From NCBI GenBank assembly GCA_002633005.1, contig NMRA01000008.1:1193974-1257973 (forward strand): a stretch of DNA of 64,000 nt, given 5' to 3'. The stretch comes from Phoronis australis (taxonomy: Eukaryota > Animalia > Phoronida). The notes beneath the pieces were generated by a model that saw nothing but the letters and a program-made list of their open reading frames with translations, searched no databases and had not been told where the DNA came from. Made by a program: the position numbers and the translations under genes. Below, in pieces: positions 1 through 64,000 of this stretch (position 1 is its first letter; each line of letters starts with the position of its first letter).

Positions 1-762
1 TAAAGACTTAACCCTGGAATTGAAATCACCCGATTCAGAAGTAAGCCTAGACAGGTCAACTAATCTTTATCTAACACCTATGATCTGCTGGCCACGAGAC
101 AGCTGGGTTGTAAGAAGAGGGGGGTTAGTCAGGGGACACAGCGTTCCCCAATAAATTAATGCATTTGTAGCCTCAGGGGAAAAACCAAGGTTGCAAAAGA
201 TTGGAGAATAGCGGAGTTTGCGACGAAAAGGGAGTGTGCTGGAGACACGGGGTGTATCTGATTTCGTGACTCTTGCTGATGGGCAGAAGACTGTATACGA
301 ATATTGTGCTTACGAAAAATATTACCATGAAATTTGACGACTTTATGACTTTACTTGAAACTTTTGCTTCAAAGAGAAAATTAAACCACTTAGTGAATTG
401 AAATTTGACCATAGACTTGACTCACATCAGTTCTTACCATGAAATTCTTTGGATTGTAAAATGGGTGTCGGTTATTTTCCAGTGCAGACAGTTGGTTGAC
501 TAATTCCTCGACTAGAATCTAAAATGAGTAAGACAAGTTTCACACAACAGTTCCACAAACTACACACAACGATTTCAACTCTTACACCTTTCCAAAGAAA
601 GTTTTCAAATTCAAAGCGCATTATGCTTTAAGCACATTTCTATTTCAATACTTTGTATCTCAGCAGAAACGTTAGTGTAGTTACACGAACATAATCTAAA
701 ATACAAAATACAAAATACAATAAAGTAACTTTTCAGCTGATTAATAAAAATAATGCTCAAAT

Positions 763-900
763 CAGGGACGAATCCAGGATTTTGAGTTAGGGGGGTCAGG
801 GAAGAGTATTAGCCACGATTTTGTCCGTCTGACATTCGCACCCCCGAACTGCCAAATGGGGGGCCATGGCCTCCTTGGGCCCCCTCTAAATCCGCCACTG
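763..900. mobile_element. Short non-autonomous TIR element (MITE)
   Basis: Imperfect inverted termini CAGGGACGAATCCAG ... CTAAATCCGCCACTG; flanked by a direct repeat CAAAT (758-762, 901-905). Confidence 0.6.
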
Positions 901-1048
901 CAAATAATGCATTAATAATTCTGTCAAGTATACAAAGCATGCTAATCTCATTGTAAATTACATAAACCCCAAAAAATCATACCAAATATTCAACCCAATG
1001 ATAAACAACTGCTAGAATTTAAAACATTTAAACATAGAAATAACAGAC

Positions 1049-1345
1049 CTTTGAAAGTGACCTTTTTCCGTATATCTCCCTCAATTTCTTCTCCTGTAGT
1101 TGCATAACGTCTGTGGTGAGTCCATAGGCACACCTGAGATGTTCGCACAAGTTCTCCGGTTGTATTAGCGATGACGACTCATCGTTATCATTGACATCGA
1201 TTGGTACGCCTTCCAGAATGGGTTCGGAGATCTTGTGAGTGGTGAAAGTCTTCACTGTGGGGCTGAGGGGTGTGGTCGGTGGCTGAGGGGCACACAGTTG
1301 AGGGTACTGGGCACAAAGCAGAGCATGGCGCAGCACACTCAACTC
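1049..1345 (-). CDS. Internal coding exon of an unidentified minus-strand gene (ELSVLRHALLCAQYPQL...LREIYGKRSLSK)
   Basis: Pyrimidine-rich acceptor (ctctttggttcctctccag), GT donor at 1048, 297 nt, phase 0-0, open frame; joins in frame to exon 2006-2159. Confidence 0.65.
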
Positions 1346-2005
1346 CTGGAGAGGAACCAAAGAGAGATTTGCAAGAGGCAATGGTACCTGATACTCCGCA
1401 ACTTTAACAACTAGTCTACAATCATTGCTATATGTGACAAATTCCATACTAGCCATCATTTTTGTCGAAAACTGAAGCGATTTTACCATGCTTAGTGGAT
1501 ATGTCAATTTCTCATATGGGACGTTTACTCATCCACAACTATAGCCAATGTGTCGTCAAATGACAAGTCACAGACAAACAAACACAATAACCAGATGACA
1601 GACACTATCAGTCATTGAGCTAGGTGAATAACTAGATGCCAAAAAATTACAAATCACAAGAACTACTTTCAGTGCTGGTGAAGCTGGGTCTGCAGGAAAG
1701 TAAGATGAAACAGCAAACAACAACTTACTAAGAGATGTGAAGCTAAATTTTACCACTGTATTATTCACAATATTCAAAAATAATTGCCAAATACCCTTTT
1801 TCATTTCGCAAATTAAGGCTTCTGTGTGACTCCCATGGTTTGTCAAAACATACAATGATAGTAAGGCACAGAACACAAAAATCAAAGCACTTATTGCGTG
1901 CTGTTTATGAAAGTCTTACGAAAAAACGAAGAAATGAAATTTCACTTATCCACCATATTGACATTGTGTCTGAATTATTGAGATTTTACAGTAATACCGA
2001 CTAAC

Positions 2006-2159
2006 CTGCACGGCTAAGTCAGCAGCTTTGCGCAATTTTGGCTGGTTCACAGTCGAGTATTCACTCTGAGGCAACTTCTCGTTGGGTTTCACCAGTCTCA
2101 TCATGTTACTGAACGTTGTCAAGTAGCCGGGCACCAGATTGAGGCAACACTTGCGATAC
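2006..2159 (-). CDS. Internal coding exon of the unidentified minus-strand gene (YRKCCLNLVPGY...AADLAVQ)
   Basis: Acceptor ctcttcttcag, donor CAG|gttagt, 154 nt, phase 2-0, compatible with both neighbouring exons. Confidence 0.6.
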
Positions 2160-2334
2160 CTGAAGAAGAGCAGCATGGTTGTAATGAGCCGATTCACCAC
2201 CCAAGCTATTTTGCAATACCTTGCTAATAGGCCTGTTGTGTACTTTAACAAATGACAGTTAGAGCAGGGGGACGGAGATAACTTTCGAGTGAAAATATAC
2301 CAAAGCAACCAGTACCCAACCATTTCAGACTTAC

Positions 2335-2381
2335 ACGTCAATAAACTTCATCCTTTTTAGAATGTTCTTTGATCTCTTACT
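2335..2381 (-). CDS. Short coding exon of the unidentified minus-strand gene (SKRSKNILKRMKFIDV)
   Basis: AG acceptor, perfect gtaagt donor, 47 nt, phase 0-2 matching exon 2006-2159. Confidence 0.45.
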
Positions 2382-4763
2382 CTAGCAATTAAGTTAGATT
2401 CAATCCTATTGCCTGAGCAATTTACATGGTCACATGTTAAAAAATGTATATTGACAGCCAGTTTCTTATAAGACCAAGGTGTAAGTTTTTGGTCAGGTGA
2501 CCTATAATTTGCATATTTGAGACAATAACTGAAAGGGAGATAATTGCAAATTTGGCAGTGTATTCATATCGAATCTATTACTCACAGGTAATTGTTTCCA
2601 TACATACTGTTCAGTATGATTTATTTTATCAATCAAAGGATAAATCAGTGGAGTATTTCAATTACGGAGCCAGCATCCATAGGCGAAGTACTGCCCAGCT
2701 TGTAACAGTTACATAAAACACTTTCAGCAGGTGAACATCCACTTAAGCTGCTGAAAGAGTTGTATGCTACACACCCAACAAGACCACATCTAAAGTTGGA
2801 CATTTAACCATCCTATTCCTCATGCTGCTGAAAGCCATGTTGATTTCTACCAATAAATGACATCGTTGAGCGAAGCTGATTTGCATTTCATTACAAATAA
2901 GTTCCTGTTTCTCCGCATATCAATTTCAACTTCATGCATTATCCAATAACAATTATGAAGATAAGATAAAAATGCCACAAATAACTTGCTTTTGCCAAAG
3001 GGCAACAGGGCAACGCTTTCATGAGATATAATTTCTTGTTACTTACAAAGTCAAAATCCACCACTGTCACTTAAAAGTGTCCTTAAAATAATGACTAACA
3101 CAATCTTTTCTCTTAATAACGGAATATACAGAACATCTACACTATACTTACTCAAGGTTACTGAAGTAACTGTGAATGTTTCGCACAGCATTCCCATGTC
3201 TGCAAAATAAAAAACTGCACTCATGAATGAAACAAAGATTTTTCATAACACAGTTAGTTAAAAAACTCGGCAAAATGGAATTAAATTTTCCAATGCACAA
3301 ACAGAAAAAAGTAATGAGCAGCTTCATTGTTCATTTTAAAAAGTGATTTTTTGCAATCAGCCTTAACACGGATTCCAACTGACAATCTCAGTGGTTGTAC
3401 CCCAAAGCTCTGCCAGCGGAGCTAAGCTCAACTTGATAACTGGCAGAGAATTTTAAGCGGATTTAACTGACCTTGATTTCAGCGAATGTCTGGCAGACAC
3501 TAACGGCAAGAACTCATGATTTGTAATAAAGACACAAAAACGCAACAGACTTTTTGTTTTATAGCTCTGGTCCAGACATGAATCTAGTTGTTCGTTGCTA
3601 AGTGCTAAGGGGCTCCTCTGTTTGGCATCATGTCTTGCAGACCAATCATTTTTCACAGTTCAAAGAGTTCCTAAAACCATTCATCAACAGGTACCACAGA
3701 ACCAAAGCATAATGCTGCTACGGTATGTTTGGCTAATTTTTATAGTATTTCTTCAGTGAAAACGATTCGGAAATCAATTTCAGAAGCCTAATACTTTGAA
3801 GAGTCACCAGCTTCAGTTCATGATAATGAATTTACTTTAGCCAGAGTTTCATTACTGTGAAGCTATTGCTAATGTGGTTGTTGATACACTCCTTAGACCA
3901 TGAATAGGCCTCTTGACAACTGCCGGATGTGAACAAGTCTACTGACAAAGTACAAGGTGTCGTGAAATGGTCCGAGTTTCCAATGCCATGAGGGTTCTGC
4001 ACAAATGACTTACTTGAGTACAGTAGTACCTAGACAGGGACTGTGTTCTGCCTTGGCACTCTCCTCAATATTATGCTGGTTCCATTGTTTAGACTCTTTC
4101 TTCAGCACTATATCCAAACAGTCACCCAGGCTAATCATCTTGTTGCTAGGGTAACCACTGAAGACATGCGACGACTACGGCTCAGTCAAGTTGTAAACTC
4201 ACATATTGCGTGTAGGAATCACGCGATTCACCGGTTTATGTTTGTAAAAATGCTGAAACAAGTAAAAAGAATAATGAAATCGGTGACGTCAGTTGGATGT
4301 GATATCTGATGCTGAGACATCGTTTTCCAACCAACAGAAATATGAATTACACTCCTGGGAGTTCAGGCAACAGTGTATTGAAGGCGACATGAGATTTAGG
4401 TCCGACTTGACTAAAATGGAAAGTTGAAGATTAAAATTACATGCCAGTCTTAGGACCAGTTAGACGTGATTATTGACAGATGTACTCTTCAAAATGGGCC
4501 GTTGGAGTACACAACTAGCCCCCTTCAGTCCAAAAAGGAAATGACAAACAGACAAGAGTCTGTAGGACATGACTTTTCATGCTAGAATAGATGTTTCCTT
4601 CATCCAAATTTATTTGTACTCAAAACAGCACAAATGCTAGTCATTTCTCTGACGCTACGATTACAGCAATGGTCATTCTCGTTCTTAACTTAGCATTGAA
4701 TACCTAATTTCACTGTCGTCAGAAAATCATTGGCATCTGTCCTGTTCACAGTAAGAACACACA

Positions 4764-5201
4764 TGACAATTTTCACAATCATTCTTGGAGTGGTTTGCTT
4801 GATAAAGGGACGGATACCAAAAAGACTCTAAAACAGTAAAAATGGCCACTAGGTGGCACAATCTGTCTTGAAGCCATTCGGAACCAAGAGGATTGCGTCA
4901 TCTCATTAATGGATGCCTATGTGCCAAATTTCATGAAAATCAGTAGAGGACCTTAGAAGATACATAGGCAAACGTAAAAAACTATTGAAATTGTCACTAG
5001 AAGGCACAGCCGAATACAGGTCGGTCCGAAACTCGTCACCCTCTGTTGTCAACCTCATAGGAATACACCTGCCAAATTTCATTAAGATCCTGCAAGAGGT
5101 TTAGGAGATACAGCTGCGGACGCCGGATGACAGACATTCCGAACCCCACACAGAGATGACAGCAATATGCACCCACATATAAACATGTGGGCACATAAAA
5201 A
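4764..5201 (-). mobile_element. Partial HINE-like (Helentron-associated) element, same family as 62690-63949
   Basis: 5' palindrome atgcacccacat...atgtgggcacat (5167-5196); the internal sequence is the reverse complement of the 62.7-63.9 kb monomers, including GCCACTAGGTGGCAC at 4845-4859. Confidence 0.7.
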
Positions 5202-6404
5202 TGGTCACGAAATGGGCACAGCCATCAAAAGTAAATAATAAGTGGAAACTAAGTGTTCGATGACTTACAGAAATTTTTTACGATGCAAGACCATTAACTT
5301 ACCAGGAAGATCAAAGTCAAGAGGACAGATGAGAAAGAGATCCCAAGACAGTGCGGAATGTTTTTGAGGGCATGCTGATAACTACAAGTTAATGCCTGAA
5401 CAGGAAAGCTGCTGACACGGAAATAATATGAATTGTTTTAACAAGGGCTCAATGTATTATTCAACATAGAAATAATGTAGCTGCGAATGTCGTCTGTATT
5501 AAGTTGTGTCCACTCAGACACTTCAACTAGCATGCAACTTGCGCTGGTGACTGTGTGGACAAAAGTTAAACCAGTGCCCCCCCCCCCAAAGATCGGTGCA
5601 ACAGATTACCCTACCTCTTTGAAGTAGCGTAATTTACGCCCCATCAACTTGCTCCGTTACAAGTGTCCAAGTGGACAGCAAACTAGGGCAAGGCAGAAGT
5701 AGTCACTAGCTATGTGATCATGCAACTGAGTTTATCAGAGCGATAAATTGCAGCTTTTTACACCATTTACAAGCCTCATACCGAATCCCCAACACATAAT
5801 AAAAAATAAGAAAAAAACCTGAAGGAAATATTGCCAACGGTCGTTTTCTTTGAGCCTACAACATTTTGTAGAACTATGGCTGATAATACTACATCTATAA
5901 GAATGGCGTGTGCAAAGTGATTTATGTCAGGTCCATGTTTTTGACACTACTTGTGTGACTGTCGCCTGGACACATTGCTAATCAGTGTAGGGTAATTAGA
6001 CCAAGGTGCAACTTCATCTAGTTTAAGTGTGCACCTAGCCAGAGCCAGTAGAGTAAAGTGATGTCAACACTGTATTTCTTAAACAAAACAACTTCAGCAA
6101 CAGGTTCGCTGTTCAGTTACGACAACCCCAGTTACTGTGAGGCACTTGTTAAATTGTTGAGTTTATTCAATTCACAAGAATGGGCCGTTGTCACAGTAAA
6201 AAGAAATCCCTGATAAATAAGTTCCCCATGAACTGCTCATTTATGCAAATAATTACATTTAAGTAATTGGGGCTCATTCATAAATGATTAACTTTTTTAT
6301 TTTTGACATCACTGATAAATAACTTTACAGGTGAAAGCACTTCTAAGTTTCTTGAGTGACCTATTACATAATCAGGATAATCTGGCTCAGAGCCAAGTGC
6401 ACAC

Positions 6405-6749
6405 TTAAAAGGACACTAAACCACGTTTTGATGATTTCAGCCCATGCTGATGCATCATTGGCGTCAATCTTGAAAGATAAAAGCAGGAGTCAATTACTAA
6501 CTCCAACCCCCTATCTCACAAACTGCACACTATGGCTCTTGGTGGGTCGTCTTTTCCCCACGGTTGCCCTGTAATTTGCTAAAAGGGTAGGTCACACTTG
6601 CCCGTTTTGCAGACTTTGAAAGGAGTTTTCAACGTTTCCTTTTGAGGGTAGTCGAGAGATACAGAGCATTATTTTGTTTCAGGGAACTGTATAGGAAAGT
6701 CATCTTAGTATCTGTTAATAGGCAAAAACTGGGTTTGTTATCCTTTTAA
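6405..6749. mobile_element. TTAA-flanked non-autonomous DNA transposon (Kolobok-like), copy 1
   Basis: TTAA|AAGGACACTAAACC ... GGTTTGTTATCCTT|TTAA termini; colinear similarity to 48002-48365. Confidence 0.65.
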
Positions 6750-8539
6750 CTAGCTGGTAATATGAGTTTGTGACATTCTGCTGACTGACCTGCTGTAACC
6801 CGACTGGGAGACTTTCAGGAAGTTATGATGACTGATCACGAGGGACCGTTGAGTCATATCACCACATAGCTGAACCAGCAGCAGGCAACATAGCAAAGCA
6901 CTTTGACTTAAAGTGAAAAGACCCTTATACAGCGCATGTGTTTAGACGTGATGTGTTTTTAAACAAAAGTGCCTCCCTGTCCTATAGAAGCATTGATGTC
7001 ACATCCCATGTGATTAGTCGCCATGAAAGTTTCAGATTATGTACGTAACCTAGCTGATTCAATACTCTGAAATCGTGGGTCATTTTCATCATTTTTTTTA
7101 GTTCGTGGAGAAAAATCATGCATAACCATACTTTACACTTGTGACTTTTATTGGTTTTGGATGCTTCTAGAGCAATTACATGTGTACGGAAGAAGTTGCA
7201 ATGGAATGAAAAAGAATTTTATTTACACTTTTTTACTCTTATGACCTCAAATTCCAAATTTTCTAGTAATAAGTTTGAAATTGTTAGGAAGTCCAGCGGC
7301 CTTCAATCTCAGTTGAATTACAGGCAATGGTGGTTTGAAGTAGACCCTTTAATATATTAATCTCCGCAAAACCCAACTACACTGTCCGGATAAGCTCTGC
7401 ACAGCTAAGGCAATAGTGATTTTCTAATGCTGAGCATGTTATGCAACCACGGGTTATAACTTGCCTTCAAAATTACCAGTACCAGGTATGCAAATTCTCC
7501 TGTAGGTTTCTGAGTTATATTTCAATTTATTTCTAACTTGATCCAGAAACAAACCACTGCAATAAACGATACGGACAAATACAAGCGAAACTTCTTCAAA
7601 TACTCTCGAATGAAGAAAAAAGTATGCATGCATAAAACTGGTCTTAATTACCAGGGAGATGTATTTACCGTGATCACTGTTTTGGGAAAAGCAGAGCTCA
7701 CTCAGTCCAGAAAGAAACACAAAGAAGTAGTTGGATCCATGCATTTGCTGTAATATGTAAGCCGATATTTGCACATAACCCGCTTGCATGAGTAGTTCAC
7801 TTAAAACCATAGATCAGAACTCAAGGTATTTGGTAGCCTCAAAGTTTTGCACAGAGGTTTTTAAGCCCAAGTATTTGTTCCTATACGACTGTCTTATACT
7901 GCACATTGGACTGCGTCAGACAATCAGGTGTTTCAATAAAAATTTTTTAAATTAACCATTTGTCGATTGAAATAGAGTGGGTGTTTGTTATACTGACTTC
8001 TGTTTCACTCACGACACCACCAATTACTGCATGTTATTTTTGATATGACATTTGAATGACTGGATAATATATGACATAGCAACAATCCTGCGCCTTGAGA
8101 TGTTTCCATTCAGCAACACCACTCACTCGACTGCACCTGAGTCACAGCAGGTAGGCCGTATACACAACACACTCACCATTGAACTGAGTCAAAGAGAAAC
8201 CGAAACTACCAAATTCACTTGCTGCCAGAGACAGAGTGACAACGGAATAGCAGAACCGAAACCAGGTTGGAATCGACAGAAACCTGAAAAAAACTGATGA
8301 ATAGTGGCAAGAAGTGAAGGTGATCTGAAACTAAATACCTGGAGCGGTTGCGCTGAGTCATGGCCATCACTATCAGGCAAGCTGCCGCGCTTGGCGCGCT
8401 GACCGGAAAAGGTAAATCAAAGCTCAAATCCGTCAGCAACACCACAAAATAAAAGCTGACCTGTCGGCTAAGTGACAAATGAAGGTCAACACATTCGATT
8501 ACACTGCAGCGTAAACACAAAGTAAAATTGATGGAGTCA

Positions 8540-8600
8540 TACATACGATTTGAACTTCAGCAAGGCCACACACCACTTAATCGCCTCCATTTTGGTCATC
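8540..8600 (-). promoter_or_regulatory. Probable 5' end / first exon of the unidentified minus-strand gene
   Basis: On the minus strand, CAAAATGGAGGCG (YY1-like, ATG context) opens MEAIKWCVALLKFKS, followed by a gtatgt donor. The link to downstream exons was not established. Confidence 0.3.
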
Positions 8601-10615
8601 ACATGATTTGTCCATGTTATGTTTTATTATCGTTATCGCTCAACAGTGGCGCTTGAACACAAGCCAGACCGATGGTTGCATTCCTTAGATGCAAGATACC
8701 CGCGAGGAAGGTAATGTGATGCTTCCCTCGTGACGCACTGTCCAGGCGATATCTCGCCAAAATTTCCGCGTTTACCAGTGACGGGGACCCATGCAACTTA
8801 TTTGGGCGGCGCACCATAGGGGGGCTGGGGAACTAGCCCCCCAGCAGTGCTGCGCCGCCCAGTGGTCTATCATGGTACCGGCGGGTACACAGTCTAGACC
8901 CGATGACCAGTCCGGGGGAGGGGGGAGGGGTGTGACATATGCAAACGGCACCCCCACCGGCATTTGAGATCCTAATTAGCCTAATCTGAATTTAATTTAT
9001 ATTACCCGTGCTCGCACCCAAAGGGGTAGTATTTCAGTTGGCAATGGCCGGGATAAAAAGGTCCGCCTCAGAGAAACTAAAAAGTCCGAAAAAGTAGAAA
9101 AGGAGCCAACGGCAGGAACGGCTACCAAAATGCGGCGAATGCCAATTCATAGCTCCGAACGTCCCATGTTATTTTATTTTTATTCATTTATTTTATGTGA
9201 AAAGTCTACATTCTCAAAAATTCGAGCCCCCTCCCTATTTGCTAGGCTGCCGGGGGGGGGGGGGCGCCTGTATTACCTGTCAGTGTACCTCGTACCGGCT
9301 TCTTCAATTACCTCCGTATTGCTCTATTATTAAAAAATAAAATCGGGACTATCGCTGTAAAATGAATGTTTGTCAGTTGTTATTAAAATTCTCGAGAATT
9401 GTTGTCAGCTGATAGCAAACCGGGCAAAATGAACCTACGATTTTAGTATTGTCGGCAGCTTTGTAGTTCGCTCAGTCAATCACAAAGAAGCGTGCGATAT
9501 CGCAGGAGGCCCGGCGGGGGTGGGACACGCGCTTGCACCCTGGGGCACGCGCTTTATATGAACCCCGTGAGCAGTCCGATACACTGACAATCAGACGGGT
9601 CGTCCTGAAATCCCCAAAGGGCAAATTTGTTGGCAGCGTCTGACGGCAACAAAAAGCCATCATAATACACTCTTGGACTAACAATGAGATGCAGTGGGCA
9701 GCGCGACACAGTTCCGCCTTTCGCCGTTCCACCAAATGTATGTTTAGGTTGCGAAAGCCTTTGAACTCATACAGGCAGACAGCACTATATATGAGGTGTA
9801 CGCAGAATTGCAACCAAAAAATAAGCCATTTAACTCTTATCAGCAATCACTTCTCGGCGTTTGATTTTATTGTCACATTCCTGACAGTCGATCACTATCT
9901 ATTGTAGCTAAACAACAGTATCAATACACTGTCCAAATTTTGTTTGATTTAAATGTTCAAGTCAAAATCTCAAAAATCCTGTTACATTTTTTTCACATTA
10001 TCGCTTCTTTTTTGTTTTATACAATTTTTATTTTTTCATAGAAACACACAAGTCTTAATTTTAGGGCTGAGTCTGCCAATGCACGTTGTTAAACAGAACT
10101 GGCTGTGGATCTCTGAGGACATTTAGCTAGCCGCTTCATTATAGACACCGATAGTTTGACGTCATTTCATTTGTTTTTGTCACTGTATCCTGTGTTGTAA
10201 CTCAGACTTGAATGGCGATTTCTTTGAACTCAAGTTTTCGATCTTGTGGTGACCCGACTGTCAATTTCTTCAACATACATTTCACCAGGAATGAAGAGAT
10301 AGTAGCCATCTCTTCCTGATTTGGCTTTAAGAAGACGTTTCCCATGAAGCCACAGCATGCGCGCACCTAAGGGGGGCTCGAACGAGCCCCCCATTTGGCG
10401 AAGTGGGCAAAAAGGTCCGCCTCTGAGAAACAAGAAGTCCGAGAGAATGAGATAAAAGTCCACTACTAAACAGCACAAAGGTACAAACTCGCAATTCACA
10501 GTGGTGCCCCCGTTTTTTTTTTTTTTTTTTTTTTTAATTATTTTTGTTTAACACTACAAATTCCCTTTAAACATACTGTTGTCATACGGGTAGTGATATG
10601 GGTCTTTTATTGAAA

Positions 10616-10684
10616 TGCTGCTGTTGCTACTGCTGCTGCTGCTGCTGCTGCTCAGGCTGCTGCTGCTGCTGCTGCTCCTCCTCC
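10616..10684. repeat. Imperfect (CTG)n microsatellite
   Basis: Directly visible run of ctg units, interrupted by ttg, cta and ctcagg; intergenic. Confidence 0.9.
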
Positions 10685-11282
10685 AATTCCCGTTGTTGAG
10701 AACTCAGTGGGGGGTGCTAGTTCCTAGCCAGGTAGGGGTGGGTTGGGAGACGTCCTAGTGATCCGAAGTTGAAGTCCATTTCTCCCATAGCCTTTAAGAG
10801 TGAGTTGAGGAACTTTGCTGCTGTTGCTGCCGGGTAAAACTTTCACCGACGGCTTTTTGCACCACAGTTTCACTGGATATGCACCGTCCCCACGCAAGAG
10901 GTACAGTAGGTGACTTAATTATTCATCAGGACAAATTTATAGTTTTCCGTTCGCTTTAGAAAAGTTTGATCGTAGTCACAATTGACTTGATTCAGTACCA
11001 AATCCAACACATCATGAACGCGACCCGGCTATCCTGAGGGCATATTCAATCTTGATGTAATCGGTATCGGTAATCATACACCAAAAAATCAAATACTGAA
11101 ACCATGTTATTGAAAAAATACACCGTACGAAAAAATTCTGACGCGGCGATTATTGATATATAAGCGAGTTCCACTGATCGGCCTATCAAGTATTCGGTTG
11201 TGACTCCGGTGCTGTAATTTCACCGAACAGGAAAACCGCGGACTCCTTCGGCGAGACCGCCAGATTACCAGCCTCTCGTTCA

Positions 11283-12230
11283 GTAACGCTAGGACCTCGC
11301 TAAAAAGCAAGACTTCGCGAGATTACGTGAGGAATTGCCGTGCATTTCAAATAAGAACACGTGACTTTGACTAGGTTTTAGCTAGGTCCTAGCGTAGGTC
11401 CTAGCGTCTACTGACAACACACGCCAGTAGTGCGCGGCTTATATTCTCTCAACTTTATTCATTCCAAAGTATTACACAAGAGTTGGTTTAGGTCAGTGGT
11501 AGCCTCATGTGGCTACTAGGCCTATACGTTCGGCACCGGCGCTCATCAGAAATGCCTTAGTACAGAACTCAGTCCGTTCCTCACCCCGTGACTGCTTAGG
11601 CCTACTGATAAAAATATTGAGGAGACGAGCCTCATAACTAGAACCGCTGCGATACGCGCCGTCACTGTCCGCAGAAAGGCCAAGTAGTGTGTAAGAAATG
11701 TTTCAGTCAACGGGCCGGGGAAACTTGCGTATTTTCGTCTAGGCCATACGCGATGCGTACCTGCATGCCAGCTCGTACCTTATACTTGCGCCTATAAGCG
11801 AACTACCTAGGGGCATGCCCCTATCGAAACACGTTCTTGAGTATATACTTTTCACGCATCTTAATTATTTTGGAATAACCGCTATGGTGAGCGTACTCAG
11901 TAGTGCGCGCATGCAGAGCGGAGTGCAGTCAACTGAAGACCACTCGGAACCTTTTCCGCCAAAGTTCATTGCGACGCCTTCAAAGCTCTCTCCAGACCAG
12001 AGAACAATAGTTCGGCATTGGCCAAATGAGTAAGCGCGCTGTGTCACATTCTGTACGTAGACATCACAATATTTTATGCACCGTGTCTGCACAGACCACT
12101 AGGGCCATAGTTCAGGAACACTGGGACCTCGCCGAAATGTAGGTACCATCACGTGCTATCGCTTGCAATACTTGAAAATGTCTCACGTAATCTCGCGAAG
12201 TTTTACTTTTTAGTTAGGTCCTAGCGTTAC
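11283..12230. mobile_element. ~950 bp non-autonomous element with 49-bp terminal inverted repeats
   Basis: 11283-11331 matches the reverse complement of 12182-12230 at 45/49 positions; internal tandem AGGTCCTAGCGT copies at ~11384-11407; no transposase ORF. Confidence 0.7.
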
Positions 12231-12892
12231 GGTGACCTGGACAGGCGACTGTGAAATTGAATTTATTGGTCAACCGAATGAAGCGACTCTTCTTATTGTG
12301 CGATGCCTGGCCTAGAGGGAACCAAAGCTTTAATTATCAGCATTTCCGTACATATGGTTGGTGTCAGATCGTTGCTCCTTAAACGCTGAGAAACGATTTC
12401 GGCCCTTTCATGTGGAGTTCACAATCGGTTCCCATGCAAACAACGACCCAGAGCAGAGGCCTATTGTTGTGCATGAACCGTACTTATCAGCATACATGTT
12501 AACAGCATAACATGGTGGGGGGGGAGGCGTAGAATTTAAAATTATTCGTGAGACTGCCCATAAAATGCTGGTCTACTCAGCCACTATGTAAGCAAAGACG
12601 GTCTCTGATGTAAGACCTAATGTTTCAGCGCTAAATGTTGCTAACGGCCAGGATAATGCCGCCAGTTTAGTAATTAACTCCCTTGGTGAAAACAAGGGAG
12701 ATAATACATTCATCTGGATATTTAATGGTTTATTGGGCCCAAATCCTCATATGATTAGTTGCTGTAAATTGAACGTTTGCGAAGGTGACACTGTGAATAT
12801 GGAAACTTCAATCTAGTGATTGATATTAAATTGCTTAGGTTAAACGAGCTCAGTTTTGTGTTTGCTTCTGTAACCTCCAAAACGAGGCTCGC

Positions 12893-13035
12893 GTCACGTG
12901 ACATAAATATCATGGCGTATTTTGCGAAGAAGGACTGTGAATGTCTTACCAAACTTTTGTCTCATTTCTCCTCTAAATGATCCTGGCCTTGCTATAATTG
13001 ATAAAAAATTAGAAGCTTAGCTGCAACAGTACACT
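12893..13035 (+). promoter_or_regulatory. Putative promoter and non-coding first exon of the Ski-like gene
   Basis: Palindromic E-box GTCACGTGAC (12893-12902), CATGGCG (YY1-like) just downstream, gtgagt donor at 13036. The first coding exon begins at an acceptor (14481-14482), so an upstream exon is expected. Confidence 0.4.
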
Positions 13036-13932
13036 GTGAGTATACATGTGATGGAGAAAAACATCCCCAATACCGTATTTAGCAACCAAAGAAGTGGTGC
13101 AAAATAGCACGCGAAGGGGCACTGCCAAGACTGGTAGGCCTACAAGTGGTACGCACTTACCCCATCTGCCGTCCATCGTTTTGTTGACGTCGTTGGAGGT
13201 GTAGATGTTTTATCCGTCGCTGTGCTGCTGATCAACGCGCCAATTTATAAACATTTATATAATATTGTAACCGTGTGATATTTTCTAAGACAAACATTTT
13301 ACAAGAGGTCTTAAACGATGGTCCAAGAGCAAAGAAGTTGACAGCTATGCTCCTTTTGCTTTGGTGGTTCTTGAGTTAGAGAACAACAAGTTTCATCCAC
13401 TGAATATCTATCGCTATGTATTGCCTGGCTCCCAAAATCTGGGACCCCCAAAAGAAACTATTGAATATAGCATACCCCAATTTTGAGCCATTCGGTCCAT
13501 TGAATAATTGTTTTCATTCTAATCCCCTCATATCAGTTTGGAAACTAAAAATACAATTATGTGATTCAACAAATCTACCTGCTCCAGTGTTCTCAACAGG
13601 ATTAAAATTAAGCCCTTTATAAATGACGGAACACTGGGTAATGATCAACGTGGTGACCAAGGTGTTCTTTTTTATAGTTAAAAGTTACATTGAGCAAGTG
13701 TTTATCTGTCAATCTTGAATTCTTAACCAAAACGCTGTCAAGTTTCAAAACATTCCTGCACTCGTCTAATTTCAAATTGTTGCCAAATGTGTTGGCAACT
13801 CAAGTCACAGGCTTAGATGCCACATTTTGAATTTGCAATTTTATCGTTTCTCAACCTCAAATAAGTCCGAAGTGTTTTCTTGAGTCACTGATGGTTTCCC
13901 TGCTCTACAATGAAAATAAAATTGAAATCAAA

Positions 13933-14087
13933 TAGTAAAACTAGTAAAACTAAAATGACGAGCGTCGGTACTAAAATATATTAAAATATAGCACACCCTT
14001 GACAAAGAGCGCATCGCTCGATACGTGGGGTTATTTTAACATATTTTAGTGCCGACACTTGTCATTTTAGTTTTACTAGTTTTACTA
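13933..14087. mobile_element. 155-bp hairpin MITE with TA ends
   Basis: 56-bp arms 13933-13988 and 14032-14087 are reverse complements with 4 mismatches. Confidence 0.75.
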
Positions 14088-14487
14088 GAAAATGAAATTC
14101 TGTCACAGTAAGGAGTATTCTGAGTAAAAAAATTCGTTCGATTTTCATTTTAGTCGAGTAAACGGGGCAAATTTAGCTTTATTTTTTGTCAATAATTTGT
14201 TCATTGTTATAATTTTCATGCAAATTGTTAGATTCAGAGTGCAGTTTGCTCGATATTGAACAATCTGAGGGTGGTTTACAGGTTGATAGTTTTTAAAAGC
14301 ATTGTAATGGCAAATGAAATGACAATCAGTCAACATTGGAGGCTAAAAAAATTGAGCATATGATCAGATTTGAGCGTCAGGCTCAAAAGGGCTAGTGTAC
14401 TTACTGCAGGAACATATGATTGCAGCAATGACTGTTCATACACTATTGAATGATTAATGATTGCACATGTTTATCATTTCAGATAAG

Positions 14488-16570
14488 ATGGCTGACTTCA
14501 ATCCACTGGACCTTTTGGCTGCTGCTGCGGAACTGAAGCGTCCAAATGTCGAGATCCAATCGGAAAATGAAAACGATAGTGAGACCGAGGTGGAAAACTC
14601 GGGAGTAGAAGACAAGAAAAATGTAGAATCTCTAGAAAGACTAAACAGTATTGGGGATGGTACTGTTGTGGGAAGTGTATCGTCGACAGTGTCGTCCAGC
14701 AGTATGTCTGTGTCAATTCCGATTGTAACCAGCGCACTTAGGACTGAGCATAGCAAGGCTGGAAATCCATCGTTAAGTAAAACAGTGCCCGCGAAACCTC
14801 CTGTTGTGGCCAATTCGCACCCTGAAAAAAGTGTGGCTAAGGTATTTCTAAATCCCACAACTGGTCAAAGATTTCATGTGCTGAATGTACAAAGCGGCAC
14901 CACAGACCCCAAGGTGATGCACAGTTTGGTTTCGTCGTCCTCGGCACACAACAGTGTGGGATCTGTAAGCATGCCGCTGTCATCACTTGTTAACACAAGC
15001 ACTAGTATCACTACTAATTCTTTACAAACTACATACGTTAAAACTTCTACTGGTTCTAAGGTTGTAACCCTTGTTAACCCCAAAACTGTGAAATCGCCGG
15101 CATTGTCAAAAGTTAGTGTGAATGGAGCTGAAAAGACGGGTTCTCAAAAGCCTCCTTACATGATGATTCGACTGCCCGCTGGCTTGTCGCCGGATGTAAA
15201 AGCAGCGACCCTTAAATCCTTAATTCCATCCGCTCTGCTAGCTAAAGGTTACAAAGTAACTACTATGGCAGTGAACTCCAACTCGTCGAGCACTGCCCAT
15301 GGACTGAAGGCGTCTATGCCAGTTACACCTGTGAGTGTCAGCTCGTTAAGTAATGTCGCCGAACCAAAATGTACAGTATCGTCTGCATCAACTACCGTCG
15401 GCTCACTAGGTGGGGCCACTGGACCAAAACTGTCAGTATTAACTGCACCTGTGAGTGCAGGCCCACTGACTTCTGTCAGTGCACAAAATGTGACTATACC
15501 AGCCACACGTTCGAGTGTAGACTCAGCAGGTGATGTCAATGGAGAGACTGTGTCTGAGTCATGTGCAGGAGCAGTGAGTATCAGCGAACAGAAAGTGACT
15601 GTACCATTTACACATTTGAGTGGTAGCACAATTAGTGATGTTAGTGGACTGGTGACGTCTGTGCCCACTCCACCAGTGAGCGTAGTGTCACGCAGTGATG
15701 TCACTGGACAGAAAGCATCCTTGTCAGTGAGTGCAGGCGCACAAAAAGATGCCACCGAACAGAAAGTATCTGTGCCAACTTCACGCGAGACTGTACAGCC
15801 TGGTGATACCAGCAGGGTGTCTCATGGTGTTCTCGCGTCACCAGGACTTAAACAACAAATGGTAGCTTCTGGGCCTAGAATTGTGACTAGCACTTCCAGT
15901 GCAGTTGAAAATATACTGAAATCAAATGATACCAAAGATGCTTCAAGTTCTACAGGTGATGTTGTTTCTCATAAAATGGATAGCACTCGTGTATCGGACA
16001 GTTGTGATTTGAACAGAAGAGGTTCATCAGAAACTCAGAGTGTGGCAAGTTTGTCGGTGTGTGAAAGGGAAAAGGTCCAACTTATAAATGGAATTACGGG
16101 AAAGTTAGACAGTAACCAGAACGCAATTGTATTGGCGAGTTCTAGAGGCGCACCTGTGTTGCCAACACAATTGTCTTTTAGCCAGTCTGTTGCTGGAAGT
16201 GCGGCTGCAGATGCACACATAATGAAAAAGGATTTACATTCGGCTGTTTCCGATGCTATCTTGGTGTCTAAGTTAGGTAGAGATTTTTTGGCAAAGGAGG
16301 CATTGAAAGATGTCGTTTCACAAAATCAGGTGTCCAGAAGTCTTACTGTCAGTGCTTTGAAGGAACCGGAGTGTGTTCCAAATGTGGTTGAACCAGCCAA
16401 AACACCATCTATAGTGAACCCAGCTGACATCCATGTCATGCCAACGCGTGGCCCAACCACGCCAACAGGTGGTGCTGATGTCCTGACTATGCCCAAACCA
16501 GCTCCTACCGGTGTTGGTTCAATCTGTGGTGTTACAGGTGGTGTCACAAGAGCTGAACCCAAAAGCAATG
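14488..16570 (+). CDS. Ski/Sno/Dach-like large nuclear protein, coding exon 1 (S/T/V-rich low-complexity N-terminus)
   Basis: Acceptor tttcag at 14482, ATG in AAGATGG context, 2 kb open frame, gtaagg donor at 16571 (phase 1). Confidence 0.85.
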
Positions 16571-17195
16571 GTAAGGGAAACGGTCTGTTTTGTGCTTCAT
16601 TTTAGAAAATTCTTGCCAATGCAGCGCTAGACGCTTAGCTTAATTCCAGATCACCAAACAAAGTCTAAGGTCACCAATACTGAAAATCTCATTTGCCAAA
16701 TGAAATCTGAGGTTGCAGAGCCGGAGTAGAATTTGTCAATTAAAAAATAAAAAGGGTCCTATGGTCGCACCATTTCCCATTCGCAAAATCTTTGTGTACC
16801 TCTCCAATTTCTCCCCATAAATGTACATTCATTTTCTAACTCAATTCCTCCCGCCTACGAACAAACATAGGAGGCAGACGATGACATACACTGGTGGTGC
16901 GTATTTCACCGATCTTGTGATAAAAATCGTGGTTAGAATTGGTTTCACTTCGTGCAGAGCCTAGAGGCGGGGATTTCCTGATTGATATAATTCGCTTAAC
17001 AAGGCATTACGTTGGATATTCCACTACACAGCACCGCCTTTTTCATCAAACTCCAATGCTCTTGTATAGCGTTATGTGCAAAATAGTTTACTACTTGATT
17101 GTATCATTATTGTTAGTAATTCGTCTAGTATTTCTAATATCAGTTGTATTACCATATAAGCATTTTTGTAAAATTTAAAAGATTCTTGTGCTTAG

Positions 17196-17261
17196 TTACA
17201 GAGACAAATTCTGCCAAGAGTTCACTGCAACAGAGAAGTCTCGCCTCACCAGGAGGGAAAG
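17196..17261 (+). CDS. Ski/Dach-like gene, coding exon 2 (VTETNSAKSSLQQRSLASPGGK)
   Basis: AG acceptor, AAG|gtatgt donor, 66 nt, phase 1-1, open frame. Confidence 0.6.
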
Positions 17262-17345
17262 GTATGTACCTGTTCAAAGTGGCAAGAATGACAATCTGAG
17301 GGTTTTAGCATTCAGTAAAATCTCATTTTTGTCTAAGCTCACTAG

Positions 17346-18207
17346 TTTTTAATACGCCTACATAATGTGGTTGCATATTTCTATCAGATCTGTCCAGTAT
17401 CCACCCTCCTTCTGACTTGCAACTGCCCGGTGTCTGCGGTTGTCTCTCTCAAATCCCTTGAAGGATCTTTGTCAAATTTGGCAAGTGACCTCCTATGAAT
17501 GGGAAGATGAATTTGAGACACATCTGACCGTCACTGTCCTTTTATTCGTCTTTTCGGAACTTCTTGATGGAGATTCGTGAAAATTGAGAATTGGGTAATG
17601 GAGACTATGATGCCTTCCTATTTTTGAATGAATTCTACATATTTTGTGCCACCTAGTGGCCATTTTTGCTATTTTGGCGTCTGTCTCTTTCCTCTAAATC
17701 ACTCAGAAAATGAAAGTTGTCGGACATTCTCCTACTGAGAAGAGCTGAGGATAATTTCCGGAGTGGTCCAACTCCAACCACTTTGGGGTCCTCCATTGAC
17801 AATTTCTATCTACTTGGTGGATCTCCATGTATAGTATACTTCTGTTGAGGAAAGCACAACTGAGTTGGATTTTGAGACAAATCTGACTGCTGTAGAGTCC
17901 TCTTGTACCAGTTTTTGTTTTCTTTGCGTTGCCTTCATAATTACCAAAGTCCTTGATGGATGCTTCTGAAATTTGTCCAATAAGTTATCACAACGACAAC
18001 ACCAGCTGCCTTGTTTCGTATGTATTTGATCTACATTGCTTCCCCTGGGAGACTTTTTATTTTGTGTTTTTGTTGCTTGCCTCACTATCCGCCAAACTGT
18101 TCGAAGAATCGTGACGAAAGTTGGCAGGTGTGTTCCTATTGAAGATAGCATAACCGACATTCTTTGCACCCCCTAGAGGCTATTTAACCAGTATTGCTCC
18201 CTTTAGC
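17346..18207 (+). mobile_element. Degenerate HINE-like element
   Basis: Shares monomer sequence (GTGCCACCTAGTGGCCATTTT from 17646) with 62690-63949; shares the end segment CCCCTAGAGGCTATTT with the 24151-25197 copy. Confidence 0.55.
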
Positions 18208-18214
18208 TGGACTG

Positions 18215-18600
18215 TTTAAAGTGGAACTATCTCTGTGATTGCTTGGTCAAATTAGTTAGAAACTCAACATACAGTGACGATGTGAATATGAAGTAGGTTG
18301 AAAATTACCAAATGTTTTTAAGAACAAGCTTTGTGTTGAAAATGATCTGCCTTAAATCACTCAACTGTGTCCAGTGAGTATTGTGACATGGTGTTGGGGA
18401 ATAACACTGCATGTGAGCCCCCAAGGTAAGTACATCATTGGTGCAATGGTCACCTATTTGAAGATTTTTTTGTTTTGACATTTATAGGTTAACAGTGAAT
18501 ACAACTGCACTTTGTTTAGTGTACATGATGTTCAAATAGCATTGTCATTTATTCCTGCCATGGTTAGGAACATACAAATACATCTATAAACTAACGACTG
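18215..18600. repeat. Dispersed repeat; inverted copy at ~47200-47580
   Basis: GACGATGTGAATATGAAGTAGGTTGAA and TGAATACAACTGCACTTTGTTT occur as reverse complements at ~47474-47500 and ~47289-47310. Confidence 0.6.
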
Positions 18601-18898
18601 TCCTTTATATCTGTGCTGTATGTTATGCACACAGTGGGCATATGTCAATGCTCTGCATTGCTCTTGTTCAAAATGTCTGATGGTGGCTATGATAAAGTAC
18701 GCGAAACTTGCAATCCAATGGTACGTGGCTATCAACATTTTATGAAAATTTTTCGAAAGAAATTTGCTTGTGTGCCAAATGGTCTTCGTCACGAAAGCTT
18801 GTGCGAATTGTAAACGAAGACTGGTCACTCTGTAAAGTGGAAAATCTTATCGATTTGGCTTTTTGATATGAGATGTTATTATTGATGGTTGTCAACAG

Positions 18899-19042
18899 GT
18901 ATGACCGCTGTAGTGACAGGGTTTGGTTTCCCATCGCGACTGGTCATCAAGACTGACCATGAGACTCGACCCGACCTCCATTCCACTCTGCTAAGTCCTG
19001 TGCCACTGTCAAACCTCAAGTACCGAGACGAGACGACTCCAG
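18899..19042 (+). CDS. Ski/Dach-like gene, coding exon 3 (GMTAVVTGFGFPSRLVIK...DETTP)
   Basis: caacag acceptor, CAG|gtatgt donor, 144 nt, phase 1-1. Confidence 0.7.
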
Positions 19043-19765
19043 GTATGTGCTCGGCCTTTTGCCGGTGGTAGGGTGTCATGCGGCTGACTGAAATAGGTGC
19101 ACTGGTCTGTCTGGTTGAAATATTCTTAAACTGTTGAGATTTTGTGTATGATAGTAAAAAGTCTAATATAGCATTCACATGCCATCCAATTAGAAGACTA
19201 ATTGGACACCTCATCTGCCGTTTGAAAAAATTTCATGTTAGAATTCTCGTCAGATAAGCCTCGTTATCATCTGACTCTAAATCAGTTTCTTAACACGAGA
19301 AGCCTCTTCTCCAACAATGTGTGGGACTCCCGTGCCCATCCCAAAATTGCCAAATTTACCTTTCTCTTATCAGTCTTATGCCTTACTACCAGGCAGTTTA
19401 ATAATACCGAATAATTTTTGTCGTCAGTCATTTTCCATGAAACTGACACCAGGGGATTTTTGTGGAGAATGTAATCAGTCAGACAATAGGAAACTGTCTC
19501 AGTTCCGCACAAAACTAATCTATTCATTTGGGAAAGACGGACTTCATTGCTCTAATGCATGAGATTTTAACGAATGTTTGTTTTATGAGGACATGTCTGT
19601 ACAAACCTTGTCAGTGATGAAGTCAGGGGGGGTTCTGCTAGGTTTAGTTTAGTTGAGAAATTTGACAGAGTAAACTCTCAAGCGTCTGCCATATTGTATG
19701 CTAAATTGAAGAGCGTTTATAGTAGCACCTTCCTACAGCATCTGACATCTTGATATTATTTTCAG

Positions 19766-21592
19766 ATTTCAAAAGTACTACAATCGTGAATCCTGTTTAC
19801 GACTATGCAAACTTAAAACCCGGTCCCAAGCTGCAGTCTGTCAGTAAATACGTGGACAGCTATGGCAGTTATGTTAAAGCCGGGCAACGTCTTCCGGACA
19901 TCAAAATCCCAGTGGGTGCCAAGATAGACCATCCCCTGAGAGACCACGATTACTGTTACCACGTTTTCTATGAGCTTGCCATCAACAGTCACTTGCCAGA
20001 GAAGGTGAAGAAGCCTCGCGAGCGTAAACGGAAATCCACTGAGAAAGCCGAGAGAGACACTGCCCAGGAACCTAAACCTGCAAAAAGAAAATACGTTCGG
20101 AAAAACAAGAGTGCCGTGCCTGGACAAGACATGTCTAAAAAGATTGAAGACCATGTAGGGACCGTCAAACAAGAGACTGCCTCAGACGAGGAAGCCTCTC
20201 TGGATTCTAGTGATGGCCCATTGCCAAAGCTGGAATTGTTAATGCACGGAGCTAAAATTAAGTCTGACAGGAGAACACCTGATCCTGAACCGAGGAAGAA
20301 GCGTAAGTACGTGCGAAGGAATGTGAAAACTGAGGAGGAAATATTCGAGACGGATAGTGAGCCTGTAAAGATATCTGGAAGTGACAATTTTCAGGATCAG
20401 TTCATATATTTTGCTACTAAACGCTTAAAAAGTCGAACTAGAGATCTCAGCAAAAAGGCCAAGCCTTCCCAGACAACTCCGTGGCCTTATGGAAATGATC
20501 CAGTGGGACCTTCTATTCCCCTGGGGCCTTATGCCTCAATTGGTGGCCTGCCATCACGAACACCACCTCACCCAAACCAAGCGATGTCATCATCGCCTTC
20601 TGCCAATCAGAATGGCTCTGAACGAATCGCCCAAGACGTTCATTCAATGCCTGATGATCTCGGGCAGTTGGCAGCATCCATGTTGGATTTTAATGGCGAG
20701 GGTCTGAGGTCAGGACAGGATGACAAGCAAAGCATTGAAGACCTTGTTATGAACATGACCACTGAACAGATTGAGGCAGTTGTCAATCTCATGAGCAAAG
20801 ACATCAATCGTAAGTTGATGGATAATAATGTAGACAGTGCCATCGATGGCAGTAAATTAAACTACTCTGGTGATGATGAGTTTGCAGAAGATGGCCCCGA
20901 CTCGGAAGTGAGTTATCCAGCTGAGTCTGACTCGCTCTACTCACCTGACCAGTGTAAAGTTCCTAAACTCGCACAACTTGCATTAAATGCACTACCAACC
21001 AGTGACCAGTCGGCCACCAACCCAAGTGTGCCCAGCCACTCTGATGGGCCTCCCGAAGACGTCCTGTCGCTGGTCTCCGAGTCTGTCACCACATCGTCTG
21101 GCAATTTTGCCATACCATCCACCGTTGAAGACTTTGACGACCTGGCGCAGATCAATATAACTCCCATGGAGTCGGCCAACACAGAGTTCCCCAGCATTAA
21201 TACTTCCTCTGCTGCAGATGGTCTCTTCGACTTGGACGATAACCTTCTGACCACAAGTGTTGCCAACATGAGTATGCTGTTCGACAGTGAGTTCACAACA
21301 TCTCCCCTTGGTAAGCCGCTTGTGTCCACGGCTGACTCCACAGTTTCCACTTCCAGTCTCCTGTCTCCGGAACGTTCGTCAATTCCTCAACCCGTTGCAT
21401 CCGCTCTGGATGGCCCTGGATTCTCGCCTGTTCGTACAGCCAGCTCCAGCAGGGTGAATCTGTTTCCTGAAACTAACAGTTACGAAGCCCTGTCTTGCCC
21501 AACGAGGGATTATTCCGATGTAGAGTCCAGCGCCCCAGAGCTCACTACAGTGTCTATGTACTGGAACACATTCCCGGCACTTGTAATAAAGG
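19766..21592 (+). CDS. Ski/Dach-like gene, coding exon 4 (basic KRKYVR motifs, acidic region, start of DHD domain)
   Basis: ttttcag acceptor, 1827-nt open frame, gtgagt donor at 21593, phase 1-1. Confidence 0.85.
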
Positions 21593-23278
21593 GTGAGTTA
21601 ATGGCAATTTGTGTTGGTGTAACGATGAATTGTGTAGTGATTTGTAATGAAATGCATGTTAAGTGCTTAGTGTGGCAATTTTGTACAAAGGCTGTTGACA
21701 AACTCTTCACTGGCTTCATTGCTGCTACAATGCTTGAAAATTGGCGTGTGTGGAAGCGTTGCTGACACTTAAAGATTCTTAGTATGATTTTTGTTGACAA
21801 ATTTGGGCAAAATAAAGTTCCATTTTTTTGTCATGTAGTGGGATTAAGTGAGGAATATTCACTCAGGCAAGGATCCAGGATCATGACTGAGGGGGCTTTC
21901 TGACATTGGAGAGACAATGCGCCGTGGGCACTTTTTGTTGCTCGTTTACAGCTGTGGATATACAATAGTGGCTGATCAGGTAGTTGACACCCCCAAGCCC
22001 TTCCTCTGGATCCTTGCCTGGTACCATATGATTTGGGAAAGTATAGCATTTAGACATACATTTATAGTCTATTGTTATTTAGGCCCTTATTGCCTTGTTG
22101 GTGTACTTATTTTAATTCGGCTAAAGTATGTATTTTCTTGAAGAATTTGATTTTTTATTGTATTCCAATCTGTTATTAAGTGGGTCACGTGACCATGTGT
22201 TTTTAGTAAAAATTAATAAAAAGGATACATCCACTACAAATATGGTGACAATAATTGACAATAACATGACAATAATTGACAATAACACGACTAAATTCTG
22301 TTCGATATAAATGTTGAAGATGAAATCTGAAAACTGCTGTTACAGTTTTCTGAATTATCATTTCGTTTTTGTTTTACGCAACTTTCAAGTTTTTCCACGA
22401 AAATCATAGGTCCTATTTTTGATAACCCTCGTGCAAAAGTGGAAAAGTTAAAAAAACAATGCCTAGATGCGATTTAGAGAACAATGCATAAAGCACATAG
22501 TATATGAAAGTTACATATGAATCCGTTCAGCCATATCTGAGTTCCCAAGTTTGTCCTACCTGCTCTTGACAGCATTTCTACAATAAAAGCTATATAATAA
22601 TACCAATAATGAAAACGTTTATTTACATGAGCAGTTAAGAGGTTTCGACACAGTTTTACTTTGTCGTCTAATTCTTATAAAAATTTTATGTTTTGTATTT
22701 TAGTGTTCACCTACTACAAATTTGAAAAAATGTAGAGGTCACGGAATTAGTTTTTCTGTTACAGCAGCCTAAACAAAGGCACCCCAGGCAAAAATGTGAA
22801 ATTTACTGGATGTTTTTTTTCTGAATTTATCCCGCTGTATTTCCCTAAATGTTCTGTTATTGGGATTGTAGTAAGGTTCGTTGAGGGGAACAATCTGAGA
22901 CGAGAAGTCTCATCTGTAATAAATTAAAAATTGCCATTTGAATTAAATCACTCCTAAATGTCTTGCACTTGGGTTTGCCTATTGCCATTGTAAAATTTGA
23001 TGTCGCATGCTATTATCAAATGCCAAAATAATAAAAACTCAAACCTCAATCAAAATTAACATTTATCAAACTAAGTGCTCCATTTTTTATGTCCGTGAAG
23101 TTTTTAAACTGCGCCTGGTTTACAAATTTATGGCAAACTGGGTCGAAACCCCTTAAAAAACAATTTGGTTCTACACAAACTTAAAAGTATTCGATTTTGC
23201 ACTTGTCAGAATGAATTACCATGAGGCCATATTTTACTTGTACTCAGTGTCTGTGATGTGAAATTGGTAATAACCATG

Positions 23279-23361
23279 TACAGTGGTCCCGCATCTTGAG
23301 AACCAGTTTCTCCAATGAATAACAGGCATCAAATTGCTTCTCAAAATCCGGGACATTTGTA
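23279..23361. mobile_element. Small TA-flanked MITE (Tc1/mariner-pogo-like termini)
   Basis: TACAGTGGTCCCGCATCTTGAGAA ... TTCTCAAAATCCGGGACATTTGTA imperfect inverted termini; related hairpin at 54372-54460. Confidence 0.45.
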
Positions 23362-23655
23362 TTGTGTTGTATTGTATTGTATTTATTTATTGTAGTGACG
23401 GGTATCATTAATTCAAACAGTTATAGATCTATGATAACATTCATGAGAAATATAATTACCCAGCCCAGTTGGGGTTATTATGCTTGTGTGTTTTTTTAAT
23501 GTCTATGCTCTGTTGAGTGGCAATGCTGCATCCCCTGTGTAGAAAACTCCCCAGATTTTAAGCCTATTAGGCAAGCACTACTCAATATAGGGTTCTTGTA
23601 GTTGTTGAAGTGTTCACTTGGTAAACAGTTCTGACTACTGTGATATTCTTGACAG

Positions 23656-23972
23656 GTACTCAGTGTATTCGCCTGGTCGACATCCACAAGCAAGCTCTGC
23701 CGGCCAAAGACACGGGCCTGTTGAAAAAACGATGTCAGACCATGGGATTGCCCATCATGAATTGCACGGAACTCCAAAGAGACTTCCTGATACGATACGC
23801 CTTTGCCAGCCCATCGCGCAGCACCATCATAGTGTCAAAAGACGTGGCCCAGACGCTCATATCATCTTACGTTAATCCTGTGTCTAAAGCAGCCTCTAAA
23901 AGAAAGGAATCGGCGAACACAGAAGAGGAGAAGTCGACTTCGGTGGAAAGTGAACCAAAAGATTCCGTGATG
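23656..23972 (+). CDS. Ski/Dach-like gene, coding exon 5 (bulk of the Ski/Sno/Dach DHD winged-helix domain)
   Basis: Spliced FPALVIKG/TQCIRLVDIHKQAL...KKRCQTMGLPIMNCTELQRDFL...STIIVSKDVAQTLISSY follows the DHD pattern (cf. Dach VASFTVEGCELICLPQ...CNVEQVRIL...CKLISRKDFETL). Phase 1-0; the donor could alternatively be 6 nt upstream. Confidence 0.85.
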
Positions 23973-24150
23973 GTAATGGAGCTAAACAAGTTACATTGAC
24001 TTTCATTGTGTTATGTGTACAGTTTTAATTTATTTTAGTGTGCTTATCACTTCTACAGCAGTTAGGAGTTAGCGTGTATTGTTATTTAAATGTCAGTTAT
24101 TTAGTACACTACATGTAAAAATCCAAATTTTCGTTTGAAAGCCAGGATGC

Positions 24151-25197
24151 TTTTTAAGTGCCCATATATATGTATTTGGGCTCATGTGGCCATCTATGTG
24201 TGTCCACTCATCCGTCTAGCGCCCCGCTGCTGTGTCTGCAGAACCCCTAAGATGGATGTTGATGAAAATTTTTTTTTTTCTGTTTTCCTCTATATCTTTG
24301 GAATTCCTTGACAAGTTTTCATGAAATTATATTAAGGAGGCGATGACACCTTCCCATTTTCAGATGTGTTCTTACTGGGAAGAGCATAGTTGATGATGAT
24401 TTTTGGACAGCTTTGACTTCTGTGGTGCCCCCTAGTGTCAATTTTGCCGATCTTTCTGCTAAACCACTGCAGGATCTTCAAAGTTCATTAACATATTTTC
24501 AGGATATGTGGCAAATAGGTTTCTGTTAAAGAGATGGTAACATCTTTCTGGTTTTGGTTGGATTTGACTTATTGTACACTATGTAGTGGCCAGTTTTATT
24601 GTTTTTTGCTTCACTATAGGAAAAACCACTCAAAGGATTGTTTTGAAAATTGGCGTGTTTCTTTCCGGAAGTGCATGACTGACAATTTTCAGGCAGGTCT
24701 GACTGCTGTAGTGTACTCTGGTGGCAATTTTGTTTTTTGCCTGTGGTTCAATATCTGCCAAGTTCCTCGTTGTATCTTCATCAAATTTGTATGTATTTCT
24801 CTTGAGAAGAATAGAATTAAAGTGGATTTTGGGTCAAATCTGACTACTGCAGAGTTGCTTAGTGAAATTTTTTGTTTTGGGTTGTGTTCGTCTTGTTATC
24901 TGTCAAGTTCCTTTAATAGTGGATGCTCACAAAATTTGGTTAAATAAGTTGCTGTCATGTAGATGACTGCACGAGTCCTGTTTCATACAAATTTAACGTG
25001 TATTGTGCTCCCTCGTGCTGTTTAATTGTCTTTGTGTAAGTTCTTTGTCACCCGCCGTCCTGTACTTCAATCTGCGGGAAGATTCATGATAAAAGGCGGT
25101 AGGTGTGTTTTTACTGAGGAGAGCACTGCTGACTTGCTTTGCAACCCCTAGAGGCTATTTTAAGTCTACTAACATTGCTTTCTTTAGCAGGAGTGCT
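24151..25197 (+). mobile_element. Degenerate HINE-like element with several ~150-bp monomers
   Basis: 5' tttttaagtgcccat...tgggc palindrome remnant, GTGCCCCCTAGTG at ~24425, monomer similarity to 62690-63949. Confidence 0.6.
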
Positions 25198-25432
25198 TAA
25201 AAATAATTATCATCCCCCTTGAATCTGTGCTGTATGCGATGCACAAGGTGGGTGCATGTCAACTTCGTGTGTTGCTTTTATTATAAGAACTGAGAAGAAG
25301 ATGTCTTGGAAAAGTTCAGTTTCTGCTCCCAAAATTTGCTGTTGATTGGCCAGAGCATTTATGACTTTAACCACTGGAACATTCTCCACCCGGAATTTGT
25401 TATCCTGGCAATACATATAATTTTGATTGCAG

Positions 25433-25536
25433 GTGTCTAGTGGGGGTTACATGACTCCTGACAGCGAAGATCTGGTGGCAACAGATACCAGAAGGGACCT
25501 GTTGAAGTCTATGGAGGGTACACAGGAGTCGGACAG
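25433..25536 (+). CDS. Ski/Dach-like gene, coding exon 6
   Basis: ttgcag acceptor, CAG|gtaagc donor, 104 nt, phase 0-2; VSSGGYMTPDSED...QESD. Confidence 0.75.
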
Positions 25537-26135
25537 GTAAGCCATTCCCGACACTTCTTCCGCAGTTAGGAGTGCTTCCATTCAGTTTTACATGTTGATA
25601 CGAGTAAAAAACTGGATGAGATTGAATTTAACTACTTAATTGGTAATAATGGTGGCTTTGACCTTTGAATACCATTGCGTAAACGCCAAATTGAAGCAAA
25701 CCAAAAAGAAAACGAAACTTAAAGACTAGCTACATGAATTGAGCAAATCTTTCTATAAGTAAAAACTAATGGCACTGGTGTAAACAAGAAGCTGACAATA
25801 GCTCCATAGGTTAGTCCATCCACACTAACGTAGAATATTTAACAAAAGGCAGCAGCACTCTAACCAAGCTCCTTATTTCAAAGTTGCGCCTCACAGAACT
25901 AAGTTGAATAACTTTGAATGACTAAATGGAATTTGAACTGAAAATAACAAATAACAACTTAATCACCTATTTATCTTATCCATCTGACACCACCAGAATA
26001 ATAGTTTCTGTTTTTGAAAAATAGGTTCATTGACGCTTCAAGCTAGTAATAATGCAAAATGGCGAGAGTGTTGATTCCTCTTCACTGCTGCAATTTTCAT
26101 GATTTCTTTCATGTTTTGAATTCATTTGTTTGTAG

Positions 26136-26326
26136 AAAACTTTCCAAACCTTTGAAACTCAAACTGAAAGTGGTCAAAACTTCGGACAGTGATGTTCTGT
26201 ATGTTCCTACTGGTCGAAAACAGCGGCAGTCTTCTTCCTGGGTAAAGCGCGATCATCTCAGGCGAAAGAAACAGGTGGATTACAAGAGGATGGTCACATC
26301 TGGACCGCATACCACCACTCAACAAG
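26136..26326 (+). CDS. Ski/Dach-like gene, coding exon 7 (KPLKLKLK; RRKKQVDY)
   Basis: tttgtag acceptor, phase 2-1 bridging exons 6 and 8, open frame. Confidence 0.75.
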
Positions 26327-26752
26327 GTACAGTCTTGGGAATGACAACAGTCTTGCTTTGATGTCTTTTCACACAATTTGTACAGTAACATTCGCCTTTG
26401 TCAGACCTGCATAAGTCTGAGACAAAGTGCTGTGCTGGAGTTGATTTTGTCATGCACCTCGTTGGTAAAGCCTTCTTTGAATGGATTTTTGTTATTTCAG
26501 CCTGGGCTACCCAGGTAGTCGTACCAATACTTTAGCTATACCAAAGTGCAATTAAATCATTGATACATAGACTTGTCAAATGATATGTGAAGTAGCCTTT
26601 TCACGTCATATTGAGACATCCCGAGAAAGCAGAGGAAAGTAGATAGGCCAAAAGTAATAGCTTTGTACTGGTCAGAATGTAGCACCATATAATGGTCCTT
26701 GTGGTGGTGTGATAGAGTTGAAGTTAATTCAAGAAAATAACTACGGTTTTAA

Positions 26753-26800
26753 AACTTGACATGTTTCGGTGTCATTTATGAAACACCATCCTCAGAAGTC
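26753..26800 (-). ncRNA. Minimal type I hammerhead ribozyme motif (Penelope-like retroelement type)
   Basis: Minus strand reads GACTT-CTGAGGA-T-GGTGT-TTCATAAATG-ACACC-GAAA-CATG-TC-AAGTT: stem I, CUGANGA, stem II, GAAA, palindromic helix III, GUC cleavage triplet, stem I partner. Confidence 0.7.
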
Positions 26801-27550
26801 ATAATACAGTGGCCACCTAGCTAGGCCCAGCAACAAGTAATGAAGCACAGATACAGTCAGTTACAGGGAGTGACAATGAAGTTAATTAGACTAACATTCA
26901 TTACGTTTGAAAATGGTTTGGTTTTGGCGTGGTCAGAGTGATACACAAAACATACTGTAGCAAGCAAATTTACTAGTGATCCCATTAAAGATAGTCCTAT
27001 AGATGTTGCTGTTTGCCTTATTCCAAAAAATCTCGGTTTGGCTGGATTCAACTTCTGCCTATTCTCTTGGTTTTACAATCCATTGCTTGTGAAGGAGTTT
27101 TCCAGGTTTTGTTTGGAAACTGAGACACATGAGTGGAAAATGGTAGCTCACCAAAAATGAGTTAGTACTGTCAGAATTGCAATTTTCTAGGGTACTGAAG
27201 CTCCGCGCAGCCTTGTTGGCAGTTGAGCATGATTTCAAAGTGATTACTGTTCCACACTGTTAAGCGGAAAAGAATTTTGAAAATTCTTGGGTTTGACAAT
27301 TAAACTTGACTTTATCAATATAAAATAATTTGTCTCAGACAACTGTTAATTGCTTGTATGCATATGGTTTCCTGACATTGATTGGATGCTTATTCATATC
27401 CTTGCATTGGCCAGATACAGTCTCTTTGGTTGACATTCACTTGCCTGCGAAATTGTGGCTTTTTAGGGGATAGTACACCCATACTTAGTAAACTTCAACG
27501 CATTTACCTGGATGAGAGCATACTGTATTAATTATTACATTGTTTTTCAG

Positions 27551-28917
27551 ACAAATCATCAACAGATACGGGATTCACTCTTGTTGAAAATATCAACAAG
27601 TTGCTGGGTATTCCCTCTGTCGCCCTCGATGATGACAAATCGAAACGGGACTACCAAAAGATGCTGGAAACAAAACTCCGACAGAAACTCCACCAGGAAA
27701 AATCCAAATTACGTCTTCTTAAGAAGCAACTCAAAAGTGGACAAACGGTTAAAAGCACTGAGGAGCCAGAAGTGTTACTAACAGTGAAAGATGCAGCATT
27801 ACTGGCAGAAGAAAAGGAAGTTGCTGAAACTGCAATGGAATCATTGCAACCCAAGGTTTCAGCTGATGGCGAGGACTCACACTCTCTCCAAAAGCCCACG
27901 TGTGAAACTGTGCAAGACGAATTTGCTTTGGAAAATGAAGAAAATTCGGTTCTGTCCATAGCAAAAGAGGCTGAACTTTTGTTCGTGGAGGACTCCGATT
28001 TGTCTGTTGGTGAGAATTTGACCGTGTCTGCAAACTTGCAGCAGCACTGTGCAGTGAAGGACTGTCAAGTGACCATGTCGAAATTACCTCCCCTGGAAGT
28101 AGTTCATCGAGACGCTGTTCACAAGAAAGAGAAGCGCGGCTCGTCGCAGGACGGCGACTTGCACTTCCATTTGTACTGCAGCGAAAACTCTCAGTGTGTT
28201 TGCTGTGACGACTGTCGTGAATTCTTTACGATATCAGATTTCATGTTGCATTTGCATGACCAGAGCAGTAAAGACAAACTAATAAAAGTAACTGTCAAGC
28301 AGAACTTGGAACTGCGTCAGTCTAAGCCATCTAAAAAGGAAGAGAAGTTATGGGAACTTTTCTTGAAAAAGAAGAAAATTTTAGAAAACCGTGATTCGAG
28401 TAACGACAGTGCCCCGGAAACGCGTCAAAGTAAATTGGTTTCTGTTATTGAAAATAGCATTGCGGAAAGGACTCGTTTGGCTGCAGAACCCATACCGGAG
28501 GACCAAAAAGAGACTCGTCAAAGTTCACGTGTACGAAAGCGCAAACAGTTGTATCCAATAGAAAAGTACACGTTTTCTAAACTTCTCCCTACTTCCGCCC
28601 CCATCGTGAAAGAAGCCGGGTATTTGCCAAATGTTGAGTTTCAGGACACGATATTCTCGGAATTGGAACCGCGCCTGTTACCCCAGGAGATTCCGCACGA
28701 GATCAGAAACATGCCCGTATCACCGGTGAAGAGGGATGGGTCAGACGGTGTTATTTGCGCCAGTGTGTCGGCAGACATTGTGAGAAAGTACGATCTGAGC
28801 CCTCGCTCTCTTGTCGCCACCAGGTTCAGTAAGAGACACTCCAAAGTGGTCACAAAAAAGAACGGAGAGGCAGCCATTCCTGGACAGTACACAGCACTGG
28901 GAACGGGCGACACGTGA
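27551..28917 (+). CDS. Ski/Dach-like gene, last coding exon (coiled coil, c-Ski SMAD4-binding/SAND-like zinc domain)
   Basis: tttttcag acceptor, phase 1; LYCSENSQCVCCDDCREFFTISDFMLHLH resembles Ski [29 protein letters not shown]; TGA at 28915-28917. Total CDS 6099 nt. Confidence 0.85.
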
Positions 28918-29850
28918 ACAACAACTTAAGCATCCACAGTTTTTTAGGCAACCATAAGCGGAGACCTTGCAGAGTGCGCAATACAATGTCTGATTCGAGA
29001 CTCTAGGTTTTCCTATGCGTAATTCTTCTCGCTGAAATTCAGATCTTGCTTTATTTACAAAGCCAAGCAACTATGTGAGAGATGAGGATCGCTTTGAAAA
29101 GAAAGCTTCATGCCACGCGGCCTCATTTGCTTCGTTCCGGTCCCTGACTTGCCTTGGTATCTGGTCAGTAGTAAATAGGATGTGATACCTGTCTTGTACT
29201 ATGCGATTTACATACTGCCTGTTTGTCATTAGGAACCTTTTGTTAGTTGTTGTGGTTTGGAAAGGGTCAGATTATGTTCTGTAAGCAAAATACACTGGGT
29301 GTGTTTTTAAGATTTTCAGCAGTTTCAATGACACTACTTTGATTCAGTAAGTGTTCTGGTGGCTTTTGCAAGATGTGAAAATGTCATGATTTTCACATTT
29401 ATCTGTCTCGAACAGTAACTATAAAAATTAAGGGATTCTGTCACTATGCAGTAGGGGCTGGTGCCAGCTATCTTACAACTTCATAACTTCAAATGTTTTT
29501 GTAGGACTTCATCGACGTGTGTTTATTTAGCTAAATATATAAAAAATTAAATTCTAACTCAAAAAAAAGTTTATACATATTCTGGAAGTAGAATGCCTGT
29601 AAATTTTATTCACTGTCGTTACTTGGGTCACATAACCATATGTCTGTCTTTTTAGTTAACTTAAGCAAAAAAAAAGATGCATTCATTGCAAAACATCGGT
29701 ATCAAGAACATGACCCAACTTCATTTGATACAAATGTTCAAGACGAAATTTAAAAAACCCGTTTCAGATTTCTAAATTATGCAGTTTTCTGCAACTTGAG
29801 TTTTTCCATAGAAATGGTAAACATTCTATTTTTGCTTGTATCACTGGATT

Positions 29851-29856
29851 AATAAA
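29851..29856 (+). terminator. Candidate polyadenylation signal of the Ski/Dach-like gene
   Basis: AATAAA ~930 nt after the stop codon in AT-rich UTR-like sequence; no transcript evidence. Confidence 0.3.
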
Positions 29857-32800
29857 GCTATTGTCTGAAAGTTTCATATGAATCTAATTAGCTGTTACAG
29901 AGTTCCAAGTTCTCCAACATTCAGACATTTTTCTAGGATCCTACATAACTTTAAGACTCTGCCAATATCCTTGAATCAAGGGTAGTCAAGATATTTATTT
30001 GTTGGGTAATGTGTGGAATTATGGCGATATATGCTTGGCTCAAATAAATTACACATCGATGCCCATTCAGTCTTGGTACTAGGCTCATAGTACATAGATG
30101 TAGAGAAAAACAACCCATTGATGTGTGGTTGTCATAACTATACGGCAGCAGTAGTTGTTGGCTGTACATGACCACTCGACACTGTTTGGGGAACACCTCT
30201 CAATATTCTGTATAATGCAATTGTTTATTCCCGTGGCATGTTGAGTTGCTAATTGTTCAACTCTCCTGTAACTACTGATCTTGTTTCTAAGTAAAAAACT
30301 ACGGAGATAAATGGGACTTTTTATTTCGAATCAACTTGGATTCGAGCTCCTAGTGCCATCAAGCAATCCCAGCTGGTCTCAAAGGTCAGTAAACCAGCAC
30401 CCTCTGTCAGCAATGAACTTTTGATTTAGGACACTTACTGGGATCGTAGACTGTAGTACATGAACTGCCAATTGTGCATTTTCAATGGACGAAATCTGGA
30501 ATCTTGTGCACTAGCCATGAGGTAATTATTCACTAGCGACACCTGGCAAAATTAGCAAGTTTTATTTCCGGCAAATTCGTTGTCTGCTAATCATGGTCGG
30601 CTGTTGTGTGGTCGGATGCCAAAAGTACTCCCAATTCCAACAGTTCTATTATTGGGAGACTTTGAAAAGCGTTTCAATGCAGATTTTTTTTTTTGTTGTA
30701 CTGGACAGCAAAATGGATGCAAGAATTTCCCGTCAAAACACAATAACCAGAAACTGAAATTGGTAATTTAGGAGAGTGACGCCTCCTCTAGAATAGTATG
30801 CAAGAAAATGTAAGAGTTGTGAATCTGTTGCCTATAATCTATGCTGGGATGTAGTCTTGAGCTGTTCTTTACTCAAGATTAGAAATTACGTCTAGGCCAA
30901 GGGTCTCAATCTCGACTATAAATCTCAAAATTGTTTCAACACTTTGCGTTCAACTTTTATGCAAATTCAAGATAAATGTCCGTTATTGTGTACTTACTTG
31001 AGTACCGGGTATGTTTAGGTTATTGCTTCTTAGTGCCCAGTACAAGTTCACACTAGATGACCCCTGGTAATATTAATGGTGGGGTCATCAAGTGCAAGCT
31101 AGAAGTAGGCAGTTATCCACCTGAACCGTAGTTAGTGTACCTGAGCACTGAATAATCGACACGTCCTTAAATTTGCAGAAATGTAGAATGTTAAATGTCA
31201 AAAACAATTCGAAGTATTTTCCACCAATTTGCACTAATTTTACTACTATCTGTAGGATATTGTTAACGTCATTCTGCAAAGTTTAAACAATTTAACATTA
31301 GTTCATAGTCTGCTCTTCATGTTTGAAATCAGCAATACTGGTAATTTCTTTTCGATTTATATTCAACTAAGCCGCAATATACATCACAAATCATCAGATT
31401 TTATCAGTTCATCTTTAATAACAAACACACCAACAAAATAATTGCAATAGCTTATCATAGTCGCAAGTGCCCTATTCAGAATTGCACAAATTTTCACAAA
31501 TAGAATTTATGGCTGAGACGGAGGACTAACATAACTTATAGACGCCCATGAAGGGCAAAAGGGAGATTGAAAATTAACGATTTTAGCACCTCCTATAAAG
31601 TTGACCATCAGTTACCTGACTTACTAACCAACTTTCCGAATCACTGAATCTACCATCTTAACAAAGAAAGCTGCATTTCAAAGGCAAAAACTCAGTTTTT
31701 AAAAGACATTATCAGAAGAAACAGATTTTCCCAGATCAGTTGTAATGCGTAATCAGACGCAAAACCTCCGCAAGTGTAGCTAAACCCCTCCTGACAAATG
31801 GCTGTGTACTATTGGTTAAGTGTATCAAATTGGTAGTCACCGACCTTTATTTCAGCAAATGGTTGGCCCAAGGTGAAAATAGATAATTTGTAATAAAGTC
31901 ACAAAACGTCAGGTTTTTTCTGTGGTATAGCTCTGATCGAAGCTAATAACTTCAAGAGGTCTATGCCATGCAACAATAATGCCACAGATGTAAACCAATA
32001 ATGTCTCCTCACAGCAGCTATCAATTCACATTCTCCCAAATAAATAAACTTACAAATTACCACTTCACTACTGCCATGAAACTGGCCTCCAACAAATTTC
32101 ATTCGATTTGTGGTCTTGCAAAGAACTAAAACTTCGTTATTGCTCAAGACCATTCTCAGCGAATAAAATTACTCGCTGCGACACGTCTTGCAGAGCCGGA
32201 CTCGAGCAACAGAGACCTGTGAGTTCTCTCTAAGACTACAGATCATCTCTAATCTGAGTTGAGATCAATTTCGTAATTGTAAGTGTTCTAAATCAAATCA
32301 AAAGTTTTTTAATGGGAGGCTTAACAGGAAAACCAGCAAAACACTCTGACAGTCAAACTACCCATCTGGTGACGTGTTTTTAAAAGACTGACTTTTCTTT
32401 TTTTAGAAATTATTCAATGATCCAGGAAGTTGACAGCGGGCAACCCAAGCACACAATCACAAAGTAGTAGACTGATTCCTTCAAAACTCATCAAAGCAAC
32501 ATACTTAACAAGCAAGGTAACTCAACATGGTACTGGTCAAACCATTCTGGACTTCCCAATCAACACCACCTGGTGGTTGAATAAAGAGTCATTCCTGAGG
32601 TTAATCCCATACTACAGACGCACTTTCAGAGGTTCAAAAACCTGTAACTAAAACTGAAATGAAACGAGTTCAACACAGCTTAAATGAAAAAAAAACAAAA
32701 CAACTACCTTGAAATACTGCGTCATGAATTACTATTTGACTGCCTCATTCCAGAATATGATAGACCATAATTCTTCACTTCTTCTGCACGAAAACAATTG

Positions 32801-34507
32801 CTGAAACTGACACTTGTCAAAATCATATCACACTGTTTCCAACGTTGTTTGTGACATTTCCACAGCGCACACATAGCTAATAATAGCCTAAAACTTCTTA
32901 GTCAATTGAGTTCGAACAATTCGACGGAACAAAATTTCACATGTCCGCCATATTGTGTGTAAAATAGGTGAAGAATTACCGTATTTCTCCCGACAATTGC
33001 AAATTCAAAACACAACAAGATTCGCAATTGAAATACACGTGTCTCAACACAATGGTAATTAGAACAGGATGTGCACACGCAATCTTGCAATTAATACTGT
33101 AAGCCATTACTAGACAGATGGATACTGCGACACAAATAACCCCAGTAGGCACTTTGGAAGTTCAAACTGATACCTTTTCCTTGTTTGCACAAAAAGCAGA
33201 CGACAAGGCCAGTAAGCGAACTTCACATCATGTGCACTGCCTAAAGAGTGACAGGGACAGTGGGCCTACTGTCCTAAGAAAACTATGGTGTAAACATTGA
33301 GAATGGCCTTACAAAAGCATTTGGTGAAATTCCTTCAAACTGATTAAAACAAAATCCGCAATTTAACTGGTCAGCCACACTGTCTTCTGAATTAAAGAAG
33401 TTTGTAAAGCTATAAAATATCAGGAACAGCCCACATCATTAAGTACAGTACACGTCAAAAGTATTGAGATAAAATGACCTGGAACTTCCCGCCACGATGG
33501 CTAAACAGAAGCTGATTTCACTGCCAGAGTGGTCTCTCCTGATGACCATGAATGAAGGAAAATTACCAGGAAAGTCAATAAAGTGGTTAGGGCTTACTGT
33601 AATTAGAATTTGGAGGCCATAAAAGCTATTGCCAGTAATTTTTGCTGTTAACAGAATTAGGTGCCATGATGGGGAAATGGTATTTTGTCTCTGATGACTT
33701 TTGTCTTGAACTGTATTAGGTAGTACATACAATAGAAAACAAACAATCTGGCTGTTACGCATTCAAGCAGGGTCAGCCACACTTTTAGCTACTGGGATAA
33801 CATTTCACACAGGGTTAGAGCTGGGGCCACAAAAAAGGAAAAGTATATGTTACTAGCGCTCAGCAGATCAAATTTAAAAGTTTTAGGTCGCCCTAAACCG
33901 TGTTCTGATGTCAAAAACTTTCTTCACAACATATGTGGTTATCCAGAGTACGCCCCCCAAGTTACAGAAAGGCTAAGGCCCTAATATTTCTCCCAACAGT
34001 CACACCATAAACACTTTCTTGCAGGTATTAGTAAATTTGGTACAATTGGTGCTTTTATGTGTTTTGTACGGCCCACACAACAAAATGAAAGACAAAAGAC
34101 AATACTGGTCGAGTATTTCAAACGACTTTGTTGAACATTTTACGCAGCAATTAAAGTATGACAGGAAATCATTTGTGGGCCAAATGCACAACATGGCTCG
34201 TGTAAAAAATTGTTAAAGAGGTTCGTGTTAGAGATTACAGATTTCTAGTCCAAGGATGAATGAGAGAGAGGAGGCAATCAAACAGCTTTCCAAACAGACC
34301 ATCAGCCTTTTGAACCACTGAATCCTATTACCAATACTAAAATCAAGTATCAAAACGTATGGATCAAGGTTCGACTGATGAAGCCAGCCTCTAGCACACA
34401 AAGTCCTCCCCAACATGCATTTAATCATAAATACAAGATGATGAAAATTTGTAGTTCAGAAAGTTGAGCGATCACCTCCTGTTTAAACAATAGTCGAACG
34501 GAATGTA

Positions 34508-34681
<174 letters not shown>

Positions 34682-35522
34682 CTAAAAACACACAAAAGTT
34701 GGCTTCATTAAGGGACAAGGTCACTTTACACGCAACCAAAACACAAACTAAGAACAAGGGCACTCAAAATCATGCAGAACTCTGAAACCTTCTATACGTT
34801 ACCATGGCTTCCATCCAAGAAAAATCCTTCATGGCAACAGTAAGTAAAAGAAAAGGTCAAAAAGCAGGGTTCACAAATAACTGCTTCCACTGAGCTCACC
34901 TGTCAATTTCAAAAGGCCAGTATCATGTGTGAGCGACGCCCGTGACTTAAAATCCTCTACAAAATTCTAAGCTCTTCCAAGCCCAAAATGAATTTTCTGA
35001 TATCACCGCCACTATCATACTGAACTACATTTTGTCACTGACTGGGAGAGTTGGTGGACAGCGTTTGGTCTTGCTGTGGACAGATTTAATGCAGTGAATT
35101 TGTAGACTACTCCTGAACATTAATTATGAATTCTTTGCGACCATCATGCTGTCAAATTGTCACTGCTACGTGGTGCGATATTCACAAGTCCCACAAAGCG
35201 TCTAATGCCTTAAAATGACGATTAACAGATGAAATAGCGTTTCGCCGCTTTAAACTTGGCAAGGCCTGCACACCAGAAGAAGAACTTGGCTGAAGCAGAT
35301 GGCAGTTTTGTGCTCCCACAACGCTAAATCAGTGTGGAAATAATTGGGATTTTGAAACAAATGCAAATGAAATGTTAATTGATAGAGCCAAAAACTTGAG
35401 AACTGCTTCAAGAAGAAAAGTGACCACCTTTCAACGATCAGAAAACAGAAGCGTACAACTAACTGTAATACGTTATTCTGAAATTAAAAATAACAAATAA
35501 TTGTTAAAAAATGCAGTATTCA

Positions 35523-35771
<249 letters not shown>

Positions 35772-36467
35772 TTAGTGTTTTAAAGTTGAAAGACAAGGAC
35801 TTTGGTGATATTTTCTCATAAAATAAAAAGTACTCATCTTATACGTGTTTCAAATGTTAAGTCACTTTTCTCTGAGCCCCAATTGATATACGTACCCAGC
35901 ATCAGTGAATTGACCTAGTTAGCATAACTGTCTTGTTCGTGCACTTCATTTGACCGTGAAAACAACATGAAATGATTTGATCAAAGACTAATTTCAATAG
36001 ACCATTTTGCCATTATATTTGAAACTAGACATTGTAAGTGAGCAGCTGTGAAACCCATATCCATTCGCTATGACGCTGCATCGAGTTTGTTCTAAAGGAC
36101 TCCACAAGTATGACTGTGAAGATTGTTTGAAATGAGCTTTTAAGTGCAGCCGACCTACACGGGAATAGGTTTCACTCTAATTTGATTTTACAGCTTGAGA
36201 GTCTCTCGGATTCGTGTCATTTTCCACCTGCATGCACTCTGTGGGTGATGCCTGAAATGGGCTCATTATGGCAGTGAACCTGAAACAACTGTTATTCATG
36301 ATGAATAACTCAACAAACACAAATACAGCCATAGTAAAAAAATAATAGTCCAGGTGGTAAGGTAAACGCTGAAGCAGACGTGCACAGGCCGCTCAACTGG
36401 ACCCATTGCACTGAATATATACATAAAACCTGAGCTGAGGAGCTAGAAACCTGACCAAGGGTTTGCA

Positions 36468-36536
36468 GTGAGCCCCAGTGGGACTCAAACCCGCGATCTT
36501 GAGTAAAGGAAGGCCACTTATCCCACTGCTTTCGGG
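36468..36536 (-). mobile_element. Degenerate tRNA-derived SINE head
   Basis: Minus strand AGCAGTGGGATAAG...GCGGGTTTGAGTCCCACTGGGGC: A-box-like and B-box-like segments without a complete cloverleaf. Confidence 0.4.
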
Positions 36537-36892
36537 AGACACTTAGTTATGGGGTGTAGATTGTGGGTATATACTCTCGAAAGCCAAGTGAGTCAACTCT
36601 TAATGTTTATGAAATTCCAGGTCCTAGATCAATTTTCTGTTAGCTGGTACCATTTCAGAGCCCAGGAAAGTAAGTTTTACTACTTCTTGTACTTTTGGTA
36701 CTTTATTGACAACTACACGTCAACCAATTTTCATTATAAATCTACTGGCACTTCAGACCTGGGCAAGATGTAATAATTAAAATTATATTTTGATGTCCCT
36801 CGACTGCCTGCCAAGTGCGTCACAAACAATGAACACTCACAATGTTAAAGCCAACTCCCACAGAATGCCAACAAACTTCTCAACACAATCTA

Positions 36893-36997
<105 letters not shown>

Positions 36998-37410
36998 CTA
37001 AAAATAATCAACACATGGATAATTTCAAAGGATACAGAGTACAAGTAACTTCGTTCTTAGACCACCAAACAATATATTAGACTCAAAAAAAAAGTGCGTC
37101 TGGGATTTTCAATTAGGCCCATTAAACACAGAATTCCGCTGTCAAAATTCCGTGAAAAACAGGAGCCTTCATTTTTGACAGTTGCGCTCTTGAATAAAAG
37201 ATTGTAAAAAATTTCAAACATTCCTTTGTAGCTAATTGAATAATGAGACACACTTTCCAAGTTTCATCAGAAAAAAAATCCTGTTTTTGAAAATAGTTTG
37301 ATATCTATTCAATATCACTTCTTTAAAAAAAATGAAAATTAGCAGCCAACATACACTACAGCTACTGATTGATTTCTCTGAACGCTTTTTGCTTATCATT
37401 TTACTATTAC

Positions 37411-37475
37411 CTCTTCCCCTTCACTACTAGCTTCAGATTTTTCATATCGTATCAACCAGTTGTCATTTCCTCGAT
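37411..37475 (-). CDS. PI4K2: PI4K2 exon 5 (DRGNDNWLI catalytic loop)
   Basis: Catalytic loop motif, 65 nt, phase 1-0. Confidence 0.93.
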
Positions 37476-37561
37476 CTACAACAACGCAGAAAGCAAAGCA
37501 GGATGACATCAGTTTAAACACGTGATCTTGCACTTGTCCACATTCCGGCTTAATGACAAGC

Positions 37562-37740
37562 ATTTTTAATTGTCTGGTCTGCACGCCACCTGTTGGCCAC
37601 ATCACGTGACCTAATAAGCGTAAGTGTAAAAAGATTTCTAGCCCCCACCAGGACATTCTGCAGAAACTCTAGACATTGAGCCATCAGGACCACCGGTCAA
37701 ACACAGGCCAACAGGTGGCGTGCCGACCAGACTTAAAAAT
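37562..37740. mobile_element. MITE with E-box-containing inverted repeats, copy 1
   Basis: ATTTTTAA..GTCTGGTC.GCACGCCACCTGTTGGCC / GGCCAACAGGTGGCGTGC.GACCAGACTTAAAAAT; same family as 49291-49429. Confidence 0.7.
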
Positions 37741-38454
37741 TTTGTGACCTATATTTCCACATCAGTTCAAGATTTACATATTTATGTACTCGAGCTTAAA
37801 GTGATAATCAAAAATGAGAAAGGAATGACCAGCTAGTGTCAACAAGTTCCCCCCAGACGACCTGACCATACCATAGTCTGAGTGCTATTAAGAACTGCTC
37901 TAAGCTAACATCAGGAAGTAGATAACAAGTGCACTGGCAATAATCAATGATTAATTTTACAAAATATATGCAGGATAAAACTCTACCGGGGGTTTTCCGT
38001 AGATAAGCCCACACGATGAAACGCCCACGATCAGTTCTTTGGTGTTACAACTTATGGTTCATTCGGAACATTTCCTCTTAAAAAGTCCACTCAGCATCAT
38101 CTTTTTGTCTCAAATTCAGTTTTGTGGAACATTCATCACTTATTAACACTAAATTTAAAAACACAGTTTTAAGTAAAAAATGTCAAAATCAGCACAACTT
38201 TGACTTTCCGTTTACAAGCCCCCCCTTTTCCAAATAATCGAGTGGCTGTTTATTAATTGGTGTTACTAAAGCACCTGAAAACTTTTATTTTCCGAATACA
38301 AGCCCATGGGCTTATTTCCGGAAAATCATGGTAAACATCACCAGTGGAGCATAAACAAAGCAGACATTCAGTCTCTCAAGAGCATAGGGGCCACAATGAT
38401 TACACAATTTTCTGGCTATACATCACAACCACCCCAGATACAAAAATGCCATTA

Positions 38455-38676
<222 letters not shown>

Positions 38677-39585
38677 CTAGGATATCAACAAATGTTTGAG
38701 GTCATAGGTCATAGTGCCAGTTTATGGGTTATAGGTCGTCGTCTGAGAATTGTAAAAGGCAAATACATCTAGTCACCTTTGAATAATGCATTTAAGAAGT
38801 TTTTATTGAAACGCTATGACGAAGGAAGAATATAATTTTGGACAAAGTGTGCCACAGGAAATTTGATATGTTGACCACACTCAATTTTTTGGTCACGAAG
38901 TTGAATTTTCTAAGTCTTAGACAGCACAAAAAAAACTATTTTACACTTTAGTAAAGTCTTTTTGAAATTCTGACTCTTCTATAGTTAAGTTTTGAAAATT
39001 AAAATTTATAGTAAAACTGGACGAAAGCATAGTCCTTTGCACTGGATACAGAGAGGCATTCACAGGCACATTCAATGGGAACAACTGCAGATTTAAATCC
39101 ACTTCATTCATCAAGAGCTCCACAACATGATAAATCTAGGGCTTTGTCAGTCTTGTTACAGCACCAGTACAATGGACTTCAACTGTACAAAGAGATATCA
39201 CAGATTAGGTGAATTCAAACTGGCCCAAACAGAGTTTACACAAGACTGAATGGTACTCCACACCACACTCCCTCTGTTTATTACATTCACAGCCACCCAC
39301 TGTAACAATGAGGTCAAGTCAAAATGCCAACTTTGAATGAAATCTCAAATTTACAGGGTGAGTTGAGCCACTCATTTCATCTACAAAGAGCAACGTGCAA
39401 TATCTAATAATAAATCACTGCATTAGAAACACAAAATGGCTTTCATAGCAAAATAAAGGTTTCTAGTGATGACACTAAATGTGGTTTTCAACTTTTTTGG
39501 TTGTTGGAAAAGTATCAAAACTACAAGACAATATTAGTGACTGTTAAACGCTACCTTCTAATGAAACAAATACAAAAACTGTTAC

Positions 39586-39717
39586 CTTTGGAGGCAGTCC
39601 TAGTCTGTGAAATTTCCGACCTATCTGTGGAAACTTTTGAGAAATGTTTTTCTTTGCCCGAGACTTTCCCCTGTCTATTGCGTTATAGTTAAACGTCTCG
39701 CTGGATAAACGCACAAC
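39586..39717 (-). CDS. PI4K2: PI4K2 exon 3 ([11 protein letters not shown]...FHRLGLPPK)
   Basis: Conserved RK-rich insertion, 132 nt, phase 0-0. Confidence 0.95.
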
Positions 39718-40343
39718 CTGGAACACGTTAGTGGAAACTTCGCACACTATCGTCAGGAAAGCGATATGAGACCAGCCTCAGCAAGAAGTCATATCTACAG
39801 TTCCTATGGTCACAGCTTGACGCTCTGCCGATGGACCCACTTGAGTATTTAAAGTGTACTTAACTGGTAATGTCACTTGATTTCAGCAAATGTCCAGCAG
39901 ACAAAAGCAAGAATTAGCGTTTTGCAATTAAAATCACATTGTGTTGTTTTACAGTTCTAAACTGAATGAACTAACAACAAGAAGTCTATTCCATCCAAAA
40001 CCGATAGAAAAAGTGAATTTTTCAGCTGTAATATCCGACAATGTCCCCTTAAAACAATACAACACAATAAGCAGTACAAAAACGACTAAAAGCTATGGTA
40101 CAAAAATGGCGACACCAAATTTCACTGTTGATTCTCTTGGAAGCAGGTAAGAATTACACACACCGAATACCACACTCGGCAATTTCTGAATCAATGTAAT
40201 CATCCGAAAATGAAAACAGTCACTTACAGGGGCCCGGCATTTTGAGTACCATTGTTTTTCACATTCAAGATCTCACTACCTTGATGTGGTAGTGCCCTTG
40301 AACAACCAATAACGGCCTACGTTTGTTTTTGTTACAATGTTCA

Positions 40344-40559
<216 letters not shown>

Positions 40560-43500
40560 CTACGAGATAGAATAAAATATCTGTGAAAATATTATCAGAA
40601 TTTGTGAGGTACCTGGCCCATTCTAGATGTGGACGATGTGCGAATGAAGACTTCAGGTATCAGCTACAAATATTTTTTTCACTCACAAGATTTCCATCCT
40701 TTTTCGTAAGATAGTTTTGGCAAAACGGGCAAACTGGAAAATGTGACATGGCGCAGGCTTTTAAAGTCTGAATGACCATGCCATGCCGAATGTCTTGTAA
40801 AATCTAAGGTTTGTTCACAAGTTCAGTAGTGATAGTAGTGTAAATACATTAAGAAAATGTTACAAAAATATTGAGAAGCTTTGATGGAAGACTCACTAAC
40901 AAATAATATTCTGCTGAATTGCTAAAAGCCGCACGAGTCTTTAATGACATCTAAAACAGGTTCACAAATGACTTAAGAAGAGATAACCGGTAGTGGAAAT
41001 CCTTTGATGTTTAACACAACAGGCCCACCCCCAGGTACAAGGCCATCTCACACCCACAACTTCATCACCAACGTTCCTTTCCAATAAGCTCACTTGGTCA
41101 AGTCCACATCAAAACAACCTATTCTTTTGCCCAGATGGGCACAAATTCTTACAGGGTGCATTCATGGAAGTTCACAGGGTTATGCAATCACGCATAGTGT
41201 GTGACACACATCCTTGCACTTGTGTGGTACAAGAACAAGAGCTTTATTATATGAACATAAACCCACCTCAGTTTTTGCAGCTGGGTTTAAACTTGAGTGG
41301 ATGGGGAATAGTAAAAACTTAAACATCCACTTAACTCACACATCCCTGTAATGACATAGATCCTCAATTGTTCTCACTCCATGGCCTTTGTTCACGTGTG
41401 AGCAAAGGTGCCTGTGCATTCTGAGACGGGACTTTTTCTGTTTCAAATGGTCCCCTTATACGCTGCCACAGGAATGTGTTTCACCATGGCAATGAATTAA
41501 CAAAGCAGTAGGGGTGACAGGCAGTGAAACCACGGACTCCCCGAGATATTCTTTGCTCAATACTATGTGTTTGCCCTTGCACTTGTGATAAACTAATCCA
41601 GTTTCTGTTCTCAACAAGAGACTGTAAACACTGGAAAGGCAATGACTGTGAAGTGAGAATTTTTGCAATAAATACAACCTTCTGAAGCTGAGGGTCTTTG
41701 TAAGTTAAAGGCGATTCTGATCTGAGGGTAATTTCTTAATCACTGGAGGAGAATTTAAACATCTGATGTGATTTTGAAATATTTTTCAGAGGGATATGGG
41801 GTCCCAATATTCGCCCCCAAAATCGAAGCATCGAGGCCCCAGCAGTCCATGTGTTTTTAGGCATCACACTTTAGGTCATCACAAATTGAATTCATGAGGC
41901 TCCAAATCATTACAACTGCCCATGAAGGCAGATTTTAAAACTATGTAGCTTAACATTTTTGTAAATTGATCAAATGCTGACTACCTGGCACCAAATATTT
42001 TAAAATCTCACCAATCTAGGACACAGTATGGTGGATAAGAGGAATTTTAGTTCTGAAGTTCTCCAGCTAACATAGACAGTGTTATGAGAAATTGTGGTAT
42101 TCGCAACAATAACCTTTAGAAAAAGGTCAGTTTTGGTAAATATTCTTGTCCGAGACGTTTTCTGAAACTTGTACATCAGTATATCATGCTAATGCCAAAA
42201 AATTAGAGATTTACGACAGTTTCTCCACCGCATTGTGAGTGTGTGTGCTAATTAAATTGGAGAAAAATTGCCGTAGTCTACAACATAGTGGTGCTAATCC
42301 AATCTTGAGGCGAGAATTCTCATGCTTAGCAAAGACCATGTGAACGCAACAAAGCTTTTAATCCGCCTCTTGTTTTGCGTGGAACAAGGATTTGACATAC
42401 ATGCATGACAATAAGCCAGCAACTCAAAGAAACACGGGCCATGTGAATGAACATCTGTCAGTTTGTCGAATGCACTCTCCCACACCACTGTGCGCACATT
42501 GACCTATTTACGGACAAACGGACAGACAAATCACATTGCAAAGGATTGTGGGATGCCAATCATCCAAACCAGAATGAAACCAACCAATGGAAAAAGAGCA
42601 CACATCTACATTTCCAGCCAACAGGGGGCCACAAATCTCAAACTATAAAAGGTCAATGTCACCGACATCTTCTTGTGAGGTAATAAAACAAAATTAATAA
42701 GAGTGAATTCAGCAAGGCTTTCAACTAGACACTTAAATAGAGATCCTGCATGAACAAACTAGCACAACACAAAAAAATTGCTAGTGGTTCGACCACTAAA
42801 TGATTTTATCTGTATGATAGAACAACACTGAATGGATAGCTTTTTTCCACACAGGCAAAATTTTACGCATCCTATGAGTGTTTTTGGATCCCTCGTCAGC
42901 ATCCATTCTTAAACCAATGTTGTGTAGGGTTGGGTTGTGGCGTGTGACCTCACCATTTCCCTTATATGAAATTTCTTTCCGCTAACGTCTTGCAAATATG
43001 CAGTCTAACTTCACAGGTTTCTGTACAGCCACGTGGAGTAAAACTCAGCAGATGTCACGACATTTTGCATAAAACGATATTATAATTGTTCAGCTTGTGC
43101 AAACATTCATATCTTAGGCACTAATTCATGAAATAGCAATGAAGGTAAGAGGAAAGTTTGCCTTCTAAATTAACTAACGTCAAATACCGTATTACCCGAA
43201 ATATAAAGCCAGGCCCTTATACTTGAATATCAATCCAAGACCAAATAGCCTGGATCATCTGCAATTCTGGCATGAGCATAAGCAGCAAATACGGTCCTAC
43301 TGGGCGCTTGAACTTTGAGAATGCATCACTCCTAACAGCAAAAGCGAGCTGAAGTTTGGGGAAAACACAATACGCGTGAACACACTGAATAGCACAATGC
43401 AGCACTGTTCTACCACACTCAGACTTAAAAATGCTCGCGACAAGCAATATTCTATAAGTTGGTAAAAATGACTGAGGCTGAAATAACGAATATAACCTAA

Positions 43501-45553
43501 TATAAGGCCGTGGCCTTGAGGTGCATTTGCCGTTTTAACTGTTCTCAAATACAAATTATTTGGTTTATAAGACCATGGCCTTACATTTTGGGAATTACGG
43601 TAACCCTATAATTGATAACCATTCAGTATCAATCCAATCGGATGTAATCAGACAGTTATCAATATTCAAATGTATTTGATTCAGCATGCCTATTCCTGCT
43701 TTCAAACCATTCTCAGCCTCACACATACAACAAAGGCACTCTAATCAGCCGCTCGCCGTTACGTACTATAACTGTAAGAAGGTATACATGAGCGATCCAT
43801 TAAGGGAAACGAGCTGGCAAGTCCTTACTGACTAAAATTAAAACAACAGTTAAAAAATACACTTCTAATCGATGATAACAGTCACCCATCTTAAAGTTCG
43901 TATAGTGAAGACAACAATTAAAGATAAATGGATTCAACTGATGTATGCAATGTGCCCCAAATTCCACAGCTCACTAACCAATTAAACACCGTTACTATTT
44001 CGATCCAGTGAGCATGCTCACCATAATCTGGCATCAAATGAAAATCACAACATAGGTGGCGCAATGTTCGGGGGAAGGTCATGAAAGTAAATATTAAAAT
44101 ACATATTCTTAGAACAGGTGTACATCACAATATGCACATGTGGCCCAATCCTTCTTGTTATGCTAAAACAGACATCGATAACATGCATATGTTAATTGAT
44201 ATTTATTAATACTAAAGACTTACCAATGCCACAAGCTATACGCTTACCCTGCCCCTTTCTGATTTGCGACTGCCAAATGAGCAGCACTAAAGTTTCAACC
44301 AATCAGCATTCTCAATTAACTGTCACGCATGATGTTATCTTCACTTGATGAGAGATTATGTTGCGCGTCGGAGCGAAATAAGTGATAACCGTGTTTAATC
44401 ATTAGGTCGCCTGTGGAATTTGAGGCACATTGCTTTCATCAGATGGTTCCGTTTGTGTTTAATGGTTGTACCTTCACTAGATAAACCTTAAGTTAAGCAT
44501 CGATACCTGTAATTACTAATAAGTAGTGTCTTTTTAACTATCCCATTAATTTTAATTAATAAGATCTCGCCTGCTCGTCAGCCATATTGGATCGCTTTCG
44601 TGTACCTTCTATTTATCATAGTGTCATGATGAACGTTTGATTAAAGGTGCCTGTGATAAAGTCAATATAATCAACTTTCTTATGTCTGGTTATAAGAAAT
44701 GATGGTATTGACGATAAATCACATATAATGTAATTATGTCATGTAGGTAGTCAACCTGAGCTGTGTTCGGTAGACTCAAGACATTAGCAATGCACTAACA
44801 GTGAGAAATCTTCGCTTATGAACAGAAACGGAGAATTCTATCGCATTATTCATTAACTCTATCCCAGCAGACCAAACTCACGGACCAATCATCTTATTGG
44901 TTGTCATTTCGCAAGGTTACCCTGACCAGGAAGTTACCGAGAATACTTGTGAAAGACTCGCCTTTCACTTACATGATGAACGGTCTCTCGTGATCTCCCT
45001 TTCATCGAAAGAATCTAGGTCAGATACGAAACGCAGCTGTGTCCCAATATTCACCAAAGCACACATCTGCTAAGCGTGTAAGTTTTTTTCCCTTAACCTT
45101 TCATACAGTGAAATGTGCTTCTTGAGGTTTACCAAGCAAAACTGAGAAATCAAGCAGAGCTCTCACACAGTTTTGTAGTTCACCGACATTAAAGTTATCC
45201 ATAGGAGGCACAGTCATGGCACTGAAGCACTGCTGTGGACAATTCATCGTGTTACACGCTTAAATAAATAGTGGCAACATGATGACTATTTGAACAAAAT
45301 AAATACACAATACCAAATAGCAGGTGGCTATTAACTATGTCCCCAGATAACTTGATGACATTGAAGTTCCGCATTTCCATTGTATTGATGCTTAAAGCTC
45401 TCCCTATAGTCAATTTCACCGGTTAATTGCAAAATTGTCAATCCAACTGGGAGTTTCAGTTTTCACCCCACTGACAAATGCTCTATCAAACACCCACTAC
45501 ATCTATACGAGAAGAAAAAAGTCCGTAGACACAGACAGCCTGAAGTTACTTAC

Positions 45554-45787
45554 ATTGTCACAGTGCTTCATAAAATAACAACCACTACTCCCTTGTTTAC
45601 TCAGCTCCGGTAACAAGCCGTTGTCCAAGGCCAGCTCAACATCGCGAATCACTCTCGAGAATTCCAAGTCTTCGTCATAATTAAGAATCTCAACTCTACC
45701 GTCCACTTCCGACAGCACATTCGAGAGCTCTTTATAATCCTGACCACTCGATGTGTCAATCCGCGACTCATGACAACTGCCATTCAT
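45554..45787 (-). CDS. PI4K2: PI4K2 alternative first coding exon B (MNGSCH...PELSKQGSSGCYFMKHCDN); predicted isoform 417 aa
   Basis: Open frame from GCCATG, paralogous to exon A, perfect gtaagt donor in phase 0 at the homologous position. Confidence 0.8.
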
Positions 45788-48001
45788 GGCAAGACAGAGA
45801 AACGGACTGGATTAACAGTCGCCCAAAATACCACTACTAAACACAGAATCCATCCTCATCCGCATATCCTTCAGTAGGCTTCAAATCCTGAGAGGCGAAC
45901 GGACAGTATTCCATTGCTGCCTAACAACTAGTCAACAACAGACTAGAGATATAGGTAGACACAGGTACAGTGTCATGAAAATCAATCAACAGCAGACACT
46001 TCTATGGTCAACTTCACCCAAAACAGGGATAGGATTAGCAGTCACACCACTTAGAACAAGTCTGCACTCAGCACAACTTGCAGTCTGTTCTGAATAAGTA
46101 CTCAGCATGAGCTAGGCCTGCAGCTGTAGCCTCCTAAATTGTCACTGGGAATATGCAGGTAGATTAGCTACTGTGATACCCTGCATATTTACCTGGCATG
46201 TGCTGTCTGTGACAAGCTAATTTGCATCAGTTTTGTCTGAGGACTATTATATTTGACCCACAGACCCATAGACTGGTTCACGCTGTGTTAGTAAAATGAA
46301 TATCTTCTGATCAGTTGGCTAACCTTAGTGCCAATTTCTAAAGATTACAAATAACCTGGCAGGCAGCATGGGTTTTATTGAGCACCAGCTGATCACAGCA
46401 ACACCCCCTTGCCCATCATGTCAATCCTATTAGGAACAAAATCGCACAATTTGCATGCAAGTATAATCCTATTCTATTACCAGGAGCAGAATTATGAGAA
46501 TGAACCCTACCTACAAATGTTAATCTGAAAAATAATCAGCATGAACCAGCATAGCAAATACTTGCCAGGGAAATACATCACCAGGCCATATTTGACCCTA
46601 ATCATTTAGTTGCCTGAGGTGAGCTGACAGAGATCTGAGACATGTAAGTCTTTAAGTTACTGAATATAGAATTTCTCCAGCATGATTATCTTCTATTGCT
46701 CCATTGAAACTTGTTTCCCTCAAAATTCTACCACAGCACATTTGGTTTGATCCAGTTTACTGAAAGCTGAATGAATCTTTAATATAGTTAGAATTGCACT
46801 GCACCCTCAAAGTGACAACATGGGCACTTTTAGGGTCAAAACTTCAAAATGAGACAGAAAAGTTCTAGACAGTTATGGCAAGTGACAAAAGCCAGTAAAG
46901 AGACCACACTGATCATAGAAGAAACATGGAAAGCAAGAAGTGTTAACGCCATATTTTATGACTTGGAGTATATCTTTGAAAGTGATAATGGGAGCATTTA
47001 TGTTCACCAGGTAGCGCTACTGAATTATAGCTTTTAATCTCTGTTTTTAATACCTGAATAGATTGAGAGCAGTTCATCGGAATTGAGGCATCTGTGTGCT
47101 AATGGTCCTATGTAAGTACCTGAATGTACTTTTATAAAAAGAACCATTGTTTCACCAAGAAAATTTATAGTCATGCACGGGCAAACGAAAATAATAGCCA
47201 CCTGCATAAAGACATATTTGTATGCTCCTACCTATGCTAATGTATACCAGGAACTAAACAAAAAAACTATTTTAGCATAATCTATGCCAAACAAAGTGCA
47301 GTTGTATTCAGCAACAATTCGTTAATGTGAAAACAAAAAATTCTGCAAATAGGTGACATTTGCACTAATGACGTATTTCGTGGGCTCATCATGCAGTCTT
47401 ATTTCCCAGCACATCACATACTTACTGGACAATTCAGTGATTTGCGGTAGATAATTTTCGCCACAAAACGCGTTCAACCTACTTCATATTCACATCGTCG
47501 TTGTGTCTACATGTTGTTTTAAATTGATTCAGCCAAGCAATCACACAGATAAGGAAACAGAAAGCAAGGTCCACTTCAACTTAGTAAAAGTCCCAGGATA
47601 GTAATTAAATTGCTGAAGTAAAGAACCTTGAAAAATTAAATTCTTTAGCTCAAAGCCAGAGCTTGTACAGAAATCATTGGTCGTTCCAAATACAAGAGTT
47701 ATGATCAGTGACAAAAGATTATTTACCTTGATGTTACAAATTACGGGGACACCTGCAAATGTTGCATCAGAGGCTATTTTCAAGAATTTAAACAACTGAT
47801 ATTTGAGAAATATAAGGAGCGGCAAAATTGCTCATGTCCCAGTCTTCAGAATCAAGAAAATTTAATTTTGGCTTGAATTTTGGTGTCCCAAGATTAAGAG
47901 ATTGAGACCCAAACTGGAAAACGTTTACCGGAGAGCGCATTCGACGCCACTTTCAAAACGTATTTTCGTTGGAAGTTTTCGCAAAAATACCGAGTGACCC
48001 T

Positions 48002-48365
48002 TTAAAAAATACTAAAGCCTGTTTTGATGATTTTAACCAATCATTGTCACCTGCTAACATATCATTGGTGACAATCTTGACAAATAAAGGAAGGAATCAA
48101 CTCACAACTCTGCCCCTATCTCACAAATTGCACACTATGGTTCTTGGTGGGTGGTCTTTTCCCATAGTTGCGTTGTTTTTCGCTAAAAAGCATAGGCCAC
48201 GCTTGTCCATTTTTCAGACTTTGAATTAGTTTTCAAAATTTCTTTAAGACTTTTAAGGGCTGTCGAGGACTACAGACTGAGTATTATTTTGCTTCCAAGA
48301 ACTGATTGGGAAAGTCATTTTTAGTAACCGTTAATAGGCCAAAACCGGGTTTGGTATCCTTTTAA
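48002..48365. mobile_element. TTAA-flanked non-autonomous DNA transposon (Kolobok-like), copy 2
   Basis: Colinear with 6405-6749 and ends in GGTATCCTT|TTAA; 60 nt from the PI4K2 exon A donor. Confidence 0.65.
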
Positions 48366-48424
48366 GTTACAACTTTCCCAACCAGGTTTTCTCCAAGTTA
48401 CAGAAAAATTTCAAGCCAACATAC

Positions 48425-48718
48425 CCCATCTTTGTTCTTTGCAAAGTAACTTCCACTGGATCCTTGCACAATACGTTCGGGATAGATTGCAAAGTCAATA
48501 GCTTCCTCAACCTCCCTAACAACGTGTTGAAAGTCAGGATCGTCTCGGAAGAAGTTGTATTCCTCAACATCCGATTGGTTGCCTCCAAGTAAAGGAATCT
48601 GTTCGTGGAAACCCCCACGAGTTGGCGACCTCGGTGAGCCTATGGCCGTCGATGAAACACAAGGAGCAAAGGTGACATCTGGTGGTGGTTGCATGCTTGA
48701 ACCATACCCCTCTGACAT
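48425..48718 (-). CDS. PI4K2: PI4K2 first coding exon A (MSEGY...EQIPLL...YPERIVQGSSGSYFAKNKDG); predicted isoform 437 aa
   Basis: Canonical DDPDF...YPERI.QGSSGSYF motif, gtatgt donor in phase 0, acceptor at 48733-48734. An alternative in-frame ATG lies at 48727. Confidence 0.92.
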
Positions 48719-49290
48719 GCTTCTCATAACCACTAAAATATTCACAAAAATTATATTAAAACACAGATGTTGAGAAAATCAACCAGTTATCTTTTGTACA
48801 AAGGCTAAATTAAATTCAGGATTCATTAGGAACACATACATATTCGATTACTCGGCATTGGCAATTTTAAGCTCAAGCGTTGGACTTTTGGTCTTAATAG
48901 AACATTGTTTTATAATAATGGATCACTGGCCAGTAACTAATTTGTTCATGGAGCCTAAAATATTAGGTTCCAATAGTTGATTATGCAATGTGTAGTCATC
49001 ATAATGCAACACAAGGAATCATACAGTGGTGTCGCGGGGCTAGTGTCAAAATATAGCTAGGGAATCATGCGCGTATAATTTACAGAATAGTTACGGAACT
49101 TCACACAGCTGTGGTGGCTCTGCTCGTCATGAAATCTATATCAACATGTAGAGCTTTGAATCGCAGGGGGCATGCAAAATCAGGGAGTCAACTGACACTC
49201 ACCTTGTCCATTGCAGCCGCTCAAGAAGAGAAAAACGAAGATCTAATAAATGCCATTTTCTTGCATCACTTTTCCCTTTTTCTCGCAAAT

Positions 49291-49429
49291 ATTTTTAAGT
49301 CTGGTCAGCCTGCCACCTGCGGCCACATCACGTGACCTAATGAATATCAGTCTGAAGACTTCTACCCCAACCGGGGTCATTAGGTCACGTGATGTGGCCA
49401 CAGGTGGCGTGCTGACCAGTCTTAAAAAT
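49291..49429. mobile_element. MITE with E-box-containing inverted repeats, copy 2
   Basis: ~50-bp inverted arms including GGCCACATCACGTGACCTAATGA / TCATTAGGTCACGTGATGTGGCC. Confidence 0.75.
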
Positions 49430-52400
49430 GCTTAGGCTATACATTTCCTCACCCGTTTAAGAATTACATACTTATATCTTTCGGCTTTGTAACAAAGAAA
49501 AGTCTGTAGTCGACTTCAAAACAGTATGCTTGTGACACGCGCACATGCCATTTGCTCGCTTTTTCTGACATCTTTAGGGAAACTGACAACTTCACCGAAG
49601 CAAAATTCGCTCAGAAATTTGGTTTGCTGGTAAAAAATACTAAAAACTAGAAATGAAGTCAATCTAATTCCTTCTACTGTAATTTGTTGTGAACAGTACA
49701 CAACCAAGTGGAAGAAGAAAATTTAATTGAACGATCAAACAAAAAAAAATTGACCAATAGGTGGCATTCTCTTTGATGGCGTTCACAGCCAATGCATGGG
49801 ACGCTCCACAAATTGAGCAGCAGAATAATAGAATAACTGCATTTTTAGCACCGGAAACTATTTTGGTTTAACCTCAAGGAAGAGTGTACTCATTTTTAAT
49901 GAAATTATTTTGTGTCAGATTTCGTTTCACTAATTTCATATTTAAGCAGACAATCCCAAACCTGTATATTTATACAGCTTTGTACCAAGGGGATAATGGT
50001 ACTATTTACTATTTAGGACTGATGTAATTTGCACAGACTGTAAATGGCTGGTTCCAATCATGCAAAGTCAAATAAATAAGTCTTAGAGAATAATTTGTAA
50101 TTATGTCTCCGCCTCATCGCTGCTCAACATGGCCAAGCAACAAAGATCTGCACTTGAAAACCCCGAGGACACAATCTATACCAAATTGATGGTTAACTAA
50201 ACACACTCGCAATTTACTAACTTTTTCAAGAGGTCTTTTCTATGCATTATCAGTTTTTACAATGAAACAACACAATACAATAACGTATAAAGGATGTTAC
50301 AGAAGAGGATAATAGAAAAATATGTCTTGACCTTCAATGGATAAAATTGTACCCCCGAGAGGCAAAAATAAGAGCTTTCACTAAAAACCAGCAGTAATTT
50401 TTTATTCAAATGACCCTAGCTCCAACTACTGTATTGCTGAATCACTTCAATTTCACGACAAGACTTGCATGACCTGCCGTGAATTGGGTAGCTGGAGTGT
50501 GAATGTAAAAAAAAATCTTTATCTTTTATGGATATATGTCTTTGTATTTGTTCTTTATGACTTTGTCATTAAAAATAACAACCGAATCTTAGATCAACAA
50601 TAGTATTGAGTGCCCACTGACAAAAGCTCTAAAGTATCCAATGAGTCTCCAGAACAAACATGCACGGGAGATAACTACAAACTTAATCCCATGAAGAGCG
50701 CGACAGCATTTGTTGACTTGAGTGGTAACAGCTGACACCTTTTTATTGGCTAATGTCATTCAAAAGCTGACAAAATGTTTTAGCTAGCACACCAGGTAAC
50801 AGAAAATGTTGCATTTGCTCGATTGAGCATGCGATCTATGGTCAAAATAGAATTTTAATTTTCACATCAAAAATACAAAATGAGAAGGATTTACTTCCTG
50901 GTCAGTATAACTTGAAATTTGTACATCTGTCATATTAACGCAGCAATATGTCTCTAAAATTTTGAGCATGGCACAACAACCAACCTCTGAAATACAGACA
51001 AAGAAAATCAAGAGAGTTTTCTCTGCTCTCATAGAATAACTTTTTGATAATACATGTAAATCCAGACATTTTTCTAATGCTGGTAGACTTGAGTCTACTT
51101 CTCATTCAAAAATGGCTTGACATAACTCACACGTATGCAAGGTCAGCCAAGACAGACATTTGATCGATTCCTAGTGACAATTTCCAATATGAACCAATCA
51201 GTTGTCAAATCTGTCCGTTGACCAGGTTGACCTACTGCACTTCTCAGAATTGCCAGAGAGCAGCCGTGTAAATATTAAATAACAAATATGCAACAATCCT
51301 GTACTAATCTCATTAACCACGCTTAATTGGATTTCAAAAACAGAAAAAAGAAGAAATGAGAACTAAGCATTACACTTTATGTAACTGTCCATTTGGCATT
51401 CAAAGCATGCATTTGGCCAAGCCCAACTCATCTCATTTAATGTAAAGATGAGCTCGGAAATTTTGAGAATGAGCTTGGTGTTACCATAACTACCACGGCC
51501 AGGCATGCAGTAAAGGGTAATGGTCGGATGAGAACCACTTTTTCCCACTGAATAACGGGCATCAAACTGGTTCTCAAAACACTGGCATGTTATATCCGAC
51601 TTTTGCCCAGTAATGAATATCAATATGAGACTTCTGAAACCAATTGACGTTGATCACATGGGTCAATTTAGGAGATTTCTTCAGAGGGTAGCACAGGGGA
51701 ACATTCTGACAGTGTGAAAACTCTTACATTAGTATTACAGTATGTGAAGTTACATGTGATGCATTTTAAACAAAAGTTAAATTGCACCCTCGTTGTCTAG
51801 AGGCCACTGGTATTCAGTCACACGTGATCAGTCGCCACACTGACACTAGAAAGTCTCCCATTGAAAGCTTTTATCAGACTCAATGGTGAATTATGCACAC
51901 TTATACTTACTAGTAGTTTCAGTTTCAGTGTTCTGAAACACGACATTAAAGTCAAAGTACTTTTTTACACAATTTTAGAAAAAACAGAAAAAAGCGGGAG
52001 AGTGATGCAAGTAAAATACTGTCATTTACTGCTTCTTTGAAAGCTTTATAAACCATGTACTAATGTCAATATGAACTTTCTTTACATGGGTACTTGCTCA
52101 ATCAACATCATCAGGTTCTCATCTTTTGTCTGAATCAAACTTGGTAGGCATATAAATTGCCAGGGGAAATCCTGTGACAACCATACAGTCGTGGCGTGGC
52201 GACTGAGACTTACCAGAAGTGACAAGCAACTAATGGGCCCAGATGGAAGTAATAACGACTACACCGTAGTCAGTTGTCCATAGACCTGTGCCCCTAAACT
52301 CCGCACAAACTAAATGCCCCATGCCTGGTGACCAAAGTATAGTCCTGAGGACCAGTGTGAGTGAAGAATCTGGTCCTCAGAGCTGAAGTTTGAACCCTGA

Positions 52401-53110
52401 GGCTGGAGTTCAGTGACCGGTTACTGGAGCATTTCCAGTGCACGTATGGAGTTGGTGCGGGGATGAGGATTGCCACTGGTCAGATAAAGCAGTCTCTGCT
52501 TTAGAGAACCAGTTTCATGCAGCCACAAAGCTTAACAACTGCTAGATGCATCACGTTGAACATTGCGGATGACACGTTTGCACCATGTGGACTGATCACT
52601 GCACCATCTGGTTTTAAATTAGGTCATTCAGGATTTTTTATCACGGCTATGTTAAAGATAAGCCTGGGTTGTTATATTCACCGAAGTCGTCTCAATTCCC
52701 GTAGACATGCTTCATCGGGGATATGCATAGAACCAGAAAAGATATTAAGCGGGAATTTCAAGTCAACCTGTAAAATGTATTTTGATTAGGTGAAAACCTC
52801 TTAATCGGTGACCAGATTTGGACTGCTGGCCATTTAAAATATACAAGAATGAAATTAATAATGATACGAATGGGGTGTGTTATAACCTCTCGTAAGCCAT
52901 CCAAGGAGCTACATGTTGCCTTGTGCATATTTGTGTTTGAATAGAAAACACCACTGACTATACAGGGGGTACAATACTCCCCATCACTTTCTGTACTAAT
53001 TTCGTCCCATGTATTTTAAACAGGCGGTAGTCCAAATCTGGTCACAGAATAAGAGGTTTTCACCACGTCAAAAATACATTTTACACTCAAAATTGACACT
53101 TAAAACTCAC

Positions 53111-53501
53111 TTGATTTGTTCAACAATCCTTTTTGGTTCTATGCATGATGAAGCTTGTCTTTGGCAATTAAGATGGTTTGGCAAAGAATTCCAATTCCAC
53201 TTTTTTTGGTTGCCGTTAAGTTTTTCCGTGTGCGCGATAAGCGCAGAGAATTTCAGTTGATGTCACACGAGTTAGACAAAGACAAGCGCAAGACTGAGCG
53301 AAGCGTGTGACCTTGAACGTGACACTTGCAAAATCCAGCATGGAAAGACATGAGCTGGAGTTTGCATCCATTCGATTTTTTGTTCGTCAACAGGCGTGAT
53401 TTTGCCCAACTTCCTCAAAATGGCGTCCACTCGAGCAAATGGCGACAAAATAAAATTTTCATTGATACGTTCAACTTGACTAAATCGTTTGCATAATCAT
53501 G
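53111..53501. promoter_or_regulatory. Putative bidirectional promoter with non-coding first exons of PI4K2 (-) and TCERG1 (+)
   Basis: Minus-strand gtgagt donor at 53110-53105; plus-strand ETS-like ACTTCC and two YY1-like AAATGGCG motifs (53409-53444); gtatgt donor at 53502; locally CpG-richer. Confidence 0.55.
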
Positions 53502-53594
53502 GTATGTATAACTTGATGTTTATATATGTGCATGTTTCATTCCATGTCATTCGCTGTATTTTGAGATGATTAACTTTTTATGGAGGTGTACTAT

Positions 53595-54288
53595 TGTTGT
53601 AGATGTGCATCCAGTGAATCATATGACCACCCTCTGTTAGCTACTTGCATATGGGCAATTGCCTATAGGCTGAATGGTTAGCACGCTTGCCAGTTTCATC
53701 GGGGTCGCTGTTCAATTCCTAGGTCGGGTAATCTTAGCAATTACTAAAATAGGTGTAGTCGGCAGGATGGATGATACAGCGAGAAAGCACTGCCAATTCA
53801 AAGGCCTGCGGACCTCGGACAGGACATAATTGGTGTGGATCCAGGACACAAGATAGCGTTGCTGACGGAAAACTCCATGACAAAGTGTGGTGTTACTGAG
53901 GGCAAATTCCAGGATGCTAGGGTGTTGCTGAGATCTGAAGCCAGGAGGCGCGCCTGTTTCTTAGGTGTTGAGTGATAGCTTAAGCAGTTAGTTTAATTAG
54001 TTTCCAATAGATATCGATCACCTATAAGCATTGTCTGTCAGTTATGTTTCCAATAAAGGTCAAGACTGAAAGTTGAAATTTCTACTCTAAATGCTGATTT
54101 TGTATAAACAAAATCAATTATCGCAACAGTTGGAAAGGGGGAAATGTTGTAGAAGTGTTTCTAGTGAATCATTTGAGCCTCTGTTAGCCACTCGCTTATG
54201 AGCAATTGCCTATTAGAAGAATGGTTAGCATGTTTGTCAGTCAGGGTCGCTGGTTCGATTCCCGGGTCCGAAAGTCTCAGCTATTACT
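53595..54288 (+). repeat. Two diverged ~150-bp direct repeats, each with a tRNA-like (SINE) head
   Basis: ~53595-53747 and ~54145-54288 share AGTGAATCAT...CCTCTGTTAGC...GCAATTGCCTAT...GAATGGTTAGCA...GGGTCGCTG.TTC.ATTCC. Confidence 0.65.
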
Positions 54289-55293
54289 ATACACTACTAG
54301 TATCTCATTCCTGTATGATGTAATTGCTCATTGTTGATAAGAACAGTTGCGCGTTAATAGTTGACTAGTTGGGTCCCTGATTTAAAATTGATTTGAGAAC
54401 CAGTTATTACCACTGCTGACATTCAGTGGGAGTAACCGCATGGTTCTCAAATCAGGGACCACCCGGCATGGACATCTAAAAATTTTGAGCTCAAGTTTCA
54501 AATCTCTGGGTATCTATATATTGTACAGCAATGAACGGAAGTCTCGGACACCTGTGGTGGTGGAGTGCGGTTTGATGATCATGCAGCTTTGAAGCTTCAG
54601 TTGAAGTCAATTCTGAATTTGGTCATCATCACTAAGTTTGAGTTTCAGACATCATTCATCATTCATTCAAATCAAAATATCAAAATTAAACTTCTTAATG
54701 GCAGGAAATGTATAGATTGTGGAGTCTAGAAACTGGGTTTAGACAAGGCTTGATTCCAGGCTCGCTGTCTTAACATTCACAATTAACGCAATTTAATTAG
54801 TTTTTAAAATTTGGTAACATTTTTAACTCACCAGGCACTCTTATACTTTGGCTCATGACATTGACATCACTTCCGTTATTAAATCAATGCTAACTCTGTT
54901 GAAAAAAAAGTAATTATGCATCTATTACAACTCATACCTTTTGTGAAAAAAGTTGTTAGAGTAATTTTGATTTTTAATCAATTTGAGCTTCAATAGAGTT
55001 CAAATACTGAAAATTAAAAATACGAAGTTAATAATCAAAATAAGCTGTTGAATGGAAAAGTGATGTAGGCTTATAGTGATTAATATTTTTAGGCATATGT
55101 GTTCCTTAATACACAATTGAAGAGGTATTAGTAATAATAAGAATACAGAAAATATTTACTTAGCACATTATTGATTATAAAAATGCAGAAGAATTTATCT
55201 TAAAGACTGTGATTATATTCTTTCAAAGGATCCGGTTTGCAAAAAGTACTAAAGTACTCTGACCTGTCTTGGCGTGTGAAAACCATTCACACA

Positions 55294-55448
55294 ATGTCGG
55301 ACGACGAGCAAATGCAGGAGGATGTCGGCGCAAACGAAGAGAATAATCACGAAGCGCCGCATGAATTTGAGCGTGGTGAACGTGACTTTATGATGAACAG
55401 ACCGCCTAGGTTTCCAATGAGGGGAAGAGGTGGCTGGAGAGGTCCAAG
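55294..55448 (+). CDS. TCERG1: Transcription elongation regulator 1, first coding exon
   Basis: Acceptor at 55227-55228, ATG 55294 (MSDDEQ...RGRGGWRGP), gtgcgt donor, phase 2. Confidence 0.8.
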
Positions 55449-56107
55449 GTGCGTAAACATTCACCTTGCCATGATGTGCAATTTTGCATTTTTTGCAATT
55501 TGTTGAATTTGTGTTACGGTAATTCTTCAGTTATTTCGTACAAAATTAATTGCCAAGATGGTTGCTTTCTTTTTCCATAGGCTGAATACCTTGCTAAAAA
55601 GAATGGTATTTTACCAACCAAATGTTGCTTTGTAACATCTACTCACTGCCAACCGTGTTAGTAATAGGCTAAGAAATTGCAAGTACAGTCGGCTGTAGTG
55701 TAGATTGTGACAAACCATCATTCAAAATCAAATGTGCTGGTTTTAGCTTGACGTTTTTGCAAACGGCGGTTGTCAAAGAAATTTGGCGAAATGTGGGATG
55801 TGCGATCTTCACAATATTTCAAAAGAATTCCTGGATTATGAAATGATCATCCTCTGTTCTGTTGCAGTGTTGGCGTTTCCTGCTCAAGAATTAGCAACCC
55901 AAAATTACGAAATTTTGTTGATAAAATAGACAACCTCCAAAATGGCGATTTTGACGTCTGTTTCAGCTTCCACTAAACTAAGATCTTGATGGTCAGTCTA
56001 GTTTCTAAATCAACCAATTGGATTGAAGTACAAACTAGGCCATTAAGAGAAGGATTAAATTCAGTTTTTGTTCGCAGTTATGATTCACAAACTTTCCATA
56101 TTTCTAG

Positions 56108-56411
56108 AGGGCCTCCACCACCAGGCTACTTTGGACGCGGACCGCCACCACCACATGCCAGGTTCCGAGGACCCCCGCCATTTGGACATAGAGGACCCCC
56201 ACCATTTGGTCCAAGAGGACCTCGCGGACCACCAAGAGGACCCCCGCCATTTGGTCCTCGAGGTCCTCCTCCCCCATTCGATCCTAATTACGGCCCACCT
56301 GGCCCTCCTGGACCCCCTAACATGGGAGGACCACCAGGACCCATGCCACCCCCAGGAATGCCTCCCCCCATGGGCATGCCCCCACCTGGCATGCCACCCC
56401 ATCCAGGAATG
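56108..56411 (+). CDS. TCERG1: TCERG1 exon (RGPPP / PPGM proline-rich region)
   Basis: Includes PPPFDPN..P, reminiscent of the TCERG1 N-terminal proline-rich region; phase 2-0; gtaagc donor. Confidence 0.9.
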
Positions 56412-56633
56412 GTAAGCCAGTTTATCAGGAAATTCTTTTGAATGCTGTGATAACGAATGATTGGTTAGAAATTCAATAACCTGTAAAGCTGGCTTTGAAA
56501 GTTTAACAACTATCATGACTGATGATGTATGCTAATCCACACAGATAACTATAACTTTCAGTTGTGACTGTATTCTCTCATAAGTGAACATCAGATTTCC
56601 CTTAGTTTCTCCATTCGTTTCATTTTCCTTCAG

Positions 56634-56765
56634 CGGCCTCCGATGATGCCTCCACCGGGTATGCCACCTCCAAACTTTTCCGTACCACCTCCAGGCTTCG
56701 GACCACCGCCTGGTAGCCAGCCAGAACCTGAGTTATGGGTAGAAAACAAGACGGCTGAAGGAAAG
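56634..56765 (+). CDS. TCERG1: TCERG1 exon (start of WW1: ELWVENKTAEGK)
   Basis: Matches TCERG1 WW1 (cf. IWVENKTPDGK); phase 0-0. Confidence 0.92.
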
Positions 56766-57614
56766 GTAACGTCTTTAGTGTCATAACAGCTTTGTTAATC
56801 CAAAGCGTTTCACAACTATGCTGCGGGTCATTACATTCTTTTAGTGATGGTTGGAATTTGTGAACTTTTCCCAGTCGATTAATTAGAAAATCGTACGGAT
56901 TGGAGGCACGATTTTCGGTGTTAAGTGACGTTTCTGGCCAGGTTTTTTGCTTAAGGCCTGTACGACTGGATACTCAAAACCTGCATGTTCCGTTTCCCTA
57001 GTAACACTCCATTGATGTTGGCTCTTTAAAGAGTTTTTGCAATATCAGAGGAGACTTCCTGTCATTTAACTGAACTATTAGGGATGTCACAAAATCTAAT
57101 TTAGTGTCTCGGAATGTTGATTCGGCGTTTTTCTTTAGCGACATTGGGTGACAAGTCGTTGAATCCTTGAAACACTATCTTTGATGCATCTCTACTCACT
57201 GGTGAGGTCACTAGAGTTTCCACTTGCCTGTGTGGGTGCAGCAGTTTGACTGTTCTTAAACATGAGGGTCATTATCCTAACTGGAAACTAAATTTTCACC
57301 CTAATGTTGTGAAATTTATGCTGGTGACAGTCTTATTTCCGAACTCTTTTCAATCACTTCTCCGAGCCAGTCAGTTACCATTGATAAATCCAAGTTACAT
57401 CGAGCACTGTTTCAGTAATACAACTATTACTTTAAATTAGGACATATTAATAACACCCAGTATTTGCTTTTGCCACGTGTTATTTTCTCAGCAAGAACTA
57501 TAGAAAACCAGTTTAGTGGTCGTGGGTGGTTTTTGAGGGTGCATTTCACAGTTGCCAATTCAGCTAATTAGCACGGTGCATCCTATATTGCTTTGTTCCT
57601 GTGTTCATTAACAG

Positions 57615-57759
57615 GCGTACTACTATAATGCCAAGACCAGAGAGTCGGCCTGGACAAAACCGGAAGGTGTCAAGATCATCACTCAGCAGGAGGTCGAGCA
57701 AATGGCTCAGCAGGCTATTCAGGGTCAAGGACCTTCAGCTGCCACGCCAGATGCTCAAG
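57615..57759 (+). CDS. TCERG1: TCERG1 exon (rest of WW1: YYYNAKTRESAWTKPEGVKII)
   Basis: Close match to TCERG1 YYYNARTRESAWTKPDGVKVI; phase 0-1. Confidence 0.93.
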
Positions 57760-58508
57760 GTTTGTTTACAATGGAGTCGGTTTTAGGCGATGTATTGATT
57801 TGATTCAAAACCTCAAGTGATTGAAAAATTCCCCTCGAGGTTCGAGTCACTAGTAATTCACACTGGTAACAATTTGAAAGAGCACAAAATGTTAGTTTTG
57901 GCTACTTGAGGCAGAGCCTATGAGGACTTGCAACAGGGTGGGGGTGCTATTGATTATGATCGGGAGATAGAATTTTTCCTCACTCAAAAGGCACACGCAC
58001 CTTTCCCCTTGGTTGAACAAGGGCCCTGACCACTTTTATCCTTGATCAAAGATAGTTGTGGGACACAAGGGGTTTGCAGCATCTTGACTATAAATGGGCA
58101 GATTGACTTATAGAAAGCTTCTGTTTGTGACAGGCTTGAAATATGTCTAGCACAGGCGTAATTAGCTACTCCATGCTGATGTCGGACTTTTCCATTCTTC
58201 GCGAAACGAGGACTCTTCCCTTTTATTTGTCTCCTGAGTTCATGGATAGATGTGTGGTGCTTCTAATGTGCTTATCTTTTAGTGAGTTAAACTGTTACAA
58301 AAGTGTAAATAAACGACATGAGAGATGATTTTTTATTTCGATTTTGTGACTGAAGTTGCTAGGGAAATTAAATGAACAGAAACATTTCCGTGGATCCTTC
58401 CTGTACTGAACAAAAACATTTTCTGTGAACTTTTACTAAATTTAACCAAAGCAGGTTTTCTCGTTTATGTCTAGCACGGTAACTGAAGGCTGCTCATTTC
58501 TTGTCCAG

Positions 58509-58786
58509 CAGGTGGCGCCCAGACATCCGAGGAAGGTGGTAGCCAAGAGCAGGAGGACGCAGCCCCCCAACAACACCACCAACAACAGCAACAACAACAG
58601 CAACAAAAACAGCTGCCCCCGCAACAACAGCCAGTTCAGCCTTTGCCTGGTTGGCCAGGCTTCCAGGGCCCCCCACGTGGCATGGCTCCTCCACACATGA
58701 CTGGCATGCCCCCTCCAGGGTTCAACCCCAACATGATGCCACCGCCAGGCTTCCAACCGCCTGTACAGCAACCCCCTCGACCTCAG
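58509..58786 (+). CDS. TCERG1: TCERG1 exon (polyQ and proline-rich linker)
   Basis: CAGCAG tandem acceptor, open frame, CAG|gtaagc donor, phase 1-0. Confidence 0.85.
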
Positions 58787-59029
58787 GTAAGCTGGCTGCT
58801 GTGAGTCATAATTGTTACCTCTTGAGAAAATTTGAAACATAAGTCAGTTGATTTGCTGGAGTCCCGTTTCCAGTAAAACTAAAAAAAAAGTATATATATA
58901 TATGTATAAGCATGTTGTTTAACATCTGCACATAGATGTCTTATAAGTAAGAAGTATTGTGCACTCTCAGTTTGATATATGATGCATTCTATTCATTAAG
59001 TCTGTTTGGATTCCTGTAAGAGACCGTTT

Positions 59030-59100
59030 GTTCCAGTAGCTCAGTGGACTGGAGCATCTACATTGAAAGAAGGTCCAGGGTTTAAGCTCCGTTCAGGACA
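59030..59100 (+). mobile_element. Degenerate tRNA-derived SINE head
   Basis: GTTCCAGTAGCTCAGTGG A-box with a decayed B-box (GGTTTAAGCTCC); no full cloverleaf. Confidence 0.4.
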
Positions 59101-59588
59101 GAGAGCTTTTCAGACTCAATTGCAGGTCATGTGATGTGACCATGTGACCAACCAGTGGCGTGTATGCAAACTAATAATTATTACTGATGTATCAATTGTG
59201 CTTAAACATGCAATCATTTTCCCAATTGGAGTGAATTCTGCTGCCTTTAATTATCCTAATGGTGGGAAGGGTCTTGTAAAGCACCAATGAAAATTAAGTC
59301 TAGTTGTTGACTTCCACTGGGCACAATTGACCTATCACCAGGATTTTGAGTGTCTGCTTAACTGACCAATCAAACGCAACATTCTTGGCATACCTTTGTT
59401 TCCAAGCTGCCATTTTACCCGACAAACATCACGTTGCCGGGTAAAACTTATTGTTTGCTTGTTGACATTTCGTAAGGGTACAGAGCTTGCGATAAGTCAA
59501 ATGAAATGCGTGTTTGTCAAGGCAATCATCAATTTTACCTCCTTGTTTTAATGTTGTTGTTATGTTTCATTTTCCATTGATTTTCCAG

Positions 59589-59715
59589 CTGCAGAAGCCC
59601 CCGGAGGTGGCTGAGTGGTCTGAACACAAGACTGGTGACGGCCGTGTGTATTACTACAACTCCAAGAGTATGGAGTCGACGTGGGAGAAGCCCAAGGTGT
59701 TGGCAGATTGGGAAG
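59589..59715 (+). CDS. TCERG1: TCERG1 exon (WW2: [27 protein letters not shown])
   Basis: Canonical WW domain, phase 0-1. Confidence 0.93.
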
Positions 59716-60486
59716 GTATAATGCTTGTGAACGCTTGAAGCTGCATTTTGCCCTGTGTGGCTGCGTAGAAATAAAACTGGGTCCTACTCGAGTCGGATTT
59801 TCAGTTATCTCGGACAAAGTTCCTCACTGCGATTGTTCTAGTTTGTGCATCAGGCCCTTCAGATAAGTTGGATTTCACCTTATTCAAATGAAGTCACTTG
59901 ATGCCGTTGAATCCGACTTTTGCGTCTTTTAACATATTTCAAAATTACTAAAAGCTTTGCCAACAAGACCTTCACATTATCAGTTTGGAATGTAATACTC
60001 TCTCAGTTTTCTCTCACTGTGTTCCATTCCATACAGTTCAAGTGTACCTCATCTCGTAGAACACCGTGCACAGCAATACCTGGGTATTTGAGATTAATTA
60101 TGTAAGTGACAAATGAGGTATCCTTGGAATATTTATGAACATTGAACTTACCACAATTGTAAAGAAATTTAGTATAAAACACAATGTTTCGCTTTATCAA
60201 CTAAAGCATTGTTAGTTGAGCACATGTAAACATCAAGTGTTCCAATAGCGAAGTCAGTACAACCACAGTGTACAAGTTATACCAACAATTGGTTACCATA
60301 GCTGCTGGTTGAAAGAGGTCGGGTTATTTAATGAAATTCCTGGCTAGTGATTGCCGTTACTTTAATTTTTTTAATGTGACAGTGGCCCATAGTTTTTGAA
60401 TTTTTACAAGAGTCTTTGAAGATGTCAGAAATCTATGTAGGGTGGAAGAGCAAGTTCATGATATGTTGTTGTGGTTCTGCTTGTAG

Positions 60487-60695
60487 CTTCTTCCAATCCA
60501 AGTGCCCCTCCTCAACAGGCTCCACCGGTTCAACAAGCACCGCCCACTGCTCTGGTACAGCCGACGCCTCAGCAGGCCGCACCTGCCGCTGAAAAATCAG
60601 AGCAGATCCAGGCTGTGTTGAATGGCATTCAAAAAGAGGCTGCAAAGGAAGAAGTCGCTATGGAATCGCAGTCATCTCAAGAATCTACTGAAGAG
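60487..60695 (+). CDS. TCERG1: TCERG1 exon (P/Q/A/E-rich linker)
   Basis: ttgtag acceptor, phase 1-0, open frame. Confidence 0.8.
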
Positions 60696-61022
60696 GTTTG
60701 TGGATTTCGTTACAAAAGTTTCACAGTTTATGTGCTCTGTGGAGTTAACAAAGGATGTACATTGTGTTTGTAGTGGAAGGCTGTACTCACCAGGTGGCAG
60801 TATGAAGTCCCTCTTGATCTTCTGAGTGCATGCTTTTGAACATTTAGGATGGTTATGACACTAGCGCCTCCTAGTGAGTTAAAAGCCGTCTGTTGTTTTG
60901 ATGTAAGTTCAAAAGGTTTTCACTTGCATAGTTTTCTTAGGAATTCAATAGATCTGAACACTAATCGTCCATGCTTCGTAATGTACGGGATATTGTCAAC
61001 TATGTTTCTTTTGCATTTTTAG

Positions 61023-61108
61023 CCAAAGGAAGAACAAATGTCTGAGGAGCAGAAGGCAGCTGAACAGTCCAAGCCTGTGTCCAGCACCCCTATCCCCGGA
61101 ACACCTTG
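61023..61108 (+). CDS. TCERG1: TCERG1 exon (KPVSSTPIPGTPW)
   Basis: Conserved lead-in to WW3, gtgagt donor, phase 0-2. Confidence 0.93.
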
Positions 61109-62390
61109 GTGAGTGACGCTTCTCACATGCAGTAGCTGTGGTTGACTGAGTGCAGAGGTGTGGAATAAGTTAAACATGAGGGCAAATTGCAACATTTGTT
61201 TTGTATTCTATGTACTAAGATATCACTTCGTACGGGTTTTCAAATGTTACATATTTTGAGCATTTATTTGTCTTCAAAGAAATCGGATCAAGGTTAAAGT
61301 TATCTTTTAAGTCGTCTGTGTTTTGAAGTGCCAGGTTAGCGAAGATTGAGGCAGGAAGTATCGGAAAGTGACGGAAGTTGTTGAGAATGAAAAATCGGAT
61401 CAATAAGACGTATCCTTAGTACCAGCGTAGAATACAACTTGTATATGAAATTCTGCTTTTGCGATTGGTCAATTGCAGTTTTTGTGAAGGAATGGCCAAT
61501 GAAAAATGACCTTACTTGGTTTTATACAGTGCGAGATCGTATGCTTTGAAAATTGTGTTAAGATGTCTGGAGGCAAAATTTAGAGGTGGGTATACGGATG
61601 AATTAGATTACATTTAGAAAACGTGTTTAATCACACTGTCTTCAACACTGAAAACCCTGATGCCTACAACACCATTATGGATCAGGAGTTACGAGATGTG
61701 TTGGAAATCGTACAAGTTTTCACTTGCACAATGCGGATTTTTAACATGAAGGTTACAGATTATGTTCTTAATTGGTTTGCAGCCCAGTACTTGGATTTTG
61801 TAGGTATAATTCCTAAATGTTAAGTATAATTGGATTATTGGAGGCTATCTGCTGTAATTTCCCTTATCTAGACCCCTTGGGGGATTTGGGTGAATTATAA
61901 TAACTCCTCCAAATCCCACTCAAAAGCCCGGATAACCTCTCCATTCAATGATTAAAAAGGAATTTCGCTGTTGTTTAGTTGTGACCATTGGAATCTTAAC
62001 TGAAGAGCTTTGTGGTTTAAAAACGTTAACACGCTCACCTGTTCTTGAATTAGTGACAAATAAGCTGTCAACTCCACTCACAGGTAATCCATACATGCAC
62101 CTAGTATTCAGAAATTATAGGGCTGGCGATTTGTATGAAACACTTTTAAGTCGCTGATGGTTCTGCAATTCTTGATAGTGGAACTAGAGTCTTATCATGA
62201 TGGTGAATGTATGAGACAGTATTTTGTGCAGTTAAATGTTAAACCCAGCTTTAATAGCCATGAAACTGGCAGCATTTAGTGCTTATTTATGCTTCTCTGT
62301 ATTGTCACTGCGATATCCTGGTTCTCATAAAGGTGATCAAGTGTCGCATAGTCTCCGGTATTGTCACCTTGCAGTATGCGCTCCTTGCAG

Positions 62391-62574
62391 GTGTGTGGTG
62401 TGGACAGGTGACAACAAGGTGTTCTTCTTCAACCCCAGCCAGCGCCTGTCTGTCTGGGAGGTGCCAGAGGACCTGCAGGGGCGCTCAGACGTTGAGAAGC
62501 TGCTGCAGGCGCCACCTTCAGCCGAGAAGAAGAAGGCAGAAGAAGAGGCGGCGGACGAGCCTGCCAAGAAGAAG
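62391..62574 (+). CDS. TCERG1: TCERG1 exon (WW3: [23 protein letters not shown]); gene continues beyond the window
   Basis: Diagnostic PWCVVWTGD motif of TCERG1 WW3; gtgagt donor; the FF domains are not in this window. Confidence 0.95.
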
Positions 62575-62689
62575 GTGAGTAGTTTTATACACACTGCAGG
62601 TATCATGTTATAGTCGTGTGGTGTGATGGTTAGTCTTCTATCAATTTTCTACTTTTTGTAAACAAAATAGCAAGTGGAAAATGAAAACC

Positions 62690-63949
62690 TTTTTATGCGC
62701 CCGCATATTTATGTGTGGACGCATTATGCCGTCATCTCCGTCCGTCCGGCGTCCATCCGGCGTCCGCTGCTCTATCTCCAAAACCCTTTGACATACGTTC
62801 ATGAAATTTCGCACATATGTTCCATTCATGAATGGGACGGCATGTGCAAACTTTCGGACTGATCCGACTACCGGTGTGCCCCCTAGTGGCAATTTTAGTT
62901 GTTTAAGCTTACCTTTGTATCTTCAAAAGTCCTGAACGGATTTACATGAAATTTGGTATGTAGGCACCTATTAGTGAGGTGACGCTATCCTCCCGTTTTC
63001 AGATGGATTCGACATAATTTGTGCCACCTAGTGGCCATTTTTAGTGTTTTCGAGTCTGTTTTTGTGCGTCCACCCCTCTATCAACCAAACTGCTCAAAGG
63101 ATGATTGTGAAAATTGGCATGTATATGCTTACTATGTAGAGGACGGTTGACGATGATTTTCCGACGATTTCAACTACTGTGGCGCCTCCTAGTTGCAGTT
63201 TTGTTTTTTTGCGCCTATGGCTGTATCTCCTAAACCTTTCGCAGGATCTTTACGAAATTGTGTAAGTATATTTATATGATGTGAACAACGGAAGATGACG
63301 ACTTTTGGACGGATCCGACTACCGGTGTGCCCCCTAATGGCAATTTTAGTTTTTTACACTTACCTTTGTATCTTCAAAAGTCCTGAACGGATTTTCATGA
63401 AATTTGGTATGTAGGCACCTATTAGTGCGATGACGCTATCCTCCCGTTTTCGGATGGATTCGACATAGTTTGTGCCACCTAGTGGCCATTTTTAGTGTTT
63501 TCGAGTCTGTTTTTGTGCATCCACCCCTCTATCAACCAAACTGCTCAAAGGATGATTGTGAAAATTGGCATGTATATGCTTACTATGAAGAGGACGGTTG
63601 ACGCTGAATTTCCCCTGACTTTGATTACTGTGGCGCCTCCTTGTGGCAGTTTTTTTTTGCGCCCATGGCTGTATCTCCCAAACCGTTTGCAGGATCTTTA
63701 CTAAATTTAGCAAGTGTATTTATGTGATGTTGACAACGGACGATGACGACTTAAGGATGATTCTGACTACCGGTATGCCTCTAATGGCAATTTAAGTATT
63801 TTACATTGATCTCTGTATTNTTTTGCAAAGTACAACATACTACGTATATGCCCTCTACTGGCCACTTTATGGTACCAATAAACAACCCTAGAAGGATACC
63901 ATATACGGTGCAATTGTGGGCGCATTTCAACGCTCTGTGTTGCTCTTGT
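62690..63949 (+). mobile_element. Apparently complete HINE-like (Helentron-associated) non-autonomous element with internal higher-order tandem repeat
   Basis: 5' subTIR ATGCGCCCGCA (62695-62705) in a palindrome, (TCCG)-type microsatellite, ~451-bp tandem units (GATCCGACTA at 62861 and 63312, variant at ~63759), 3' subTIR TGTGGGCGCAT (63915-63925) and short hairpin CAACGCTCTGTGTTG (63928-63942). Confidence 0.75.
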
Positions 63950-64000
63950 CATGGAAAGTAGTGGAAAATGTTGTTTAATTATGTCATGGTACGTTTTGAC

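What the first reader, a model, noticed from the sequence alone, without database searches (positions are those of the whole stretch)
45554..48718. One PI4K2 gene with two duplicated, alternative first exons that swap the kinase N-terminal helix and ATP-binding P-loop
Seen: exon A (48425-48718) encodes DDPDFQHVVREVEEAIDFAIYPERIVQGSSGSYFAKNKDG. Exon B (45554-45787) encodes EDLEFSRVIRDVELALDNGLLPELSKQGSSGCYFMKHCDN. Both frames are intact, both end in a strong phase-0 donor at the homologous codon, and both fit the single shared exon 2 (KKVGVFKPK). Their DNA has diverged strongly while the protein motif is kept, which suggests an old duplication under selection. Known: vertebrates have two paralogous genes (PI4K2A/B) differing mainly at the N-terminus, and GSSGSYF is the nucleotide-binding loop. 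Inference: this lineage makes two PI4KII isoforms from one locus by exon duplication, and isoform B has a Ser-to-Cys change in the P-loop that could alter ATP handling or redox sensitivity.
Basis: partly seen in the sequence, partly recalled or inferred. Interest (0 to 1): 0.8.

Follow-up and report, generated by a model that had tools for sequence, protein, structure and literature searches.

The report
Duplicated first exon swaps kinase loop
This animal's single lipid-kinase gene (PI4KII) splices either of two duplicated first coding exons onto one shared enzyme body, an arrangement also found in snails and clams, and the second exon changes ATP-contacting residues and replaces the known sorting signal, so it likely sends a differently tuned enzyme to different membranes.

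Summary
Confirmed and extended. Exons A (48718-48425) and B (45787-45554) are intact homologues. RNA-seq shows both spliced to exon 2: A 4/2/15 reads, B 3/0/2. The host is probably a non-mollusc spiralian. B is not lineage-specific: B-type isoforms sharing a body with A-type isoforms occur in automated annotations of 19 bivalve and gastropod genera, and A-B-exon 2 order recurs in unnamed animal contigs. B changes the equivalents of human R129 (to Leu, the most constant change), I130 and S137 (usually Cys). Best reading: an ancient duplicated first coding exon that likely retargets the kinase and retunes its nucleotide/membrane loop. The Cys is Ser, Ala or Thr in some B exons, so a redox switch is weak. 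Untested: start sites, activity, localisation. Some relatives lack B. The kind is known (PRKG1, FYN); ten literature searches found no description for PI4KII.

The parts
48425..48718 (-). Exon A, first coding exon of the canonical isoform (98 aa; isoform 437 aa): PPPDVTF, SP-rich tail, dileucine motif, helix, G-loop with Arg and Ser at the R129/S137 positions
   Evidence: an in-frame ATG also lies at 48727
48587..48604 (-). EQIPLL, acidic dileucine motif of the [DE]xxxL[LI] type, matching the AP-3-binding ERQPLL of human PI4KIIalpha
   Evidence: human motif from PMC3708732 passages; binding in this species not tested
45554..45787 (-). Exon B, duplicated alternative first coding exon (78 aa; isoform 417 aa)
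45725..45736 (-). YKEL, the Y-[E/K]-x-hydrophobic motif conserved in B tails (candidate YxxPhi signal)
   Evidence: function inferred
45602..45604 (-). Leu62 of B, at the position of membrane-contacting Arg129 of human PI4KIIalpha
45578..45580 (-). Cys70 of B, at the position of beta-phosphate-binding Ser137 of human PI4KIIalpha
45788..46100 (-). Transcribed region upstream of B's ATG (approximate 5' limit), containing short upstream ORFs; own promoter or upstream acceptor not resolved
   Evidence: depth 8.8/2.6/1.2 in bin 45711-46064, at most 0.85 in 46065-46418, zero in 46419-47126; uATGs and AG sites
40359..40559 (-). Shared exon 2 (catalytic Lys in FKPK, CCPCC palmitoylation motif)
34508..39717 (-). 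Shared exons 3-8: 39717-39586, 38676-38523, 37475-37411, 36997-36898, 35719-35526, 34681-34508 (stop)
   Evidence: RNA junctions; translation to one open 339-aa body

Best explanation
One PI4KII gene splices either exon A or its duplicate, exon B, onto a shared kinase body, and the B form, which likely dates from before molluscs and this animal diverged, is predicted to be a still-active kinase sent to different membranes with a retuned ATP/membrane-contact loop. Shown: both exons are intact, both are spliced to exon 2, and B-type isoforms on identical bodies exist in many molluscs. Inferred steps: (1) each exon is probably chosen by its own promoter, with B the minor, sample-dependent form; (2) A would be sorted through its acidic dileucine like human PI4KIIalpha, while B, which lacks it, would use its Y-E/K-x-hydrophobic motif (adaptor mu subunit or phosphotyrosine site); (3) Leu for R129, Ser for I130 and Cys for S137 would change membrane coupling and ATP affinity while the catalytic Lys and Asp residues and CCPCC stay shared. 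This would give a one-gene counterpart of the vertebrate alpha/beta division of labour, reached independently.
For: Junction reads for both exons. 22 stored proteins carry the B-type loop, from 18 named mollusc genera plus unnamed ones; Mercenaria makes 19. Six A/B protein pairs have bodies 98.8-100% identical, three of them within one named species (Sinanodonta, Dreissena, Mya). X1/X2 or same-locus-tag pairs also appear in Patella, Haliotis asinina, Gigantopelta and Mercenaria. A Bulinus model joins A then B then body. Profiles built from molluscs only score window B 60.9 bits (B) versus 44.2 (A) and window A 78.3 (A) versus 51.6 (B); all 14 other non-mollusc A-type controls prefer A. Window B falls with mollusc B exons at 94/87 in one tree. 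In 19 mollusc B exons picked by the loop Cys/Thr alone, the R129 position is Leu in 19, I130 is Ser in 18, Q132 is Lys/Arg in 19. Tails: dileucine 15/15 A and 0/19 B; Y motif 16/19 B (shuffle mean 2.5, max 8) and 0/15 A. Six distinct full genomic B-like exons found after the motif was defined all carry YE[EQP][LI]. dN/dS among four related B exons is about 0.24-0.6, and window B versus L014 has saturated synonymous sites with dN 0.35. Roles of R129, I130, S134, S137 from PMC3974213; dileucine/adaptor dependence from PMC9524207 and PMC3708732 passages.
Against: B junction support is thin: 5 reads, none in X2. No protein, activity or localisation data exist. Single origin is not proven: the tree has 47 columns, the B clade is unstarred, its parts are unresolved when more divergent exons are added, and an AU test does not reject window A and B as sisters (p 0.21). 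The non-mollusc placement is likewise unstarred; window inside bivalves plus gastropods is not rejected (p 0.078). No second exon was detected between A and exon 2 in L065, L074 and L079, close relatives of the two-exon locus L068, so B can be lost. No B form was seen in the chiton or two nemertean clusters (one member each where looked up). The Y motif was defined after seeing B tails, and YxxPhi is a common motif; exon A has one too (YNFF). In another paralogue group the second exon (L069, L075, L077, L080) mostly keeps PL[V] and lacks the Y motif. Weak same-strand reads upstream of A and AG sites upstream of both ATGs leave a shared non-coding exon open.
Confidence: 0.62

Rival explanations
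1. Exon B exists mainly to supply a second promoter or expression pattern; the two proteins are functionally near-equivalent and the loop differences are tolerated drift.
For: A:B ratios differ among samples (junctions 4:3, 2:0, 15:2). The 137 position varies among B exons (Cys, Ser, Ala, Thr). Non-Arg residues at 129 occur in full-length fungal-type PI4KIIs such as P0094, P0105 and P0110, the last with Leu and Cys as in B. Overexpressed vertebrate paralogues compensate for each other (PMC9524207 passage).
Against: B-specific residues are fixed across bivalves and gastropods (Leu 19/19, Lys/Arg 19/19, Cys 18/19) where A is nearly invariant for different residues, and the tail motifs are reciprocally conserved.
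Confidence: 0.2
2. B encodes a low-activity, redox-gated or scaffolding form: loss of R129 and of the S137 hydroxyl would weaken catalysis, and the loop Cys would act as an oxidation switch.
For: R129A lowers human PI4KIIalpha activity and S137 binds the beta-phosphate (PMC3974213). Cys is present in 18 of 19 mollusc B exons and in the window. The FYN duplicated exons likewise differ by a loop Cys (supplement of PMC8373072).
Against: Cys is absent from Patella and from five of seven distinct B-like genomic exons (L017, L041, L064, L068, L078). A basic residue 2-3 positions downstream in B could replace R129 (inference). All catalytic residues are shared.
Confidence: 0.12
3. A and B are internal, mutually exclusive exons downstream of a shared non-coding first exon (for example near 53200-53450), chosen by splicing rather than by promoters. 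This changes the control step, not the proteins.
For: Acceptor-like AG 14 nt before A's ATG and several 100-360 nt before B's; low same-strand depth upstream of A; four Mya transcripts encode one B protein.
Against: No junction into A or B from upstream within 40401-51000 reached the 3-read listing threshold; coverage runs about 300 nt upstream of B's ATG and then drops to zero; each B exon examined has its own in-frame Met behind a stop. An upstream exon beyond 51000 was only covered, which hid 31 joints.
Confidence: 0.25
4. Exon B of this species is an independent, lineage-specific duplicate that converged on mollusc-like residues, or a decaying copy.
For: AU test does not reject window A plus B (p 0.21); window B groups with unnamed non-mollusc exons, and their link to mollusc B is open; a fungal-type protein shows Leu and Cys can arise separately; a second exon with A-like tail exists in other loci.
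Against: Same position (between A and exon 2), same loss of dileucine, same Y motif, same Leu-Ser and Cys, and mollusc-B profile preference; open frame with saturated synonymous sites and spliced reads argue against decay.
Confidence: 0.1

Closest known systems
Tandem exon duplication-derived N-terminal substitutions (Martinez Gomez et al., PMC8373072; 39 human N-terminal cases, e.g. PRKG1)
   Same: Duplicated 5' coding exons give homologous alternative N-termini on one shared body; old and conserved (passages; supplement row).
   Different: PI4K2A and PI4K2B have no occurrence in that paper's text or supplement table. Here the swapped exon reaches into the catalytic N-lobe rather than only a regulatory tail.
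FYN alternative duplicated exons (FynB/FynT)
   Same: Homologous exons swap the start of a kinase domain including the glycine-rich loop, one version bearing a Cys (exon translations in the PMC8373072 supplement; PMC2119231 abstract start).
   Different: FYN's exons are internal, in a chordate protein tyrosine kinase; here they are first coding exons of a lipid kinase and also carry the targeting tail.
Vertebrate PI4K2A/PI4K2B paralogues
   Same: Two type II PI 4-kinase forms with different N-terminal adaptor-binding signals (AP-3 versus AP-1; PMC9524207 passages).
   Different: Two genes; both keep a dileucine signal and an A-like loop. Exon B is not PI4K2B-like; the 'type 2-beta-like isoform X2' labels on mollusc B isoforms are automatic names.
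Decapod and Gigantopelta PI4KII alternative N-termini
   Same: One gene, several N-termini, some lacking the dileucine tail.
   Different: They join before the conserved helix, so helix and loop stay shared and the tails are not homologous duplicates.

Membership tests
Type II PI 4-kinase (PI4K2/Lsb6) | PI3_PI4_kinase domain with catalytic Lys and Asp motifs | tested here: met
   PF00454 on exon 2; FKPK, DYIIRNTDRG, IDNG in the spliced body; 72-81% identity to named spiralian PI4KIIs
Type II PI 4-kinase (PI4K2/Lsb6) | CCPCC palmitoylation motif | tested here: met
   in shared exon 2
Type II PI 4-kinase (PI4K2/Lsb6) | Conserved G-loop with R129, I130, S134, S137 equivalents | tested here: inconclusive
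   met by exon A; exon B keeps the glycines and S134 but has Leu, Ser and Cys at the other three
Type II PI 4-kinase (PI4K2/Lsb6) | PI4P-forming activity of isoform B | not testable with these tools
   needs a kinase assay
Tandem exon duplication-derived N-terminal substitution | Two homologous exons in tandem with the same phase | tested here: met
Tandem exon duplication-derived N-terminal substitution | Each exon is joined alternatively to the same downstream exon | tested here: met
   both junctions seen, no A-to-B junction listed (low counts for B)
Tandem exon duplication-derived N-terminal substitution | Choice by alternative promoters | tested here: inconclusive
   no start-site pile-ups and no upstream junctions listed; AG sites present
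Tandem exon duplication-derived N-terminal substitution | Cross-species conservation of both exons | tested here: met
   single origin supported but not proven
Vertebrate PI4K2B | Separate gene with dileucine AP-1 signal and PI4K2B-like loop | tested here: not met
   B is an exon of the same gene, lacks a dileucine motif and matches PI4K2B chains worse than A does
YxxPhi adaptor-binding signal | Binding to an AP mu subunit | not tested
   only the consensus and its conservation were tested (consensus from PMC10235903 passages)

The most novel reading that the evidence does not exclude
Spiralians have carried for over 500 million years a hidden second PI4KII enzyme encoded by exon duplication, in which one exon switches both the address (dileucine to tyrosine signal) and the chemistry of the nucleotide pocket (different ATP affinity, nucleotide preference, membrane gating or thiol regulation), giving a natural, evolution-tested variant of the family's most conserved loop.
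Probability: 0.3. Interest if true: 0.72.

Novelty: new member of a known kind. Interest (0 to 1): 0.52.

Why it matters
PI4KII makes the PI4P pools that drive endosome, Golgi and lysosome-related-organelle traffic. Invertebrates are usually treated as having one form (own knowledge). If the reading holds, molluscs and other spiralians have two forms from one gene, differing at residues that structure and mutagenesis tie to ATP and membrane contact and in their sorting signals. That gives a directly testable natural experiment on how the G-loop and the tail set activity and location, in tractable species such as Aplysia, oysters and mussels. It also shows that the automatic 'beta-like X2' label hides an independent solution to the vertebrate alpha/beta split. 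The general mechanism is known, and B isoforms already sit uncommented in automated annotations, which limits the surprise.

Tried and rejected
No whole genome is held for the window, so close-relative dN/dS for the window's own B exon and a genome-wide paralogue check were impossible. The run search listed no indexed RNA holder; raw-read runs were laid instead. The first lay did not list the B junction among 15 shown joints, with 31 hidden; the narrower lay showed it. A word-based search with exon B alone found nothing, and Pfam finds no family in either exon. The AlphaFold model of a B isoform (Aplysia P0046) was unusable (mean pLDDT 41.8), so no fold search or register check was done. The Atlas search gave no informative cluster. 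A DNA repeat search did not link A and B, as expected from their divergence. CpG profile was not diagnostic of promoters. The broad motif count defined B partly by the Leu, included one fungal-type protein (P0110) and near-duplicates, so the cleaner mollusc count is used; it omits the chimeric Bulinus model. In one search the Bulinus row was its A segment by mistake, corrected. Rejected: third copy in the window; B as PI4K2B orthologue; in-frame A-to-B inclusion through the AG just before B's ATG (out of frame by inspection, no junction listed). No B-type form among listed members of Branchiostoma (8 of 8), decapod, tick, mosquito and fish clusters (only 15 of 30 and 15 of 33 members listed for two clusters); this is absence from annotation only. 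Earlier-finding look-ups returned nothing. PMC11499380 (abstract only) proved irrelevant.

Full report
Observation. Both exons are present on the minus strand as described. A is 48718-48425 (98 aa) and B is 45787-45554 (78 aa); both are open from ATG to a phase-0 GT donor at the same codon, and both fit exon 2, which starts at 40559. B matches A at E 4e-8 in the window, with the next hit at E 0.7 and no third copy. Over the last 40 codons 19 residues are identical, 12 of those with different codons; the flanks are unrelated. This is an old duplication of one coding exon, not a recent segmental copy.

Expression. Three raw stranded RNA runs of the same species label were laid. Six junctions define a shared 339-aa body with the catalytic motifs and CCPCC. 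In the narrower lay, A-to-exon 2 had 4, 2 and 15 reads and B-to-exon 2 had 3, 0 and 2, from about 18-19% of each run. Depth over B's 5' part was 8.8, 2.6 and 1.2, against 5.3, 2.7 and 8.0 over A's, so usage appears to vary by sample, on small counts. No A-to-B junction and no junction from upstream was listed at the 3-read threshold within 40401-51000. Coverage extends about 300 nt above B's ATG and is zero at 46419-47126. That fits a separate promoter, but AG sites exist before both ATGs and weak same-strand reads lie upstream of A, so a shared non-coding exon is not excluded.

Host. The body is closest to the nemerteans Tubulanus (81%) and Lineus (78%), and groups with them outside the molluscs without starred support. 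AU tests did not reject placing it among bivalves plus gastropods (p 0.078) or with deuterostomes (p 0.059). A non-mollusc spiralian is the best reading.

Distribution. Cluster members showed B-type isoforms on bodies identical to A-type ones in Sinanodonta (different locus tags, identical 339-aa body) and Mya (X1/X2). A search with the Sinanodonta B region returned 85 proteins; 22 stored proteins had the B-type loop, from 18 named bivalve and gastropod genera plus unnamed ones, and Mercenaria adds a nineteenth. A Bulinus gene model concatenates A, B and body, giving the same order as the window. The HMMER search with window B gave 72 proteins, 14 with a loop Cys; the best (P0176, 62%) and several others are unnamed single-exon read-throughs ending at the same donor. 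Of 80 metagenome loci fetched with exon 2, six (five distinct) hold two loop-bearing exons before exon 2. L068/L071 have A then a B-like exon with the Y motif. L069, L075, L077 and L080, a separate paralogue group by exon 2 identity, have a second exon that mostly keeps PL[V]. B-like exons next to exon 2 also occur in L014, L017, L041, L044, L064 and L078. L065, L074 and L079 span A to exon 2 with no second exon detected, so B can be lost. No B-type form appeared among listed Branchiostoma, arthropod or fish cluster members; decapods and Gigantopelta vary the tail by joining before the helix.

One origin? Mollusc-only profiles assign window B to B (60.9 versus 44.2 bits) and window A to A (78.3 versus 51.6); 14 of 14 other A-type controls prefer A. 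A 47-column tree puts window B with 18 mollusc and 7 unnamed B-like rows at 94/87. With more divergent exons the link between mollusc and non-mollusc B groups is unresolved, and window A plus B is not rejected (p 0.21). Shared position, tail motifs and diagnostic residues make one origin likely but not proven. Purifying selection is seen in relatives: four related B exons give dN 0.22-0.28 against dS 0.4-1.0 over 36 codons, and window B versus L014 has saturated synonymous sites with dN 0.35.

What B changes. Both exons match the human PI4KIIalpha N-lobe segment ending in the G-loop. In PMC3974213 (passages and section 6 read) S134 and S137 hydrogen-bond the ADP beta-phosphate, I130 lines the adenosine cavity, and R129 contacts the membrane, with R129A lowering activity. 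In 19 mollusc B exons picked only by the loop Cys/Thr, position 129 is Leu in 19, 130 is Ser in 18, 132 is Lys/Arg in 19 and 137 is Cys in 18. Window B has Leu, Ser, Gln (with Lys at 131) and Cys. In the seven distinct genomic B-like exons Leu is constant but 137 is Cys in two, Ser in four and Ala in one. The tails differ reciprocally: an acidic dileucine in 15 of 15 mollusc A and 0 of 19 B; Y-[EKQD]-x-[LIVMF] in 16 of 19 B (shuffle mean 2.5, maximum 8 of 1000) and 0 of 15 A. Window A has EQIPLL and window B has YKEL. The motif was defined after viewing B tails, but six of six full genomic B-like exons found later carry it. The human dileucine binds AP-3, and both vertebrate paralogues need theirs for localisation (PMC3708732 and PMC9524207 passages); YxxPhi is the mu-subunit signal (PMC10235903 passages). 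That B's motif binds an adaptor, or an SH2 domain when phosphorylated (recalled, no call), is inference.

Mechanism. The most likely reading is two isoforms from one gene: canonical A, dileucine-sorted, and a minor B with a different address and a retuned loop, still active because the catalytic residues are shared and fungal-type PI4KIIs also lack the Arg. Rivals are promoter-only divergence, a low-activity or redox-gated form, splicing-level choice, and independent origin.

Comparison and novelty. This belongs to the known class of tandem exon duplication-derived N-terminal substitutions (PMC8373072 passages and supplement rows). FYN is a precedent for duplicated exons that swap a kinase glycine loop, one with Cys. 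PI4K2A and PI4K2B do not occur in that catalogue. Searches aimed at PI4KII isoforms in invertebrates listed no paper describing this, judged from titles and abstract starts; the library omits most subscription journals and bioRxiv supplements. B isoforms are already present, uncommented, in automated annotations. Verdict: real, expressed, ancient and apparently undescribed; a new member of a known kind, interest about 0.5.

Noticed in passing
L069, L075, L077, L080 (second exon; e.g. L077 about 6050-6350, L080 about 7800-8075), also L059, L067: In a separate PI4KII paralogue group the exon between A and exon 2 mostly keeps a PL[V] motif and lacks the Y motif: either a second, independent duplication of exon A or a remodelled B.
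   Followed up: partly
window 45812-45976 (-): B's transcribed upstream region holds several short upstream ORFs (25 aa from 45914; 17 aa from 45865, in frame with B and stopping 8 codons before its ATG), which could limit translation of B.
   Followed up: partly
window 45750, 45752: RNA reads carry two allele differences in B's tail; one gives Ser13 to Trp, no stop.
   Followed up: yes
window 43761-44639: Long inverted repeats (arms 43777-43856/44531-44610 and 43911-43994/44386-44469) look like a MITE in the B-exon 2 intron; reads join its flanks with 20 other letters, suggesting an allele or copy without it.
   Followed up: no
window 49291-49429 and 37572-37743: A short palindromic repeat family (53-nt arms, 92% complementary) occurs upstream of exon A and in a downstream intron and attracts many reads from other loci.
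   Followed up: no
window 32501-34507 (-): Continuous same-strand RNA depth of about 10-25 indicates a PI4KII 3' UTR of at least 2 kb.
   Followed up: no
window 55297-62610 (+): A TCERG1-like gene (WW domains) lies head-to-head with PI4KII; a CpG-rich stretch at about 53200-53450 between them could be a promoter.
   Followed up: no
window 46001-47000: CpG observed/expected falls to 0.06-0.09 just upstream of B's transcribed region, against 0.83 over exon B; unexplained.
   Followed up: no
window 14461-28914 (+): Large open exons (714, 679 and 461 aa) of one or more genes; only a weak c-SKI Smad4-binding-domain match in 27532-28914.
   Followed up: no
P0110 (unnamed, 566 aa): A fungal-type PI4KII has Leu and Cys at the same loop positions as exon B, apparently by convergence.
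   Followed up: no
P0119-P0121, P0134-P0146, P0174: Decapods and Gigantopelta annotate several short alternative N-termini joined just before the conserved helix, some conserved across decapod genera and lacking the dileucine.
   Followed up: partly
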